Notes under the pieces: model-generated | The model's input: the letters and a program-made list of their open reading frames with translations, nothing else | Database searches by the model: none | Told to the model about the DNA's origin: nothing | Position numbers and translations under genes: made by a program | Source of the DNA: an uncultured Bordetella sp. | GTDB lineage: Bacteria > Pseudomonadota > Gammaproteobacteria > Burkholderiales > SG8-39 | Direction: 5' to 3' | Assembly: GCA_964564865.1 (NCBI GenBank) | Contig: CAZMDA010000004.1 | Span: forward strand, 7,895 to 71,894 | Length of the DNA stretch: 64,000 bases | In this document: one piece after another, positions 1-64,000 of the stretch | How positions within the stretch are numbered: the stretch's first letter is position 1 | Layout of the letters: each line of letters starts with the position of its first letter

Positions 1-566
1 TGGACTGCACCCCGGAGCAGCTGACGCAGTTCGGCCTCATGGGCGCGATGCTGGTGGCCGCCACCGAGCACAACGAGCGGCCCAGCGTCGGCCTGCTCAA
101 CATCGGCATCGAGGACATCAAGGGCAACGAGACCGTGAAGCGCGCCGCCGAGCTGCTGCGCGCGAGCGGCCTCAACTTCTACGGCAACGTCGAGGGCGAC
201 GACATCTTCAAGGGCACCACCGACGTGGTGGTCTGCGACGGCTTCGTCGGCAACTCGGTGCTCAAGGCCTCGGAGGGCGTGGCGAAGATGATCGTGGCGT
301 TCCTGAAGCAGGAGTTCTCGCGCAACGCGCTGCGCAAGCTCTCGGCGCTGGCGGCGATGCCGGTGCTCAACGCCATGAAGGCGCGCATGGACCCGGGCCG
401 CTACAACGGCGCCAGCCTGCTCGGCCTGCGCGGCATCGTCATCAAGAGCCACGGCTCGGCCGACGCCTATGCCTTCGGCCAGGCGCTGGCGCGGGCCGCG
501 GACGAGGTGCGCAACGACGTCGTCGCGCGCATCACCCATCGCCTGGCGCAACCGGGGGCCGCATGA
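1..566 (+). CDS. plsX: phosphate acyltransferase PlsX, C-terminal part (5' end outside window)
   Basis: Frame is open from the window edge ([16 protein letters not shown]...). The stretch [28 protein letters not shown] resembles the PlsX C-terminal half. ATGA overlap with fabH; canonical plsX-fab cluster position. Confidence 0.85.
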
Positions 567-1528
567 GCCGGATCCATTCCCGCATCGCCGGCACCGGCAG
601 CTACCTGCCGCCGCGCGTCATGACCAACGCCGAGTTCGCGCAGCGCCTGGAGACCAGCGACGAGTGGATCCAGGAACGCACCGGCATCCGGCAGCGGCAC
701 ATCGCCGACGAATCCCAGGCATCGAGCGACCTGGCGCTGGAGGCGAGCCGCCGCGCCATCGAGGCCGCCGGGCTGCCGGCCTCGGCCATCGACCTCATCA
801 TCGTCGCCACCTCCACGCCGGACTACGTCTTCCCCAGCACCGCCTGCCTGCTGCAGGCGAAGCTGGGCGTCTCCAACTGCCCGGCCTTCGACGTGCAGGC
901 GGTGTGCAGTGGGTTCGTCTACGGCCTCGCGACCGCCGATAACTTCATCCGCGCCGGCTCGGCGAAGCACGCTCTCGTGGTCGGCGCCGAAGTGTTCTCC
1001 CGCATCCTGGACTGGAACGACCGCGGGACCTGCGTGCTGTTCGGCGACGGCGCCGGCGCGGTGGTGCTCTCGGCCGCGGACCAGCCGGGCATCCACGCCT
1101 CGGTCCTGCGCGCCGACGGCCGCCATGCCGGCATCCTGTCGGTGCCGGGCAACGTCTGCGGCGGCAGGATCGTCGGTTCGCCCTTCCTGCAGATGCAGGG
1201 CAACCAGGTGTTCAAGTTCGCGGTCAAGGTGCTGGACGAGGTGGCGCACGAGGTGCTGGCGGCTGCGGGCATGCAGGTGGCGGACGTGGACTGGCTGATT
1301 CCGCACCAGGCCAACGTGCGCATCCTGGAAGCGACGGCGAAGAAGCTGGGCCTGCCGCGCGAGAAGCTGGTGGTGACGGTGGATCACCATGGCAACACGT
1401 CGGCGGCCTCGGTGCCGCTGGCGCTGGACGAGTACGTGCGGGCGGGCAGGATCCGTCCCGGCCACCGGGTGATGCTGCAGGGCGTGGGCGGCGGCTTCAC
1501 CTGGGGCGCGACACTGGTCACGATGTAG
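563..1528 (+). CDS. fabH: 3-oxoacyl-ACP synthase III (KAS III)
   Basis: 321 aa. Has IAGTGSYLP at the N-terminus, the [13 protein letters not shown] active-site Cys context, and HQANVRI and GNTSAAS (Cys-His-Asn triad contexts). Confidence 0.95.
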
Positions 1529-1537
1529 GGGAGCGCG

Positions 1538-2473
1538 ATGAAGCTGGCGATGGTGTTTCCGGGGCAGGGTTCCCAGGCGGTCGGGATGCTCAAGGCCTAT
1601 GACGGCTTGCCCGGCGTGGACGAGGTGCGCGCCGAAGCCGGCGCGGCGCTGGGCGCGGATTTCCTCAAGCTGCTGGATGAAGGTCCGGCGGAGCAGCTCA
1701 ACCTGACCGTCAACACGCAGCCGGCCATGGTGACGGCCGCGATCGCGGCCTACCGGGCCTGGCGCGCGCTGGGCGGCGCCGAGCCCGCCATGGTCGCGGG
1801 CCACAGCCTGGGCGAGTACTCCGCGCTCGTGGCTGCCGGCGCGTTGCGCTTCGCCGACGCACTGCCGCTGGTCCGCTTCCGCGCGCAATCCATGCAGCAG
1901 GCGGTGCCGGAAGGCCAGGGCGCGATGGCCGCGATCCTCGGCCTGGAGGACGACGCGGCGCGCGCCGCCTGCGCCGAAGCGGCGCAGGGCGAGGTGGTCG
2001 AGGCGGTCAACTTCAACGCCCCGGGCCAGGTGGTGATCGCCGGGCACAAGGCGGCGGTGGCGCGCGCCATCGAGGCCTGCAAGGCGAAGGGCGCCAAGCG
2101 CGCCATGCCGCTGCCGGTGAGCGCGCCGTTCCATTCTTCGCTGCTCAGGCCCGCGGGCGAGAAGCTGCAGGGCTACCTGAAGGATGTCGCGCTGGGCGTG
2201 CCCGCGGTACCGCTGGTCAACAACGTGGACGTGAAGGTCGAGTCCGACCCGCACCGGATCCGCGACGCGCTGGTGCGGCAGGCCTCCGCGCCGGTGCGCT
2301 GGGTCGAGGTCATCCGGGCGATGGCCGACCAGGGCGTCACGCACGTCGTGGAATGCGGTCCGGGCAAGGTGCTGGCGGGCCTGGTGAAGAGAATCGACGC
2401 GCGGGTGCAGGGCATCGCCGCGGCGGACCGCGCCTCGCTCGAGGCCGCGCTGGCGGCGGTGAAGGGGGGATGA
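1538..2473 (+). CDS. fabD: malonyl-CoA:ACP transacylase
   Basis: 311 aa with FPGQGSQ and [10 protein letters not shown] motifs; sits between fabH and fabG. Confidence 0.95.
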
Positions 2474-3186
2474 GCATGCTCGAGGGCAGGGTCGCGCTGG
2501 TCACCGGCGCCTCGCGCGGTATCGGCCGCGCCATCGCCGTGGAACTGGCGAAGCAGGGTGCCCGGGTGATCGGCACCGCTACCACCGCAGAGGGCGCCGG
2601 GAAGATCACCGGGGACGGCCTCACCGGAAGGGCGCTCAACGTCACCAGCGCCGAGCAGTGCGAGGCACTGCTGAAGGAGCTGGGCGAGGTCCATGTCCTG
2701 GTCAACAATGCCGGCATCACGCGCGACAACCTCGCGCTGCGCATGAAGGATGCGGAGTGGGACGAGGTGATGGACACCAACCTGAAGGCGGTGTTCCGCC
2801 TGTCGCGCGCGGTGATGCGCGGCATGATGAAGGCGCGCTGGGGCCGGATCATCAACATTACCTCGGTGGTGGGCGCCTCGGGGAACGCGGGGCAGGCCAA
2901 CTACGCCGCCGCCAAGGCGGGCGTGGTCGGCATGACCAAGTCGCTGGCGCGCGAACTGGGCAGCCGCAACATCACGGTCAACTGCGTCGCGCCGGGGTTC
3001 ATCGACACCGACATGACGCGCGCGCTGCCCGAGGCGCAGCGGGAAGCCCTGCTGGGCCAGATCCCGCTCGGTCGGCTGGGCGCGGCCGAGGACATCGCCG
3101 CCGCGGTGGCCTACCTCGCCTCGCCGGCCGCGGGCTACGTGACGGGCACGGTGCTGCACGTCAACGGCGGCATGTACATGGCCTGA
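2470..3186 (+). CDS. fabG: 3-oxoacyl-ACP reductase (SDR)
   Basis: TGASRGIG cofactor motif, NNAG, YAAAKAG (Y-x3-K). Start moved from ORF-track 2353 to ATG 2470, which forms an ATGA overlap with the fabD stop. The upstream part of the ORF is Arg/Gly-rich and overlaps fabD. Confidence 0.93.
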
Positions 3187-3239
3187 GGCAGGGGCCGATT
3201 CCGGTAAAATATCGCCTGCGAACAGGGAAGGAGCAAGGC

Positions 3240-3479
3240 ATGGAAAACATCGAACAACGCGTCAAGAAGATCATTGCCGAGCAGCTCGGCGTCAACGAGG
3301 CCGAGATCAAGACCGAGTCGTCCTTCGTCGACGACCTGGGCGCCGACTCGCTCGACACCGTCGAGCTGGTGATGGCGCTGGAGGAGGAGTTCGAGACCGA
3401 GATCCCCGACGAGGACGCGGAGAAGATCACCACCGTCCAGCAGGCGATCGACTACGTGAAGTCGCACTCCAAGTCCTAG
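3240..3479 (+). CDS. acpP: acyl carrier protein
   Basis: 79 aa; [13 protein letters not shown] phosphopantetheine-Ser motif; GGAAGGAG Shine-Dalgarno a few nt upstream of ATG 3240. The longer ORF-track frame (from 2658) overlaps fabG. Confidence 0.97.
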
Positions 3480-3484
3480 GACAC

Positions 3485-4723
<1,239 letters not shown>

Positions 4724-4730
4724 CCCGCGC

Positions 4731-5192
4731 TTGAACGGCGCGCTTCCCGTCACGCTCACCCTGTCGCCCTCGCCGGGCCTCGCCTTGTGCATCGTGGCGG
4801 CCCACGCCGCGGCGGCGGCCTGCCTGTACCTGCTGCTGCCTGGAATGCCGGGCGCGGCGCTCGCCCTGCTGGTCTTGGCGCTCGGCGTGGCCGTCGCTCG
4901 GGACCGGGCGCTGCTCGCGGCAGGGTCCTCCGTGCGCCGCCTGGACCTGGCCGCCGGGGATGCGGCGACGCTGTACCTGCGCGACGGCCGGCGGGTGCCG
5001 GCAGCGGTGGGGGCCGGGCGGCTGGTCAGCCGCCTGTGCGTGACCTTGCCGTTGCGGGCCCCCGGGCGCCGCAGCCTGCTCGTCACCCCCGCCATGCTGG
5101 AACCGGAATCGTTCCGGCTCCTCAGGCTCTGGGCCCTCTGGGGCCGGGTTCCCGGACCGGGCGCCGTGGCGTCCCGGCAACTGCCGGCCTGA
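4731..5192 (+). CDS. hypothetical two-TM membrane protein, possibly YgfX/CptA-like
   Basis: 153 aa, TTG start. Two hydrophobic stretches are followed by an Arg-rich soluble tail (...SLLVTPAMLEPESFRLLRLWAL). The layout is reminiscent of YgfX, but that assignment is from memory only. Confidence 0.4.
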   Translation: MNGALPVTLTLSPSPGLALCIVAAHAAAAACLYLLLPGMPGAALALLVLALGVAVARDRALLAAGSSVRRLDLAAGDAATLYLRDGRRVPAAVGAGRLVSRLCVTLPLRAPGRRSLLVTPAMLEPESFRLLRLWALWGRVPGPGAVASRQLPA

Positions 5193-5212
5193 GCGGGCCA
5201 CGGCCATGTCCC

Positions 5213-5239
5213 GAACTATTTGCAAACCGGCGTGTCTGT
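5213..5239 (+). promoter_or_regulatory. sigma-E (RpoE/AlgU)-type promoter upstream of rpoE
   Basis: GAACTA (5213-5218), 16-nt spacer, TCTGT (5235-5239), about 30 nt upstream of the rpoE start. Fits the autoregulated GAACTT-N16/17-TCTGA consensus. Confidence 0.5.
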
Positions 5240-5266
5240 GGCACATAGGCATCGCTGGCGTCGGGA

Positions 5267-5878
5267 GTGACGATGGCCCAGACTGACCGGGACATCGACC
5301 AGGCGCTGGTCGTGAGGGCGCAGCAGGGCGACAAGCGCGCCTTCGAGTTGCTGGTGGTGAAGTACCAGAGGAAGCTGGCCAGGCTGCTGTCGCGCCTGAT
5401 CCGCGACCCCGCTGAAGTCGAGGATGTCGCGCAGGAGGCGTTCATCAAGGCCTACCGCGCCCTGCCCAGCTTCCGCGGCGATAGCGCCTTCTACACCTGG
5501 CTCTATCGGATCGGGATCAACACCGCCAAGAACTACCTGATGGCGATGGGCCGCCGGGCGCCGACCTCCACGGAAGTGGAGGCGGAGGAGGCGGAAGGGT
5601 ACGAGGAAGGCGAGCAGTTGCGCGACATCAACACGCCGGAGAGCCTGGCGCTGTCGCGCGAGATCGGGGCGACCGTGAACGCCGCGATCGACGGGCTGCC
5701 CGAGGAGCTGCGCACGGCGATCCAGCTGCGCGAGCTCGAGGGCATGAGCTACGAGGACATTGCGCGCATCATGGATTGCCCGATCGGTACCGTGCGGTCG
5801 CGGATCTTCAGGGCGCGCGAGGCGATCTCGGACAAGCTCAAGCCCCTGCTCGACACGGCGAAGGACAAGCGATGGTGA
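5267..5878 (+). CDS. rpoE: ECF sigma factor sigma-E
   Basis: 203 aa. QQGDKRAFELLVVKYQRKL...DVAQEAFIKAYRAL (region 2) and SYEDIARIMDCPIGTVRSRIFRAREA (region 4 HTH). Followed by anti-sigma genes. Confidence 0.93.
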   Translation: MTMAQTDRDIDQALVVRAQQGDKRAFELLVVKYQRKLARLLSRLIRDPAEVEDVAQEAFIKAYRALPSFRGDSAFYTWLYRIGINTAKNYLMAMGRRAPTSTEVEAEEAEGYEEGEQLRDINTPESLALSREIGATVNAAIDGLPEELRTAIQLRELEGMSYEDIARIMDCPIGTVRSRIFRAREAISDKLKPLLDTAKDKRW

Positions 5879-5891
5879 AGCGGGTGAAACG

Positions 5892-6428
5892 ATGACGATG
5901 CAGAGAATCTCCGAGCTGGCCGACGGCGAGCTCGACGGCCATGAGGCCGCCGGCGCCTACGCGGCCCTGAAGTCGGGCGGCGAGGCCCTCGAGGCCTGGC
6001 GCCGGTACCACCTCATCAGCGACGCGATGCGCGACACCGGGCTGCTCTCGGCCGGGTTCGCCGACCGGGTGGCCGCCCGGCTGGCCTCGGAACCCACGGT
6101 GCTCGCGCCCAAGGCCCTGGCCGCGCCGGCGCGCCGCGGCCTGCCCTGGTACGCGACCCGGGTCGCCGCCGGGATCGCGGCGGTCGGCTTCGTCGGCCTG
6201 GTCGCCAATTCCATGCTTGACCAGGGATCCGGACCAGCGCCGCTGGCGCAGCAACCCAAGCCGGCTGCAGCTGTGGCGGAATCCGCCCCGGCCGTCGTGC
6301 CCGCTTCGGATTCCGCGAAGGATTACATGCAGGCGCACCAGGGCTACTCGCCGCGCAATGCGCTGCAGGGCTACGTCGACACCCGCCAGGTGCAGACCGT
6401 TTCGGGAAGGGCCCCCCGGCAGCCATGA
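5892..6428 (+). CDS. rseA: anti-sigma-E factor (RseA/MucA-like)
   Basis: The N-terminus ISELADGELDG...EALEAWRRYHLISDAMR is the typical RseA N-terminal anti-sigma pattern; central TM segment; lies directly after rpoE. Start set at ATG 5892 inside ORF 5760..6428. Confidence 0.75.
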   Translation: MTMQRISELADGELDGHEAAGAYAALKSGGEALEAWRRYHLISDAMRDTGLLSAGFADRVAARLASEPTVLAPKALAAPARRGLPWYATRVAAGIAAVGFVGLVANSMLDQGSGPAPLAQQPKPAAAVAESAPAVVPASDSAKDYMQAHQGYSPRNALQGYVDTRQVQTVSGRAPRQP

Positions 6429-7390
6429 GGCGCGCCATCGGTGCACTCGTCGCGGCCGCCGCCTTCGCCGGCGCCGCCCAGGCGCAGGCGCCGGCCGCGG
6501 ACGGCGTGAGCCTGCTGGGCCGCATCTACCAGGCCACCGAGAAGCTGTCCTACAGCGGCACCTTCGTCTACCAGCAGGGCGACCGGGTCGAGACCTCGCG
6601 CATCAGCCGCGCCAGCGGCCCGGGCGGGGAACTGGAGAAGATCGAGGTGCTGGACGGGCCGCGGCGCGAGATCCTGCGCACGCGCGACACCATCAAGTGC
6701 TTCCTGCCGGACACCCAGACCATCAAGGTGGAGCGGCGCGTCGACCAGCGCGCCTTCCCCGCGATGCTGCCGGAGAAGTTCGCCGAGCTGGCCCAGCACT
6801 ACACCGTGTCGCGCGGCGAACCGGCCCGCATCGCCGGCTACGACTGCGAATCCGTGGTGCTGACGCCGAAGGATGACCTGCGCTACGGCTACAAGCTGTG
6901 GGCCGACACCGCGACCGGAATGCTGCTGCGCGCGCGCACCTTCAACGCCCGGGGCGAGACCGTGGAGCAGTTCAGCTTCACGCAGCTCTCGATCGGCAAC
7001 GTGCCGCGCGAGCGGCTCAAGCCCCTGCGCGCAGCGCGCAACTGGCGCGTCGAGCACGCGTCGCTGGCGCCGGCCAACCTCGCCGGCGCGGGCTGGACCC
7101 TGGGCGCGGAGCTGCCGGGGTTCCGCAAGGTGTTCGAGCTGACGCGGCGGCTGGGCGAGTCCAGGCCGGTGAACCAGGTGGTGTACTCGGACGGTCTGGC
7201 GGCGGTGTCTGTGTTCATCGAGCCGCTCGCGGGCCGCGCCGAGGCGGTCCGCCCGGGCCTGTCCAACCTGGGCGCGGCGAACCTGTACACCCGCGAGGTG
7301 GCCAACCACCTCGTGACCGTCGTCGGCGAGGCGCCGGCGGCGAGCCTGCAGCGCATCGGCAACACCGTCGAGTACCGCCAGCCGCGGTAA
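6425..7390 (+). CDS. rseB: sigma-E regulatory protein RseB/MucB
   Basis: 321 aa with signal peptide (AAAFAGAAQA). ATGA overlap with rseA; position and length fit MucB/RseB. Confidence 0.85.
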   Translation: MRRAIGALVAAAAFAGAAQAQAPAADGVSLLGRIYQATEKLSYSGTFVYQQGDRVETSRISRASGPGGELEKIEVLDGPRREILRTRDTIKCFLPDTQTIKVERRVDQRAFPAMLPEKFAELAQHYTVSRGEPARIAGYDCESVVLTPKDDLRYGYKLWADTATGMLLRARTFNARGETVEQFSFTQLSIGNVPRERLKPLRAARNWRVEHASLAPANLAGAGWTLGAELPGFRKVFELTRRLGESRPVNQVVYSDGLAAVSVFIEPLAGRAEAVRPGLSNLGAANLYTREVANHLVTVVGEAPAASLQRIGNTVEYRQPR

Positions 7391-7427
7391 CCCCCCTCCC
7401 GCACCGCCTGAATCACCGAGGATCGAG

Positions 7428-8858
7428 ATGAGCGTGCTCAAGAACTGGACCGCAGTGCTGTTGCTGGCGTTCGCCTCCGGCGCCGCCGCGCAGGGCCGGG
7501 ACCTGCCGGACTTCACCCGCCTGGTCGAGGACCAGGGCGCCGCGGTGGTCAACATCAGCACCACCCAGGCGGTGCGCCGGCCGGCGCTGCCGCAGATCCC
7601 GAACATGGATGATGACGAGGTGCAGGAGTTCTTCCGCCGCTTCATCCCGCGCCAGCAGCCCGGGCCGCAGCAGGGCCCGCGGCCGGAGAGCCGTTCCCTG
7701 GGCTCGGGCTTCATCATCAGCGGCGACGGCTACATCCTCACCAACGCGCACGTGGTGGACGGCGCCGAGGAGATCACGGTCAAGTTCACCGACAAGCGCG
7801 AGTTCAAGGCCCGCGTCGTCGGCACCGACCGGCGCACCGACGTGGCGCTGATCAAGATCGAGCCCGCCGGCGCGCTGCCGACGGTCAAGTTCGGCGACCC
7901 GAACCGCCTCAAGGTCGGCGAATGGGTGCTGGCCATCGGCTCGCCGTTCGGCTTCGAGAACACGGTGACCGCGGGCATCGTCTCGGCCAAGGGCCGCTCG
8001 CTGCCGCAGGAGAACTTCGTGCCGTTCATCCAGACCGACGTCGCCATCAACCCGGGCAACTCGGGCGGGCCGCTGTTCAACATGCGCGGCGAGGTGGTGG
8101 GGATCAACTCCCAGATCTACAGCCGCACCGGCGGCTTCATGGGCCTGTCGTTCGCCATCCCGATCGACGTCGCCATGGACATCCAGAAGCAGCTGCGCGA
8201 GTCCGGGCGCGTGTCGCGCGGGCGCATCGGCGTGGTCATCCAGGAGGTCTCCCGGGACCTCGCCACCTCCTTCGGCCTGGACCGGCCGCGCGGCGCGCTG
8301 GTCAACTCGGTGGAGAAGGGCAGCCCGGCGGACAAGGCCGGCGTGCAGGCGACCGACATCATCGTCAAGTTCGACGGCAAGGCGGTGGAAGCCTCCGGCG
8401 ACCTGCCGCGCATCGTGGGCGGGACGCGTCCCGGGTCGAAGGCGGAGGTCGAGGTCTGGCGCAAGGGCGCCACGCGCACCCTGTCGCTGACCGTGGGCGA
8501 GCTGCAGGAGGAACGGGTTGCGGCGCGCGACAAGCCGCGCGCCCAGAAGCCGGAGGCCGTGGCGGCCAACCGGCTCGGGCTGGTGGTCGCCGAGCTCTCG
8601 GCCAAGCAGAAGGAGGACCTCAAGCTGCAGCACGGACTGGTGGTGACCGAAGTGAAGGCGGAGGCGCGCGCCGAGGTCCGCCGCGGCGACGTGCTGCTCA
8701 CGCTGGTGCACAAGGGCCAGCACACCGACCTCAAGTCGGTGGAGCAGCTGAACAAGCTGCTGGGCGGCCTGGACAAGAACGCGGTCATCACGCTGCAGGT
8801 GCGGCGCGGCGAATCCGTGGCGTTCGTCACGGTGAACGGGCTCACCGACAAGGGCTGA
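7428..8858 (+). CDS. degP: periplasmic serine endoprotease DegP/MucD family
   Basis: Signal peptide; GSGFIISGDGYILTNAHVV (His) and GNSGGPLFN (Ser); C-terminal region long enough for two PDZ domains. Confidence 0.93.
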   Translation: MSVLKNWTAVLLLAFASGAAAQGRDLPDFTRLVEDQGAAVVNISTTQAVRRPALPQIPNMDDDEVQEFFRRFIPRQQPGPQQGPRPESRSLGSGFIISGDGYILTNAHVVDGAEEITVKFTDKREFKARVVGTDRRTDVALIKIEPAGALPTVKFGDPNRLKVGEWVLAIGSPFGFENTVTAGIVSAKGRSLPQENFVPFIQTDVAINPGNSGGPLFNMRGEVVGINSQIYSRTGGFMGLSFAIPIDVAMDIQKQLRESGRVSRGRIGVVIQEVSRDLATSFGLDRPRGALVNSVEKGSPADKAGVQATDIIVKFDGKAVEASGDLPRIVGGTRPGSKAEVEVWRKGATRTLSLTVGELQEERVAARDKPRAQKPEAVAANRLGLVVAELSAKQKEDLKLQHGLVVTEVKAEARAEVRRGDVLLTLVHKGQHTDLKSVEQLNKLLGGLDKNAVITLQVRRGESVAFVTVNGLTDKG

Positions 8859-8890
8859 GCCCCTTTTTGCTGTAAAATCGCGGCTTTACG

Positions 8891-8919
8891 GAGGGTGCCT
8901 GGGGCACCCTCTTTGCTTG
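8891..8919 (+). terminator. rho-independent terminator after degP
   Basis: Perfect 9-bp stem GAGGGTGCC / GGCACCCTC with a 3-nt loop, followed by TTTGCTTGT. Confidence 0.7.
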
Positions 8920-8933
8920 TAGCCCAGAGCCGC

Positions 8934-10730
8934 GTGCAGAACCGCATCCGCAACTTCTCCATCATCGCCCACATCGACCACGGCAAGTCCACGCTGGCGG
9001 ACCGGTTCATCCAGCTGTGCGGCGGGCTTGCGGACCGGGAGATGGCCGACCAGGTGCTCGACTCCATGGAGCTGGAGCGCGAGCGCGGCATCACGATCAA
9101 GGCGCAGACCGTGGCGCTGTCCTACAAGGCGAAGGACGGGCAGACCTACCTGCTGAACCTGATCGACACCCCGGGCCACGTCGACTTCTCCTACGAGGTG
9201 AGCCGGTCGCTCGCCGCCTGCGAGGGCGCGCTGCTGGTGGTGGACGCCTCGCAGGGCGTCGAGGCGCAGACGGTGGCCAACTGCTACACCGCGACGGAGC
9301 AGGGCGTCGAGGTGATCCCGGTGCTGAACAAGATCGACCTGCCTTCGGCCGACCCGGAGAACGCCATCGCCGAGATCGAGGACGTGATCGGCATCGATGC
9401 CAAGGACGCGCTGCGGGTGAGCGCGAAGACCGGCCTGGGCGTGCCCGAGATCCTGGAGGAGGTGATCCGGCGCGTCCCGGCGCCCAGGGGCGACCCCGAG
9501 GCGCGCCTCAAGGCGCTGATCATCGATTCCTGGTTCGACAACTACGTCGGCGTGGTGATGCTGGTGCGGGTGGTGGACGGCGTGCTCCGGCCCAAGGACC
9601 GGATCCTGCTGATGAGCAACGGCGCCCAGCACGCCTGCGAGCAGCTGGGCGTGTTCACGCCCAAGGCCTCGCAGCGGGCCAGCCTGTCGGCCGGCGAGGT
9701 CGGGTTCGTGGTCGCCGGCATCAAGGAACTGCGCGAGGCCAAGGTGGGCGACACCCTGACCCGGGCCGACAAGCCCGCGGACAGGCCGCTGCCCGGCTTC
9801 AAGGAGGTCAAGCCGCAGGTGTTCGCCGGCCTGTACCCGGTCGAGTCCAACCAGTACGAGGCGATGCGCGACGCGCTGGAGAAGCTGCACCTGAACGACG
9901 CCTCGTTCCTGTACGAGCCGGAAACCTCCCAGGCGCTCGGCTTCGGCTTCCGCTGCGGCTTCCTCGGGCTGCTGCACATGGACATCGTGCAGGAGCGCCT
10001 GGAGCGCGAGTACGGCGTCGAGCTGATCACCACCGCCCCCTCGGTGGTCTACGAGGTGCAGTTGCGCGACGGCACCGTGGAGGTCATCTCCAACCCGGCG
10101 CGGCTGCCGGACCCCTCGAAGATCGAGGAGATCCGCGAGCCGATGATCGCGACCACGATCTTCGTGCCGCAGGAGTACGTCGGCCCGGTGATGACGCTGT
10201 GCCTGCAGAAGCGCGGCACGCAGACCAACCTGCATTACTCGTCGCGGCACGTGGTGCTGTCCTACGACCTGCCGCTGTCGGAGGTGGTGCTGGACTTCTT
10301 CGACCGCCTGAAGTCGCTCACGCGCGGCTACGGCTCGCTCGACTACGACTTCAAGGAGTACCGCGCCGCGGACGTGGTGCGCCTCGACGTGCTGGTGAAC
10401 GGCGACAAGGTGGACGCGCTCTCCAGCATGGTGCACCGCGAGTCGGCGCAGCATCGCGGCCGCGAGCTGGTGATTCGCCTGCGCGGCCTGATCCCGCGCC
10501 AGATGTTCGACGTCGCCATCCAGGCCGCGATCGGGGCCAACATCGTGGCGCGCGAAAACGTGAAGGCGCTGCGCAAGAACGTGATCGCCAAGTGCTACGG
10601 CGGCGACGTCAGCCGCAAGCGCAAGCTGCTCGACCGGCAGAAGGAAGGCAAGAAGCGCATGAAGCAGGTGGGCTCGGTGGAGATCCCGCAGGAGGCCTTC
10701 CTCGCCGTGCTGCAGATGGGCGACAAGTGA
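8934..10730 (+). CDS. lepA: elongation factor 4
   Basis: [18 protein letters not shown] (G1), DTPGHVDF (G3), NKID (G4). Start placed at in-frame GTG 8934, because ORF-track start 8895 would lie inside the terminator hairpin. Confidence 0.95.
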
Positions 10731-10731
10731 C

Positions 10732-11520
10732 ATGACCTTTGCGCTGTTCCTGCTCGCCCTGCTGGTGGTCACCGGCGTGGTCTGGGCGCTGGAGGCCGGC
10801 TGGCTGCGCCGGCGCCGCGCCGCCGGGGCGAAGCAGCCCTGGTGGGTGGAGTACTCGGTCAGCTTCTTCCCGGTGATCCTGGTGGTGTTCCTGCTGCGCT
10901 CGTTCCTGGTCGAGCCGTTCAAGATCCCCTCGGGCTCCATGATCCCGACCCTGCTGGTGGGCGACTTCATCCTGGTCAACAAGTACACCTACGGCATCCG
11001 GGTGCCGGTGCTCAACAACAAGCTGGTCGAGGTCAACCTGCCGCAGCGCGGCGACGTCATGGTGTTCCGGTATCCGGACGACCCGACGCTCGACTACATC
11101 AAGCGCGTGGTCGGGCTGCCGGGCGACCGCATCGAGTACCGGGACAAGCGCCTCACGATCAACGGCGCCCAGGTGCCGCTGCGGCAGGTGGAGGACTACC
11201 TGCACCGGGAGCGGATGCAGTTCGCGCGCCGCTACGTGGAGACCCTCGGCGGCGCCAGCCACGAGATCCTGCTCGAGGACGAGGCGCAGGGCTACCTGCC
11301 GTCGCAGCGCTCGTTCCCGTTCGCCGGGAATTGCACTTACAATAGCGCCGGGCTGGCCTGCACGGTGCCGGCCGGACACTACTTCGTCATGGGCGACAAC
11401 CGCGACAATTCGAGCGACAGCCGGGTCTGGGGCTTCGTCCCGGACGGCAACGTCGTCGGCAAGGCGTTTTTCATCTGGCTGAACCTGAACGAGCTGGGCC
11501 GCTTCGGCCCGTTCAAATGA
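10732..11520 (+). CDS. lepB: signal peptidase I
   Basis: N-terminal TM; IPSGSMIPTL (Ser), KRVVGLPGD (Lys), GDNRDNSSDSR box. Confidence 0.93.
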   Translation: MTFALFLLALLVVTGVVWALEAGWLRRRRAAGAKQPWWVEYSVSFFPVILVVFLLRSFLVEPFKIPSGSMIPTLLVGDFILVNKYTYGIRVPVLNNKLVEVNLPQRGDVMVFRYPDDPTLDYIKRVVGLPGDRIEYRDKRLTINGAQVPLRQVEDYLHRERMQFARRYVETLGGASHEILLEDEAQGYLPSQRSFPFAGNCTYNSAGLACTVPAGHYFVMGDNRDNSSDSRVWGFVPDGNVVGKAFFIWLNLNELGRFGPFK

Positions 11521-11555
11521 GCGGTTCTTCGGGCAGCCCCACCGGGAGAGCGAAC

Positions 11556-11909
11556 ATGGTCAGAAAGCAGCTCGGATTCAGCCTCGGGGCCCTGATGGCC
11601 GGGGCCTTCGTGTTCATCATCCTCGCGCTGCTGGGCATGAAGGTCGCGCCCTCGTACATGGAGTTCTACACCATCAAGAGCGCGCTGAGCGCCATGTCGA
11701 CCGAGAAGCGCGGCGCGACGCCGAACGACATCCGCAAGGCGTTCGACCAGCGCGCCCAGGTCGACGACATCACCACCATCAAGGGTTCCGACCTGGAGAT
11801 CACCAAGGAAGGCAACGAGATCGTGATCAACGCCGCCTACCGCAAGGAGATCCCGCTGTTCCGCAACATCGGGCTGCACATCGATTTTGCGGCAAGCTCC
11901 AAGGAATAG
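11556..11909 (+). CDS. DUF4845-like small membrane-anchored protein
   Basis: MVRKQLGFSLGALMAGAFVFIILALLGMK is a pseudopilin-like N-terminus. GGGAGAG SD lies upstream of ATG 11556. An alternative start at 11517 gives an ATGA overlap with lepB. Conserved lepB-x-rnc position. Confidence 0.6.
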   Translation: MVRKQLGFSLGALMAGAFVFIILALLGMKVAPSYMEFYTIKSALSAMSTEKRGATPNDIRKAFDQRAQVDDITTIKGSDLEITKEGNEIVINAAYRKEIPLFRNIGLHIDFAASSKE

Positions 11910-12630
11910 CGCCGCCGGCAGCAGGCGCGACCCCGGCGCCGGCCGCCCGGCCCTGGAGCGGGCCCTGGGGCACCGCTTCCGCAGCACCGGCCTGCTCGAG
12001 CAGGCGCTCACGCACCGCAGCTTCGGCTCGCCGCACAACGAGCGCCTGGAGTTCCTCGGCGACGGCGTGCTGGGCTGCGTGATCACCGAGGAACTGTATG
12101 CACGCTTCCCGGAGCGCACCGAGGGCGAGCTGTCGCGCCTGCGCGCCAACCTGGTGCGCGAGGCCGCGCTCGCCGGGGTCGCGCGCGCGCTGGGGCTGTC
12201 CGCGTTCCTGCGGCTGGGAGAGGGCGAGCTGGCCAGCGGCGGCGCGGATCGCGCCTCGATCCTGGCCGACGCCCTCGAAGCGGTATTCGGTGCGCTGTTC
12301 CTGGATGGCGGCTACCAGGCGGCGCGGGCCTCGGTGCTCAAGGTCTACGAGGAGGCGCTCGGCCGCCTCGACCCCGGCGAACCGTCGAAGGACGCCAAGA
12401 CCCGGCTGCAGGAACTGCTGCAGGGCAAGCGCCAGAAGCTGCCGCAATACCGCGTGGTGGCGACCCGGGGTGCCGCCCACAAGCAGACCTTCGAGGTCGA
12501 GTGCAGCGTGGACGTGCCGGGCGGCGGCGAGCCGAAGCTCGCGAGGGGCTCGGGCAGCTCCCGCCGCATCGCCGAGCAGCAGGCGGCCGAGCACATGCTC
12601 GAACTGCTCAAGCCGGGCGCCGGCTCGTGA
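11887..12630 (+). CDS. rnc: ribonuclease III
   Basis: ALTHRSFG...NERLEFLGDGVLG RNase III signature and a C-terminal dsRBD-length region. TTG is the only canonical start in frame. Confidence 0.93.
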   Translation: MRQAPRNSAAGSRRDPGAGRPALERALGHRFRSTGLLEQALTHRSFGSPHNERLEFLGDGVLGCVITEELYARFPERTEGELSRLRANLVREAALAGVARALGLSAFLRLGEGELASGGADRASILADALEAVFGALFLDGGYQAARASVLKVYEEALGRLDPGEPSKDAKTRLQELLQGKRQKLPQYRVVATRGAAHKQTFEVECSVDVPGGGEPKLARGSGSSRRIAEQQAAEHMLELLKPGAGS

Positions 12631-12674
12631 GCACCTGAGCACATGAGCACGTGAGCAAGTGAGCAAGTGAGCGC
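12627..12674. repeat. six tandem 8-bp units (NTGAGCNN) spanning the rnc stop and the era start
   Basis: Reads gtgagcac ctgagcac atgagcac gtgagcaa gtgagcaa gtgagcgc directly in the sequence. The rnc TGA is in unit 1 and the era GTG begins unit 6. Confidence 0.9.
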
Positions 12675-13551
12675 ATTCCGCTGCGGCACCGTGGCGCTGG
12701 TGGGACGGCCGAATACCGGCAAGTCCAGCCTGCTCAACCGCCTGGTGGGACAGAAGGTCGCGATCGTCTCGCCCAAGCCGCAGACCACGCGGCACCTGGT
12801 GCGCGGCATCCTCACCACGCCGGACTGCCAGGTCATCTTCACCGATTCGCCCGGCTACCAGACCCGGCACGTGAACCCGCTCAACCGCGCCCTCAACCGG
12901 CGCGCGGGCGAGGCCGCGCGCGACACCGACGCGGTGCTGTTCGTGGTCGAGGCCACGCGCTACGGTGCCGCCGACCAGGCCGTGCTCGCGCGCCTGCCGA
13001 AAGGCGCGCGCATCGTGGCAGTGGTGAACAAGGTGGACCTGGCGAAGGACCGCGGCGCGCTGCTGCAACTGGTGGCCAGGCTGGACAAGGAGCAGCGCTT
13101 TGCGGCCATCGTCCCGGTCTCGGCGCAGACCGGCAGGAACATCCCCGAGCTGGTGCGCGTGCTGCGGGAACTGCTGCCGGAGCAGCCGGCGATCTACCCG
13201 CCCGAGCAGCTCACCGACCAGGACGAGCGCTTCTTCGCCGCCGAGATCCTGCGCGAGAAGCTGTTCCGCCTGCTGGGCGAGGAACTGCCGTACCGCTGCG
13301 AGGTGGTGATCGACAGCTTCAAGGAAGAAGGCCGCCTGCGGCGGATCGAGGCTTCCATCTGGGTCGAGCGCGAGAGCCAGAAGCCGATCCTGGTGGGCAA
13401 GGGCGGGGAGAAGCTCAAGCGCATCTCCACCGCCGCGCGGCTGGACATGGAGAAGCTGTTCGGCGGCAAGGTCTACCTCGGCACCTGGGTCAAGGTGCGG
13501 GACGACTGGAGCGGCGACTCGCGCTTCCTGAGGCAGCTGGGGTATGGCTGA
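12667..13551 (+). CDS. era: GTPase Era
   Basis: [12 protein letters not shown] (G1), TDSPG (G3), NKVD (G4), and a C-terminal KH-type region. Confidence 0.95.
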
Positions 13552-13560
13552 GCGCGCGGC

Positions 13561-14271
13561 ATGAGGCGGCGCGCGGACAACGAGCACGGTTTCGTGCTGC
13601 ACAGCTGGCCCTACAAGGAGACCAGCCTGATCGTGGAGGTGTTCGCGCGCAGCCGCGGCCGCCTGGGCATCCTCGCGCGCGGCGCGCGCCGGCCGCGCTC
13701 GGCGCTGCGCGGCCTGCTGCTCGCCTTTCAGCCGTTGCGGCTGAGCTGGAGCGGGTCGTCGGAGCTGGGCACGCTCACCTCGGCAGAGTGGATCGGCGGC
13801 GAGGCCGCGCTTGCCGGCACCGGCCTGATGTGCGGCTTCTACCTGAACGAGCTGCTGCTGCGGCTGCTGCCCCGCGAGGACCCGCACGAGGCCTTGTTCG
13901 ACGCCTACGCCGGGGCGCTGGCCAGGCTGGCGGCGGGCGAGCCGCAGGCCCCGGTGCTGCGGGCCTTCGAGCGGCGCCTGCTCGCCGAACTGGGCTATGC
14001 TCCGCTCCTCGAGCGCGAGGCGGCGGGCGCGGCGGTGGAGCCGGGCAAGCGCTACGCCTACCAGCCGGACCGCGGTCCGGTCGAGGCGAGCGGCGGCGGC
14101 GGCGACCTGTACGTGCGCGGCAGCACGCTGCTGGACATCGCGCGCGACGACTACCGCGCGCCGGAAACGCGCGAGGAAGCCCTGCGGCTGATGCGCGCCC
14201 TGATCGCCGAGCGGCTCGGAGGCCAGGCGCTGCACACGCGGGCGGTGCTCGCGGAACTGAAGGTCCTATGA
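13561..14271 (+). CDS. recO: DNA repair protein RecO
   Basis: 236 aa; [18 protein letters not shown] is an OB-fold-type N-terminus; conserved era-recO-pdxJ order. Confidence 0.9.
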
Positions 14272-15014
14272 TTGAACTTGGCGTGAACGTGGATCATGTG
14301 GCGACCGTGCGGCAGGCGCGGCGCACCTACGAGCCCGACCCGGTCTGGGCGGCGGTGGAGGCGCACCTTGGCGGCGCCGACGGCATCACGGTGCACCTGC
14401 GCGAGGACCGGCGCCACATCCAGGACGAGGACGTGCGGCGGCTGCGCGAGCTGACGCACATCAAGCTCAACCTGGAGATGGCCGCCACGGACGAGATGGT
14501 CGCGATCGCCTGCCGCATCAAGCCGGAGATGGCGATGCTGGTGCCCGAGGGACGGCACGAGGTGACCACCGAAGGGGGCCTCGACATCGCCTCCCAGGAG
14601 GCCCGGCTCAAGGGCCACGTGGCGAGGCTTGCCGACGCCGGCATCGTCGTCTCGGTGTTCATCGACGCCGAGGCGCGGCAGGTCGAGGCGGCCAAGCGCG
14701 TCGGCGCGGCCGTCTGCGAGGTCCATACCGGGCCGTATGCGCACGCCTTCCACGCCAAGGGCCGCGACGCCGAGAGCGCCGCGGTGGTGGCGGAGCTGGA
14801 GAAGGTGCGCGCCGCGGGCGAGCGCATCCGGGCGCTGGGCATGCGCTTCAATGCGGGCCATGCGCTCAACTACTTCAACGTCGAGCCGGTGGCGCGCCTC
14901 GCCGGCGTGCGCGAGCTGCACATCGGCCACGCGATCGTGTCGCGGGCGGTGTTCACCGGCATGCGCGAGGCGGTGCGCGAGATGAAGCAGCTCATCACCC
15001 AGGCGGCGCGGTGA
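14268..15014 (+). CDS. pdxJ: pyridoxine 5'-phosphate synthase
   Basis: [18 protein letters not shown]...[12 protein letters not shown] overlap with the recO stop. The longer ORF-track frame (13788) overlaps recO. Confidence 0.95.
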
Positions 15015-15394
15015 TCTACGGCATCGGCACCGACCTGATCGAGATCCCGCGCGTGCAGCGGGCGCTGGAGCGCTTCGGCGAGCGCTTCGCGCAGCGCATC
15101 CTGTGCGAGCCGGAGCTGCGGCGCTTCCGCGCCCACCGGCAGCCGGTGGCCTACCTCGCCAAGCGCTTTGCCGCCAAGGAAGCCTTCACCAAGGCGCTGG
15201 GCACCGGGATCCACGCCCCGGCCAACTGGCACGGGGTCTGGGTGCAGAACCTCAAGTCGGGCAAGCCGGTGCTGGAGTACACGCCGGCGCTCGCGGCGCT
15301 GGTGGCCGCGCGCGGCATCCGCCGAGCGCACCTCACCATCACCGACGAGCGCGAGATCGCCAGCGCCACCGTGATCCTGGAATGCGACGGGTAA
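15011..15394 (+). CDS. acpS: holo-ACP synthase
   Basis: 127 aa; [12 protein letters not shown] and [12 protein letters not shown] motifs. Confidence 0.9.
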
Positions 15395-16410
15395 GGACGC
15401 GCCTGCCGCTGGGCGTGGCGGTGCTGGATCCCGCCGGACCGGAGCTGACGGACGACGACCGCCGGCGCATGACGCACCCGGCGGTGGGCGGCGTCATCCT
15501 GTTCGCCCACAACTACCGCGATCCGGCGCAGCTCGCCGCGCTCACCGACGAGATCGCGAGCCTGCGCGATCCGGAGCTGTTCATCTGCGTGGACCATGAG
15601 GGCGGCCGGGTGCAGCGCTTCAGGGACGGCTTCACGACGATCCCGCCGATGCAGCGCCTGGGCCGGCTCTGGGACCGCGACCGCGACGGCGCGCTCGCGA
15701 GCGCGCACGCGGTGGGCTACGTGATCGCGGCCGAGCTGGCGGCCCACGGGGTGGATTTCAGCTTCACGCCGGTGCTGGACCTGGACTACGGCAGCAGCGA
15801 GGTGATCGGCCACCGCGCCTTCCACTACGATCCGAACGCGGTCGGCGCGCTGGCCGCGGCCCTGGTCAAAGGCCTGGCCGATGCCGGCTCCGCCGCGGTG
15901 GCGAAGCATTTTCCGGGGCACGGCTACGCGGCGGTGGATTCCCACGTCGGCGTGCCCCGCGACGAACGCAAGGGCGCCGACATCCTGCGCAAGGACGTCG
16001 CCCCCTATGCGACGGTGATCGCGGCCGGCCTGGCGGCCGTGATGCCGGCGCACGTCATCTACCCGGACGCCGACCCGGAGCCGGCGGGCTACTCGCGCTA
16101 CTGGCTGCAGGAGGTGCTGCGCAGGCGCCTCGGCTTCGACGGGCTGATCTTCAGCGACGACCTCGCCATGGAGGGCGCGAGCACGGCGGGCGGAATCCCG
16201 GAGCGCGCACAGGCTGCGCTGGCGGCGGGCTGCGACATGGTGCTGCTATGCCAGAACCCGGAAGGGCAGGACGCCTTGCTGCAGGCGCTGGGGGAGGCAC
16301 CCATGGCCGTGCCGGAGCGCGCCGAGCGCATGCGCCACAAGGGCGGCCGGGACCTCAGGAAAAGCGTGGCCTACCGGGAAGCGCTGCAGGCCATGGAGAT
16401 GATTCCCTAG
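15382..16410 (+). CDS. nagZ: beta-N-acetylhexosaminidase (GH3)
   Basis: HPAVGGVILFAHNY, KHFPGHG and SDDLAMEGA motifs. Start at ATG 15382 is uncertain by a few codons. Confidence 0.9.
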   Translation: MRRVRTRLPLGVAVLDPAGPELTDDDRRRMTHPAVGGVILFAHNYRDPAQLAALTDEIASLRDPELFICVDHEGGRVQRFRDGFTTIPPMQRLGRLWDRDRDGALASAHAVGYVIAAELAAHGVDFSFTPVLDLDYGSSEVIGHRAFHYDPNAVGALAAALVKGLADAGSAAVAKHFPGHGYAAVDSHVGVPRDERKGADILRKDVAPYATVIAAGLAAVMPAHVIYPDADPEPAGYSRYWLQEVLRRRLGFDGLIFSDDLAMEGASTAGGIPERAQAALAAGCDMVLLCQNPEGQDALLQALGEAPMAVPERAERMRHKGGRDLRKSVAYREALQAMEMIP

Positions 16411-16973
16411 GCTCTTTCCATGTAGCTACCGTCGTTGGTCGAGACCTTGATCTTCTCGCCCTGGTTGATGAACGGCGGCACCTGCACGATGAGGCCGGTC
16501 TCCGTGGTCGCCGCCTTGAAGGTGTTGGTGGCGGTGGCGTTCTTGATGCCGGGCTCGGTCTCGGTCACGGTCAGGACCACCGAGGGCGGCAGCTCCAGGC
16601 CGATGGGGCGGCTGTTGTAGAAATTCACCTGCACCGACATGTTGGGCAGCAGGAAGCCGGTCTGGCCCTCGAGGAACTCCGCCGAGAGCGGCATCTGCTC
16701 GTAGTTCTCCTTGTCCATGAAGACGTAGCTGTCGCCGTCCTGGTACAGGTACTCCATCTCGCGCGGATCGACGAAGGCGCGCTCGATCTTGTCCTCGGTG
16801 CGGAAGCGCTGGTTGGTCTTGGTGCCGGCCTCGATGTCCTTCATCTCGACCTGCATGAAGGCGCCGCCGCGGCCGCCGACGTGCACGTGGTAGCACTTGA
16901 GGACGCGCCAGACGCGCTTGTCCCACTCCAGGAGGTTGCCGACGCGGAGCTCGACTGCGGATACCTTTGCCAT
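16407..16973 (-). CDS. efp: elongation factor P
   Basis: 188 aa with three-domain EF-P length. Has ...VHVGGRGGAFMQVEMKD... and a C-terminus VPPFINQGEKIKVSTNDGSYMERA. Its stop shares the palindrome CTAG with the nagZ stop. Confidence 0.9.
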   Translation of the reverse strand: MAKVSAVELRVGNLLEWDKRVWRVLKCYHVHVGGRGGAFMQVEMKDIEAGTKTNQRFRTEDKIERAFVDPREMEYLYQDGDSYVFMDKENYEQMPLSAEFLEGQTGFLLPNMSVQVNFYNSRPIGLELPPSVVLTVTETEPGIKNATATNTFKAATTETGLIVQVPPFINQGEKIKVSTNDGSYMERA

Positions 16974-17015
16974 TGCCCAAGTCCTTGAAAAGGGGCCGAA
17001 TTATAATCCAATCCC

Positions 17016-18788
17016 ATGTTCGATCCGAAAGCCTTCGTCGCCGGCCTGCCGAACCTTCCCGGCGTCTACCGGATGCTGGGCGCCCAGGGCGAGCCGCTGT
17101 ACGTCGGCAAGGCGGGCGACCTGAAGAAGCGCGTCGGCTCGTACTTCAGCAAGCAGGACCAGAGCCCGCGCATCCGCATGATGCTGGCGCAGGTCGCAGG
17201 CATCGAGACCACGGTGACGCGCTCCGAGGGCGAGGCGCTGCTGCTGGAGAACAACTACATCAAGAGCCTGGCGCCGCGCTACAACATCCTGTTCCGCGAC
17301 GACAAGTCCTACCCCTACCTGATGATCACCGGGCACGCCTTCCCGCGCCTGGGCTTCCATCGCGGTTCGCGCGACCGCGCCAACCGCTACTTCGGCCCGT
17401 TCCCGCATTCGCACGCGGTGCGCGAGAGCATCCAGCTGCTGCAAAGGGTGTTCCGCCTGCGCACCTGCGAGGACTCGGTGTACGCCAACCGCTCGCGTCC
17501 CTGCCTGCTGCACCAGATCCGGCGCTGCACCGCGCCCTGCACCGGGCAGATCAGCGCCGAGCGCTACGCGCAGGACGTCAAGGGCGCGGAGCTGTTCCTC
17601 CAGGGGCGGGAGGACGACGTCATCGGGATGCTGAACGAGAAGATGCACGCGGCGGCGGCGGCCATGCGCTACGAGGAGGCGGCCCTGTTCCGCGACCAGG
17701 CGCGCGCGCTGTCGCGGGTGCAGGCCCGGCAGTACGTCGAATCCGACCGCGGCGTGGACGCCGATGTGGTCGCCTGCGAGCTGGACCGGGGCATGGCCTG
17801 CGTCAACCTGGTGATGATCCGGGGCGGGCGCCACGTCGGCGACCGCAGCTTCTTCCCGCAGAACGCCGAGCGCGCCAGCGCGGGCGAGGTCCTCGCGGCG
17901 TTCCTCGGCCAGCACTACCTGGAGCAGCCGCCGCCGCCGCTGGTGCTGGTGGGGGCCGAGGTGGAGTTCGAGCTCGCCGGCTCCCAGGTGCAGGCCGCGC
18001 TGCAGGGGGAGCGCCGCGTCTGGGTCGAGATGGCGGCGAAGAACGCGCAGCTCGCGCTGGCGCAGCGGGCGAGGGAGAAAAGCACCCAGGAGGCGCGCAT
18101 CGTCGCGCTGCGCGAGGCGCTCGGCCTGCCGGAGACCGCCCAGCGCATCGAATGCTTCGACATCAGCCACACCATGGGCGAGGCGACGGTGGCTTCCTGC
18201 GTGGTCTACGACCGCCACGCCATGCAGCGCGGGGAGTACCGGCGCTTCAACATCCGGGACGTCGCCCCGGGCGACGACTACGGCGCCATGCGCCAGGCGC
18301 TGGAGCGGCGCTACAGCCGCGTCTCGGCGGAGGAGGGCCGCATGCCGGACCTGGTGCTGATCGACGGCGGCCGGGGGCAGCTCAATGCGGCGCGGGCCGC
18401 GCTCGCGGAACTCGGCCTGAGCGACGTCAACGTGCTGGGCGTCGCCAAGGGCCCGGAGCGGCGTCCCGGGCTGGAGGAGCTGGTGCTGGAGGCCGACGGC
18501 CAGACGCTGTCGTTGCCGGCCGACCACGCCGGGCTGCACCTGATCCAGAGCATCCGCGACGAGGCGCACCGGTTCGCGATCGCAGGCCATCGCGCGCGCA
18601 GGGGCAAGGCCCGGGTAACATCCACCCTGTCCGAGATTCCCGGCATCGGCGCCAAGCGGCGCCTCAAGCTGCTGGCGCATTTCGGCGGCTTGCAGGGCGT
18701 CCAGTCGGCTGGCGTGGACGACCTGACCAAGGTGCCAGGCGTGAGCCGGACGCTGGCCGAGAAGATCTACCGCCACCTGCACGCCTGA
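17016..18788 (+). CDS. uvrC: excinuclease ABC subunit C
   Basis: GIY-YIG N-terminus (PGVYRMLG...LYVGKAGDLKKRV) and C-terminal HhH (IPGIGAKRRLKLLAHFG). Confidence 0.95.
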   Translation: MFDPKAFVAGLPNLPGVYRMLGAQGEPLYVGKAGDLKKRVGSYFSKQDQSPRIRMMLAQVAGIETTVTRSEGEALLLENNYIKSLAPRYNILFRDDKSYPYLMITGHAFPRLGFHRGSRDRANRYFGPFPHSHAVRESIQLLQRVFRLRTCEDSVYANRSRPCLLHQIRRCTAPCTGQISAERYAQDVKGAELFLQGREDDVIGMLNEKMHAAAAAMRYEEAALFRDQARALSRVQARQYVESDRGVDADVVACELDRGMACVNLVMIRGGRHVGDRSFFPQNAERASAGEVLAAFLGQHYLEQPPPPLVLVGAEVEFELAGSQVQAALQGERRVWVEMAAKNAQLALAQRAREKSTQEARIVALREALGLPETAQRIECFDISHTMGEATVASCVVYDRHAMQRGEYRRFNIRDVAPGDDYGAMRQALERRYSRVSAEEGRMPDLVLIDGGRGQLNAARAALAELGLSDVNVLGVAKGPERRPGLEELVLEADGQTLSLPADHAGLHLIQSIRDEAHRFAIAGHRARRGKARVTSTLSEIPGIGAKRRLKLLAHFGGLQGVQSAGVDDLTKVPGVSRTLAEKIYRHLHA

Positions 18789-18809
18789 CTCCACGAACCT
18801 GCGAGACGC

Positions 18810-19394
18810 ATGCCTGCCGCCCGATCCAGCCTGACGAGCCTGCCCAACCTGATCACGTGGCTGCGGATCCTGCTGATCCCGCTGATCGTGGGCATCTTCT
18901 ACCTGCCGGACCACTGGCTGTCCGAGTGGGGACGCAACGTGGCGGCGACCTCCATCTTCGTGTTCGCCTCGCTCACGGACTGGCTGGATGGCTGGCTGGC
19001 GCGCCGGCTGAACCAGATGTCCGCGTTCGGCGCCTTCCTCGACCCGGTGGCCGACAAGCTGATGGTCGCCGGCGCCCTGATCGTGCTGCTGCAGCTGGCG
19101 CGCGTCGACCCGGTGGTGGCGCTCATCATCATCGGCCGGGAGATCGCGGTGTCGGCCCTGAGGGAATGGATGGCGAAGGTGGGGCAGGCCAAGAGCGTGG
19201 CCGTCGCCACCATCGGCAAGCTGAAGACCGCCAGCCAGATGGTCGCCATCCCGCTGCTGCTCTACGGCGAGGAGCTGTTCGGGCTGGTGGACTGCCAGTG
19301 GCTGGGGACCATCCTGATCAACGTCGCCGCGGTCCTGACGGTGATCTCCATGCTGTACTACCTGCGCAAGGCCATCCCCCATGCCTCGGGTTGA
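18810..19394 (+). CDS. pgsA: CDP-diacylglycerol--glycerol-3-phosphate 3-phosphatidyltransferase
   Basis: CDP-alcohol phosphotransferase motif DWLDGWLARRLNQMSAFGAFLDPVADK; multi-TM. Confidence 0.93.
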   Translation: MPAARSSLTSLPNLITWLRILLIPLIVGIFYLPDHWLSEWGRNVAATSIFVFASLTDWLDGWLARRLNQMSAFGAFLDPVADKLMVAGALIVLLQLARVDPVVALIIIGREIAVSALREWMAKVGQAKSVAVATIGKLKTASQMVAIPLLLYGEELFGLVDCQWLGTILINVAAVLTVISMLYYLRKAIPHASG

Positions 19395-19429
19395 GCTATA
19401 ATCCCGGTCCGTTCAATCAGGGTTTCAAT

Positions 19430-19505
19430 GCGGGAGTAGCTCAGTTGGTAGAGCGTAACGTTGCCAACGTTAAGGTCGCCGGTTCGAGACCGGTCTCCCG
19501 CTCCA
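19430..19505 (+). tRNA. tRNA-Gly (anticodon GCC)
   Basis: Acceptor stem GCGGGAG/CTCCCGC, anticodon loop TTGCCAA, GGTTCGAGA T-loop, encoded CCA. Confidence 0.95.
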
Positions 19506-19515
19506 GATTACGTTA

Positions 19516-19548
19516 GGGAAGGTCGCGAGGCCTTCCCTTTGCTTTTTG
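19516..19548 (+). terminator. hairpin plus T-tract between tRNA-Gly and tRNA-Cys
   Basis: GGGAAGG ... CCTTCCC stem followed by TTTGCTTTTTG. Confidence 0.4.
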
Positions 19549-19554
19549 CAACCC

Positions 19555-19628
19555 GGCGGGGTGGCAGAGTGGTCATGCAGCGGCCTGCAAAGCCGTGTAC
19601 GCCGGTTCGATTCCGACCCCCGCCTCCA
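19555..19628 (+). tRNA. tRNA-Cys (anticodon GCA)
   Basis: Acceptor stem GGCGGGG/CCCCGCC, anticodon loop CTGCAAA, GGTTCGATT T-loop, encoded CCA. Confidence 0.95.
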
Positions 19629-19646
19629 GCCCCCCACGTCAGGCCT

Positions 19647-19733
19647 GCCCGGGTGGCGAAACTGGTAGACGCAGGGGACTTAAAATCCCCCGGCCGCGAG
19701 GCCGTGCTGGTTCAAGTCCGGCCCCGGGCACCA
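19647..19733 (+). tRNA. tRNA-Leu (anticodon TAA), long variable arm
   Basis: Acceptor stem GCCCGGG/CCCGGGC, anticodon loop CTTAAAA, long variable arm (CGGCCGCGAGGCCG), GGTTCAAGT T-loop, encoded CCA. Confidence 0.93.
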
Positions 19734-19750
19734 CAGGGACGAGCGACGAG

Positions 19751-20572
19751 ATGATGCGGATCAGGCGGACGGCCAGGTCGGAACCCCGGTTGGAGCGCGC
19801 CGGGCAATGGCTGCTCGAGGCCCACCGCCGCCGCGAGCCGTTCGGCCCCATGCCGGCGGACCTGGCCCCGCGCACCATCGAGGAAGCCTACGCCATCCAG
19901 GGCGAGTTCGTCGGCATGCGCGGCCACGAGCTCGGTCCCGTGGTCGGCTACAAGATCGCCCTCACCACGCCGCAGATGCGGCAGATGGTCGGGGTGCAGG
20001 ATTCCATCGCCGGCGACATGCTGGAGAAATCCCTGCTGCGCAGCCCGGCGCGGGTGCGCGCGGCGGACTATGCGCGCCTGCTGGTGGAGTTCGAGATCGC
20101 CGTCGAGCTGGGCGAGGACCTGCCGGCCGTCGGCGCCCCTTACACCAGGGAATCCGTCGCCGCGGCCGTGGCCGCGGTGATGCCGGCGCTGGAGCTGGCG
20201 GACGACCGCAATGCCGACTACAGGCAACTCTCGTCGCACGCGCTGATGCTGATCGCCGACAACGCGTGGAACGAGGGCGCGGTCCTGGGCGAGCCGCTGC
20301 GTGACTGGCGCGGCCTGGACCTGGGCGCGCTGCGCGGCGTGGCGACGGTCAACGGCGCCACGGTCGGGGAGGGCCACGGCCGGGACGTGATGGGCCATCC
20401 GTTCGAGGCGCTCGCCTGGGTGGCGAACAACCTCGCGGCGCGCGGGCTCGGCCTCTGGCGCAGCGACGTCGTCATCACCGGCAGCCTGGTGACCAGCAAG
20501 TTCCCCAGGGCGGGCGACCGCATCCGCTTCGAGGCGGGCGCACTGGGCAGCGTCGAGCTGGCGGTGGACTGA
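19751..20572 (+). CDS. 2-keto-4-pentenoate hydratase / FAH-family hydratase-decarboxylase-like protein
   Basis: 273 aa from ATG 19751 (the ORF-track start 19595 runs through the tRNAs). EEAYAIQGEFV...GYKIALTTPQMRQ resembles the MhpD/HpcG family. Confidence 0.7.
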   Translation: MMRIRRTARSEPRLERAGQWLLEAHRRREPFGPMPADLAPRTIEEAYAIQGEFVGMRGHELGPVVGYKIALTTPQMRQMVGVQDSIAGDMLEKSLLRSPARVRAADYARLLVEFEIAVELGEDLPAVGAPYTRESVAAAVAAVMPALELADDRNADYRQLSSHALMLIADNAWNEGAVLGEPLRDWRGLDLGALRGVATVNGATVGEGHGRDVMGHPFEALAWVANNLAARGLGLWRSDVVITGSLVTSKFPRAGDRIRFEAGALGSVELAVD

Positions 20573-20575
20573 CGG

Positions 20576-21973
20576 CTAGCGGGCCTCGAGCAGGCGCTTC
20601 AGCTCGAACTTCTGCACCTTGCCCATCGCGTTGCGCGGCAGGGCCTCGAGGAACACCACCCGTCGCGGGTGCTTGAACTTCGCCAGGCGGTCGCGGAACA
20701 GGGCGAGCACCGCCGCCTCGTCGAGTGCATCGCGGCGCACGATGCACGCGCAGGCCGCCTCGCCCCATCTCGGGTCCGCGACACCCACCACCGCCGCCTC
20801 GGCGATCGCCGGGCAATCGGCGAGCACGTTCTCCAGCTCGGCCGGGTAGACGTTCTCGCCGCCGGAGATGATCACGTCCTTGGAGCGGCCCATGATCCAC
20901 AGGAAACCGTCCTCGTCGAGGCGGCCGAGGTCGCCGGTACGGAACCAGCCGCCCGGGGCGAACGCGGCCTCGGTCGCCTTGGGGTCGTTCCAGTAGCCGC
21001 GCATCACGTTCGGCCCGCGCACCTGCACTTCGCCCTCCACCAGCCGCACTTCGCAGTGCGGCGCGGCCTTGCCGGCGCTGCCGAGCTTGCGCGCCGCATC
21101 TTCCTTGAGCAGCACCGTCGCGATGGGCGCGGTCTCGGTGCAGCCGTAGATCTGGCCTACCGGCACGCCGCGCGCGTGGAAGGCCCGGATCTGCGAATCC
21201 GGGACCACCATGGACCCGGCGTTCAGCATCTTCAGCGAGGAAAGGTCCGTCGCGGCCCAGGCCGCATGGTTGATCACCGCCTGGATCGCGGCCGGGACGA
21301 GCAGGGACAGCGACGGCCGACGCGCCGCGACGTCGGCCAGCCAGAGGCCCGGATCGAAGCGCCGGTGCAGCGTGACCGTGGCGCCCGCAAGGAGCGCCGG
21401 GAGCGTCTGGTTGTTCAGGCCGCCGACGTGGAACATCGGCAGAGCAGTGAGCACATGGTCCGCCTGCCCGAGGTCGTGGGCATGGATGCCGTTCAAGGCG
21501 TTCCACAGCAGCGCCGACTGGGTGAGCACCGCACCCTTCGGGCGGCCGGTGGTCCCGGAGGTGTAGACGATGAGGACGTCATCGGCATCGCCTCCGTCGA
21601 GGACGCCGGGCGCCGCGGCGGCAGGCGCCTGAAGCGGCAGGCCGAGCGTGGCCGCGTGGGCCGCGAACTCCTTCTCCGCGACCAGGTAGCGTGGCTTGCA
21701 GTCCTCGAGGATGACGCGGTGCTCGGCGGCCGTGAGGCGCCAGTTGAGCGGGACCAGGATCGCGCCGGCCCGGGCAAGGGCGAACAGCAGCACCAGCATG
21801 CGCGGCTCGTTGTAGCCGAGGTACGCCACGCGGTCGCCACGGGCCACGCCCAGCGTCGCCGAGGCCGCGTCGATCCGGCGCCAGAACTCGCGGTAGCTGA
21901 GGTCCTCGCCGTGGCAGTGCAGCGCGACCTTCTCCGGGAAATGGGCCGCCCAGCGCTCGACGATCCGCGACAG
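20576..21973 (-). CDS. AMP-dependent acyl-CoA synthetase/ligase
   Basis: YTSGTTGRPKGA AMP-binding motif, TGDLGRLDEDGF, ISGGENVYPAELE. The ORF track starts at GTG 21847. However, the frame upstream reads NLSRIVERWAAHFPEKVALHCHGEDLSYREFWRRIDAASATLG, a typical ligase N-terminus, so the 5' end is extended to CTG 21973. This start is non-canonical and uncertain. Confidence 0.8.
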   Translation of the reverse strand: MSRIVERWAAHFPEKVALHCHGEDLSYREFWRRIDAASATLGVARGDRVAYLGYNEPRMLVLLFALARAGAILVPLNWRLTAAEHRVILEDCKPRYLVAEKEFAAHAATLGLPLQAPAAAAPGVLDGGDADDVLIVYTSGTTGRPKGAVLTQSALLWNALNGIHAHDLGQADHVLTALPMFHVGGLNNQTLPALLAGATVTLHRRFDPGLWLADVAARRPSLSLLVPAAIQAVINHAAWAATDLSSLKMLNAGSMVVPDSQIRAFHARGVPVGQIYGCTETAPIATVLLKEDAARKLGSAGKAAPHCEVRLVEGEVQVRGPNVMRGYWNDPKATEAAFAPGGWFRTGDLGRLDEDGFLWIMGRSKDVIISGGENVYPAELENVLADCPAIAEAAVVGVADPRWGEAACACIVRRDALDEAAVLALFRDRLAKFKHPRRVVFLEALPRNAMGKVQKFELKRLLEAR

Positions 21974-21974
21974 G

Positions 21975-23213
21975 TTAATCGTCCGCCTCCCCGGCTTCGT
22001 ACAGCGCCTCGCGCCCGATGCGATCCAGGCACAGTTCCGCGGTCCAGGGCAGCATCAGCGCGCCGCAGCGCGAATCGCGGTACAGGCGCTCCAGCGGCAG
22101 GCTCTTCAGCATGGACTGGCCGCCGCAGGTGCGGATCGCGAGCGCGCACAGGGCGTTGGCGTTCTCCATGATGGTGAACTGGGCGGCGTAGGCGCGCAGG
22201 CGCGCGTCCTTGGGCGGGTCGATGCGCGCGTCCTCGAGCATGCGCAGGAACAGCGCCCGGGTCTGCTCCAGCTTGACCCACATCTCGGCCACCGCGATCT
22301 GCTTGGTCGGGTACATGCGCCGCTTCACCGGCGGCATGCCCTCGACCTCGCCGCGCAGGTACTTCACCGTGAACTCGACCGCCGCGATGGCGATGCCCAT
22401 GTAGGTGGGCGAGAGCGTGGTGAACATGTGCGGCCAGCGGCTCGCGGCCTGGAAGTACACCCCGCGCGGCATCATCTGCGCCTCGTCCGGCACGAACACG
22501 TCCTTGAACACCAGGTTGCGCGAGACGGTGCCGCGCATGCCCAGGGGGTCCCATTCTCCGGTCACCGCGAGCCCGGGCGAAGTCCCGGGCACTGCAATGT
22601 AGAGCGTGTCCCGCATCGAGCGCTCGGGCTTGTCCTCGGTGCAGAGCACGCCGTAGTAGTCGGCCGCGCCCGAGAGCGAGGCGAAAATCTTGCGCCCGTT
22701 CACCAGCCAGCCGCCGTCCACCTTGGCCGCGGTGGTGCCGAAGGGCGCCTTGCCGGCCGCGGCGGCGCTGCCTTCGGAGAATGGCTGCGCGTAGATCGCG
22801 CCGTCCTTCACGACGCGACCGAAGTGAATCGCGCGGTAGCGCTCGTGCTGTTCCCGCTCGGCCGCCGTCATGTCGAGGTCGTCCGCCAGCAGGCCCGGCC
22901 ACAGCGTGGAGCACATGTGCATGTTGAGCGTCAGCGCCGTGGCGCCGCAGTACTTGCCCAGCGTGGCCGAGACCAGGGCGTAGGTCCTGAAATCGGCGCC
23001 GTGGCCGCCGTAGGCCTCGGGCACGCACAGCCCCAGCAGGCCGGCGGACCTGAGCTCGGCGTAGTTCTCGAACGGGAAGCTGGCTTCGCTGTCGTAGCGG
23101 GCGGCGCGCGCGGCGAAGGCCGGGCCGAGCGACTCGGCCAGCGCGACCAGGTCGCGCTGCTTCGGCGTCAGAGACTGGCTGGACCCGGCGACGGCATAGC
23201 GGGGATCGGTCAT
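21975..23213 (-). CDS. acyl-CoA dehydrogenase-family flavoprotein
   Basis: 412 aa from ATG 23213 (ATGA overlap with the upstream stop). WDPLGMRGTVSRNLVFKDVFVP and the C-terminal helical domain are typical of the ACAD fold. The 728-aa ORF-track product is a read-through of the neighbouring gene in another frame. Confidence 0.85.
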   Translation of the reverse strand: MTDPRYAVAGSSQSLTPKQRDLVALAESLGPAFAARAARYDSEASFPFENYAELRSAGLLGLCVPEAYGGHGADFRTYALVSATLGKYCGATALTLNMHMCSTLWPGLLADDLDMTAAEREQHERYRAIHFGRVVKDGAIYAQPFSEGSAAAAGKAPFGTTAAKVDGGWLVNGRKIFASLSGAADYYGVLCTEDKPERSMRDTLYIAVPGTSPGLAVTGEWDPLGMRGTVSRNLVFKDVFVPDEAQMMPRGVYFQAASRWPHMFTTLSPTYMGIAIAAVEFTVKYLRGEVEGMPPVKRRMYPTKQIAVAEMWVKLEQTRALFLRMLEDARIDPPKDARLRAYAAQFTIMENANALCALAIRTCGGQSMLKSLPLERLYRDSRCGALMLPWTAELCLDRIGREALYEAGEADD

Positions 23214-23965
23214 AGGCGGTGGCGTTTCAGGAAGGCGAGCAGGGCGGCGTTGAACGCGTCGGGCTGGTCCATCGGGCCGAGGTGTCCGCAGCCCTCGAGC
23301 AGGACGTACTCGGCGCCGGGAATCCTCTGCGCCATCTTCTCCATGACCTTGGGCGGCGCGGTGCGGTCGTCGCTGCCGGCGATGAGCAGCGTCGGCACGC
23401 GGATGGCGGCCAGTTCCTTGCGGCGATCGAAGGTGGTGAGCAGCCTCACCGCCTTGCGGTACGTCCCGGGCGGCACGCCCGCCATGATCTTCTCGGCGAG
23501 CGCGAGGCCCTCCGGGTCGGAAACCGAGCCCTTCATGGTGGGCATCAGGCGGCGGGCGATGTCCGGCATGCCCTGGCCCTGGTCCAGCGGATCGATGCGG
23601 GCGGCGATGAACTGCCTCGTGAACTCGCTGTCGCCGCCGGCGAAGGCCGGACTGGTGAAGCTCAGCACCAGCGCCTTGACGATCTCGGGATGGCGGACGT
23701 AGGCCTCCTGCGCGACCAGCCCGCCCATGCTGTGCCCGACCAGCACCACCGGCTCGCCGCCGAGCGCCTCGACCAGGCGCCTGAGCGCGGCGCTCACCTG
23801 CTCGAGGTCGTAGGGTTCCACGAGCGGGCTCTCGCCGTATCCCGGCTGGTCCCAGGCGTGCGAGGGGTAGCCGAGCGCGGCGAAGTAGGGCAGTTGCCGC
23901 TCCCAGGCGTGGTGCCCGCCGCCGACGCCGTGCAGGAAGAGGAGGGGGCTGCGGGTCGCCGTCAT
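23210..23965 (-). CDS. alpha/beta-fold hydrolase
   Basis: 251 aa; LFLHGVGGG oxyanion region, GHSMGG nucleophile elbow, C-terminal GCGHLGPMDQP (His). ATGA overlaps at both ends. Confidence 0.85.
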   Translation of the reverse strand: MTATRSPLLFLHGVGGGHHAWERQLPYFAALGYPSHAWDQPGYGESPLVEPYDLEQVSAALRRLVEALGGEPVVLVGHSMGGLVAQEAYVRHPEIVKALVLSFTSPAFAGGDSEFTRQFIAARIDPLDQGQGMPDIARRLMPTMKGSVSDPEGLALAEKIMAGVPPGTYRKAVRLLTTFDRRKELAAIRVPTLLIAGSDDRTAPPKVMEKMAQRIPGAEYVLLEGCGHLGPMDQPDAFNAALLAFLKRHRL

Positions 23966-25008
23966 GCCAGGGCTCCGGCGAGCTTGCCGGCTTCCACGAC
24001 TGCCTTGCCATCCAACGCCACCGTGCAGTGGCGCAGGGGCAGGTCGAAATGGCCCAGGGTATGGCGGCCGGCGACCTCGTTGGCCCCGGTCGAATAGAGG
24101 AAATTGCCGGCGAAGGCGCGCTGCTCGGTGCCGTTGACGTCGCGCCTGTCGTACAAGGCAAGCGCGTCCCAGCGCGCGCGTGGATTCATGCCCCAGCCGA
24201 CGTGGGACACCGCGTAGGCCTCGCGATCGCCCCAAGCGGCGAAATAGTCGCGCATCAGCTCGGCATCCAGGGAGTTGCCCTCGACGCGGGTCACGTAGTC
24301 ATCCTCGATCGTCAGCCGCACCGCGGATTCCAGGTGGCGCTTGAAGGTGAGGTTCATGTCCCCGGGGGCGAGCACCAGGGTTCCCGCCACGCTGCCGGCT
24401 TTCGGGAAGCACAGGCACAGGCCGCCGGGCCAATGGGACAGGGTGCCTGGCTTCTCGGTGTAGCCCCAGACGCCGCCGACGCGCGCGCCTTCGACCCGGA
24501 CGCTCAGGTCGGTGCCGGCGGGGGAGGTCACGGTCATCGCGCGGGCCTCGCGCAGGAGCTTCATCCCGGCGCGCACCCGGCGCTCGTCGTCGGGGGAAGG
24601 AGCGAGGCGCTCGAGCGCCTCGGGATGCTCGTTGGAGACGTACAGCACGCGGGCCCCGCCCTGGAGGATCCGCGGCAGCTCGGCAGCGTGCATCAGGCCT
24701 TCCAGCGTGCAATCGGCGACGAAGCGGCAGGCAGCCAGCGCCGCCACCGCGGCGTCCATGTCCCTCAGGGCGACCGAGGCGCCGGTGGAGCGGATCGGCA
24801 CCGGCGCGGCCTGTCGCGGCGTGGGCACCACGACATGGAAGGCGCGGGCGCCGAGGCGCGCGAGCGCCAGTTCGGCCAGCTGCACGTTCAGGGCGCGGGA
24901 TTGCGTCTCGGAGAGGATGGCGCAGGCATCGCCGGGAGCGACCTTGCAGCGCGCGAAGACCTCCGCGAACAGGTCGATCCACTTGGCTTCGATGCGGTCG
25001 GCGAACAT
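23962..25008 (-). CDS. NicX-like 2,5-dihydroxypyridine dioxygenase / aminopeptidase-T-fold protein
   Basis: 348 aa. HWPGGLCLCFP...GTLVLAPGDMNL...SHVGWGMNPRARW...FAGNFLYSTGAN...HFDLPLRHCTVALDGKAVV closely parallels the P. putida NicX sequence as I remember it. Confidence 0.65.
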   Translation of the reverse strand: MFADRIEAKWIDLFAEVFARCKVAPGDACAILSETQSRALNVQLAELALARLGARAFHVVVPTPRQAAPVPIRSTGASVALRDMDAAVAALAACRFVADCTLEGLMHAAELPRILQGGARVLYVSNEHPEALERLAPSPDDERRVRAGMKLLREARAMTVTSPAGTDLSVRVEGARVGGVWGYTEKPGTLSHWPGGLCLCFPKAGSVAGTLVLAPGDMNLTFKRHLESAVRLTIEDDYVTRVEGNSLDAELMRDYFAAWGDREAYAVSHVGWGMNPRARWDALALYDRRDVNGTEQRAFAGNFLYSTGANEVAGRHTLGHFDLPLRHCTVALDGKAVVEAGKLAGALA

Positions 25009-25124
25009 GGCGCTTGCTCCTGGCCGCCGGGTCGGTCCCTGGACGGCGAAAAAGCCAATGAAAGCACAAACGCGGGCCTCCGACGGCGGGACTCTGGCTC
25101 GCGCTGCGCTACACTTCCCGGCCC

Positions 25125-25568
25125 ATGATCGTCTTCGACCTGCAATGCGCGGAGGGCCACCGGTTCGAGGGCTGGTTCGGATCGGCCAGGGATTTCGCGT
25201 CGCAGCGGAAGCGGGGCATGCTCGGTTGCCCGGTTTGTGGCAACGGCAGCATAGACCGGGGGCTGTCGGCCCCCCGGATCAACGTCGGTGCGCCGGCGCC
25301 CGCCCCGGCGGCGAAGACGCCGGAGATGGAGGGCAAGGACCCCTTTGCCATCGCCCAGATGCTGTACTCGCGGATGCTGGACGAGGTGTTCACCAAGTCC
25401 GAGGATGTCGGCAAGGCCTTCCCGGAGGAAGCACGCAGGATCTTCTACAACCAGGCGCCGGCGCGCGCGATTCGTGGCCAAGCCACGGAGGCGGAGCACG
25501 AGGCCCTGGTGGACGAAGGCATTCCGGTGGCGAGGATCCCGATCCCGCCGCCTGATCGGGTGAACTGA
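25125..25568 (+). CDS. DUF1178-family zinc-ribbon protein
   Basis: MIVFDLQCAEGHRFEGWF...GCPVCG is the N-terminal pattern characteristic of DUF1178. Confidence 0.7.
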   Translation: MIVFDLQCAEGHRFEGWFGSARDFASQRKRGMLGCPVCGNGSIDRGLSAPRINVGAPAPAPAAKTPEMEGKDPFAIAQMLYSRMLDEVFTKSEDVGKAFPEEARRIFYNQAPARAIRGQATEAEHEALVDEGIPVARIPIPPPDRVN

Positions 25569-25603
25569 TGGCTCTGGAATGCGGCCAATCAGTATTATGT
25601 CAA

Positions 25604-26242
25604 TTACTGTACGGCCCCAGCTCGCTTCAATAGCTCCACCAAGGTTTTGTCGTTCCGTGCCTGCGCAAGCCGGAGCGCCGTGGCACCGTCTGGCGACTGG
25701 ATCCTGAAGTCCGCATCGTCCTGGAGCAAGACCCGCGCGGCATCGGTGTGACCATTGCGCGCCGCGAGCATCAGGGCGGTGTAGCCGTTGGGCGCCAGGG
25801 CGTCCTTGTCGGCCCCCTTGTCCAGGAGGAAGCGGACCAGCTGGTCGCGGCCCTCGAAGGCGGCGTAGTGGACCGGCGCCCAGCCGTCCTGCTTCACGGG
25901 GGCACCCCGTTCCACCAGGATCCTCGCGACGCCGAGATGCCCCTTGAGGCTGGCCATCATGAGGGCCGAATCCCCCTGCGGGCTGCGCCGGCCTATGTCA
26001 GCCCTGCGCTCGACCAGCAACGCGACCAGGCTCTCGTGGCCCAGCCGGGACGCGATCATGAGCGCCGTATGGCCGCCCTGGTCGGACGTGTTGGGGTCCA
26101 TTCCCTTGGCGAGGAGCTCGGAGACTTGCCGGGCATCGCCAGCCTCCACGGCCCGGAGGAAAGCCTCGTAGGACTGCCCAATGGCAGCCCGTGATAACAG
26201 ACTAAATGTCAATATAACAATAAGTTGGAAAGCCAATTTCAT
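25604..26242 (-). CDS. secreted ankyrin-repeat protein
   Basis: 212 aa from ATG 26242; signal peptide; repeated GHTALMIASRLGH / GDSALMMASLKGH / GYTALMLAARNGH ankyrin consensus. The ORF-track N-terminus (to 26794) overlaps holB. Confidence 0.85.
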   Translation of the reverse strand: MKLAFQLIVILTFSLLSRAAIGQSYEAFLRAVEAGDARQVSELLAKGMDPNTSDQGGHTALMIASRLGHESLVALLVERRADIGRRSPQGDSALMMASLKGHLGVARILVERGAPVKQDGWAPVHYAAFEGRDQLVRFLLDKGADKDALAPNGYTALMLAARNGHTDAARVLLQDDADFRIQSPDGATALRLAQARNDKTLVELLKRAGAVQ

Positions 26243-26249
26243 GTCAACT

Positions 26250-27242
26250 CTACGTTCTTGATGGCTTCCCAGGTAACGCCGCCAGCATCTCCGCGGCGAA
26301 CAGCCTGGGGTTGAGCGGATGGCTGGCAAGCAGCCGATTCCGCCCCATCGCCCGCGCGAATGCGAGCCACTGGTACGGCTGGACGTCGCCGGAGGACTTG
26401 AGGCCGGGTAGAAACCTGGGGCGCCCCGCGAGGCCTTCAAAGGCACGGTCCAGGGCCATCTTCTGGAGCAGTTCGGCCAGGAGTTCCAGGGTTTCCCGGT
26501 CCGGCACCAACGATGCCGTATCGAGGTCGCCCGCTTCCAGGGCGCGCAGCAGGCCCGAAACGGCCGCCGCCTGGTCGCCGCTGGCGATACCCAGGGCGCG
26601 GCGCGGCGCGCCGCCGGCAAACGCAAGCCAGCGTCGAGGCTCCTTGACGCCCTGTGCCGCCAGCCAGGCCTCCGCGGCGCCGGGGTCCGGGGGCGGGACC
26701 GGGACCGCAACGCAGCGGCTCCGGATGGTCGGCAGGAGCCGGGCGGGCCGATGTGACACCAGCAGGAAGATGGCGCCGGCCGGCGGTTCCTCAAGGCTTT
26801 TCAGCAACGCGTTCGCGGCGGACGCGTTCATGTCCTCGGCCGGATGCACGATCGCGACGCGTCGCCCGCCGCGGTGCGAACCCACGTTCACGAAATCGGC
26901 CAGCGCGCGCACCTGCTCGACCTTGATCTCGGTGCTGGGCTTGGCGGTCTTCGCGGGCGGGGCCTCGTCCTTGTCGACCTGCGCCGCATACCGCCCGAAT
27001 GCCTCCGGTTCGACATAGCGCACGTCGGGGTGGTTGGTGCCGCCGAACCAGCGGCAGGCCGGGCAGGTGCCGCAGGGCTCGGTGCCCTGCCCCGCGACTT
27101 CGCACAGCAGCAGCTGCGCGAAGCGCTCGGCGAGCGCCAGCTTGCCCACGCCATGCGCGCCATGGATCAGCAGCGCGTGCGGCAGGCGGGCACGCAGCGC
27201 GGCGAGCTGGCGCCAGACGCCGGGCTGGAGCTCGACGGTCAT
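26250..27242 (-). CDS. holB: DNA polymerase III delta' subunit
   Basis: LIHGAHGVGK P-loop-like motif, CGTCPACRWF zinc module; conserved tmk-holB order. Confidence 0.88.
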   Translation of the reverse strand: MTVELQPGVWRQLAALRARLPHALLIHGAHGVGKLALAERFAQLLLCEVAGQGTEPCGTCPACRWFGGTNHPDVRYVEPEAFGRYAAQVDKDEAPPAKTAKPSTEIKVEQVRALADFVNVGSHRGGRRVAIVHPAEDMNASAANALLKSLEEPPAGAIFLLVSHRPARLLPTIRSRCVAVPVPPPDPGAAEAWLAAQGVKEPRRWLAFAGGAPRRALGIASGDQAAAVSGLLRALEAGDLDTASLVPDRETLELLAELLQKMALDRAFEGLAGRPRFLPGLKSSGDVQPYQWLAFARAMGRNRLLASHPLNPRLFAAEMLAALPGKPSRT

Positions 27243-27246
27243 CGGC

Positions 27247-27870
27247 TCACAGCCCGGCCAGCGCCGCCTCGACCTGCGGCGCCACCTTGTCGGGCGGCAG
27301 CGCGCCGTCGATCAGGCGGATCCTGCCCGGTTCCGCCGCCGCCAGCGCCCGGTAGGCGGCGCGCACGCGATCGAAGAACGCGCGCGATTCGTTCTCGAAC
27401 CGGTCCGGGGCGCGGCCGGCGTCCTTCAGGCGCGAGCGGCTGACCTCGTAGCTGCAGTCGAACAGCAGCGTCCGGTCGGGCGCCAGCCCTGCATGCGCCT
27501 GCGCCGCCAGCGCGTGGATCAGGCTCGCGGCCACGCCCTTGCCGCCGCCCTGGTAGGCCAGCGTCGAGTCGGTGAAGCGGTCGCAGACCACCCAGGCGCC
27601 GCGCGCGAGCGCGGGACGGATCATTCGCGCGACGTGGTCCGCGCGCGCCGCGAACATCAGCAGGGTCTCGCTCACCGCGTCCATCGGCTCGGCCAGCACC
27701 AGCTCGCGCAGCTTTTCCGCGAGCGGCGTGCCGCCGGGCTCGCGCGTCAGCAGCACTTCATGGCCGCGCGCGCGCAGCGCCGACGCGATCGCGCCAAGGT
27801 GCGTGGACTTGCCCGCGCCGTCCATGCCCTCGAGGGTGATGAACCTGCCTGTCGCGCTAGCGTCCGCCAT
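27247..27870 (-). CDS. tmk: thymidylate kinase
   Basis: FITLEGMDGAGKST P-loop and DRF motif; 207 aa. Confidence 0.93.
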   Translation of the reverse strand: MADASATGRFITLEGMDGAGKSTHLGAIASALRARGHEVLLTREPGGTPLAEKLRELVLAEPMDAVSETLLMFAARADHVARMIRPALARGAWVVCDRFTDSTLAYQGGGKGVAASLIHALAAQAHAGLAPDRTLLFDCSYEVSRSRLKDAGRAPDRFENESRAFFDRVRAAYRALAAAEPGRIRLIDGALPPDKVAPQVEAALAGL

Positions 27871-28849
27871 TCAACTGGTATTTTCTCACGGCGCGATTGT
27901 GCTCCTCGAGGGTGCGGGAGAACTGGCTCGTGCCGTCGCCGCGCGCGACGTAGTACAGGGCGTCTGTTTTGGCCGGGCGCAGCGCGGCGCGCAGGGCACC
28001 CAGCCCCGCCGCCGCGATCGGCGTCGGCGGCAGCCCGGGCCGCATGTAGCTGTTGTATGGACCGTCGGTCTGCAGGTGGATCTTCCGCAGGTTGCCGTCG
28101 AAGGCTTCGCCCAGCCCATAGATCACCGTCGGGTCCACCTGCAGCAGCATCCCGATGCGCAGGCGGTTGACCAACGCGCCGGCGATGCGGTCGCGTTCCT
28201 CCGCGCGCCCGGTCTCCTTCTCGACGATGGAAGCCATGATGAGCGCCTCGTATGGCGACTTGTAGGGCACGCGCGGGTCCCGTGCTTCCCATTCGCGCGC
28301 GAGGTGGCGCTGCATGGCGTCGTAGGCGCGCCGCAGGATGCGCAGGTCGCTGCTGCCCTTGGCGAACAGGTAGGTATCCGGGAAGAACAGGCCCTCCGGG
28401 TGCGGTTCCGGCACCTGCAGGCGCGCGAGCACCTGTGCGTCGGGCAGGCCCTGGCTGTCGTGCCGGATGCTCGCGTGCGCGTCCAGTGCCGCGCGCAGCT
28501 GGCGGAAGGTCCAGCCCTCGATGAACTTCACCTCCGCCTGCGTGACGTCGCCCCGGGTCAGCTTGTCGAGCAGCTCCATGGGCGTCGGTGCGGACGCCAG
28601 CTCGTAGCTCCCGGCCTTGATGTCCGGGTCGCGGCCCAGCGCGCGCGCGAGCAGTTCGAACTGGATCCGCCCTGCCCCGATCCCGGCGTCCTCGATGCGC
28701 TGGGCGGCGGCGCGAAACCCCGCGCCCGGCGGGATGTCGAAGCTTGCCGGCAGGCTGGCGACCGGAACCGGCGTCGCCAGGTACCAATAGCCGTATCCCG
28801 CCGCGGCAAGCAGCGCGAGCAGGCATGCGAAGAGAAGGGTTTTGAGCAA
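27857..28849 (-). CDS. mltG: endolytic murein transglycosylase (YceG family)
   Basis: N-terminal TM and YceG-like body (ASIVEKETG..., NSYMRPGLPPTPI); conserved mltG-tmk-holB order. Confidence 0.9.
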   Translation of the reverse strand: MLKTLLFACLLALLAAAGYGYWYLATPVPVASLPASFDIPPGAGFRAAAQRIEDAGIGAGRIQFELLARALGRDPDIKAGSYELASAPTPMELLDKLTRGDVTQAEVKFIEGWTFRQLRAALDAHASIRHDSQGLPDAQVLARLQVPEPHPEGLFFPDTYLFAKGSSDLRILRRAYDAMQRHLAREWEARDPRVPYKSPYEALIMASIVEKETGRAEERDRIAGALVNRLRIGMLLQVDPTVIYGLGEAFDGNLRKIHLQTDGPYNSYMRPGLPPTPIAAAGLGALRAALRPAKTDALYYVARGDGTSQFSRTLEEHNRAVRKYQLNGGR

Positions 28850-28877
28850 CGGAACCTACTAAAATCGGCATTCTACG

Positions 28878-29741
28878 ATGCACACCACGGCACTCGGCGG
28901 TTTCGGACTCCTGCGGGTGGAGGGCGCGGACGCGCGCGCCTTCCTGCACGGGCAGCTCACGGTGGACGTGGAGCAGCTCGCGGCCGACCGTGCGCGCCGC
29001 GCCGGCTGGTGTTCCGCCAAGGGTCGCCTGCTGGCGACGTTCCTGGTGGTGCCGGCCGACGGCGGGTTCCTGCTGCAGCTGTCCCGCGACCTGGCGGCGC
29101 CGGTGGCCAAGCGCCTCGCCATGTTCGTCCTGCGCGCGAAGGTCAAGGTGTCGGATGTCACGGAAACGTGGCCGCAGCACGGCCTCTGGGGCGACGGCGC
29201 GGCGGCCGCGCTCGAAGCGCTCGGCTTGCGGGCGCCGCAGGACGATCTCGGATTGGCTCAGGGCAACGGCCGGATCGCGGTGCGCCTCGGCGCCGAACGC
29301 TTTCTCGTGCTGGGCGGCGGCGAACTGGCCGCGGATGCCGCGGAGCAGGACTGGATGCTGGCGGAAATCCGCGCCGGCCTGCCGACGGTGACGCTGGCGA
29401 CGCAGGACCAGCTGGTGCCGCAGATGGCGAACTTCGAGCTGATCGGGGGCGTGGACTTCCGCAAGGGCTGCTATCCGGGACAGGAGATCGTGGCGCGCGC
29501 GCAGTATCGCGGCGCGGTCAAGCGCCGCCTGTACCGGCTGCGCTCGGCCGCGCCGCTCGCGCCGGGCCAGGACCTGTTCGCGGATGACCAGCCTGGACAG
29601 GCCTCCGGCACCGTCGTCAACGCCGCCGCGGGCGAAGCCCTGGCGGTGCTGGCGATTGCCTCGGTCGAGGCGAAGGCGCCGATCCGGGCCGCGGCAGGCG
29701 GCGAAGCGCTCGAGATCCTGCCCCTGCCCTACACCCGGTGA
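28878..29741 (+). CDS. ygfZ: folate-binding Fe-S cluster repair protein YgfZ family
   Basis: FRKGCYPGQEIVAR matches the conserved KGC(Y/F)xGQE YgfZ motif; GcvT-like N-terminal region. Confidence 0.8.
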   Translation: MHTTALGGFGLLRVEGADARAFLHGQLTVDVEQLAADRARRAGWCSAKGRLLATFLVVPADGGFLLQLSRDLAAPVAKRLAMFVLRAKVKVSDVTETWPQHGLWGDGAAAALEALGLRAPQDDLGLAQGNGRIAVRLGAERFLVLGGGELAADAAEQDWMLAEIRAGLPTVTLATQDQLVPQMANFELIGGVDFRKGCYPGQEIVARAQYRGAVKRRLYRLRSAAPLAPGQDLFADDQPGQASGTVVNAAAGEALAVLAIASVEAKAPIRAAAGGEALEILPLPYTR

Positions 29742-29995
29742 CCAGCTACTACGTGTACTACCGCGTCGATCCGGCGCGCGTGGAGGCGGTCCGGCACGCC
29801 GTCCGGGCGCTGTTCGACGCCATCGAGCGCGCGACCGGCGTGCGCGGCACCTGGATGCGCCGCCGCGACGAGGCGACCACGTTCATGGAAGTCTACGAAG
29901 GCGTCGCGGACGAGCGCGCCTTCGAGGCCGCGCTGGAGCGGGAATCCGCTGCGCTCGGCCTCGAGCGCAAGACCGAGCGATTCATATGTGCCTGA
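29738..29995 (+). CDS. small DUF4936-like protein
   Basis: 85 aa. The N-terminus SYYVYYRVDPARVEAV recalls DUF4936. Overlaps both neighbours by a few nt. Confidence 0.5.
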   Translation: MTSYYVYYRVDPARVEAVRHAVRALFDAIERATGVRGTWMRRRDEATTFMEVYEGVADERAFEAALERESAALGLERKTERFICA

Positions 29996-30669
29996 TCCTG
30001 CTGGCGTGGCGCGTGCATCCGCGCCATCCGCTGGTGGTCGCCGCGAATCGCGACGAGTTTCATGCCCGCAGCGCAGACCGTGCGGGATTCTGGCGCGAGG
30101 CGCCGGACATCCTCGCGGGGCGGGACCTCGAGGCCGGCGGCACCTGGATGGGGGTATCGCGCGACCGGCGGTTCGCCGCAGTGACCAACTACCGTGGCGG
30201 GCGCGACGCCAATGCCGTCGAGTCCCGGGGTGCGCTGGTGACGCGCTTCCTGGCCGGCAGCGCCTCGCCGGCGGATTATGTCGCGTCCCTGGCCGGAAAG
30301 CTGGGCGACTACAGCGGATTCAACCTGCTTTTGTGCGACGGCAACGAACTCTGGTGGCTGTCCAACCGGGACGGCGGCTCGCGCCGGCTGGAGCCGGGGC
30401 TCTACGGCCTGGGCAATTTTCTGCTGGACACGCCGGAGGTGGACGAGCCCAAGGCGCGCTTCTCGCGGGCCCTGGAGCCCGCGGTCGCGATCGAGCCGCT
30501 GTTCGCCGTGCTTGCCGGGTCGCAGATCGTCGCGCCGCAGCACGGGACGCGGTGCTCGACGGTCCTGGTCTCTAGCGAGGACGGCACGATGGCCTACGCG
30601 GAGCGCGCGTTCGACGCGGCAGGCGCCGCGGAAGAAACGGTCCGCTACGAGTTCAGGCCGCGGGCTTGA
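29986..30669 (+). CDS. NRDE-family (DUF833/TANGO2-like) protein
   Basis: MCLILLAW...VVAANRDEF contains the N-terminal Cys and the eponymous NRDE motif. Start at ATG 29986 within ORF 29584..30669. Confidence 0.75.
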   Translation: MCLILLAWRVHPRHPLVVAANRDEFHARSADRAGFWREAPDILAGRDLEAGGTWMGVSRDRRFAAVTNYRGGRDANAVESRGALVTRFLAGSASPADYVASLAGKLGDYSGFNLLLCDGNELWWLSNRDGGSRRLEPGLYGLGNFLLDTPEVDEPKARFSRALEPAVAIEPLFAVLAGSQIVAPQHGTRCSTVLVSSEDGTMAYAERAFDAAGAAEETVRYEFRPRA

Positions 30670-31093
30670 CCGGCCCCAGCACGCGGCGCATGGCCTGGTG
30701 CAGGATGCCGGCTTCCTGATACACCTTGCCTTCGGCGACGAACCCATGGCTGCGGTAGAACTCCGCCGCCTGCAATTGCGCCGACAGCACCACCTCGGCA
30801 TGGCCTCGGCGCGCGGCCTCGGCCACCAGCGCCTCCAGGATCTCGGCCCCCACGCCCTGCCGGCGCCATTCCTTCACCACCGCCATGCGCCCGATGTGGC
30901 CGTCCGGGAGCAGGCGGCCGGTGCCGATGGCCTTGCCATCGGGGTCGAAGGCGATCGCATGCAGGCACTTCGCGTCGAGCTCGTCGAGCTCGATCCCCGG
31001 CGGCACGTTCTGCTCGCCCACGAAGATGGCGAAGCGGATCGGGCCGGCGATCGGCTGCGCCTTGTCCCATTCCATCAGTTCGATCCGGAACAT
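30653..31093 (-). CDS. GNAT-family N-acetyltransferase
   Basis: WRRQGVGAEILEALV is an acetyl-CoA-binding (Q/R-x-x-G-x-G/A) motif. Start trimmed to ATG 31093, because the 31153 start would overlap the divergent gene. Confidence 0.8.
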   Translation of the reverse strand: MFRIELMEWDKAQPIAGPIRFAIFVGEQNVPPGIELDELDAKCLHAIAFDPDGKAIGTGRLLPDGHIGRMAVVKEWRRQGVGAEILEALVAEAARRGHAEVVLSAQLQAAEFYRSHGFVAEGKVYQEAGILHQAMRRVLGPVKPAA

Positions 31094-31117
31094 GAACCGA
31101 AAGTATAATCCGCGCCC

Positions 31118-33088
31118 ATGAAAAGCCTGTGGCAGGACGCCGAGGCGGCGCAATTCGAAGGGCCGCTCGGCCTGCGGGTGTACACCTCGCGCCTGCTGGG
31201 CCGGGACAAGTCACTGGTGCTCCACGGCGGCGGCAATACCTCGGTCAAGATCCGGGAGAAGAACCTCTTCGGCGAGGACGAGGACGTCCTGTACGTCAAG
31301 GGCAGCGGCTGGGACCTGGAGACCATCGAGCCGGCCGGGTTCGCGCCGGTGCAGCTGGACTACCTGCGGCGCCTGGCGACCCTGCCCGCCCTGTCCGACC
31401 CGCAGATGGTCAACGAACTGGCCACCCACACGCTGCGAGCCGGCGCCCCCGCGCCGTCGGTGGAAACCATCCTGCACGCGAGCCTGCCGCACAAGTACGT
31501 GGACCATACGCACGCCGACGCCGTGTTGTCGGTGTCGAACGCGCCGGACGGCGACAAGCGCATCCGCGACATCTACGGCGACAAGGTCGTGGTCATCCCG
31601 TACATCATGGCCGGCTTCGACCTGGCGGCCTACTGCGCGCGGGAGTTCCCGAAGCAAAGGACGCGGAACACGGTCGGCATGGTCCTGTTGTCGCACGGCG
31701 TGTTCTCCTTTGCCGAGGACGCCCGTGAATCCTACGAGCTGATGATCGAGCTGGTGTCCATGGCCGAGCGCTACCTCACGGCGCAGAAGGCCTGGAACGT
31801 GGCGCTGCCGCCCGCGGTGCCGTCGCCGTTCCGGCGCGAGGAGGCGGCGAAGCTGCGCAGCGACGCGTCGAAGGCCGCCGGGTTCCCCCTGCTGTGCCGG
31901 TGCAACGACGCGCCGAACTTCCTGGGCTTCGCGCGCCATCCGGAGGTCGCGCGCATTTCCCAGAGCGGCCCCGCGACCCCGGACCACGTCATCCGCACCA
32001 AGCCCGTTCCGATGCTCGGGCGGGACGTCGGGGCCTTCGGCGCCGCCTACCGCGAGTACTTCGAGCGCAACGCGAAGACGGCCAGGGAAAGGAAGACCAT
32101 GCTCGACCCGGCTCCGCGCATGGCGCTTGACCCGGAACTGGGGCTGGCCGCGTTCGGCCGCACGGCAAAGGATGTCGGCATCGTCGAGGACCTCTACGAG
32201 CACACCATCGAGGTGATCCTGCGCGCGGAAGCGCTGGGCGGCTGGAAGGCGCTCGAGGACCGCCACACCTTCGACATCGAGTACTGGGACCTGGAGCAGG
32301 CGAAGCTGAAGAAGGCCGGCGCCCCGCCCGCCTTCGCGGGCGAGGTGGCGATCGTCACTGGCGCCGCCTCCGGGATCGGCAAGGCCTGCGCCGAGGCGCT
32401 GCTGCGCCGGGGCGCGGCGGTGGTCGGCCTGGACCGCAACCCGGCGATCACGGGCCTCTGGAAGCGGCCGGATTTCCTCGGCCTCGCCTGCGATCTCACC
32501 GACGCGAAGGCGGTGCATGCGGCGCTGGATGCGGCAGTCAAGCGCTTCGGCGGCGCCGACATGCTGGTGCTGAACGCCGGCATCTTCCCGGCCTCGCAGC
32601 CGGTGCAGGGTATCGAGCCGGACATGTGGAAGCGCGCCATGACGGTCAACGTCGAGGCGAACCTGGTCGTGATGCAGGCCTGCCATGCGCTGCTCAAGCT
32701 GGCGCCGCGCGGGGGGCGCATCGTGGTCATCGGCTCCAAGAACGTGCCGGCGCCCGGGCCGGGTGCGGGCGCCTATTCCGCATCGAAGGCGGCGATGAAC
32801 CAGCTGGCGCGCGTCGCCGCGCTCGAGTGGGGCAAGGACGGGATCCGGATCAACACCATCCACCCCAACCAGGTGTTCGATACCGGCCTGTGGACCGAGG
32901 AAGTGCTCGCGTCTCGCGCCAAGGCCTACGGCATGACGGTCGAGCAGTACCGGAAGAACAACCTGCTGAAGACCGAGGTGACTTCGCGCGATGTCGCGGA
33001 GCTCGCCGCCGAGATGTGCGGCCCGCTGTTCTCGAAGACCACCGCGTCGCAGGTGCCGGTGGACGGCGGCAACGAGCGCGTGGTCTAG
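31118..33088 (+). CDS. bifunctional class II aldolase/adducin-domain + short-chain dehydrogenase protein
   Basis: 656 aa. N-terminal aldolase-like half (LHGGGNTS...HTHAD) and C-terminal SDR (TGAASGIG, YSASKAA). Confidence 0.85.
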   Translation: MKSLWQDAEAAQFEGPLGLRVYTSRLLGRDKSLVLHGGGNTSVKIREKNLFGEDEDVLYVKGSGWDLETIEPAGFAPVQLDYLRRLATLPALSDPQMVNELATHTLRAGAPAPSVETILHASLPHKYVDHTHADAVLSVSNAPDGDKRIRDIYGDKVVVIPYIMAGFDLAAYCAREFPKQRTRNTVGMVLLSHGVFSFAEDARESYELMIELVSMAERYLTAQKAWNVALPPAVPSPFRREEAAKLRSDASKAAGFPLLCRCNDAPNFLGFARHPEVARISQSGPATPDHVIRTKPVPMLGRDVGAFGAAYREYFERNAKTARERKTMLDPAPRMALDPELGLAAFGRTAKDVGIVEDLYEHTIEVILRAEALGGWKALEDRHTFDIEYWDLEQAKLKKAGAPPAFAGEVAIVTGAASGIGKACAEALLRRGAAVVGLDRNPAITGLWKRPDFLGLACDLTDAKAVHAALDAAVKRFGGADMLVLNAGIFPASQPVQGIEPDMWKRAMTVNVEANLVVMQACHALLKLAPRGGRIVVIGSKNVPAPGPGAGAYSASKAAMNQLARVAALEWGKDGIRINTIHPNQVFDTGLWTEEVLASRAKAYGMTVEQYRKNNLLKTEVTSRDVAELAAEMCGPLFSKTTASQVPVDGGNERVV

Positions 33089-34048
33089 GTGGCGGTCGAG
33101 CCGATCCGCTGGCGGGGCGACCGGCTGGACCTGCTCGACCAGCGCCTGCTGCCGGGCGAAACGACCTACCTTTCCTGCCGCAGCGCTGCCGAGGTTGCCA
33201 ACGCCATCCGCGACATGGTGGTGCGCGGGGCGCCGGCGATCGGTTGCGCCGCCGCGTTTGGCGTCGTCCTGGGCGGCGGCACCGCCGAGGCGTATGCCCT
33301 GCTCGCCGCCAGCCGGCCCACGGCGGTCAACCTGTTCTGGGCGTTGGAACGCATGCGGCGCGCCGGCGGCGCCGAATCAGAGGCGCGCGCGATCTACGAC
33401 GAGGACATCGCCGCCAACCGGGCCATGGGCGCGCATGGCGCCTCGCTGATCCCGCAGGGAGCGCGGATCCTGACCTACTGCAATACCGGTGCGCTGGCGA
33501 CCGCCGGGCATGGCACCGCGCTGGGCGTGGTGCGCTCGGCGAGGGACAAGGGCGTCTCGGTGATCGCGTGCGAGACGCGGCCCTACCTGCAGGGCGCGCG
33601 GCTCACCGCCTGGGAATGCGTGCAGGAAGGCATCCCCTGCACCCTGATCACCGACAACATGGCCGGCCACCTGATGAGCCGGGGCGAAGTGGACCTGGTG
33701 ATCGTCGGCGCGGACCGGATCGCCGCCAATGGCGATGCGGCCAACAAGATCGGCACCTACCCGCTCTCGGTCCTCGCGCGGCGCCACGCCCTGCCCTTCT
33801 ACGTTGCCGCGCCGCTCTCGACCTTCGACTTCTCGATCGCCGACGGCACGGCCATCGAGATCGAGGAGCGGCCGGCGGCCGAGGTCACGGGTTATCGGGG
33901 CGTGCGCTGGGCGCCGGAAGGCGTGCGCGTGCGCAATCCGGCGTTCGACGTCACGCCGGCGGAGCTGATTACCGCGCTGATTTGCGAAAAAGGCGTCATC
34001 GCCGGGCCGAACCGCGAGCGGCTGGCCCGGCTGGCGCTGCCGGGCTAG
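33089..34048 (+). CDS. mtnA: S-methyl-5-thioribose-1-phosphate isomerase
   Basis: eIF-2B-like family; LLDQRLLP, RGAPAIG, GADRIAANGDAANKIGTY. GTG start directly after the upstream stop. Confidence 0.88.
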   Translation: MAVEPIRWRGDRLDLLDQRLLPGETTYLSCRSAAEVANAIRDMVVRGAPAIGCAAAFGVVLGGGTAEAYALLAASRPTAVNLFWALERMRRAGGAESEARAIYDEDIAANRAMGAHGASLIPQGARILTYCNTGALATAGHGTALGVVRSARDKGVSVIACETRPYLQGARLTAWECVQEGIPCTLITDNMAGHLMSRGEVDLVIVGADRIAANGDAANKIGTYPLSVLARRHALPFYVAAPLSTFDFSIADGTAIEIEERPAAEVTGYRGVRWAPEGVRVRNPAFDVTPAELITALICEKGVIAGPNRERLARLALPG

Positions 34049-34512
34049 AGCCGCCCGGCCAGCCGGACGAAGTCCAGGGCCGCGACCGGCGCCATCGGCT
34101 CGGCGTCCGCGCCCTGCCTCGAGGGCTGCGTCGCGAACACCACCGAGACGCCCTCGTTGCGGTTCGTCGCGCGGCTGCGCAGGTCTTTCCAGCGCCCGCC
34201 GATGACGTTGCCCTGCAGGTCGCGGATCACAGACCCGCTGCGGGTCTGTTCCTCGTAGCCCACGATCTTGCCGTCCAGGTTGCGCCAGGGCGTGAAGAGC
34301 GCGATCCGCGTCAGTTCCTCGCCGGTGCCGCGGTACTGGAGGATCTCCTTCTGCCCCACCACGTGGCCTTCCGGATTGTGGATCGGCGCGCGCTCCATGG
34401 CGCGGTAGTCGGACAGCAGCGAGCATCCGCCGGCGGCGAAGCCGAGTGCGACGACCAGAGCTGCCTTGCCGACCGCCTTCAGTGCCTTGTTCCTGCTTTG
34501 CATCGTTTTCAT
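34045..34512 (-). CDS. putative lipoprotein
   Basis: 155 aa from ATG 34512, preceded by AGGAGG. Signal peptide ending in the lipobox-like FAAGGC. Confidence 0.6.
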   Translation of the reverse strand: MKTMQSRNKALKAVGKAALVVALGFAAGGCSLLSDYRAMERAPIHNPEGHVVGQKEILQYRGTGEELTRIALFTPWRNLDGKIVGYEEQTRSGSVIRDLQGNVIGGRWKDLRSRATNRNEGVSVVFATQPSRQGADAEPMAPVAALDFVRLAGRL

Positions 34513-34708
34513 GACAACCTCCTGTGGTTCGGACGGCTTGTTCTTGTATCCACCGCAGCCGTCTCGTTCCTTCCTGCGGGTCAAACCTTACACCTGATTC
34601 GCATCCTCCGCTAATTGTCCAGCCGGGGGTATGACGGAAGTCACACTAAGCCCTTGATTCGGGTGCATTTCGTGAGGAAATACCGGAGCTTGGCGTCGCT
34701 TCCTGGCG

Positions 34709-35640
<932 letters not shown>

Positions 35641-36465
35641 TCAGTCCCGGGAGGCGCTCCAGCGCAGCGCGCGAATCTCCTGCCCCTCCGAATCGCCCGT
35701 CATCCGCCCGCCCTCGATCGTTCCCCGGAAATGCCGTGCCCCGCCATCGGCGTCGAACGACGTGAACTGGATCTCCGTACCCCGAAGCCGCGCGCCGACG
35801 ACGTTCACCGGCTTGCCCGCCCGTTCGCCCCGGATGGTGAGGACCTGGTGAACCTGCTCGATGCGGATGCGCAGCCCGTTGCCGGGAACGTCCACCGACC
35901 AATTGCCCCGGACATCGGCCGGCACAACCCACAGGTATCCGGTGCGACCCTCGGTCCGGATGACCTCGTCCGGCTCCCAGTCGCCGAGCGTGAAATGATG
36001 CGATACCACCCGCGTGCCCGGCCGCAGCGCCAGCAGGCGCGGCTGCAGCTTCGCCATGACACCGGGGCTGATATAGAGCGCGACCACGGTAGCCTGCGCG
36101 AGGTCCGCTTCGAACAGGTCCTGCCGGAGGAACCGCGCGAGGTGCGAAACGCCCTGCGCCTTCGCCGCAGCCTCGGAGATCCGGATCAGGTTCTCCTCCA
36201 GCTCCACGCCGATGGCACGGGCGCCGAAATGCCGGGCGGCATGGATCGGGATGCGGCCGTCCCCGGAACCGAGGTCGATGACGAGGTCCCGGGGCGTCAC
36301 GTCCGCCAGCTGCAGCAGGCGGCGGATCATGCGCTCGGGCGTGGGCACCCAGACCGAGTCCTTGCTGACCTGGCCGATCTGCGGCGCGCCCTGGGCCAGC
36401 GCCGGCGCGGCAGGCGCAAGCAACGCCAGCGCCGCGGCCAGCGCAAGTGTGCGGGCTACTCCCAC
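35641..36465 (-). CDS. class I SAM-dependent methyltransferase with signal peptide
   Basis: VIDLGSGDGRI motif I, GVELEENL motif II-like; N-terminal LALAAALALLAPAAPALA. This is the last core-like gene before the compositional change. Confidence 0.8.
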   Translation of the reverse strand: MGVARTLALAAALALLAPAAPALAQGAPQIGQVSKDSVWVPTPERMIRRLLQLADVTPRDLVIDLGSGDGRIPIHAARHFGARAIGVELEENLIRISEAAAKAQGVSHLARFLRQDLFEADLAQATVVALYISPGVMAKLQPRLLALRPGTRVVSHHFTLGDWEPDEVIRTEGRTGYLWVVPADVRGNWSVDVPGNGLRIRIEQVHQVLTIRGERAGKPVNVVGARLRGTEIQFTSFDADGGARHFRGTIEGGRMTGDSEGQEIRALRWSASRD

Positions 36466-36586
36466 TCAATCATCACCGGCTTCGGTAAGCCGTTGTTTGG
36501 CCTGGGAGCACTCATCCATGAGCCGAACTTTTACCGACAGAATTACCGTCATTTTGACAGGCATCCCCCATCGCGGCTTTCATCAT

Positions 36587-36656
36587 CTATCGAGATGTAT
36601 CGAGAACAATCGGCGCTTCCACAATGGCCAGCTTTCGAGATGTATCGAGATCTATC
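36587..36656. repeat. iteron-like short direct repeats (TATCGAGA units)
   Basis: TCGAGATGTATCGAGA occurs twice (36590-36605 and 36635-36650). Each copy is a pair of (T/A)TCGAGA units 10 bp apart, and a partial TATCGC follows at 36653. Confidence 0.85.
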
Positions 36657-36813
36657 GCTTCTCTGCATGCGAATTTCCGAGTGCAAGAAGCTACTCTCTT
36701 GTTCGGGATGGGACCAAAAAAGACGCCAGCATCAAATGCCTTAACGTGCTGTCGCATCGAATGTTCGCGGCGATTTTTTTACCGTCACGACGCTTCCGCA
36801 CGGTCCCGGCGAA

Positions 36814-37134
36814 TCAGTGCGCATCGACAGTCTGCTCCGCTGTTTCCTTCCATGGCTTGATCTTCGCGAGTGCCCTCGCAAGGTTCGCTTTCGCAACCTC
36901 GGTATCGTAGTCCGCCTGCAAACGAAGCCACCAGCCGTCCGAGAGTCCGAAGAAGCGGCACAGCCGCAGATCGGTGTCCGCGGTAATCGCGCGCTTGCCG
37001 GCGAGGATCTCGCCGATGCGCTGTGCAGGCACGCCGATTTCCTTCGCCAGCCGGTAGTTGCTCATGCCGAGCGGCTTGAGGAATTCCTCGGCCAGCATTT
37101 CGCCGGGCGACACGGGTTTGAGTTTCCTGCTCAT
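36814..37134 (-). CDS. higA: HigA-family antitoxin (XRE HTH)
   Basis: 106 aa from ATG 37134; MSNYRLAKEIGVPAQRIGEILAGKRAIT HTH. Lies downstream of higB (toxin-first order). The 298-aa ORF-track product is an over-extension. Confidence 0.85.
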   Translation of the reverse strand: MSRKLKPVSPGEMLAEEFLKPLGMSNYRLAKEIGVPAQRIGEILAGKRAITADTDLRLCRFFGLSDGWWLRLQADYDTEVAKANLARALAKIKPWKETAEQTVDAH

Positions 37135-37145
37135 GTCGATCTCCG

Positions 37146-37463
37146 TCAGTGATAGTCCACGATCTCGACGTCTTCGGCATCGCTTCCTGTCCAGCGAAAG
37201 CAAATGCGGAACTGATCGTTCACGCGAATGCTCCACTGGCCTGCGCGATCGCCTTTCAGCTGCTCCAGCCGGTTCGCCGGTGGGGCGCGCAGGTCCTCGA
37301 TACGCCGTGCCAGGTCGATCTGCTTCAACTTGCGCAGCGCCGGGCGCTCGATATTGGTGAAGCGCGCTACGCGACGCAGACCGAACAAAGCCTCCGTGTC
37401 GGCACACTTGAACGTCTTGATCGCCACCCGAAGGATAGTAACGCAATGCGTGATTAACGTCAA
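37146..37463 (-). CDS. higB: HigB-family (RelE-fold) toxin
   Basis: IKTFKCADTEALF...RAGQWSIRVNDQFRICFRW...VEIVDYH is the typical plasmid-maintenance killer HigB pattern. The true start may be the internal GTG near 37427. Confidence 0.85.
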   Translation of the reverse strand: MTLITHCVTILRVAIKTFKCADTEALFGLRRVARFTNIERPALRKLKQIDLARRIEDLRAPPANRLEQLKGDRAGQWSIRVNDQFRICFRWTGSDAEDVEIVDYH

Positions 37464-37782
37464 ACATGACTACTGATGCCCTGCTCCGCGACCCATAAAT
37501 GGACGTTCGCGCCGCGCTTCGTTTGGCACGCCTTCGGCTGTAATCGCTGCCGAGGATGGGTCTCATGAGCCCGAAGGGGAAGCTGGTCGCGTTCGGGGGG
37601 GCAAGCGCGCGAACGATAACGCCGGGAGCGTTATCGTGCCGATCGACGTTACCGACGCCAACCCGAGCAGCCCCATATTCGATGAAAACCCAATATTTGC
37701 TGTTCAGCAAAGATGGGCTTGAATCCCGCTTGGCGACACTCCGGCGTGCATTAACTTGACGAGAATGGTGTGTGTAAAGCCG

Positions 37783-40700
37783 TCAGGGCATTTCCATGCG
37801 ACGAAATCGGCGAAGATCGAACACGAGCTCGTTCGCCAACTCAGGGGGAAGCGGCACGCGATTGGCCAAAGCTTCCGAGGTGGCCTCGTCGAACTCAAAT
37901 TTTTGCCCCATGACGATCTGGAACCAGCGTTCCCTGTCCTGGACGACTCGAAACATTTTCTCGTCGGCGCTGCCGCCGAGGTACGGTTCGTAGACGACGA
38001 TCGGCCGTCGTGCAATCTCTGCCTTGCATCGAATTCTGTCGAGACGCCCGGTCCTCTGCTCGAGAGTGCTTGGATTCCAGCACAGGTCGTGGTGGATTAC
38101 GTAGCGGCAGAAGCGGTGTAGATCGACACCTTCGCCAAGAACGGCGCTACTGATAAGAATCTCCGGAAACATTGGGCTGTTGAAGGTAAGCATTAGTCGC
38201 TCGCGCACGTCCCGTTTCGTGTCCCCGAACACCATTCGCACCGGTTGTAACACGCGATAAGATCCCTCGCTCGTAGCAGCACGGACCGCGTCATCGTCGT
38301 CGAGAGCCATCCGACGCGGGGACACGTACACAGCAACAGCCTCAAGGTACTCGGTCAATGGGTCGCGCGCCTCGCCTCCGTCCTCGGCAGGCGGTGTTAC
38401 GCCCCGTTCCGCGAGCTCTTTGGCGAACCGAAGAAATTCTTCTATCCGTGCGCCCATGGTCATCGAGGAGGCATCTGCGCGCTCAGCGAGTGCGCGCGCC
38501 AGTGCTGCGGCACCTGCTCTCGCGACGCGAGCCTGAGTCGATCCGTCCACGAGTGCGTCGCGAACCTCCGCAATGTCAAAGGGGATGTATCTTGCGATGA
38601 AGGAGGGCGAACGGACATATCCGGCGAGCAGTCCTGTGAGTTCCTCCGCTCGCGGGCGCAATACGGCGAATTCGTCGGCCTCCAGGGGTTTGTGCAACAT
38701 TGCAGTCAAGGTGCGATGAAATGGACTGTCTTCGTCCGCAAGGCGCCGAGCCACACGCTCAAACAAATCTCGCAGCCGGCCAGCGTTTCTCTCTGGGTCC
38801 AACCCGAGCTTACGCGCCGCAAGTGCCAAGGTGGCCTTTTCGATTTCACGGCCGATGTGGTCCCGCAGTGATCTCGCAGTTTCGCGATAAAAGCAAAAGA
38901 GCAGCACCTTCTCCCCTGCAGACCATAGGCTGACAGCACGGCGGACGACCGCCTGGATCTTCGGGTGTCCGTAGCGCTCGTTCTCATGCGCGCTCTTGGA
39001 TGGAATGAGCGCACCGACCTGCTCCTCGTACCACGAGATGGGAACTAGGCTCGAATCCCGCTCTGCTTCTTCCGCCTTCGCGGAACGCTCGATGCCTTCG
39101 TCATCGACATCGCGAATGTCCCCGCGGCCATCGCGCGTGTGGTGGAAGGCCTCATAACTCGAGCACAGACCCTCGGCAAAAAACGCCCTTCCCTTGCTCG
39201 ATCCTTGTGCCAGTTCCCCCTGTGCCCGGGCTGCGAGAAGAAAAGGCAGAGACGCACCTCCGCCGATGGAAAGTCCAATGGTTGCGACCGCGACACCCGA
39301 TTCGCCACTCGTTTCTGCGTCGTCGTCGACCACTGCCCGGCCCGGGCAAAGGAGCCGCCTGGAGACCGCCGGGGAACTGGAGGAAGCGGGTAGGAACGCC
39401 GGGCGATTGTGGCGGATGACCCATGTGCGTAGCGAGTTCCAAGGTCTTGCTGCATCCCTCTCAGCGCGTGCTTTGGTGACACGGCACTCATTAATGGCGG
39501 CTAGAAGCTCGCGGTCCAGCGGGTCCTCGCTAGGGACAGCCTGGACAGCCTTCCACCACCTGGCCGCCGCTTGCCCCAAGTCTTCGCCGGAGGAATGTCG
39601 GCTCACCGCTTCGCGCGCCGCTCTCCCCCACAGCCGGTCCAGGCGACGAGCGGCGAGTCGATTCTCGTTGAGTCGCTTTTCCAAGTCATCAATGGACTGC
39701 AGGAAATCCTCACGTGAGCTATCGGGCGCGTTCTTCCCGCTCCACTTCGCCGCCGCGAACGATCGGAGCACCCGGATCAATTCGTGGTGACCTAGCTGAA
39801 ACGGCGTCGCCGTCAGAAACAACATTCGATCGAACTTCTCCCAGAGAAGAGGTTTGCCCGTCTCCAGCCTTCCCTCCATCAGGAGCTGGGTCTCGTCGGA
39901 ACGGAGAAGGCTCGCAAGCCGTGTGTTGTCGTTCTTCGCGTGATGCGCTTCATCCAGCACGAACAGCGGCGCTCGCCACTGCACGCGAGACAGCCAGTCC
40001 CAGTACACCTGCTGGCAGGCCGCGTTGAAATCCCACCGGGCCTCTTGCAAGCGCCTGTCAGAAACCATGCCCCGCCGGCCCGGGATCGCCTCACCTCGCA
40101 GGACAGCGATCAAGGGCGTCCAGTCAATAGCGCGCTGGTGCTGCAACAGGTGCTGAGGAATGGGATCGTCGTCGTCCTCCTCGATAATCTGCTCACGAAT
40201 CAGGATGCTGTGCCATTTGCCCAGGTCTGACTGGAGAAGGTTCTCGACTATTTCCGGTGTGAGGTAGCGTTTGCGTTTCAGTCGAACAAGCGTCGTCGCC
40301 CACTTGTAAAGCCGCTTTTTGGTTTCGTCGTCCATGCGCGTCCGGCTTCGGGCTAGGCGAACGAGCGCGAGCTTGGTCCATGGGTCGGACAAGCCCCTGT
40401 CAAAGCATGCGGTCGTCATCCAGACGATATGTGGTCGGCGATTCCTAGGATCGTCGAGCACCTTGAAGAAATCCGTCGGTGCGTGCACGTAGATGTCGCG
40501 GACCCACCCGAGTGCATCGGGACGCACGCAGATCGCCTTGAACTGGTCCCACTCGCGTGGCCACTTGCTCGCAAGTCCTGGAGGCATCATTACGACGACC
40601 GGTCGCCCTGAGCTGCGGTTGGCCAATACAACCGAGGCAATTACGGCCAAGGCGACGTATGTTTTGCCCATCCCCACTTCGTCTGCCAGCACGACACCGG

Positions 40701-40833
40701 GCCGTGACGCCAAGTCTTTCAAAATGGACTGAGCTGTGCATTGTTGCCGCGCACCGTCCTCGGCGTCGATCTTCTGTGTGCCGATGCCCTGCATGCGGAT
40801 GATGTCGGCGGCAAACGGCCATTCATTCGGCAT
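37783..40833 (-). CDS. SNF2-family DEAD/DEAH-box ATPase/helicase
   Basis: Motifs LADEVGMGKTYVA (I), VLDEAHHAKN (II), LTATPFQLG (III), SSAVLGEGVDLH (V), NPSTLEQRTGRLDRI (VI). Start set to ATG 40833, an 11-nt overlap with the PLD gene stop. ORF-track start 40965 adds 44 Arg-rich residues inside the PLD gene. Confidence 0.85.
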   Translation of the reverse strand: MPNEWPFAADIIRMQGIGTQKIDAEDGARQQCTAQSILKDLASRPGVVLADEVGMGKTYVALAVIASVVLANRSSGRPVVVMMPPGLASKWPREWDQFKAICVRPDALGWVRDIYVHAPTDFFKVLDDPRNRRPHIVWMTTACFDRGLSDPWTKLALVRLARSRTRMDDETKKRLYKWATTLVRLKRKRYLTPEIVENLLQSDLGKWHSILIREQIIEEDDDDPIPQHLLQHQRAIDWTPLIAVLRGEAIPGRRGMVSDRRLQEARWDFNAACQQVYWDWLSRVQWRAPLFVLDEAHHAKNDNTRLASLLRSDETQLLMEGRLETGKPLLWEKFDRMLFLTATPFQLGHHELIRVLRSFAAAKWSGKNAPDSSREDFLQSIDDLEKRLNENRLAARRLDRLWGRAAREAVSRHSSGEDLGQAAARWWKAVQAVPSEDPLDRELLAAINECRVTKARAERDAARPWNSLRTWVIRHNRPAFLPASSSSPAVSRRLLCPGRAVVDDDAETSGESGVAVATIGLSIGGGASLPFLLAARAQGELAQGSSKGRAFFAEGLCSSYEAFHHTRDGRGDIRDVDDEGIERSAKAEEAERDSSLVPISWYEEQVGALIPSKSAHENERYGHPKIQAVVRRAVSLWSAGEKVLLFCFYRETARSLRDHIGREIEKATLALAARKLGLDPERNAGRLRDLFERVARRLADEDSPFHRTLTAMLHKPLEADEFAVLRPRAEELTGLLAGYVRSPSFIARYIPFDIAEVRDALVDGSTQARVARAGAAALARALAERADASSMTMGARIEEFLRFAKELAERGVTPPAEDGGEARDPLTEYLEAVAVYVSPRRMALDDDDAVRAATSEGSYRVLQPVRMVFGDTKRDVRERLMLTFNSPMFPEILISSAVLGEGVDLHRFCRYVIHHDLCWNPSTLEQRTGRLDRIRCKAEIARRPIVVYEPYLGGSADEKMFRVVQDRERWFQIVMGQKFEFDEATSEALANRVPLPPELANELVFDLRRFRRMEMP

Positions 40834-43015
40834 GGCTGCGCTCGCTGTGAGGTGCGCCGAGGAGTTGCGCCTGTTTGCGCCGGACGGCCTGCAGATATTC
40901 CGCAAGATTCGCGGGAGGTGCAGAGCGCGCCGAGATTTCCGCGCACATCTGATCGATGTCCTCAATCACTTCTCGAAACGGAACCTGCATTGGCCCAGCT
41001 GCGATCCTGCGCGCCACATGCGCAAGGGTAAGTTTGATCTCGGCCAGACTGAAGATCGCGATTGCGGCGTCTTGGCTGTTGTCCGCATTCTGTTGGGTCT
41101 TATCGCGCCACTCCCGAATCAGTGCCTCCGCCAGCATTCGGGGGCCAAGCGGATCCTGTTTAAGTCTGTACGCCAACGCATCCCGAGTCCGCACCGTGCG
41201 CAGCACACGATTGCCCAATGCGGTAAGAGCCGTTCCGAGGCGACGCGTGCGATAGAGAACGTAGCTGCTCGTGTCGATGGCTCGCAGGGAATCAAAATCT
41301 CGGGCGCTGGACTGCGCTCCGCCTGAAGCTTCCCGGCGCTCCATCGCCTCGACCCACTCGGCCGGGTCGCGACCCGACAGAAGGCAATCGAGGATTCCGT
41401 CGGCCGTAAGGGAACGAAACTCTTCAGGCGGAAGCAGGTCGTCTCCGCTCTCGATGTGAACCGGCAGGATGGCGCTGTACAGAGTGCCGTCTTCCCCTTG
41501 CCACGTGAGGCGCAGACCTGCGACGTTGGCCCCGCGGAGCGAAATAGGCAGGAATAGGATGATGTTTGCATTGGGTGGTGGCCAAGGCTCGTACGAATGA
41601 TCAGCGAGGGGCGGTGCGGCCTCCGCTCGTTCGCCCGGCCAGCGTAGCGCCCACTGAGCGGGAAACCTAGCCGACAGGTCCACCACAACCTTCAGAACGG
41701 CGGTTCGCTGGTTGTACACGGCCCACAAGAAGGCGGCGGGAAGCGGGCGATCCGAAGCAGGTTGCTCGTCCTCGATCACTTCAGCGGTGTCGGGCCATAT
41801 TGGGTTTGTGCATTGATCTTCTTCCCAGTCGACCGGCAGTCGATTTTCCAGCGACCGGCCGTTTCTCGCGCTCCTGGTGTCGTCGATATAGCAAAGGTTC
41901 GCCTCAAGATTCGCCCTATGGACACCCATGCCGTGCAGACTGAAATTGCTGGATCCGCACAGAAGAAGGGTTGTGCCGTCCCCGCTGACAAGGACACCCT
42001 TGGCGTGAAGATCGCGATTGGTTTTTTCTCCCGGGCGGCACAGAGGGACTACGTAGGTGGAAACGTCAGGCGGATCAACGCGCCAGGCCAATGCCCATGC
42101 TTGGCAAAATCTCTTCGGAAGCGCCACAACCAAGCGATTCGATTCTGCCTCGCTCGGTCGGCCGGGCACAACGAGATATCCGACCGCCTCACGAACCCTA
42201 GGAATGTCCATCAATCTTTCGACGACCGGATCAGCGGTCCCATCGATATCCCCTACGAACGGTGTCATGACCGTGATTTCGGAGGCCCTTCTGGTTCCCC
42301 ACAGTTCGATCAGCCGTCCAAGCGGGGACTGGGCGACGCCGCCGGTGCGCCGTGGCATGCCTCCGACAAAAATGACTCGCGGGCGCTCCCGCGGTGCGAA
42401 GTCCACCGGCATCTGTCTCCAGGAGCGCAGGCGGACTCGTGCGTTGTCGAGTGTTTCGTCCCATCGAGACTTCGCCCCCTCGGAAACACGTATGAAAGGA
42501 CTCAGATCTTTGAGGAAGTCCAGTGCATCAAGCATCACTTTGCGGGGCGCGGAGTTCTCATGATCGAAGAAGTCGATCACCCCAGCAATTTCGCGGTTTC
42601 GGCGATAACCCGATCGCGTTAGGTTGGCGGAAGAAACGATTAGGCGGGCGTAGTTCTCCCAGAACAAAAGAACAACCTTCGAATGCTGCGCCCCTCCCGG
42701 CACTCGAACTGGCAATTGGTCCCATCTGAGGGTCGTTTGCGAAGGGTCCAGGTGGTCCGCATCTACCAGAACACCGACCCGCGCGGTAGCAAGAGCTTGC
42801 TCGCGCTCAACCACAAAGGGGCGAACGCCCTCGGTCTCGTCGAATTTCAACCCCAGAAAGCGCGGCAGCAGTTCCGATTCCAGGAACGATGCGTGAAAGG
42901 TGTACGTCGACGCGATACAAATCAGTGGACGGCCGATATCTCCTCCGGCTGATGCCGCCGGCGCAGTCCAACTCTCGGCGAGCGCCCTCGCGGCGTCGCT
43001 CTTAGATCTCGCCAT
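40823..43015 (-). CDS. PLD-superfamily (two HKD-like motifs) nuclease-like protein with a long uncharacterised C-terminal half
   Basis: 730 aa. QHSKVVLLFWENYARLIVSSANLT (about residues 110-135) and LHAKGVLVSGDGTTLLLCGSSNFS (about residues 336-358). The last ~370 aa have no motif I recognise. 14-nt overlap with the upstream gene. Confidence 0.85.
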   Translation of the reverse strand: MARSKSDAARALAESWTAPAASAGGDIGRPLICIASTYTFHASFLESELLPRFLGLKFDETEGVRPFVVEREQALATARVGVLVDADHLDPSQTTLRWDQLPVRVPGGAQHSKVVLLFWENYARLIVSSANLTRSGYRRNREIAGVIDFFDHENSAPRKVMLDALDFLKDLSPFIRVSEGAKSRWDETLDNARVRLRSWRQMPVDFAPRERPRVIFVGGMPRRTGGVAQSPLGRLIELWGTRRASEITVMTPFVGDIDGTADPVVERLMDIPRVREAVGYLVVPGRPSEAESNRLVVALPKRFCQAWALAWRVDPPDVSTYVVPLCRPGEKTNRDLHAKGVLVSGDGTTLLLCGSSNFSLHGMGVHRANLEANLCYIDDTRSARNGRSLENRLPVDWEEDQCTNPIWPDTAEVIEDEQPASDRPLPAAFLWAVYNQRTAVLKVVVDLSARFPAQWALRWPGERAEAAPPLADHSYEPWPPPNANIILFLPISLRGANVAGLRLTWQGEDGTLYSAILPVHIESGDDLLPPEEFRSLTADGILDCLLSGRDPAEWVEAMERREASGGAQSSARDFDSLRAIDTSSYVLYRTRRLGTALTALGNRVLRTVRTRDALAYRLKQDPLGPRMLAEALIREWRDKTQQNADNSQDAAIAIFSLAEIKLTLAHVARRIAAGPMQVPFREVIEDIDQMCAEISARSAPPANLAEYLQAVRRKQAQLLGAPHSERSHAE

Positions 43016-44435
43016 GTCGATTGCCCACAGATACTTGCTTCAAATCTCCGAGCAGAGAGTAAACATTGGCGATCTTGAACGGATGCAGGTATGCGCCTTG
43101 CCACGCGGGGGGAGACTCTCCGTCAACGCGATGCTCTCCGGGCATAAGAGTCCACGAGGACTCGCATTCGATCCAAGGCGCTTTGCGCTTGTCCTTTTGG
43201 ACGCGCTCATGACGGCGGAGAACCGTATCCGTCAGTGCCTGAAGGGACGCGATCGCGCTTGATGCGTCGTCACGTGCCTGCCGCAGCGGCTCGACCACTT
43301 GCGGCGCGCTCACTGACGGTTGCCTCGCAAGAACTTCAGCCGTGCGATCGAGGATAGGAACGGCTTTTTGAAGCTCAACGCGAGTCTTTTCGAGATGTTT
43401 GCGGAGCCGCGCGTCGCCCATGACGTCGGCCGGACGAGCGCGCCCGCCCCGCAACTTCAGCGCCCAGATCAGGCTATCGAATACCTGCTGAAGCAGACCA
43501 GCTGTCTGCTCATAGGCGTCAGCTGCCGCTATTGCAGCCCCGATCAGGCGATCAATCGGACTGTCGTCAAGCTCAGGCTGTATGCCCCGCAGCATTACGG
43601 ACCGCTCTACCGCGCCACGGTCGCCATATGCGTCCCAAGACGTGCGATATATCTCGGCCCGGAGCTTCAGCAGTTGCACCATACGCTGCCGAGTAGGCGA
43701 CGAGCAAAGAATCTGGAACAGAACGCGGCGCTCCATCGGCCCGATCCGGTCCGGCCGAATGTGCGTCGCGAGTTGTTCCCACACGGAATGACCGGGTCCA
43801 GGCCATTCACGATGTCCCATGTAGGCGGATGTGCGCTTGACGACGTCCGACATCCATCTGGCACCCGGGCGCGAAGCTATACCGTCCTCGTCGAGCACGC
43901 CCGCGAGCCCCTCGTCCGCTGACCACGCGATCAGCAGGGCGACTGCATTTCGACCCATGCGGCCGTCGTCGTCTATCAGTTCCATCTGCCGAGCGAGTCG
44001 CGCGATTACGCCGAACGGTCCGTTAACTGCCTGTCCTTTTAGAAAATTTGCCGCTGTGAGAGGTTCGGCGGCAAGGTGCGCTGCCCTGGCGAGGTCGCGA
44101 CCTGGGAGTCCACGCGGTGCGCTGGCAAATTGGGCATCCCTCTCCGCGGTGCGAACCACGGCTGAAACAAACAGTCGCTCGAATGCCAACCGCGCTTCAA
44201 GATGAAGATCGTCACGATTGTTCATCAGGGTCGTAGTACGCTCCGCAATGGCTGCGGTCACCGCTGCAAGCGTAAGCAAGCGCGCGCGCCACATGCGAAC
44301 GGTCATCCCCGGGAGAAGAATCTCCGCCAAGCGTTCAGCCGGCAGCAGCGTACCCAAGGGATCGAGACTGCCGGGAGGATCCTCTGCAGGATCGAGCGGC
44401 GTGGCTACTGGAAGGCAATCAGCGCTCAGTGGCAT
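43002..44435 (-). CDS. hypothetical protein, 477 aa, no recognisable domain
   Basis: In-frame ATG 44435 preceded by GAGGG at SD distance, 26 nt after the upstream stop. ORF-track start 44756 would overlap the upstream gene by about 295 nt. The composition looks like a real protein rather than a shadow ORF. Confidence 0.6.
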   Translation of the reverse strand: MPLSADCLPVATPLDPAEDPPGSLDPLGTLLPAERLAEILLPGMTVRMWRARLLTLAAVTAAIAERTTTLMNNRDDLHLEARLAFERLFVSAVVRTAERDAQFASAPRGLPGRDLARAAHLAAEPLTAANFLKGQAVNGPFGVIARLARQMELIDDDGRMGRNAVALLIAWSADEGLAGVLDEDGIASRPGARWMSDVVKRTSAYMGHREWPGPGHSVWEQLATHIRPDRIGPMERRVLFQILCSSPTRQRMVQLLKLRAEIYRTSWDAYGDRGAVERSVMLRGIQPELDDSPIDRLIGAAIAAADAYEQTAGLLQQVFDSLIWALKLRGGRARPADVMGDARLRKHLEKTRVELQKAVPILDRTAEVLARQPSVSAPQVVEPLRQARDDASSAIASLQALTDTVLRRHERVQKDKRKAPWIECESSWTLMPGEHRVDGESPPAWQGAYLHPFKIANVYSLLGDLKQVSVGNRHGEI

Positions 44436-44461
44436 CGGACCCTCACTGAATAGCCTGCCAC

Positions 44462-45394
44462 CTAGGAAACAAGAGTCCGGTTGCAGCAAAACTGGTGAAA
44501 CCAGTCGGGCGCACTGGACATGTGACTGAGAAGCCTCGACCAGGCGATCTTCATGAACTTGGAATGGCCATCGACGTCCAGCGCTGCCGCGAACCGATCC
44601 AGGCGCGCCCGCTCTGCGCCAAGAAAAAGCCTTGCTGGACCCAAATTGACCAAGGTCGCGTGTCTGCCGTCGGCCAAGCCCTTCAGGAGACACCAGTTGC
44701 GTGCCAGCTCGTAACACCCCGACGCCTTTACGTCCTCGATGCGCCATGCCAGCCAAGGCGCCTCTTCATATCGCGACCAGCCGGGATAGTCAGGAGCCTT
44801 CAGGTCATTCCCGCTCAGGTGCTTAACCTCGATGAACACCAGCCCGTGCGGTCCGAGATCAACGATTACGTCCGGCTCGGAAAAGGAATTCGGATCCTCG
44901 CGAAGATGGAGGCATAGATCGCTCAAGTGTTTTCGGATCTTGGCGCCACGGGTGCCGCCGTCGATTGGAGTCCCCCACAAGAGAAGCGTTGCTTCGGTCG
45001 CCTCGATCGGCTCGGGAATGATCTGAGCGCGCCGCAGGGATTCGATTAACAGTCCGGAACGCTGCAAGTACGCAAAAACCACCCAGGTCACAGCGTCCTC
45101 GGAAGTGGAAAAGCCGAAGCGCCGCAACTTCGAGGGACGATTACGCACGTTCAGAGCCTGCGCCAAGGCTTCGCTCGCACCTGCCCGGCTCTCGGATGGG
45201 ATATTTCCAAGAGGATCACGATATATGTACGTCACCGCCTCTGGATCCGCCGCATTGGAAGCCCCAACGCCGCATGCATCGCATTTCCGCAGACAGTCAT
45301 CAAACTGCGTGGCCGTTGGGGAAAGGCCGGCGTAATCCACTGATGGGATCGGCCCGCGACAGTTTGGGCAGATTAATGATTGCAACTGAGGCAT
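44462..45394 (-). CDS. zinc-ribbon + PD-(D/E)XK-type nuclease-like protein
   Basis: 310 aa. N-terminal CPNC...CDAC ribbon, and SEPDVIVDLGPHGLVFIEVKH (D-x(n)-E-x-K core) preceded by STSEDAVTWVVF. Confidence 0.65.
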   Translation of the reverse strand: MPQLQSLICPNCRGPIPSVDYAGLSPTATQFDDCLRKCDACGVGASNAADPEAVTYIYRDPLGNIPSESRAGASEALAQALNVRNRPSKLRRFGFSTSEDAVTWVVFAYLQRSGLLIESLRRAQIIPEPIEATEATLLLWGTPIDGGTRGAKIRKHLSDLCLHLREDPNSFSEPDVIVDLGPHGLVFIEVKHLSGNDLKAPDYPGWSRYEEAPWLAWRIEDVKASGCYELARNWCLLKGLADGRHATLVNLGPARLFLGAERARLDRFAAALDVDGHSKFMKIAWSRLLSHMSSAPDWFHQFCCNRTLVS

Positions 45395-45468
45395 CGCATT
45401 TCCACTTGTTTGAGCTTACTGAGGTACATCACTTCAAGGGCAAGCACGATTCGTGAGTCGCCTTTTCA

Positions 45469-48400
45469 CTAGTTATCGATGGCAATTCGCATCGCTCCTG
45501 CTGCCACCGGCAGGACCAGCCAGCTCTCGGCAACGGGACGCCGGGTGGCACGCGTTAGTGCATCGGCGTAGATTGACAGCTGACCACCGTTTTCTGCGGC
45601 AACCTGATCCCATCGGTCTCGCGGGGCCGGGTTCGCCTTGTGATCGAGAAGCACCCATCCCTCCTGTGTTTCCAGAAGCAGATCGATGCGCCCGTGCATG
45701 ACTTGACCGCTGGGGAGTATTGACTCGATGGGAACCTCCGCGTGGCGGCGGCAGTCTCGCCAACGCGACGAGATCCACGCCTCCAACGCATGAACCTGCC
45801 CGATCAGGGCGGACGGTTCGACTGCCCCGTTGAGGCCGAAACCATCGAGAATGCGTTTGACCCGAGGTTCGTCAAGGGTCACGCCCGGATCAGTGAACGC
45901 GGTTGCGATGCACGCATGAATTGCATTGCCGAGGGCGGTCATGTCGATTCCGGCCTTCAGTGCGACCCGACTTCCGATCGACGCTGACTCTGTCACCTTG
46001 AACGGTCGAGCGGCCGAAGCCGAAGCGATGAGGGTCGCGGGCAGTCGCTCGGTGCGTGATCCGGCAGCGGGGAACCAACGAAGCGGCGCATCCGGCTCGA
46101 CCAAGGCAGACGGCTGCGCCGGCGCCTGAAAACTTCGAAAGTCGCAGTTAACCTGAGTCCCATCAGGCAGGGAAACCGAGTCGCCCGCGACGTCCGGTGC
46201 GAGCCATGGCGCATTCAGGGATCCCAGCCATTCGCAGGCGCCCTTCTTCGATGGAAACGCCAGCACGAGGCTGTCCCGCGCCCGTGTCATGCTCACGTAG
46301 AGGAGCCGCTTCGCTTCGTCGATTGCCTCCGCGCGCAGGCGAACCCCCTCGGGCGACTGGGCGATGGTGTCGGCGATGTCAACTTTCTTCTGCGCGCCGA
46401 ACGGCCATGGCCAGTACCGGATCCAGCGATCCTTGAGCGGCGCGGCGACGTCAAAGCCCGCATCGGAACGCGCACCGACCGACCAGAGCCTGTCCTGGAT
46501 GTCCTTCTCCAGGTCGAGCAGGATGACGACGGGCCACTCCAGGCCCTTCGCCGCGTGGTGCGTCATGATCTTGACCGCGTCGACGGGCGGTTCGGCGAGC
46601 ATGTCGAGTCCCGCGCTCGCCTGCTCGCCAAGCCACAGAATGAGTCCCGAAACCGTCGCCGGATCGCGTCGGGCGAGGCACGCGTCCTCGTAGGTTTTTG
46701 CGAGGCCGAGGAGCGCCTGAAGGTTGGCGAGACGTACCCGCGCGACGAGTTCATTGCGCCGCCAACGCAGCACGCGTCCGGCGAGGTCGCATTGGGCGAT
46801 GACGAGTTCCATTGCGGCATGTGGCGAGAGCAGCGGCGCCTGCTCTCGGAGCCTCGCAATTCGAGAGAGCAGCGGGTGCCCGTCCTCAGTGCCGTCGCGC
46901 CACTGGCCGCTGTCGCCGCCCGCTTCAAGGTAGCGCAGGCGATCCGAAAGCCAGGACTCCGGTTCCTCGCAGTCGGCCAGCGAGATGATTTCCGCACTCG
47001 CCAATGTGTCGCGCGGGTCGTTCAATCGTCGCAGGCACGCGAGCGCGAGGACGGCCTCGGGTGTGGCGAGCAGGCCGGACTGCTGCGTGGCCCAGGGCAC
47101 GGAGCCGAGGCGAAGGGCTTCTGCCACGGTCTGCACGCCCGCATTGGTCTTGCAGAGCACCGCGATGTCGCCGAAGTGTGCTGGTCGCGGGGCGCCCGTT
47201 GACGGATCGACGACACGGTAGCCCGAGGCGATCAGCGCCTTGATCCCTTCGGCGAGTGCCGCCGCCCTCTCCGTCACGTTCTTGCCGATGAGAACCCAGT
47301 TGGCGAGGGCCGCGTCCTGGATCTGTTCCTTGCGCACGGCTGCCAGTTCAACATCTTCGCGCGAGAGCCCGGGCGCAAAGGCATCGCCGAAGGCGCCGTT
47401 AACCAAGCGCACCAGGTCCGGCCGAGACCGTCGCGACTTCCCGAGTACTTCCTTGGCGCCGCCCATGCGGGGCAGTTCGCCTAGTACCGCCTTCATGAGT
47501 TCGGCATCGCTGCCCCGGAATCCGTAGATCGCCTGTTTCACGTCGCCAACCCACACGCTCTCGCGCGCGATGCGCGACAGCCGGACGAAAAGTTCGAGCT
47601 GGATGGGGCTCGTGTCCTGGAACTCGTCCACCAGCAGCAAATCGAGCTCCTCGGAGAGCGCCTCGACGACTGTGGATTTCTCCAGCAGCCCGAGAAAGAG
47701 GTGCTCCTGGTCCACAAAGTCGATGACGCCCAGTTCGCGTTTTCTGTGTGCGTAGGCATCCAGTGCCCTCGCCGCTAGTGCGAAGATCGCGGCAAGGTAG
47801 CGCTCGATGTCCTGCCGCAGCCGCGGGTGCGCGGCGAAGCGACCGGCGATGTCCGTCACAGGCTGCGCAACAGCCTTCAAGCCCGCTTCGGGGGCGGCCT
47901 TTGAAAGCTTGACCCAGTCGGCCCAGGATGCGGTGCCGGCCTGTACCACCCGCAGCGTTTCGCGCGCGAGCCCGACATATTCGGCGGTGTTCTTCTTGCC
48001 AGTGGCGCGCTTCTCGATCTCGGCAACGGCGGCCTCGATCGCGGTCGCGAGCGTCGCGTCGAGGTCATCCGTCGCTGGCGGTGGAAAGTGGGCGAGAAGG
48101 TCCCGCGCGTTGCGTTCGCCGAACGTGGCCAGACGCGCAGGAGCGATGTCGTTCGCGCGCGCCTGATCGATGAGCGACTTGAGCGCGCCTTCCCAGCTCT
48201 CGACGCCGAGCCGACGCGCCAGTTCGACCAGTTGCTGGACCGTGGCGCTGTCGGAGACCGTGTCGATCGCCTCCCTCACGAGCGCGCCGGACTGCGCCTC
48301 CTCCAGCACGCGCTGCTCAGGAGCCAGTCCTGCCTCGAAAGCAAAGCGCTCGAGAAATCCCCCACAGACGCTGTTCACCGTCCCGATACGCGCCTGGCCC

Positions 48401-48612
48401 ATCGAATTGGCCAGCGCGAATTCGCCCTTCTCGAGTAGCGCCGTGCGAACCCGCTCGCGAAGCTCGGTCGCGGCCTTGCGTGTGAAGGTCGTCGCGATCA
48501 CCCCGGCCGGTCGAGCCTCCCCAGAGCTGAGCTTCTCGTAGAGGATCTGCGTGAGGCGATAGGTCTTCCCGCTCCCCGCCCCCGCGCTGACGAACCTGAG
48601 CGTGCCGGCCAT
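45469..48612 (-). CDS. UvrD/AddA-like SF1 helicase with C-terminal RecB-family nuclease domain
   Basis: 1047 aa. SAGAGSGKTY (Walker A), LLVDEFQDTSP (motif II), TAAKGLEWPVVIL-type block (HHAAKGLEWPVVILLD), LLYVSMTRARDSL (VI), and C-terminal GRIDLLLE...WVLLDHK...QLSIYA nuclease motifs. Confidence 0.88.
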   Translation of the reverse strand: MAGTLRFVSAGAGSGKTYRLTQILYEKLSSGEARPAGVIATTFTRKAATELRERVRTALLEKGEFALANSMGQARIGTVNSVCGGFLERFAFEAGLAPEQRVLEEAQSGALVREAIDTVSDSATVQQLVELARRLGVESWEGALKSLIDQARANDIAPARLATFGERNARDLLAHFPPPATDDLDATLATAIEAAVAEIEKRATGKKNTAEYVGLARETLRVVQAGTASWADWVKLSKAAPEAGLKAVAQPVTDIAGRFAAHPRLRQDIERYLAAIFALAARALDAYAHRKRELGVIDFVDQEHLFLGLLEKSTVVEALSEELDLLLVDEFQDTSPIQLELFVRLSRIARESVWVGDVKQAIYGFRGSDAELMKAVLGELPRMGGAKEVLGKSRRSRPDLVRLVNGAFGDAFAPGLSREDVELAAVRKEQIQDAALANWVLIGKNVTERAAALAEGIKALIASGYRVVDPSTGAPRPAHFGDIAVLCKTNAGVQTVAEALRLGSVPWATQQSGLLATPEAVLALACLRRLNDPRDTLASAEIISLADCEEPESWLSDRLRYLEAGGDSGQWRDGTEDGHPLLSRIARLREQAPLLSPHAAMELVIAQCDLAGRVLRWRRNELVARVRLANLQALLGLAKTYEDACLARRDPATVSGLILWLGEQASAGLDMLAEPPVDAVKIMTHHAAKGLEWPVVILLDLEKDIQDRLWSVGARSDAGFDVAAPLKDRWIRYWPWPFGAQKKVDIADTIAQSPEGVRLRAEAIDEAKRLLYVSMTRARDSLVLAFPSKKGACEWLGSLNAPWLAPDVAGDSVSLPDGTQVNCDFRSFQAPAQPSALVEPDAPLRWFPAAGSRTERLPATLIASASAARPFKVTESASIGSRVALKAGIDMTALGNAIHACIATAFTDPGVTLDEPRVKRILDGFGLNGAVEPSALIGQVHALEAWISSRWRDCRRHAEVPIESILPSGQVMHGRIDLLLETQEGWVLLDHKANPAPRDRWDQVAAENGGQLSIYADALTRATRRPVAESWLVLPVAAGAMRIAIDN

Positions 48613-48615
48613 CGG

Positions 48616-51246
48616 TCAGCTCTCCCAGCCCGCCAGCCAGCGGTAGTCGTTGTACTCCTCCGGCAAAACTTCCGGTTCGAGCGCTTCGAGCGGCGCCACC
48701 GACTCTTCGGTGGGATCGATGCTTTCGGCTGCAACCTCGATCATCCCCGCGTCGATCTGGGAGCGGCGCCATTTCCAGCCGGCGACGAACCGATCCCACA
48801 GCTGCGCAGTGGACCCACCGCCGCCTGAATGAACCGCACGCGCCTGCGGAAAGAACCCGGTGTCCGGCGCGACGAGACGCGAGGCTTCGAGAATGAAGTA
48901 GGAAACCTGCGGCCACGCCCCGGTTTCCTGCCGCAGCATCTCCGCATACACCGCGAGCTGCAGGTGGCGATTCTTCGCGAGACGGTCCTGGTAGTAGGTG
49001 CCGCCGGACCACTTCATGTCGACGATGCCGAGCTGGCCGGACCAGTTTCGCACGACGAGATCGGCGATGCCCTCGAGGTCACCGCCAGCAAACGTCCCGG
49101 CAAGTACGCGCTCAGGCTCGACGGCGTCAATGCCCGCCGCCGCGAACTGCCGCTGGAACTCCGCGATGGCGCGCTCCAAAGCGGAACGAAGCCGCTCGTA
49201 ATCCCCGCGCCGGCCCGGCATCAGGAGAACCGCGCCCTCCTCCGCCACGACCGCTGCGAACTCGCGCGAGAACCAAGTAGCAAGCGCATTGCCGCGAAGT
49301 CCGAGCGCGCCGTCCGTTCGAAAGAATCGATCGATCAACCGGTGCGCGAGGTTGCCGTAGAGCAGATTCTCGTCGGCTACCGAAAGGAGGTTGGACGGGT
49401 TCAGTCTTGCCGCATACCTCAGGACCCACTGGTAAGGCGCGTTCAAGAACGCGTTGAGGCTAGAGTAGGACTCGCGGTCGCGTGAGGGGATCCTCGCTTC
49501 ACGCGGCAAGCTCCACCAGCGCCGGCGCGCGGGCAGTGGTGCGTGTGCAATCGGCGGCAGGTCGCCTGCTGCACCACTGGCGATGAGGCCCTCCACTGGC
49601 TCCGGCCTTACCCCCTCGACGAACCACTGGATCTCCTGCCACAGCGGGTGACTCTCCTCTCCCGTCGGAGGGAGCACGAGCACGAGTTGCTTGCGCGCAT
49701 TCAGGACCGGCCTGAGCCATTCGTCGGCCCGATTCTTCAGCAAGTCCGCAAGCGGCGGCAGTTCCACCCCGGCCCGTGCGAGTGATGCCACCTCGCTCGC
49801 GCTCCACGGGTAGTGACCAGGCAGCGACGGAGCGCCCATCTGCCACCAGATCACCCGGTCGAAGGGTTCCACGAGCGCCCCCGGGTCGGACACCGAAGGC
49901 ACGCACCCGACCTCGGCGTGCATCGCAAAATTGGGCGCGCCCTGCGCCGTGCACTGCGCAACCAGCGCCTCAAGTTCCGCTGGGTTGACCGAGGATTCCC
50001 CTTGCGCCGCGAGTGTCTCAAGGGCAGCCGTCACGGCGCCAGCCTGCGCGACACCGGTAGCGGCAGCTGCGCTGCGATTCACGTCATCGTCCGCCAGCCT
50101 GGCACCGAAGTAGTCGCGAACCCTGCGGGTTCTGTCGAGCAGCGCGGCGATGGGCGCGCCCTGTTCGGGGCGGTAACGCGGATGCTCGACCCAGAAGGCC
50201 ACCGCCTGGCGCAGATCGGCTGCGCGATCGGGATGATGCCGGATGATCTCCTCGACCGCCTCTTTCCAGCGCTGGCCGCCGATGCCGGGAAACTGCGCAA
50301 TGATTTCGGCCAGCCGCCGTCGTGCATAACCGGGAACCGGCCCGATCGGGTGCGAGAGAAACTGGAGCAGCGCGTAGACATCGAGCGGCTCCCAGACCGT
50401 GGCGAGCGCAAGCGGCAGAACCTGAAGCGCAGGCGCGAGCGGGCTCGCATCCAGAAAACCCTGCCGGGCGGCGTCAGCGGCGTCGAGCGTCGCGTCGAGC
50501 AAGGTGCGGCCCTGCTCGGCGACGATCGCGGCACCTCCCTGTGAAGGGGTGAGCGCGTGCGCAACCCATCGGGCCGCGACCAGCCCCGTCTCGGCGCGCA
50601 CGACGCGCAGGCTGCCATCGCCCGACCAGGGGATCTTTCCGTCCGGGCGATTGCCGTCGTGCGCGGCCTTCAGCGCGATCTGAAGTTTGCCGAGCAGAGA
50701 GTTCGGGTCGGCCGAAGGTCCGTATGCCCTGACCGCGCGCACCGGCAGCTTCGAGAGCACTTCCCGCCAGCGCTTCGGAAACGCTTCGATCGGGTCGACC
50801 AGCTCGACGCTGTCGATCTTGCACTCCTGTTTGTCGAGTGAGCGCGCGACCTCGACCAGGCGCTCGCCGACCGAAGGAAACAGCAGCTCAGCCGTGGCCT
50901 TCTCCACCGCGGCAATGTCGGCGATGCGGGTGCCTGCCCCTGAGGGCGCGCCGCCGTTCCAGCCGTGCAAATGCCACGCGTCCCGCCACGACAGCAGGGA
51001 TGCGGAAGTTCCGATCGGATCGATGCCGAACGACGCGTGATAGAAGCGGTCCAGGGCGTCGCAACGCTTAAGACAGTCGCGGTACTGGGTCACTCGGTGC
51101 GCATGCTCACAGTCGGCGCGCAGCAGGCCGAGTCGCGTCTCGAGCAGGTTCAGAAATCCTTGCGAGCCGAGAACCGGCATTCCCAGCCGGTTGGCGGGTT
51201 GCCAGCCGCGCTCGCCGTCGAGCCGCAATCCAAAAGTTATCTGCAT
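48616..51246 (-). CDS. AddB-like PD-(D/E)XK nuclease subunit (no Walker A seen)
   Basis: C-terminal GIADLVV...LGIVDMKW...HLQLAVYA (D, (D/E)-x-K, QxxxY) RecB-family nuclease motifs. The stop lies 3 nt before the AddA-like ATG, whose GGGAGAG SD is inside this gene. Start ATG 51246 has AGGA upstream; the ORF stays open to TTG 51282. Confidence 0.72.
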   Translation of the reverse strand: MQITFGLRLDGERGWQPANRLGMPVLGSQGFLNLLETRLGLLRADCEHAHRVTQYRDCLKRCDALDRFYHASFGIDPIGTSASLLSWRDAWHLHGWNGGAPSGAGTRIADIAAVEKATAELLFPSVGERLVEVARSLDKQECKIDSVELVDPIEAFPKRWREVLSKLPVRAVRAYGPSADPNSLLGKLQIALKAAHDGNRPDGKIPWSGDGSLRVVRAETGLVAARWVAHALTPSQGGAAIVAEQGRTLLDATLDAADAARQGFLDASPLAPALQVLPLALATVWEPLDVYALLQFLSHPIGPVPGYARRRLAEIIAQFPGIGGQRWKEAVEEIIRHHPDRAADLRQAVAFWVEHPRYRPEQGAPIAALLDRTRRVRDYFGARLADDDVNRSAAAATGVAQAGAVTAALETLAAQGESSVNPAELEALVAQCTAQGAPNFAMHAEVGCVPSVSDPGALVEPFDRVIWWQMGAPSLPGHYPWSASEVASLARAGVELPPLADLLKNRADEWLRPVLNARKQLVLVLPPTGEESHPLWQEIQWFVEGVRPEPVEGLIASGAAGDLPPIAHAPLPARRRWWSLPREARIPSRDRESYSSLNAFLNAPYQWVLRYAARLNPSNLLSVADENLLYGNLAHRLIDRFFRTDGALGLRGNALATWFSREFAAVVAEEGAVLLMPGRRGDYERLRSALERAIAEFQRQFAAAGIDAVEPERVLAGTFAGGDLEGIADLVVRNWSGQLGIVDMKWSGGTYYQDRLAKNRHLQLAVYAEMLRQETGAWPQVSYFILEASRLVAPDTGFFPQARAVHSGGGGSTAQLWDRFVAGWKWRRSQIDAGMIEVAAESIDPTEESVAPLEALEPEVLPEEYNDYRWLAGWES

Positions 51247-51313
51247 CCGATGGATCCTGGCTGCAGGACGCGCCATACCCAATGAATCGGACCGATGGCG
51301 CGCGGACCAAGCA

Positions 51314-51883
51314 TCACAACAAGTCCTGCATGGTTTCCAGAGCCGAGACCGTTCCAGCCAATCCCAGGGAGAGAAATGTGTCGAGGAGCTCGCGCACGGA
51401 GCGCGCCGGGCGCGTCAAAGCGAGTCGCTGGTCGCGCACCGCGGCGCACACCGCGCCCGCAGACAGGTCGAAGAGGTGCGCGACGAACTCGTCCGGATGC
51501 TGGGCCGCGATACCGTAGGGATCGAGGACCTCCGAAGGAAAATCGGAAAGGTTGTACGTGACGATGACACCCGCCTGACAACGGATCGCCGCGGCGAGTA
51601 CGTGCCGGTCATGCGGATCGGGCAGCTTCAGTTGATCGACCAGACCCTCGTGGCCGGTGACGAGACAATCGGGGACCGACGCGTCCATGAGTGCCCTCGT
51701 GCGAGCGAGCTGCTCGGTCGTGAGGTCGGGCCGCCGGTCAAGAACCGATCGGATCCACTCGGCGTGAATCTGCTCGGTCCAGCGAGCGCGGAACAGATCG
51801 GTGAGCGCGACGCGCAGCAACAGATCCCGCAAGGGCGCCGGGTGCAGGACGCACGCGTCGTAGATAGCGGTGAAGCTCGCCAC
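51314..51883 (-). CDS. PIN-domain toxin (VapC-like)
   Basis: 189 aa, GTG start. IYDACVLHP (first acidic residue) and DPHDRHVLAAAIRCQAGVIVTYNLSDF are typical PIN motifs. Confidence 0.8.
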   Translation of the reverse strand: MASFTAIYDACVLHPAPLRDLLLRVALTDLFRARWTEQIHAEWIRSVLDRRPDLTTEQLARTRALMDASVPDCLVTGHEGLVDQLKLPDPHDRHVLAAAIRCQAGVIVTYNLSDFPSEVLDPYGIAAQHPDEFVAHLFDLSAGAVCAAVRDQRLALTRPARSVRELLDTFLSLGLAGTVSALETMQDLL

Positions 51884-51890
51884 CCGCTAG

Positions 51891-53072
51891 GGAATCTCTG
51901 AATTAACCCGCCGTTTACTTGTCATAGGGACATCAGGTCCGAACAACAAGAACGGGGGATGACCGTGAAGAACAAGCAGATGACGCTTGCTGGTTCCGGA
52001 TTCGAGAAGTTCTCCAAGACGACCCGGCGGGCACAGTTCCTCGCCGAGATGGACCGGGTGGTGCCTTGGCGTGAGCTGTGTGCGCTGGTTGAGCCGGTGT
52101 ATCCGAAGGGCACGACCGGCGCGGGGCGCCCGCCGGTGCCGCTGGAGCGGATGCTGCGGATCCACTGCCTTCAGCACTGGTTCAACCTGAGCGATCCGGC
52201 GGTCGAGGAAGCGCTGTACGACTCGGCGGCGATGCGGGCGTTTGCCGGGATCGACCTGGGCTCGGAGCCTGCGCCGGATGAGACGACGGTGTGCAAGTTC
52301 CGCCACTTGCTCGAGCGCAACCAACTGGGAACCCGGATCTTCCAGGAGATGGGGCGCTATCTCCAGAGCCAGGGGCTTCGCATCAGCTCGGGCACGATCG
52401 TCGATGCGACGATCATCAGCGCTCCCAGCTCCACCAAGAACTCCGAGGGCAAGCGTGACCCGGAGATGCACCAGACCCGCAAGGGCAAGGACTGGCACTT
52501 CGGCATGAAGGCGCATGTCGGGGTGGACCGCAAGACCAAGCTCATTCACTCCGTGGCTGCCACCCCAGCGAACGTCTCCGACGGCAGCATGATCGAGTCG
52601 CTGCTGCATGGCGGCGAGACGCATGTCTGGGGTGACGCGGCGTATGTCGGCCAAGGCGAGCGTATCCGGGCCAAGGCGCCCCAAGCCAAGGACTTCACCC
52701 AGCGCCGGGGCCGCGGCTACAAATACCTGAGCGCCTACGATCGATGGATCAACCGAGCCCGATCCAGAGTGCGGGCCCGAGTCGAGCACTCGATCGGGGT
52801 GATCAAACGGGTCTTCGGCTTCGCCAAGGTGCGCTACCGCGGCATCGCGAAGAACGCCAACCGGTTGTTCGTGACCTGCGCGCTGGCGAATCTGTTCATC
52901 GCCCGCCATCACTTGATCCGAACCCGAGGGGCGTAGTGCGTCCGAAAATCGGAACGGGGCTTCTTCGGAGCCCCAAACGAGCAGAAAACGGGCTCTCTCG
53001 GACCGTATCTGCCTCATTCCCACTTCGTAAAGCGCTGTCGGTCGCATTCGCGGTGCTTACTTCAGACGTTCC
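51891..53072 (+). mobile_element. IS5-family (IS5 group) insertion sequence, 1182 bp, flanked by a 4-bp CTAG target duplication
   Basis: Terminal inverted repeats GGAATCTCTGAATTAACC / GGAACGTCTGAAGTAAGC (14 of the first 18 positions match). CTAG at 51887-51890 and 53073-53076. A single DDE transposase ORF lies inside. Confidence 0.85.
51959..52936 (+). CDS. IS5-family DDE transposase
   Basis: 325 aa, collinear with E. coli IS5 transposase as remembered: LERMLRIHCLQHWFNLSDPAVEEALYD, DATIISAPSSTKN, KDWHFGMKAHVGVD, RARVEHSIGVIKRVFGF. Confidence 0.93.
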   Translation: MTVKNKQMTLAGSGFEKFSKTTRRAQFLAEMDRVVPWRELCALVEPVYPKGTTGAGRPPVPLERMLRIHCLQHWFNLSDPAVEEALYDSAAMRAFAGIDLGSEPAPDETTVCKFRHLLERNQLGTRIFQEMGRYLQSQGLRISSGTIVDATIISAPSSTKNSEGKRDPEMHQTRKGKDWHFGMKAHVGVDRKTKLIHSVAATPANVSDGSMIESLLHGGETHVWGDAAYVGQGERIRAKAPQAKDFTQRRGRGYKYLSAYDRWINRARSRVRARVEHSIGVIKRVFGFAKVRYRGIAKNANRLFVTCALANLFIARHHLIRTRGA

Positions 53073-53534
53073 CTAGTACCCCATCCCCAGTTCCTGCGCC
53101 TGCTCGGCCAGCTCGTCCAGTGCCTTCTTTCTGGCGACCCGCGAGCGCTGCTGGAACTCAACGAGGTCCTTGAAAAGAATTCGCCGGTGGGAGCCCACCT
53201 TGCGGTAGGGCAACTCGTTGTGCTCCAACAGGCCGACCAGATGGGGCCGGGATACGTTGAGAAAGTCGGCTGCCTGCTGTGTCGTCAGCTCGGCGTGGTA
53301 CGGCACGATGGTGACGGCGTTCCCTTCAGCCATCTGGGCGAGGATGTCCACCAGCATGCGCAGGGCGGATACCGGAACGTCGACTTCCTGGTTGCCATCG
53401 ATAACCTTCAGCCGCGCCAGTTCGCCGTGCCCGATGCACGCGGCGAGAAGGCGGCTACTTTCCCGCGCGATCTTCGCTTCCCGCTCCGTGGGCAGCGTGG
53501 GTGACGGCGGCGTCCGAAGCGATGTGGCAGTCAT
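53073..53534 (-). CDS. excisionase/MerR-type HTH antitoxin partner of the PIN toxin
   Basis: 153 aa. [45 protein letters not shown] is an excisionase-family HTH. AAGGAGA SD. Its stop codon lies inside the IS5 target duplication. Confidence 0.72.
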
Positions 53535-53571
53535 GGTTGGCGATCTCCTTGTGTACAGTGCCTATACGCAA

Positions 53572-53607
53572 GGTAGTTTAGCATTATTCGCAATAACCGA
53601 AACTACC
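53572..53607. promoter_or_regulatory. imperfect palindrome upstream of the HTH antitoxin gene (candidate operator)
   Basis: GGTAGTTT (53572-53579) and AAACTACC (53600-53607) are reverse complements. They enclose an inner TTATT-CGC-AATAA palindrome, 38-73 nt upstream of the antitoxin ATG in AT-rich DNA. Confidence 0.45.
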
Positions 53608-53839
53608 AAAACATTCGAACTTATAATCCTTTGCAGCATATAGATCGCATACTAGATTGATATTACGAACCCTTTACCGCGCCCCACCACGGCCTGTCGG
53701 ACGTCGGGTTGGTGAATATTTGCCGGAAGCTTCGTAGGCCGGTTCCAGTAGTAGCTACCCAAGTGATCAAGACCACAGATCGCTTGAGGTGGCGACACCC
53801 ACGCCGTTTCCACCTTCATGCCGCTCTCCCCGCCCCGAT

Positions 53840-55027
53840 CTAGTCATTCTTGGTTGACGTGACCGATTCCTGCTCTACCGTGAATCCAGCGACCGCAACT
53901 GCTTCGCCCAAGTCCGTCCAACCAGCCGCATTTGCGAAATGTCGAATTCGCTCCAATGTGTGTGGCGTGGCTTTGCGACGCAAATCCGTTGGAACGTCTT
54001 CGGGATGCATTGACCATGGTTGAATCGAGTGACCCACCTTGCGTGCGTCCTGCGCAAGTGTGGCTGCTATTCGAAATCCGCCTTCATCAATGTCGCCCCA
54101 GTGATAGACCGGGATGTCCGTAGGCAACGCGGCCAAGATGCGCAAGTACATCGATCTCCATGCGGGCGAAGGCATGCCCGCCGTGTAGATCAGCAGCAAG
54201 TCTTCATTCGAACGCCTTCTTGCTTCGCTGTGAAACGTCGTCAGGTTTTCAATCGTGAGCACCATCTTTGGAGCACTCACCAGTCGCCTTACCGTACCAG
54301 CCGGCAGCCCTGTATAGGGCACGTCCAACCGCGCAGTGACACCTTTACGCTCGGCGATGACGTTGCCCGCGAGCAAAACCGGATGCTCTTCACGAAGAAG
54401 CCCGAGTTCCTGCCAAACCGAGGGGCCATCGCGCGCCTCCCCTTCGATGGAATTGGCTAGCAGAATATCCAGCGGAACCGTTAGCTTCTCGATGCGCTTG
54501 CTGTCATTGAATAGTCGTGCACTTGCCTCGCGAATGGGCAGGGACAACGGCTGGTCTACCGAATACGACTGGCAGAACTCGATCGTTCGGGCCGCGTCGA
54601 GCCAATCCTCGACACTTTCCGGGCCAAGTCCTCGTGTCTTTCGCAGTTCGGACCAGCGCCGTATGACCTCGTGGATAACCGGAAAGGTGGTGGCCATCGG
54701 CGCCAGCCGCTGTTGCGCGTCCGCGACCTTGTCCTGCGTAAGTGTCAACCCGAGAAAATTGCCGAGCCGCCTGGTGTCCGCGAGATTGATCCTCTCGATG
54801 AATCCGCTATGGGCACCACCTCCGTCCCAGACGAGATCAACCGCGCCCTCGGCGCGCGCGGCCATCATCGTCGATTCAAAAGATTCCTTGCGCTGGAGTG
54901 AAGTAAGTCGCCTGTACTCGTCGAGATCGCCCTTCGTCAATGAAGCCCCGCGCACACGCCGTCCCGCCGACAATTTCTCTCCCGACGAAAGCAGCCTCTC
55001 GAGACAGGATCGGGCCAGGGCATCCAT
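53840..55027 (-). CDS. jetD: Wadjet JetD (Toprim-like nuclease subunit)
   Basis: 395 aa, last gene of the jetABCD order. C-terminal VYHWGDIDEGGFRIA is a Toprim-like DxD motif. Size and position match JetD (DUF2220-type). Confidence 0.85.
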   Translation of the reverse strand: MDALARSCLERLLSSGEKLSAGRRVRGASLTKGDLDEYRRLTSLQRKESFESTMMAARAEGAVDLVWDGGGAHSGFIERINLADTRRLGNFLGLTLTQDKVADAQQRLAPMATTFPVIHEVIRRWSELRKTRGLGPESVEDWLDAARTIEFCQSYSVDQPLSLPIREASARLFNDSKRIEKLTVPLDILLANSIEGEARDGPSVWQELGLLREEHPVLLAGNVIAERKGVTARLDVPYTGLPAGTVRRLVSAPKMVLTIENLTTFHSEARRRSNEDLLLIYTAGMPSPAWRSMYLRILAALPTDIPVYHWGDIDEGGFRIAATLAQDARKVGHSIQPWSMHPEDVPTDLRRKATPHTLERIRHFANAAGWTDLGEAVAVAGFTVEQESVTSTKND

Positions 55028-55029
55028 GC

Positions 55030-58000
55030 CTACGCACCTGCCCCCTGCATCACGGCGTCGCTGCGCTCCAACCGCGCTGCGGAGATCTCCTGCTCGACAA
55101 GGGCGGGATTGAACTCCGGGAGATCCTCCCTGAACTGCTCACGAACCTGCTGCGATACGTCATGTCCCTCCAGAAAGATGGCGTTGTTGTCAGCGTCTCG
55201 GAGGATGTCGTAGTAGCGATGAAGAAATGCCGTCAGGGTTCCCAAATTCTCGCCCGGGCTGGCCATGAAAACTTGCAGGCCTAATTCTTCGAGATAGCGC
55301 ATGGTGGCGATGATGTTGGTCATGTCCATCTTGTTGAAAGCCTCGTCCAGCAGCATGAGGCGCAGGCCGTCCTTTTTGCCCCTGTCGAGACGATAGGCAG
55401 AAGCCAGCGCCGCCCCTGCAATGACATACAACGGGGCGCGATGCTCTCCGCCCGATCCCGGCCCCAGACGCTTGCTCAGGTGGCCGACCACCTTGGAACT
55501 CTTGGAAACCGTGTCCTCCCGAAGAATCTCGATGTCAAATTCGAAGAATTCCCGGTAATCATCCAGCGGGCTTCGCATGCCGGCCGCCCCCGGCGCGATT
55601 TTGTCCTCAATGAGCTGCCGAAAGGCTTCGGGAACCTCGCCTGCCCCGCCCAGGAGATCGACCGCGGGTCCATACGATGCAACGTCCTTCACGAACTTCA
55701 ACAGTGAATCGAGCTGCGGACGAACCACTCTCCGGAATCGATATCGCTCTCCATTGGAAAATGCCGGGCAAGTTCTCAGCACGGTATTGAGACGTTCCAT
55801 CGTTTCTTCGAGCCAATCCAGGTTGTTGCTCAACGCAATCGCCACGTCATTCCGGAAGGTTTCCTGAGATGTCCGGTAGGCCGCATCCATGTCGGCCTTA
55901 TGATTCGCGAGTTCCGTGCGGTCCAGTCGGTGAAGAAGATCCGCCAGCCACTGACCCGCGCTTCGCCAATCGGAAGTCGCCTCGACCGGCGCCTGCTCCC
56001 GGTAATTCGCGAGGAACGTCCCGAATTCCCCCATCCCCTTCGCCGTCGCCGCATTCATCCTTCTTGTGGCGCTCTCGCTCTGAGCCATGCAATGGCTGGC
56101 CATTTCGGCGTGTCGCTCGCCAAATCGTTCAAGCAGCGAATCCCACTGCCGCATCCAGAACTCATGGTCATATTCAGGATGGGCTCGTGCTTCGGCGGCT
56201 TCGGTTTCGGACCAGGCAAGCTTGGCCTGGGCGTCGGACTCCGACCGTTCTTTCGCGGTGAGTTCGATCTTGGCTGCGCCAACTTCCTGGTTCAGCGTGG
56301 CAATCTGCGGCCCCAGGGACTGTGCACGATCGAGCCATTCGCGCTCTTGAGCACCCAAACCGACGTACTCCGGGTCTGCGATGCCCTGCAGCTGCTGGGT
56401 CTTTGCATCAGCCTCGTCGACGGCCTTGCGCTGGTCCGTGAGAAGCCCTAGCAAATGTTGGATAACGATCTCCTCGCTGGCGATCTGACGCAACGCGGAT
56501 AGCAACTGTTTCACCGTGGCACGCTCGCGCTCCAGGCGCACCAGCTCGGATCTGTATCCTTCGATTTCGCGATGGAGTGCGTCTCGCTGGCCGGAGCCGC
56601 CGGCACCAATCCGGAAGGCCTCCGGTCGCACGAGTCGAAGTCGTTCGATTTCTCCCGCCGAAACGAGCATCCCGTCTTGTGTCAGGGTACGCTTTCCGTG
56701 CGAGAGCGCTTCGCTGTCTGACGTCGCGCGTCGCAAATCCCCGAACTGTCGCCGCAAGTACGCCGTCGCCGCAGGAGAATCACCGATAATCAATTCGGCC
56801 ACCGAACCCGCTTCCGGCGTCTTGCCAACCGGCTGCCGACTCTCCATCGCAATCTTCGCGCCGTACACAGCTCGGGGACCGGACAGCCCCCGGTAGATCT
56901 GGAATGCTTCGCGCTCCTCGTGCTCGGGCACCAGCAACGCGTCAATATGACGCCCGAGATAGGCTTCGATGGCAGGTTGCCAGGTGGCATCTGATATTCG
57001 AACAAGATCGCAAACCGGGACGGGATTCAGGCCGCGGTCTCGAAGTTCCGTCAACAATCGCTGTACTGACGATTCCAAAGGCGCTCGCCCCTCGCGGACA
57101 CGAGCCATTGCCGACTCGGCATCCTTCAATGCGCTGGTGACCTCCGAGTGACGCCGCTCGATGGCGCTGCCCTGGTTGAACACGTCGGATACTGACCGTG
57201 CGGCGACTTCCAGGGGGCGTTTGAGGTTCGACTGGATGTCGCCTGCAGTGATGTTGTCCAGCTTCGAAACGAGCGCTTCGACAGACTGTGCAGCGGACTT
57301 AAGCTCCATTGACTGTTGCTCCAGCAATGGCGACCCCGCTGCATCGGCGAGCGTTCGCCGAATCAGGCCCAGCGTGGTACGCAGCTCCCGGCCTTTATCC
57401 TGGCTCGTCTGGCGTGCCGACTGAATTTCAGTTTGCAGCGCGCCGTAATCCTTGTGGGCCGCATGTGCCTCGCGAGCCCGTCTGAATCTGGTCACCTCCG
57501 CATTCGCGTGCGCGAGGTCCGACTCCAAGGCCTGAAGCTCGGCAGTTTTCTTGACCAGGGTCTCCTGAGCACTGAGCTTGGATACCTGCGCGCTCTCCAG
57601 GGAAACACGGTTCGTCTCCACCGTCGCCATCTTCGCGATCGTGGTCCATGTTTGCGCGCGACGTGATTCGGTGGCTGCCTTTTCGAACTCGGCCCCCACT
57701 TTGCGGCCGTCTGCAATCTTCGCTTCGATCTGCGCTACCAGCTCGGCCAGCCTGCGGAACGAGTCCGTCACCTCGCGGAATTTCTTGACGTTTGTGGGTC
57801 GCGATTCAAGCACGTCATTTCGCACGATCTGATCGACGGATTTGTCGAATCGCATGCGGAGAACGAAACGAAATGCTCGAACAAAGGCTTCGGTGTGCGG
57901 CGTGCTATCGCTCCCCCGCAGTGCGAGGAGCGCAGCCTGTATGTAGCGCTGTGAATCGTTGAATAGTGGATCTTCCCCAGAGACGCGAGCACGCTCAATC

Positions 58001-58479
58001 AGTTGGTGCCGAAAGGTGCCCCACTCACGGGGTCTCTCAACGCCATCGACCGACTCGAGATGGTCGCCCAACGAGAGTTCGATCTTAGGAAGTATGTAGC
58101 GCCCCAAGACTTCATGGCCCTCCCGGTCGGCCGAAGCCTGCAGGCAAACGCCCATAGACAACGGTTCGTTCGTCCGGGCATCCCGCCATACCAGTGTGAT
58201 GTACGTGGTCGCGTGCTCGCGTGCCCGATGCTCAGCACTTTCGCCATACTGTCCGAGGCAATACGCCCGCAGGGATCGGGTGGTTGCCTGTTCATCCGCT
58301 TGCGCATTCAGTGCGACAAGCCTGCTGTTCGCGCCCAGCATGGCGATCTGCACCGCATCCAGTAATGAGCTTTTCCCGCTCCCGTTCGGCCCGAAAACAC
58401 CAGTGATATCGCGAAGCCGAATGTCCTGGCTTTCAAAGAGGAAAAACTGGACGACCCGGACATGTTCGAGGTATTTCAC
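55030..58479 (-). CDS. jetC: Wadjet JetC (SMC/MukB-like ABC ATPase)
   Basis: 1149 aa. GVFGPNGSGKSSLLDA Walker A at the N-terminus, a long coiled-coil middle, and LMLLDEAFNKMD Walker B at the C-terminus. Confidence 0.9.
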   Translation of the reverse strand: MKYLEHVRVVQFFLFESQDIRLRDITGVFGPNGSGKSSLLDAVQIAMLGANSRLVALNAQADEQATTRSLRAYCLGQYGESAEHRAREHATTYITLVWRDARTNEPLSMGVCLQASADREGHEVLGRYILPKIELSLGDHLESVDGVERPREWGTFRHQLIERARVSGEDPLFNDSQRYIQAALLALRGSDSTPHTEAFVRAFRFVLRMRFDKSVDQIVRNDVLESRPTNVKKFREVTDSFRRLAELVAQIEAKIADGRKVGAEFEKAATESRRAQTWTTIAKMATVETNRVSLESAQVSKLSAQETLVKKTAELQALESDLAHANAEVTRFRRAREAHAAHKDYGALQTEIQSARQTSQDKGRELRTTLGLIRRTLADAAGSPLLEQQSMELKSAAQSVEALVSKLDNITAGDIQSNLKRPLEVAARSVSDVFNQGSAIERRHSEVTSALKDAESAMARVREGRAPLESSVQRLLTELRDRGLNPVPVCDLVRISDATWQPAIEAYLGRHIDALLVPEHEEREAFQIYRGLSGPRAVYGAKIAMESRQPVGKTPEAGSVAELIIGDSPAATAYLRRQFGDLRRATSDSEALSHGKRTLTQDGMLVSAGEIERLRLVRPEAFRIGAGGSGQRDALHREIEGYRSELVRLERERATVKQLLSALRQIASEEIVIQHLLGLLTDQRKAVDEADAKTQQLQGIADPEYVGLGAQEREWLDRAQSLGPQIATLNQEVGAAKIELTAKERSESDAQAKLAWSETEAAEARAHPEYDHEFWMRQWDSLLERFGERHAEMASHCMAQSESATRRMNAATAKGMGEFGTFLANYREQAPVEATSDWRSAGQWLADLLHRLDRTELANHKADMDAAYRTSQETFRNDVAIALSNNLDWLEETMERLNTVLRTCPAFSNGERYRFRRVVRPQLDSLLKFVKDVASYGPAVDLLGGAGEVPEAFRQLIEDKIAPGAAGMRSPLDDYREFFEFDIEILREDTVSKSSKVVGHLSKRLGPGSGGEHRAPLYVIAGAALASAYRLDRGKKDGLRLMLLDEAFNKMDMTNIIATMRYLEELGLQVFMASPGENLGTLTAFLHRYYDILRDADNNAIFLEGHDVSQQVREQFREDLPEFNPALVEQEISAARLERSDAVMQGAGA

Positions 58480-59156
58480 GTGGTCCTCCCGTCTTCGCTC
58501 GCGAATTGCTCATCATCAGTCGCCGCGTCCCCCGTATCGGTGGGCGCAGAGGACACAGCTCGCCACTCTGCCAGGCGCTGCAATGCGGTCTCGCCTAGAA
58601 CATCGACAATCGCGGGACGGATGAGCACTGCGTAGGGTTGGGTCGAACTCGGCTCGCCGATGGCATCGGAAACGTGCTCATCCGATCGCTTAGCGATGCC
58701 CCAGCGCTTCATGGTCCTCAACAACGCTTCCAACTCGCCCTTTGCAGGCAGCTCGCGGCCGGTCATCAGTCGATATTTCTCGTCCAGTTCCACCAAATCG
58801 GAGACAACTTCCCCGTCATCGGTGAACTGTCCGATTCGCGCGGACTCGTCGTAGATGGCTCGCAACACGAGCGCCAGCAGCGTTTGCGCTGCGGAGGCGG
58901 TTCCGGCCTTGGGGTGCCGGGGCAACGCATAGACGTATCGCTTCTGCCGATTCACTTCGACACTGACACCCAGTGGCTCCAGTGCACGCTTGAATTCGCG
59001 CTCGTAGCGCTCGACCATCCAATAGGCCGTCCTGCTGTGGCGATCGGCGTAGTACAGGACCTGCTCGGTTACGAGGCGATACGCGGTTGCTTCGAGATCC
59101 TGCGGAGTGTGTTGCCCCATGGATCGCTCGGCAATGTCTTCCCAGAACTGGCTCAT
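58476..59156 (-). CDS. jetB: Wadjet JetB (DUF4194-type, MukE-like)
   Basis: 226 aa, acidic. 4-nt overlaps with jetA and jetC. Size and position fit JetB. Confidence 0.8.
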   Translation of the reverse strand: MSQFWEDIAERSMGQHTPQDLEATAYRLVTEQVLYYADRHSRTAYWMVERYEREFKRALEPLGVSVEVNRQKRYVYALPRHPKAGTASAAQTLLALVLRAIYDESARIGQFTDDGEVVSDLVELDEKYRLMTGRELPAKGELEALLRTMKRWGIAKRSDEHVSDAIGEPSSTQPYAVLIRPAIVDVLGETALQRLAEWRAVSSAPTDTGDAATDDEQFASEDGRTT

Positions 59157-60652
59157 TTGCGTGACTCCTTTGCTACAGCGCCTGCGGACTGACGCAACTC
59201 CACGACAAAGGGCCTTCCTGAAATCCAGGGACTTTCCGCCTCCGGTTCCTCGCGCATATCCACCCGAAAGCCTCTGGCGAGAGTCATTGCCGAGAGGTAT
59301 AGGCGTCGGCTGTTCGCGCTCATCGCCAGCCCAACCGACGACAGCGCCTGCAGGCAGCGTACGTCCGTCAGCGAACGTGGATTCAGATTTTCACTGTCGA
59401 TTCGCCGCTCACCATTCAATTGCGCCAAGACATAGGCGGTCAGTTTCGGCGGTGTGACTGACCGAACGTCTCTGGCACGAAGCATGAGCTGGGATCGGGC
59501 CAGTTGAGCTTCAGAGGGAATATGTCGTCGCAAATTGGAGGGGACCGACGGCTCCCTGGCCTTGCGCGGTTCGGCAAGGTGCTCGCCGCTCACCATATCC
59601 CCGGACGGAAACGGGTCTCCGAGAATCGGCGTGCTGTTCCCCGTGGCAGCGGCGATGGCTCTGCTGACCAGGTGATCGACGGGGCGAAGGGAACGCAATC
59701 GATAGTCGAGGAAAGCGAGTGCCCGGCGGTTGGCGCGCCGTATCTCCTCATCGAGACGATCGAGAAACTCATCGATGCGCCGCAAATCGAAGAGACGCTG
59801 GATATCTTTTTCGAACAGTTGTTCCGCGCGCGCTCGATTACCCGGACATCGCTTCGATTCGTACCAAACGATTAACCGCGCACGCTGCTCTTCCGACGCG
59901 TGCAACTCTTCGACGATCCGCAGAATCTGCGGTCTGCGCGACAATGGATGTTCGCGCGTCCGCAGCTCGCGATAGTCGCCGATGAAAACCTTTTCGATGT
60001 AGTCGCCGAAGAATCTCTGAACGTACTGCGCCGTGGTTACGTCCTCGCCCAAAGACTCCATGATGTCCCGGATATTCGTACCGGTATTCCTCACATGCTC
60101 AAGGAGGTTGCGTGCCTGTTCCGCGGTTTCGGCGAGGGTGTCACCGTCCGCTCGGCCTTCCATGACCTGCTGGATGTTCAGTTCGATCGATCGGATCTTT
60201 CCCGAAACGAATACCGGCCCGGTTTCGGCAAAGGAGACAAGGAGCGTGAGGAACTGACTCACGGTGGGCCGCATGGACAGCCGCTTCTCAACGCCGTGCC
60301 GCTCCAACCGGAACCAGCCGCTGTCAAGAAGGCGGTTGAAGACTGCGTTCGCCCGGATGGCGAGCGGCGTGTCTGGCGTATTGCCGTCCTCGTTTTCCCA
60401 AGAGTCCTGCGTGACCAGTTCGTCTTCAATGTCCTGCATCACATCGCGGAGTGCGAACCCATGGCTCGGTGGCAATGGCGCATCCGGACCGAATCGCTTC
60501 GCGTGAAGTCGGCAGAGCAGCGCCCAATATCGGTGGCGATTTGGTGACGCCAACGGCGCAAACAATCGATCCGGAAGCCGCTCGAACAGCAATCTGGCTG
60601 CTAAGCGCTGGGCAGCACCAAGCTGCGCGAGACTCAACTCGGAAACAGCCAC
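59153..60652 (-). CDS. jetA: Wadjet JetA (DUF3375-type, kleisin-like)
   Basis: 499 aa, GTG start; first gene of the four-gene set with 4-nt overlaps. Size and order fit type I Wadjet JetA. Confidence 0.8.
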   Translation of the reverse strand: MAVSELSLAQLGAAQRLAARLLFERLPDRLFAPLASPNRHRYWALLCRLHAKRFGPDAPLPPSHGFALRDVMQDIEDELVTQDSWENEDGNTPDTPLAIRANAVFNRLLDSGWFRLERHGVEKRLSMRPTVSQFLTLLVSFAETGPVFVSGKIRSIELNIQQVMEGRADGDTLAETAEQARNLLEHVRNTGTNIRDIMESLGEDVTTAQYVQRFFGDYIEKVFIGDYRELRTREHPLSRRPQILRIVEELHASEEQRARLIVWYESKRCPGNRARAEQLFEKDIQRLFDLRRIDEFLDRLDEEIRRANRRALAFLDYRLRSLRPVDHLVSRAIAAATGNSTPILGDPFPSGDMVSGEHLAEPRKAREPSVPSNLRRHIPSEAQLARSQLMLRARDVRSVTPPKLTAYVLAQLNGERRIDSENLNPRSLTDVRCLQALSSVGLAMSANSRRLYLSAMTLARGFRVDMREEPEAESPWISGRPFVVELRQSAGAVAKESRK

Positions 60653-61497
60653 GGACGGACCTCCTCAATATTGGCCACAGCCATCTGGAAATCAGGGGGT
60701 CGCTGCTTCGCGGGATCAATGGCCGCTCTGACGTCCTGGATGAAGTAGCTGACCAGTGCGCCACGACATGTGTCCACCCTCGCTGCGGTGTTGTTGAAGT
60801 ACTCAAATCGGATCAGCGCCTCCTGCTCCGGGGTCAGGTCGGGGTGTGCCACCAGACGAACAGGCACCTTCGTCATCCAGGCACGATCGTCTTTTTCTGT
60901 CCGCTCTGCCGGCGAATCGAGTCGCTCCACCTTTTCGACTCGACCCAGTGCGTAATCCCGGAAATCCTGATTCGTCGACGAGAAGGCTCGCAAGTGCCAG
61001 CGTCGGCCCGCCCGTATCAGGCTATGGGGCGCGATGACCCGCTGATGCGGTGCTGGCTCGCGCATCGAGCGATAGGTAATTTGCAGTGTCTGCCGCTCCC
61101 GAATCGCTTCTGAAACGAGCGCGAATGTTCTTGGGGAGGGAACGGAGAGGTCCGGAAAAGCAGCCCAAATGGCACGACTTTGGGACGGCTCGGTGACGGA
61201 ATGCGGTATGCCCACAAGTCCGAGGTACTGCGACAGGGATATCGCATCCCTTTGTTTGCGCTGGTCGCCGCTCGCATCGGAGCGATACGCCTTTATCGCA
61301 GCGTGGTAGCTGCGAGTCTTGCTATTCCATTCGGTCCAGCCGGGGTACGTCTCGCGGAACTCACGGATCCACTCACTGGCCCGTACGCTGCTCAAGTCGA
61401 ATATCTCTCGCAGCCGCGCGTTGTTCAGGCGTCCCTCCCAAAGGAGGATCGACGCGAGTAACGTCAATCGCTGCTGATGCACCTCTCCACGAACCAT
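60634..61497 (-). CDS. WYL-domain transcriptional regulator (wHTH + WYL)
   Basis: 287 aa. N-terminal HTH-like LLASILLWEGRLNNARLREIFDLSSVRASEWI. Central ITYRSM...RVIAPHSLIRAGRRWHLRAF is a WYL-type core. Its 3' end overlaps the jetA start by 19 nt. Confidence 0.8.
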   Translation of the reverse strand: MVRGEVHQQRLTLLASILLWEGRLNNARLREIFDLSSVRASEWIREFRETYPGWTEWNSKTRSYHAAIKAYRSDASGDQRKQRDAISLSQYLGLVGIPHSVTEPSQSRAIWAAFPDLSVPSPRTFALVSEAIRERQTLQITYRSMREPAPHQRVIAPHSLIRAGRRWHLRAFSSTNQDFRDYALGRVEKVERLDSPAERTEKDDRAWMTKVPVRLVAHPDLTPEQEALIRFEYFNNTAARVDTCRGALVSYFIQDVRAAIDPAKQRPPDFQMAVANIEEVRPWLFPS

Positions 61498-61548
61498 ATT
61501 ACGACTGTCCGTATGTTACGAATTACCATATCATACGATTCTTCGTAA
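61496..61548. promoter_or_regulatory. three tandem 17-bp imperfect repeats plus an inverted half-site immediately upstream of the WYL gene
   Basis: Units are ATATTACGACTGTCCGT, ATGTTACGAATTACCAT and ATCATACGATTCTTCGT (61496-61546). The (T/A)TACGA cores sit at exactly 17-bp spacing, and TCGTAA (61543-61548) is the inverted core. Confidence 0.6.
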
Positions 61549-61635
61549 GGCTTATGCAAGAGACTCGGTTTTGGGCTTGGTCGGCGCTTCCCCAATCAAC
61601 CCAAGGCGGGCCGCCGGTCAAGCGATGAGGCGCAT

Positions 61636-62349
61636 TCAAAGATGCTTCTTGTAATACGCCCATTGGAGTCGGGAAAGAACTCCCAGGGCCGCGGTCAGTG
61701 GCAAGCCGATCCACCGGATGTCCGTCACCAGTGGCCACAGCAGACCCGTCAGGACGGCCACTACGATCAGCGCGACCTGAAGGTGTTTGGCGCGATGGTA
61801 GAGGCTTCCCGATTCCCGGCCGCCACAAGCACGGCGGATCGCGCGCTGCGTCAGTCCATCCATCGCCCCGACGATGTACACAACCACCAGAAGCGGCACA
61901 GTCATGGCTAGCGACGCCAAGCGCACGCCGAGAAGTTGCGTTCCGATCATCGCGACCTCGATGGCGTCGCGGTTGGCGACGTAGGAGTTGCGCACGATCG
62001 TGTCGGGAATGGATAGCGCCGCTCCTTCGGCGAAGCGCAGTCCCATGTCGTGGATGCCTGTCGCCCGGAAAACCGCGTCGTAAAGAAAGTTCGCCGTGGC
62101 AATGACCGCATCCGGCACCCCGCCTTGCCAGGTTGCGAGCTCGACTCCACGCGTGAGGTCGGCGGCGAGGATGCTCTTCAACCGTTCGACGCCGTCCGGC
62201 CAGACCTTGAACACGAATATCCAGTCTACGATCCACGCCGAAAGCAGGATCCCAATGAAGGCGAGAGACAGCGCGAAGACGAACTTGAGGGGCGCGAGAA
62301 GAGCGCCAGCCACGACGCCGTCATGAAACGAAGCATTCCTAGATGCCAT
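61636..62349 (-). CDS. integrating conjugative element membrane protein (PFL_4697-like)
   Basis: 237 aa from ATG 62349 (11-nt overlap with the traD stop). Several TM segments. Lies directly downstream of an ICE-type traD, as in PFGI-1/ICEclc-like elements (from memory). ORF-track start 62622 overlaps traD. Confidence 0.5.
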   Translation of the reverse strand: MASRNASFHDGVVAGALLAPLKFVFALSLAFIGILLSAWIVDWIFVFKVWPDGVERLKSILAADLTRGVELATWQGGVPDAVIATANFLYDAVFRATGIHDMGLRFAEGAALSIPDTIVRNSYVANRDAIEVAMIGTQLLGVRLASLAMTVPLLVVVYIVGAMDGLTQRAIRRACGGRESGSLYHRAKHLQVALIVVAVLTGLLWPLVTDIRWIGLPLTAALGVLSRLQWAYYKKHL

Positions 62350-64000
62350 GGCCGTCCTCGCCCGACGGTGGCGCGAACGGTCGATTCCAATGACCGTCCA
62401 GACGTTCCCTGATTTCGGTGCCGATCGCCTCCAAGCTCGCCGGCATGATCGGATCGTGGCTCGCGTCCGGCAACGGCATCCGAATCTTGTGGAGTTGCCC
62501 ACCATGGATGAGCGCGAAGGCCTGCCCCTTGGGCAACTGCACAAGGTCGCTCGGCGAGAGCATCTGGGCGCTCTCCGTGGTGATCCGGTCCTCATTGCGG
62601 CTGGCAAAGTCGGCGAAATCACCAGGGTCGTTGGTGTCGGAGACCGACGACGAAACGAGGGTCGAGACCACGCGCACTTCAGGCAGTTGGCTGGTCAACA
62701 GTTCTGCGGTTGTAACCTCCTTCACGCGCAGCATGATCAGCGTGTTGAAGTTGCCGGCGATCTGGCCCGCCTTGGCCTGCGAGCCGATGCGCGCCTCCAC
62801 GTCCGACCAGGTCTGCGTGTACGCCGTCACCTGAAACCCCGCGCCGCCCGCCTTGTTGAGCAGCGGAATGAACTCGTCGCCGATGAGCTCGTTGAATTCA
62901 TCCGCGTGGATCGCGATCCGGCGCGGCGTGGTCTCGCCCGGTAGTCCCCGACCGACGCCGAACTTGTAGAGGCTGCCCGCGACGCTGGTGAGATCGGCGA
63001 ACATCGAATTGCCGACTGCCGCCGCCACCTCGTAGTCGGAGAGGGAGTCGAGTCCGATATAGACGATGCCGCCCAGGTTGATTACAGAATTCCAGTCGAA
63101 GACCGGGCGCCAGTCGGCCGGATCGTCGAAGTCGGGCGACAGGAGCGACGCGGTGCGGCCTGTGGTGAGTTTTTCCATCAGGGGTAAGAGCGAGGCGACG
63201 AGCTTGTCGAAGTAGCTCTTCTCGTAGTTGAGCGTCGACGCGAGCGCATGCGCAATCGGGTCATAGAGCTTCTTGCGTCGCGCATACTCGACGAGCGTCA
63301 CCGCACGAAAGCCGCGCGTCTGGAGTCCCCTGTCGAGGCTCTTCTTGTCGATCGCCATCGACTCCGCCTCTTCGCGCCAGCCGGCCGCCGCGGGCTCACG
63401 ATCGAGCCAGTGCTCGAAGTAATCGATCAACAATGGCTCGACGTTCGAGGCGTAGCGGTTGATCTGCTCGTAGTCGGGTTTGCGACCAAGCGCCACCAGT
63501 GCCCGCGCCATGACGTTCACGAACCGCCAGACGAACTCCTTGAAGGCGGCCGACTGGCCCTCCGACGGAAGCTGGCCGGCAATGCGTGTCGCCACCTCGG
63601 TGATGCGGGAGAAGCTCCCGACCGGGTTGTAGCGCGCGGAAAGCTCCGGGTGCCCGAGGTGGAACATGAAGAATTCGTTCTGGCGCCCTACCCGCTTTGC
63701 TTCGCCGTAGACGCGGCGAAGGAGATCGATGTCACCCTTCGGATCGAACACGATGACCACCTCGCCCCGGCGTATGTCCTGCGTGAGGAGCACTTCAGCG
63801 AGGCGGGTTTTCCCGACACGGGTCGTCCCCAGAACCAGGGTGTGTCCCACCCGGTCGCCGATGTCCATCCAGATGTTCGATTCGGCGGGCTCGACACCGT
63901 GAATGGCGGGATCGCCGCCCACCGCGAACCGCTCTGAGGACTGCGGACGCAGAAGGTCGGCGACCCGGTCTATCAGTCCGGCTTCTAGCATGTCGCGTTT
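62339..64000 (-). CDS. traD: conjugative coupling protein TraD (ICE type), N-terminus beyond the window edge
   Basis: LGTTRVGKTRLAEVLL Walker A, VVIVFDPKGD, FADLTSVAG..., IHADEFNELIG Walker B-like. The frame is still open at position 64000 upstream of the first Met, and Walker A sits too close to the apparent N-terminus. Confidence 0.85.
   Translation of the reverse strand, partial: KRDMLEAGLIDRVADLLRPQSSERFAVGGDPAIHGVEPAESNIWMDIGDRVGHTLVLGTTRVGKTRLAEVLLTQDIRRGEVVIVFDPKGDIDLLRRVYGEAKRVGRQNEFFMFHLGHPELSARYNPVGSFSRITEVATRIAGQLPSEGQSAAFKEFVWRFVNVMARALVALGRKPDYEQINRYASNVEPLLIDYFEHWLDREPAAAGWREEAESMAIDKKSLDRGLQTRGFRAVTLVEYARRKKLYDPIAHALASTLNYEKSYFDKLVASLLPLMEKLTTGRTASLLSPDFDDPADWRPVFDWNSVINLGGIVYIGLDSLSDYEVAAAVGNSMFADLTSVAGSLYKFGVGRGLPGETTPRRIAIHADEFNELIGDEFIPLLNKAGGAGFQVTAYTQTWSDVEARIGSQAKAGQIAGNFNTLIMLRVKEVTTAELLTSQLPEVRVVSTLVSSSVSDTNDPGDFADFASRNEDRITTESAQMLSPSDLVQLPKGQAFALIHGGQLHKIRMPLPDASHDPIMPASLEAIGTEIRERLDGHWNRPFAPPSGEDGHGI

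Follow-up and report, generated by a model that had tools for sequence, protein, structure and literature searches.

The window, the 64,000-nt stretch of DNA that was analysed, contains four genes on the minus strand (referred to as g1-g4, numbered from the upstream end), which are arranged as follows:

44462-45394, minus strand: g1, 310 aa, with a cysteine cluster and a PD-(D/E)XK motif
44436-44461, minus strand: 26-nt spacer between g1 and g2, with a GAGGG Shine-Dalgarno sequence read from the sequence at 44444-44440
43002-44435, minus strand: g2, 477 aa, a mostly α-helical 'A' subunit and the first gene of the cassette
40823-43015, minus strand: g3, 730 aa, with two HKD (PLD-type) nuclease motifs
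37783-40833, minus strand: g4, 1016 aa, an SNF2-family ATPase/translocase

Reading of the sequence bears out the four ORFs and the junctions given in the original prediction, including overlaps of 14 nt between g2 and g3 and of 11 nt between g3 and g4. Longer alternative starts for g2 and g4 were dropped, as homologue alignments start at the residues chosen in that prediction. All four are real genes and not chance ORFs, since each has hundreds of homologues and dN/dS is low: 0.06-0.12 across g1-g4 against a relative with 70-84% protein identity, and 0.06-0.09 for the g2-g3-g4 cassette, with dS near saturation in both cases.

The motifs pointed out previously in g1, g3 and g4 are present and conserved across homologues. 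In g1, a probable Zn ribbon is made up of C10-x2-C13 plus C34/C38/C41, and the invariant residues are E99-D100, P174-D175 and E189-x-K191. g1 has no family match in Pfam, NCBIfam or PADLOC. Its earlier assignment as a PD-(D/E)XK nuclease is supported by the motif and by the predicted topology (AF2 model, pLDDT 94), but not by fold searches, which gave no significant match, and g1 shows no significant resemblance to Mrr or to any nuclease of solved structure. The g2 family, with over 250 homologues, likewise has no match in Pfam, NCBIfam or PADLOC, and a search of PDB folds with its AF2 model (pLDDT 87) returned no match.

g3 matches Pfam PLDc_2 at 29.6 bits (cut-off 27) and no relative was found in a PDB sequence search. 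The six residues of its motifs, H111-x-K113...N131 and H337-x-K339...N357, are invariant in 11 of 11 homologues, and the C-terminal half, of ~350 aa, is uncharacterised; g3 is the predicted effector. g4 contains the Pfam SNF2-rel_dom and Helicase_C domains, each above cut-off, with a long insertion separating one helicase lobe from the other, and its motifs I, II, III, V and VI vary little or not at all among homologues.

The conserved three-gene cassette

The conserved unit consists of three genes, g2-g3-g4, and not four. A pattern-limited scan of ~185,000 species genomes seeded on g2 yielded 17 loci, a sparse and patchy distribution, and all nine of the complete loci in other lineages (38-84% identity) had the g2-g3-g4 order, with g3 downstream of g2 and g4 downstream of g3 in every one. 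These loci come from Alphaproteobacteria, Planctomycetota, Phycisphaerae, Thermodesulfobacteriota, Armatimonadota and Nitrospirota; recurrence in the same order spans about seven phyla, and the cassette clade is found mainly in environmental MAGs. No flanking ORF is common to the compared loci, and the neighbours are defence or mobile genetic element (MGE) genes, such as an integrase and a relaxase at locus L075 and MAD7, Peptidase_U49 and DUF3800 at L076.

The co-occurrence test seeded on g2 that the original prediction had proposed therefore divides its four-gene operon: the cassette was intact at all nine complete loci, whereas g1 was missing from 11 of 11 other-lineage loci with upstream sequence, including L001, whose g2 is 79% identical. 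The four genes are real and tightly linked in the window but are not the functional unit, as the cassette is autonomous and g1 mostly occurs elsewhere without it.

The g2 profile leads to a superfamily of 808 representative clusters, among them a sister clade (A3, 430-460 aa) that is homologous to g2 over its full length (HHalign probability 100%, E 2e-69) and a 462-aa clade (97-98% probability). In the two superfamily branches sampled besides that of g2, the A genes are likewise followed by PLD and SNF2 genes; for A3, each of the two members checked belongs to an A-PLD-SNF2 cassette whose genes overlap by 4 nt.

The defence island and the place of g1

The original description of the surroundings as a defence island within a mobile element holds. 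The window contains Wadjet genes, with strong PADLOC model matches for JetA, JetC and JetD and an adjoining WYL regulator, a UvrD/PD-(D/E)XK AddAB-like pair upstream, a likely TA pair and a T4SS coupling protein. We infer that the 226-aa ORF between JetA and JetC is JetB, based on its position and the syntenic operon at L064. There is no DNA methyltransferase in the island, and the sole methyltransferase-like gene lies in the chromosomal part of the window. The coupling protein and this gene are placed as follows:

62339-63991: T4SS coupling protein
35641-36465: methyltransferase-like gene of the DOT1/Methyltransf_25 type

The translation of the latter gene begins with a stretch that resembles a signal peptide.

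In this lineage, g1-g2-g3-g4 could be a true four-component system with two nucleases, in which g1 partners the PLD-SNF2 machine. The 26-nt spacer with its Shine-Dalgarno sequence is consistent with such a system, as are the GC3 of g1, which is like that of g2-g4 and unlike that of the AddAB-like block, and the presence of g1 and a cassette downstream of Wadjet in both the window and L064, whose Wadjet operons are 87-96% identical. A 4-nt overlap also joins g1 to the A gene of the second cassette clade (462 aa) at L021, L022, L064 and L065. Fusions of an SNF2 motor to a REase-fold nuclease of the PD-(D/E)XK/Mrr type, known from Zorya ZorD (according to its PADLOC description) and from BREX-related helicases (PMC12839542), are a precedent that bears on an optional pairing of g1 with the cassette; unlike these fusions, g1 is a separate and promiscuous gene.

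The distribution of g1 argues against this arrangement. Beyond its absence from the 11 other-lineage loci, an unbiased sample seeded on g1 contained the cassette at only ~1-2 of ~20 informative loci; elsewhere g1 neighbours an AddAB-like pair, HsdMR, DUF499, a RecD2-like gene or SNase, and it also lies downstream of an HsdR, DUF499 genes and an AddA-like gene. Tight coupling of g1 and g2 is not conserved, because L061, the closest relative, has a 136-nt spacer, and identity between the window and L061 is 70% for g1 compared to 78-84% for g2-g4. A true four-component system is unlikely on this evidence. Instead, g1 is probably an optional, promiscuous accessory gene outside the conserved core, since it is found beside varied defence operons and is coupled directly to this cassette type in two diverged clades. 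A four-gene variant with an optional g1 is plausible because g1 overlaps a second, diverged clade, and in this lineage g1 may matter more than the label 'not a subunit' suggests. The AddAB-like block beside g1 is proposed to have been acquired separately from the cassette.

Relation to known defence systems

The closest characterised architecture is that of Azaca (ZacA-ZacB-ZacC), a validated anti-phage system that citing sources attribute to Millman et al. 2022. Both Azaca and the cassette consist of three genes in the same order with overlapping junctions and without a methyltransferase, encoding a helper (430-480 aa), a PLD/HKD nuclease (600-730 aa) and an SF2/SNF2-like ATPase (~1000 aa). 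PDC-M27 (A/B/C), a PADLOC 'phage defence candidate' (bioRxiv 10.1101/2024.01.29.577857), has the same three-gene layout, judged from profile lengths (A 460 aa; B 635 aa, PLD; C 892-1217 aa, SNF2). The top PADLOC match of the cassette PLD proteins is always ZacB (partial, E 1.3e-10 for g3), and those of the SNF2 proteins are PDC-M27C, ZacC and DrmD (3.4e-31, 2.1e-23 and 1.5e-23 respectively for g4, all partial). Strict membership of Azaca was rejected: g3 and g4 score 39 and 81 bits, where a true Azaca reaches 250 and 644 bits over the full length, and g2 has no score to set beside the 216 bits of the true member. At the HMM level g2 matches neither DUF6361 nor ZacA, and it lacks a PDC-M27A match; g3 is ~130 aa longer than ZacB, with its C-terminal half unaligned, and matches PDC-M27B only partially (E 4.8e-4).

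The cassette could be an independent invention resembling Azaca, with g2 unrelated to ZacA, a domain-level likeness of the PLD and SNF2 proteins, and possibly a different trigger and mechanism. Consistent with this, g2 lacks HMM-level matches to DUF6361 and ZacA, HHalign with single sequences gives probabilities of 0.5-3%, the similarity of g3 to ZacB is limited to the HKD region (the g3 family aligns to one ZacB sequence at 9% probability, around one HKD motif), and g4 matches PDC-M27C best, with DrmD about equal to ZacC. Comparison of family with family points the other way: HHalign without secondary structure aligns the merged A profile with ZacA/DUF6361 over 349 co-linear columns, nearly the full length (a moderate 63% probability, E 6.8e-5), whereas reversed-profile controls reach E 0.4-0.5 over 8-10 columns. 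The g2 family and ZacA have an N-terminal D-x-LG...P-G/A-T...R motif at the same position, and a BLASTP alignment of g2 with one ZacA reaches E 1e-3 at the common D-x-LG. Members of A3 bridge to both systems, touching the PDC-M27A model in 12 of 61 cases and the ZacA model in 4 of 61. Together with the identical gene order, protein sizes and overlapping junctions, these results make independent invention quite unlikely, and g2-g3-g4 is read, on the strength of remote sequence similarity, as a widespread, unannotated and divergent relative of the Azaca/PDC-M27 type and not as a new class of immunity. The claim that the genes fit no named family was too strong, given that order, sizes, domains and remote homology agree with Azaca and the candidate PDC-M27, two systems that the original prediction left out of account.

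PLD and SNF2-like proteins are also combined in DISARM (DrmC and DrmD) and in the Dpd restriction module (DpdK and DpdE), and the weak matches of g3 and g4 to these models would fit a restriction half whose partners are encoded in another part of the genome (DrmA, DrmB and a methylase for DISARM, DpdA/B/C for Dpd). All of these scores fall far short of the NCBIfam cut-offs (DrmD 100 vs 610, DrmC 35.5 vs 133, DpdE 67 vs 500 and DpdK 13.6 vs 100), and canonical ZacC has the same secondary matches, including weak ones to DrmD and DpdE. The DISARM partners DrmA, DrmB (DUF1998) and the methylase are missing from the locus; the window showed no homologues of DpdA/B/C, and the island (36.7-64 kb) contains no suitably sized unassigned ORF. 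In many phyla the cassette occurs on its own between unrelated flanks. Membership of either system was rejected on the sub-cut-off scores and absent partners, in agreement with the original prediction, and a half-system with distant partners is extremely unlikely.

A PLD nuclease and an SF2 motor are likewise the design of SauUSI-type type IV enzymes. The same pairing occurs in single-chain PLD-helicase anti-phage proteins (NCBIfam NF042964; PADLOC PLD_Helicase), whose helicase part matches g4 (6e-19 and 3e-10 respectively); in contrast to these proteins, the nuclease and motor of the cassette are separate polypeptides and a third, A-type protein is needed.

Proposed mode of action

By analogy with Azaca, g2-g3-g4 is probably a self-contained, horizontally mobile anti-phage/anti-MGE system of the Azaca (ZacABC)/PDC-M27 type, to whose core g1 does not belong. 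The most plausible reading remains the one originally suggested, a nuclease-translocase directed against phages or MGEs, and it draws on analogy and on the defence/MGE context. Alternatively, the cassette could serve DNA repair or the maintenance or transfer of the conjugative element, with a helper working alongside a Tdp1-like phosphodiesterase and a RapA-like SNF2 motor; g3 has a weak Tyr-DNA_phospho match, the C-lobe of g4 resembles RapA and Rad26, an AddAB-like pair adjoins the cassette and the element carries a T4SS coupling protein. Such a role is very unlikely given the patchy distribution, the flanks that are never conserved, the defence or MGE neighbours and the validated anti-phage function of Azaca.

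BmAzaca, which protects against T4 by >10^6-fold, works only with ZacA, ZacB and ZacC together and depends on the Walker A motif of ZacC and the active site of ZacB, and its preferred substrate for cleavage is hypermodified T4 DNA (bioRxiv 10.1101/2025.07.10.664194). The lack of a methyltransferase had been seen as leaving the distinction of self from non-self unexplained; this puzzle is answered because Azaca needs none. Relatives as distant as the cassette may not share BmAzaca's preference for modified DNA.

The data show that the three genes and their catalytic motifs are conserved, that there are remote homologies and that g1 is promiscuous; from the analogy with Bacillus Azaca we infer that the cassette acts in defence, that its proteins form a complex, that cleavage is licensed by ATP and what kind of cue marks the target. 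The g2, g3 and g4 proteins would form one complex, in which g2, the helical A subunit and putative remote ZacA relative, would be needed as scaffold or sensor, g3 would be the ZacB counterpart, a PLD-type nuclease with two HKD motifs, and g4 the ZacC counterpart, an SNF2 ATPase. On binding or hydrolysing ATP, the SNF2 motor would allow the HKD nuclease to cleave the incoming DNA via a phosphohistidine intermediate. Self DNA would be spared if the complex senses a feature of foreign DNA, such as base hypermodification, and not self methylation, so that no methyltransferase would be needed. g1, apparently inserted beside many different defence operons and here located between the putatively separately acquired AddAB-like block and the cassette, may serve as an optional second nuclease.

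Genes 1 to 4 and their families

The locus comprises four genes on the minus strand of the window, numbered here in transcription order:

44462-45394, minus strand: gene 1, 310 aa, PD-(D/E)XK-motif protein
43002-44435, minus strand: gene 2, 477 aa, putative helper protein
40823-43015, minus strand: gene 3, 730 aa, putative PLD/HKD nuclease
37783-40833, minus strand: gene 4, 1016 aa, putative SNF2 ATPase

The original prediction of four co-directional, tightly joined reading frames at these positions is upheld: the 26-nt spacer between genes 1 and 2 contains a GAGGG four bases 5′ of the ATG, genes 2 and 3 overlap by 14 nt and genes 3 and 4 by 11 nt, and the motifs quoted for genes 1, 3 and 4 are present and conserved among homologues. 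For genes 2 and 4, a purely mechanical ORF call could begin further upstream; the predicted starts were retained because homologue alignments begin at those residues. Compared with L061, the closest relative (protein identity 70–84%), all four genes have dN/dS values of 0.06–0.12, with dS near saturation. A scan of 36.5–52 kb for sigma-70 promoters and terminators gave counts no higher than the shuffled expectation, so that operon boundaries cannot be set from them.

Gene 3 is assigned to the PLD/HKD nuclease superfamily by its motifs, in which H111, K113, N131, H337, K339 and N357 of two H-x-K...(S/T)-x-N elements are unchanged in all 11 homologues, and by a marginal pass for PLDc_2 in Pfam (29.6 bits, gathering cut-off 27). 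Gene 4 is classed as an SNF2 family ATPase from its SNF2-rel_dom (28.6 bits, cut-off 24.9) and Helicase_C (48.2 bits, cut-off 23.5) scores and from SNF2 motifs I, II, III, V and VI, which are essentially invariant among homologues. PDB sequence/profile searches returned no match for gene 3 and generic SNF2 C-lobes only for gene 4.

In PADLOC, gene 3 matches ZacB best (partial, E 1.3e-10), with weak DrmC matches behind it; the best matches of gene 4 are PDC-M27C (E 3.4e-31), DrmD (1.5e-23) and ZacC (2.1e-23), all partial. Despite the Drm matches, it is hardly credible that the locus is a split DISARM or Dpd system, and membership of either was rejected on sub-cut-off scores and genomic context, bearing out the exclusion made in the original prediction. 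With the NCBIfam models, DrmD reaches 100 bits (cut-off 610), DrmC 35.5 (cut-off 133), DpdE 66.8 (cut-off 500) and DpdK 13.6 (cut-off 100). No unassigned ORF in the island (36.7–64 kb) is of a size fitting DrmA, DrmB (DUF1998) or the DISARM methyltransferase, no DpdA/B/C modification genes were found in the window, and no conserved DISARM partners lie beside the cassette in other genomes.

A three-gene cassette probably related to Azaca and PDC-M27

With the gene 2 alignment as seed, a conservation scan of GTDB species, one genome each, returned 17 loci from Proteobacteria, Planctomycetota (including Phycisphaerae), Thermodesulfobacteriota, Armatimonadota, Nitrospirota and Acidobacteriota. Homologues of genes 2, 3 and 4 are consecutive and in the same order, at 38–84% identity, in all nine of the loci long enough to judge, and gene 1 was found in none of these nine. 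All-versus-all BLAST of the cassette-flanking ORFs in the nine genomes revealed no conserved neighbour, a methyltransferase for example, that could be an overlooked partner. Since the order of genes 2 to 4 is shared, gene 1 is absent and the flanks are unrelated, the evolutionary unit is a cassette of three genes. Co-occurrence of all four, which the original prediction proposed to look for in a neighbourhood search seeded on the 477-aa protein, is not seen in these nine loci. The original interpretation is partly supported: the locus is of PLD-SNF2 type, with gene 1 as an optional member.

The neighbours of the cassette in L075 (an integrase and a MobA/TraI relaxase) and in L076 (MAD7, FtsK, Peptidase_U49 and DUF3800) are of the kinds usual in mobile or defence regions; a role in DNA repair or element maintenance is considered very improbable. 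Searches of annotated plasmids and phages with genes 1 and 2 by tblastn gave no match. In an Acidobacteriota MAG (L015, 10001-11198), gene 2 residues 1–76 are fused directly to gene 4 residues 693–1016, an internally deleted, dead cassette. L061 encodes, about 2 kb downstream of its cassette (18921-21434, plus strand), a Pkinase, SNF2-rel_dom and Helicase_C fusion of more than 895 aa.

Gene 2 has no match in Pfam, NCBIfam or PADLOC (Pfam and PADLOC at E ≤ 0.1), nor in a PDB sequence/profile search, and Foldseek of its mostly α-helical AlphaFold model (pLDDT 87) against the PDB returned nothing significant. An exhaustive profile search extended its superfamily to 808 representative clusters, the second tier of which includes many proteins of 425–460 aa that were gathered as alignment A3, a sister clade. 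A3 is homologous to gene 2 over the full length (HHalign 100%, E 2e-69) and likewise has no Pfam match. Two A3 contigs examined carry a helper of 450–460 aa, a PLD protein of 684–688 aa and an SNF2 protein of 944–972 aa joined by 4-nt overlaps, and PADLOC gives ZacB as the best match of the PLD protein and PDC-M27C, ZacC and DrmD for the SNF2 protein, the same as for genes 3 and 4. The invariant blocks of the helper protein are an N-terminal DPLG...PG.T.RMWR, NFLKGQAVNGPFGV and a C-terminal RHERVQ..KRK.W.

Azaca consists of ZacA (DUF6361), the PLD nuclease ZacB and the SF2 helicase ZacC (bioRxiv 10.1101/2025.07.10.664194). The cassette shares its order of helper, PLD nuclease and SF2 ATPase, and, like it, keeps its HKD and Walker A/B motifs intact and lacks a DNA methyltransferase, none having been found in the island. 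However, its Zac scores are low and partial: true ZacA members score 193–216 bits over their full length, whereas gene 2 does not match DUF6361 (PF19888) or the PADLOC ZacA model; gene 3 scores 38.8 bits against ZacB (residues 103–380 on profile positions 101–338 of 586), compared with 250 bits over 3–582 for a true ZacB; and gene 4 scores 80.9 bits against ZacC in two short stretches, compared with 644 bits over 12–1012. The reference scores (216, 250 and 644 bits, all full-length) are from the bona fide Azaca locus L077. The cassette is therefore Azaca-like in architecture and not Azaca by current models.

The relationship of the helpers emerges from family profiles, single-sequence HHalign of ZacA against the gene 2 and A3 profiles being uninformative. 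Against a ZacA alignment of 25 proteins, all with PF19888, the gene 2 family gives 31% probability in the C-terminal half and A3 52% in the N-terminal half, where the conserved D-P-L-G...P-G motif of A3 is paired with V-D-x-L-G...F-P-A-T of ZacA. Merging gene 2 and A3 into one profile raises this to 63% (E 6.8e-5) over 349 co-linear columns, nearly the whole of both proteins, compared with E 0.4–0.5 over 8–10 columns for reversed-profile controls, and BLASTP aligns gene 2 with a ZacA at the N-terminal motif (E 1e-3). These alignments lend moderate support to gene 2 being a remote ZacA homologue; an origin of the cassette independent of Azaca is improbable.

PDC-M27, one of 145 PADLOC candidates from a guilt-by-embedding screen (bioRxiv 10.1101/2024.01.29.577857), may be related as closely as Azaca or more so. 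Gene 2 does not match its A component, gene 3 matches B at E 4.8e-4, and C is the top, though partial, match of gene 4; among 61 A3 members, 12 have a weak PDC-M27A match (best E 4.6e-6) and four a ZacA match. A literature search for PDC-M27 found no paper, and a 2026 study of BREX diversity (PMC12839542) does not describe a cassette of this type. The locus is thus placed as a divergent, unannotated branch of the Azaca/PDC-M27-type PLD-SNF2 systems, accompanied by an optional PD-(D/E)XK-motif gene.

In the Bacillus system BmAzaca, which protects against T4 more than 10^6-fold, DNA cleavage needs all three proteins and, within them, the active site of ZacB and the Walker A motif of ZacC, and the complex prefers T4 DNA, which bears glucosyl-hydroxymethylcytosine (bioRxiv 10.1101/2025.07.10.664194). 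On the strength of these requirements it is proposed that the products of genes 2, 3 and 4 would form one complex, in which the gene 4 ATPase would license the gene 3 nuclease on foreign DNA. The original prediction had left self/non-self discrimination without a methyltransferase unexplained; by analogy with Azaca, the deciding cue would be some feature of the invader rather than self-DNA methylation, in which case the missing methyltransferase is no difficulty. The only methyltransferase-like gene nearby (35641-36465, DOT1/Methyltransf_25-type) lies in the high-GC chromosomal part.

On this placement, three groups that existing tools keep apart or overlook would be linked in one superfamily with the tripartite design of helper, HKD nuclease and SNF2 motor: the validated Azaca, the PADLOC candidate PDC-M27, and a large clade without annotation whose members come mostly from environmental bacteria in many phyla. 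No Pfam, NCBIfam or PADLOC model covers the helper family and PADLOC v2 makes no call at these loci, exposing a large blind spot of current defence-system annotation, and a profile built from the present alignments would recover many more of them. The invariant helper residues also provide new experimental targets for the essential but enigmatic A subunit of Azaca.

The surrounding island

The following features flank the four genes or lie elsewhere in the window:

19430-19733, plus strand: tRNA-Gly/Cys/Leu cluster
36814-37463, minus strand: two small genes just downstream of gene 4, HigB toxin-like and HigA (XRE-HTH) antitoxin-like as judged by translation
45395-45468: 74-nt spacer between the AddA-like gene and gene 1
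45469-51282, minus strand: AddB-like protein of 888 aa (PDDEXK_1) and AddA-like protein of 1047 aa (UvrD and PDDEXK_1)
51959-52936, plus strand: IS5-family DDE transposase (DUF772 and DDE_Tnp_1), between Wadjet and the AddAB-like pair
53840-61497, minus strand: type I Wadjet operon with BrxR/WYL regulator

The Wadjet operon and its regulator recur in locus L064 (98-7744), where WYL, JetA, JetC and JetD are syntenic with and 87–96% identical to those of the window at the protein level. Downstream of JetD everything differs, so that the region looks like a variable cargo hotspot; both loci hold gene 1 and a helper-PLD-SNF2 cassette there, with gene 1 only 67% identical and the cassettes from different clades. 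The tRNA cluster, which accounts for all three Rfam matches in the window, is about 17 kb away from the break in composition near 36 kb and is therefore not an obvious integration site of the island. A 386-aa minus-strand ORF in 51887-53047 was rejected as spurious, the real gene being the opposite-strand transposase (GC3 0.86 versus 0.61).

The AddAB-like pair matches only GajB-like and DruK-like PADLOC models and accompanies gene 1 again in L018 and L061. The pair seems to have been acquired as a module of its own and is possibly a defence system itself. The spacer between its AddA-like gene and gene 1 has a GC content of 47%, the lowest of four intergenic spacers measured, and might hold an internal promoter; a sigma-70 consensus scan found none in it.

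Gene 1, apparently a promiscuous defence-island gene

Gene 1 has no match in Pfam, NCBIfam or PADLOC. Its Cys cluster is present and P174-D175 and E189-x-K191 are invariant; in the predicted structure (pLDDT 94), D175 is at the start of strand 176–179 and E189-x-K191 at the end of strand 185–190, the positions in which a PD-(D/E)XK core would place them. Foldseek against the PDB and BFVD found no significant neighbour (EcoO109I E 0.77, NucS E 0.81, viral PD-(D/E)XK proteins E 0.2–0.9) and PDB sequence/profile searches nothing significant, with only faint REase or NucS-like matches across fold and sequence searches.

The contexts of gene 1 were sampled in 40 loci from a metagenome scan seeded on it, most of which hold no other gene of the window. 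HsdM and HsdR precede it in L020, as do DUF499 ATPases in L052 and L053 and a gene with an SNase domain in L022; in L058, a RecD2-like helicase is encoded about 0.9 kb upstream of it. In four loci (L021, L022, L064 and L065) it overlaps by 4 nt a gene for a 462-aa protein, a full-length member of the gene 2/A3 superfamily (97–98% probability, E about 2e-12); a PLD gene (624 aa) and an SNF2 gene come next. In L018 it follows an AddB-like/AddA-like pair, and one IS element separates this group from a canonical Azaca.

The order AddB-AddA-gene 1 in L018 and L061 had raised the suspicion that gene 1 belongs to the AddAB-like pair. This was rejected as a general rule because most gene 1 loci lack the pair and codon composition differs (GC3 of 0.67 for gene 1, 0.63–0.69 for genes 2 to 4 and Wadjet, and 0.78 for the pair). 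In the nearest relative, the spacer between genes 1 and 2 is 136 nt. Gene 1 is read as a promiscuous defence-island gene and, being recurrently and not obligately associated with Azaca-type cassettes, probably serves as an optional accessory or as a nuclease in its own right. An obligate four-gene system, conceivable for this lineage only, is unlikely.

A further reading, conceivable though doubtful, is that gene 1 and the cassette constitute a two-nuclease subtype, in which a structurally novel Zn-ribbon PD-(D/E)XK protein would act as a fourth subunit altering target range or cleavage chemistry, and the gene 1 family would be a portable accessory nuclease for translocase- or ATPase-based defence. 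If so, the family would plug into SNF2 cassettes, type I HsdR, DUF499 ATPases and UvrD/AddA-like helicases. The gene 1 family is a second unannotated protein recurring beside defence motors; its model is confident but resembles no structure searched, and it is a candidate portable accessory nuclease.

In L018, the canonical Azaca (1-2391, minus strand; ZacA E 3e-57, then a gene of at least 620 aa) is divergent from the AddAB-like pair and gene 1, the single separating element being IS3-like; it is a further case of gene 1 near an Azaca-type system. The gene 1 homologues of L049, L050, L051 and L052 are split over two reading frames, which could be gene decay or assembly error. A trypsin-like peptidase gene lies directly upstream of gene 1 in L031 (259-1182) and one in L068 (3326-4006) is placed two genes before an A3-type cassette, which may be coincidence or another optional accessory.
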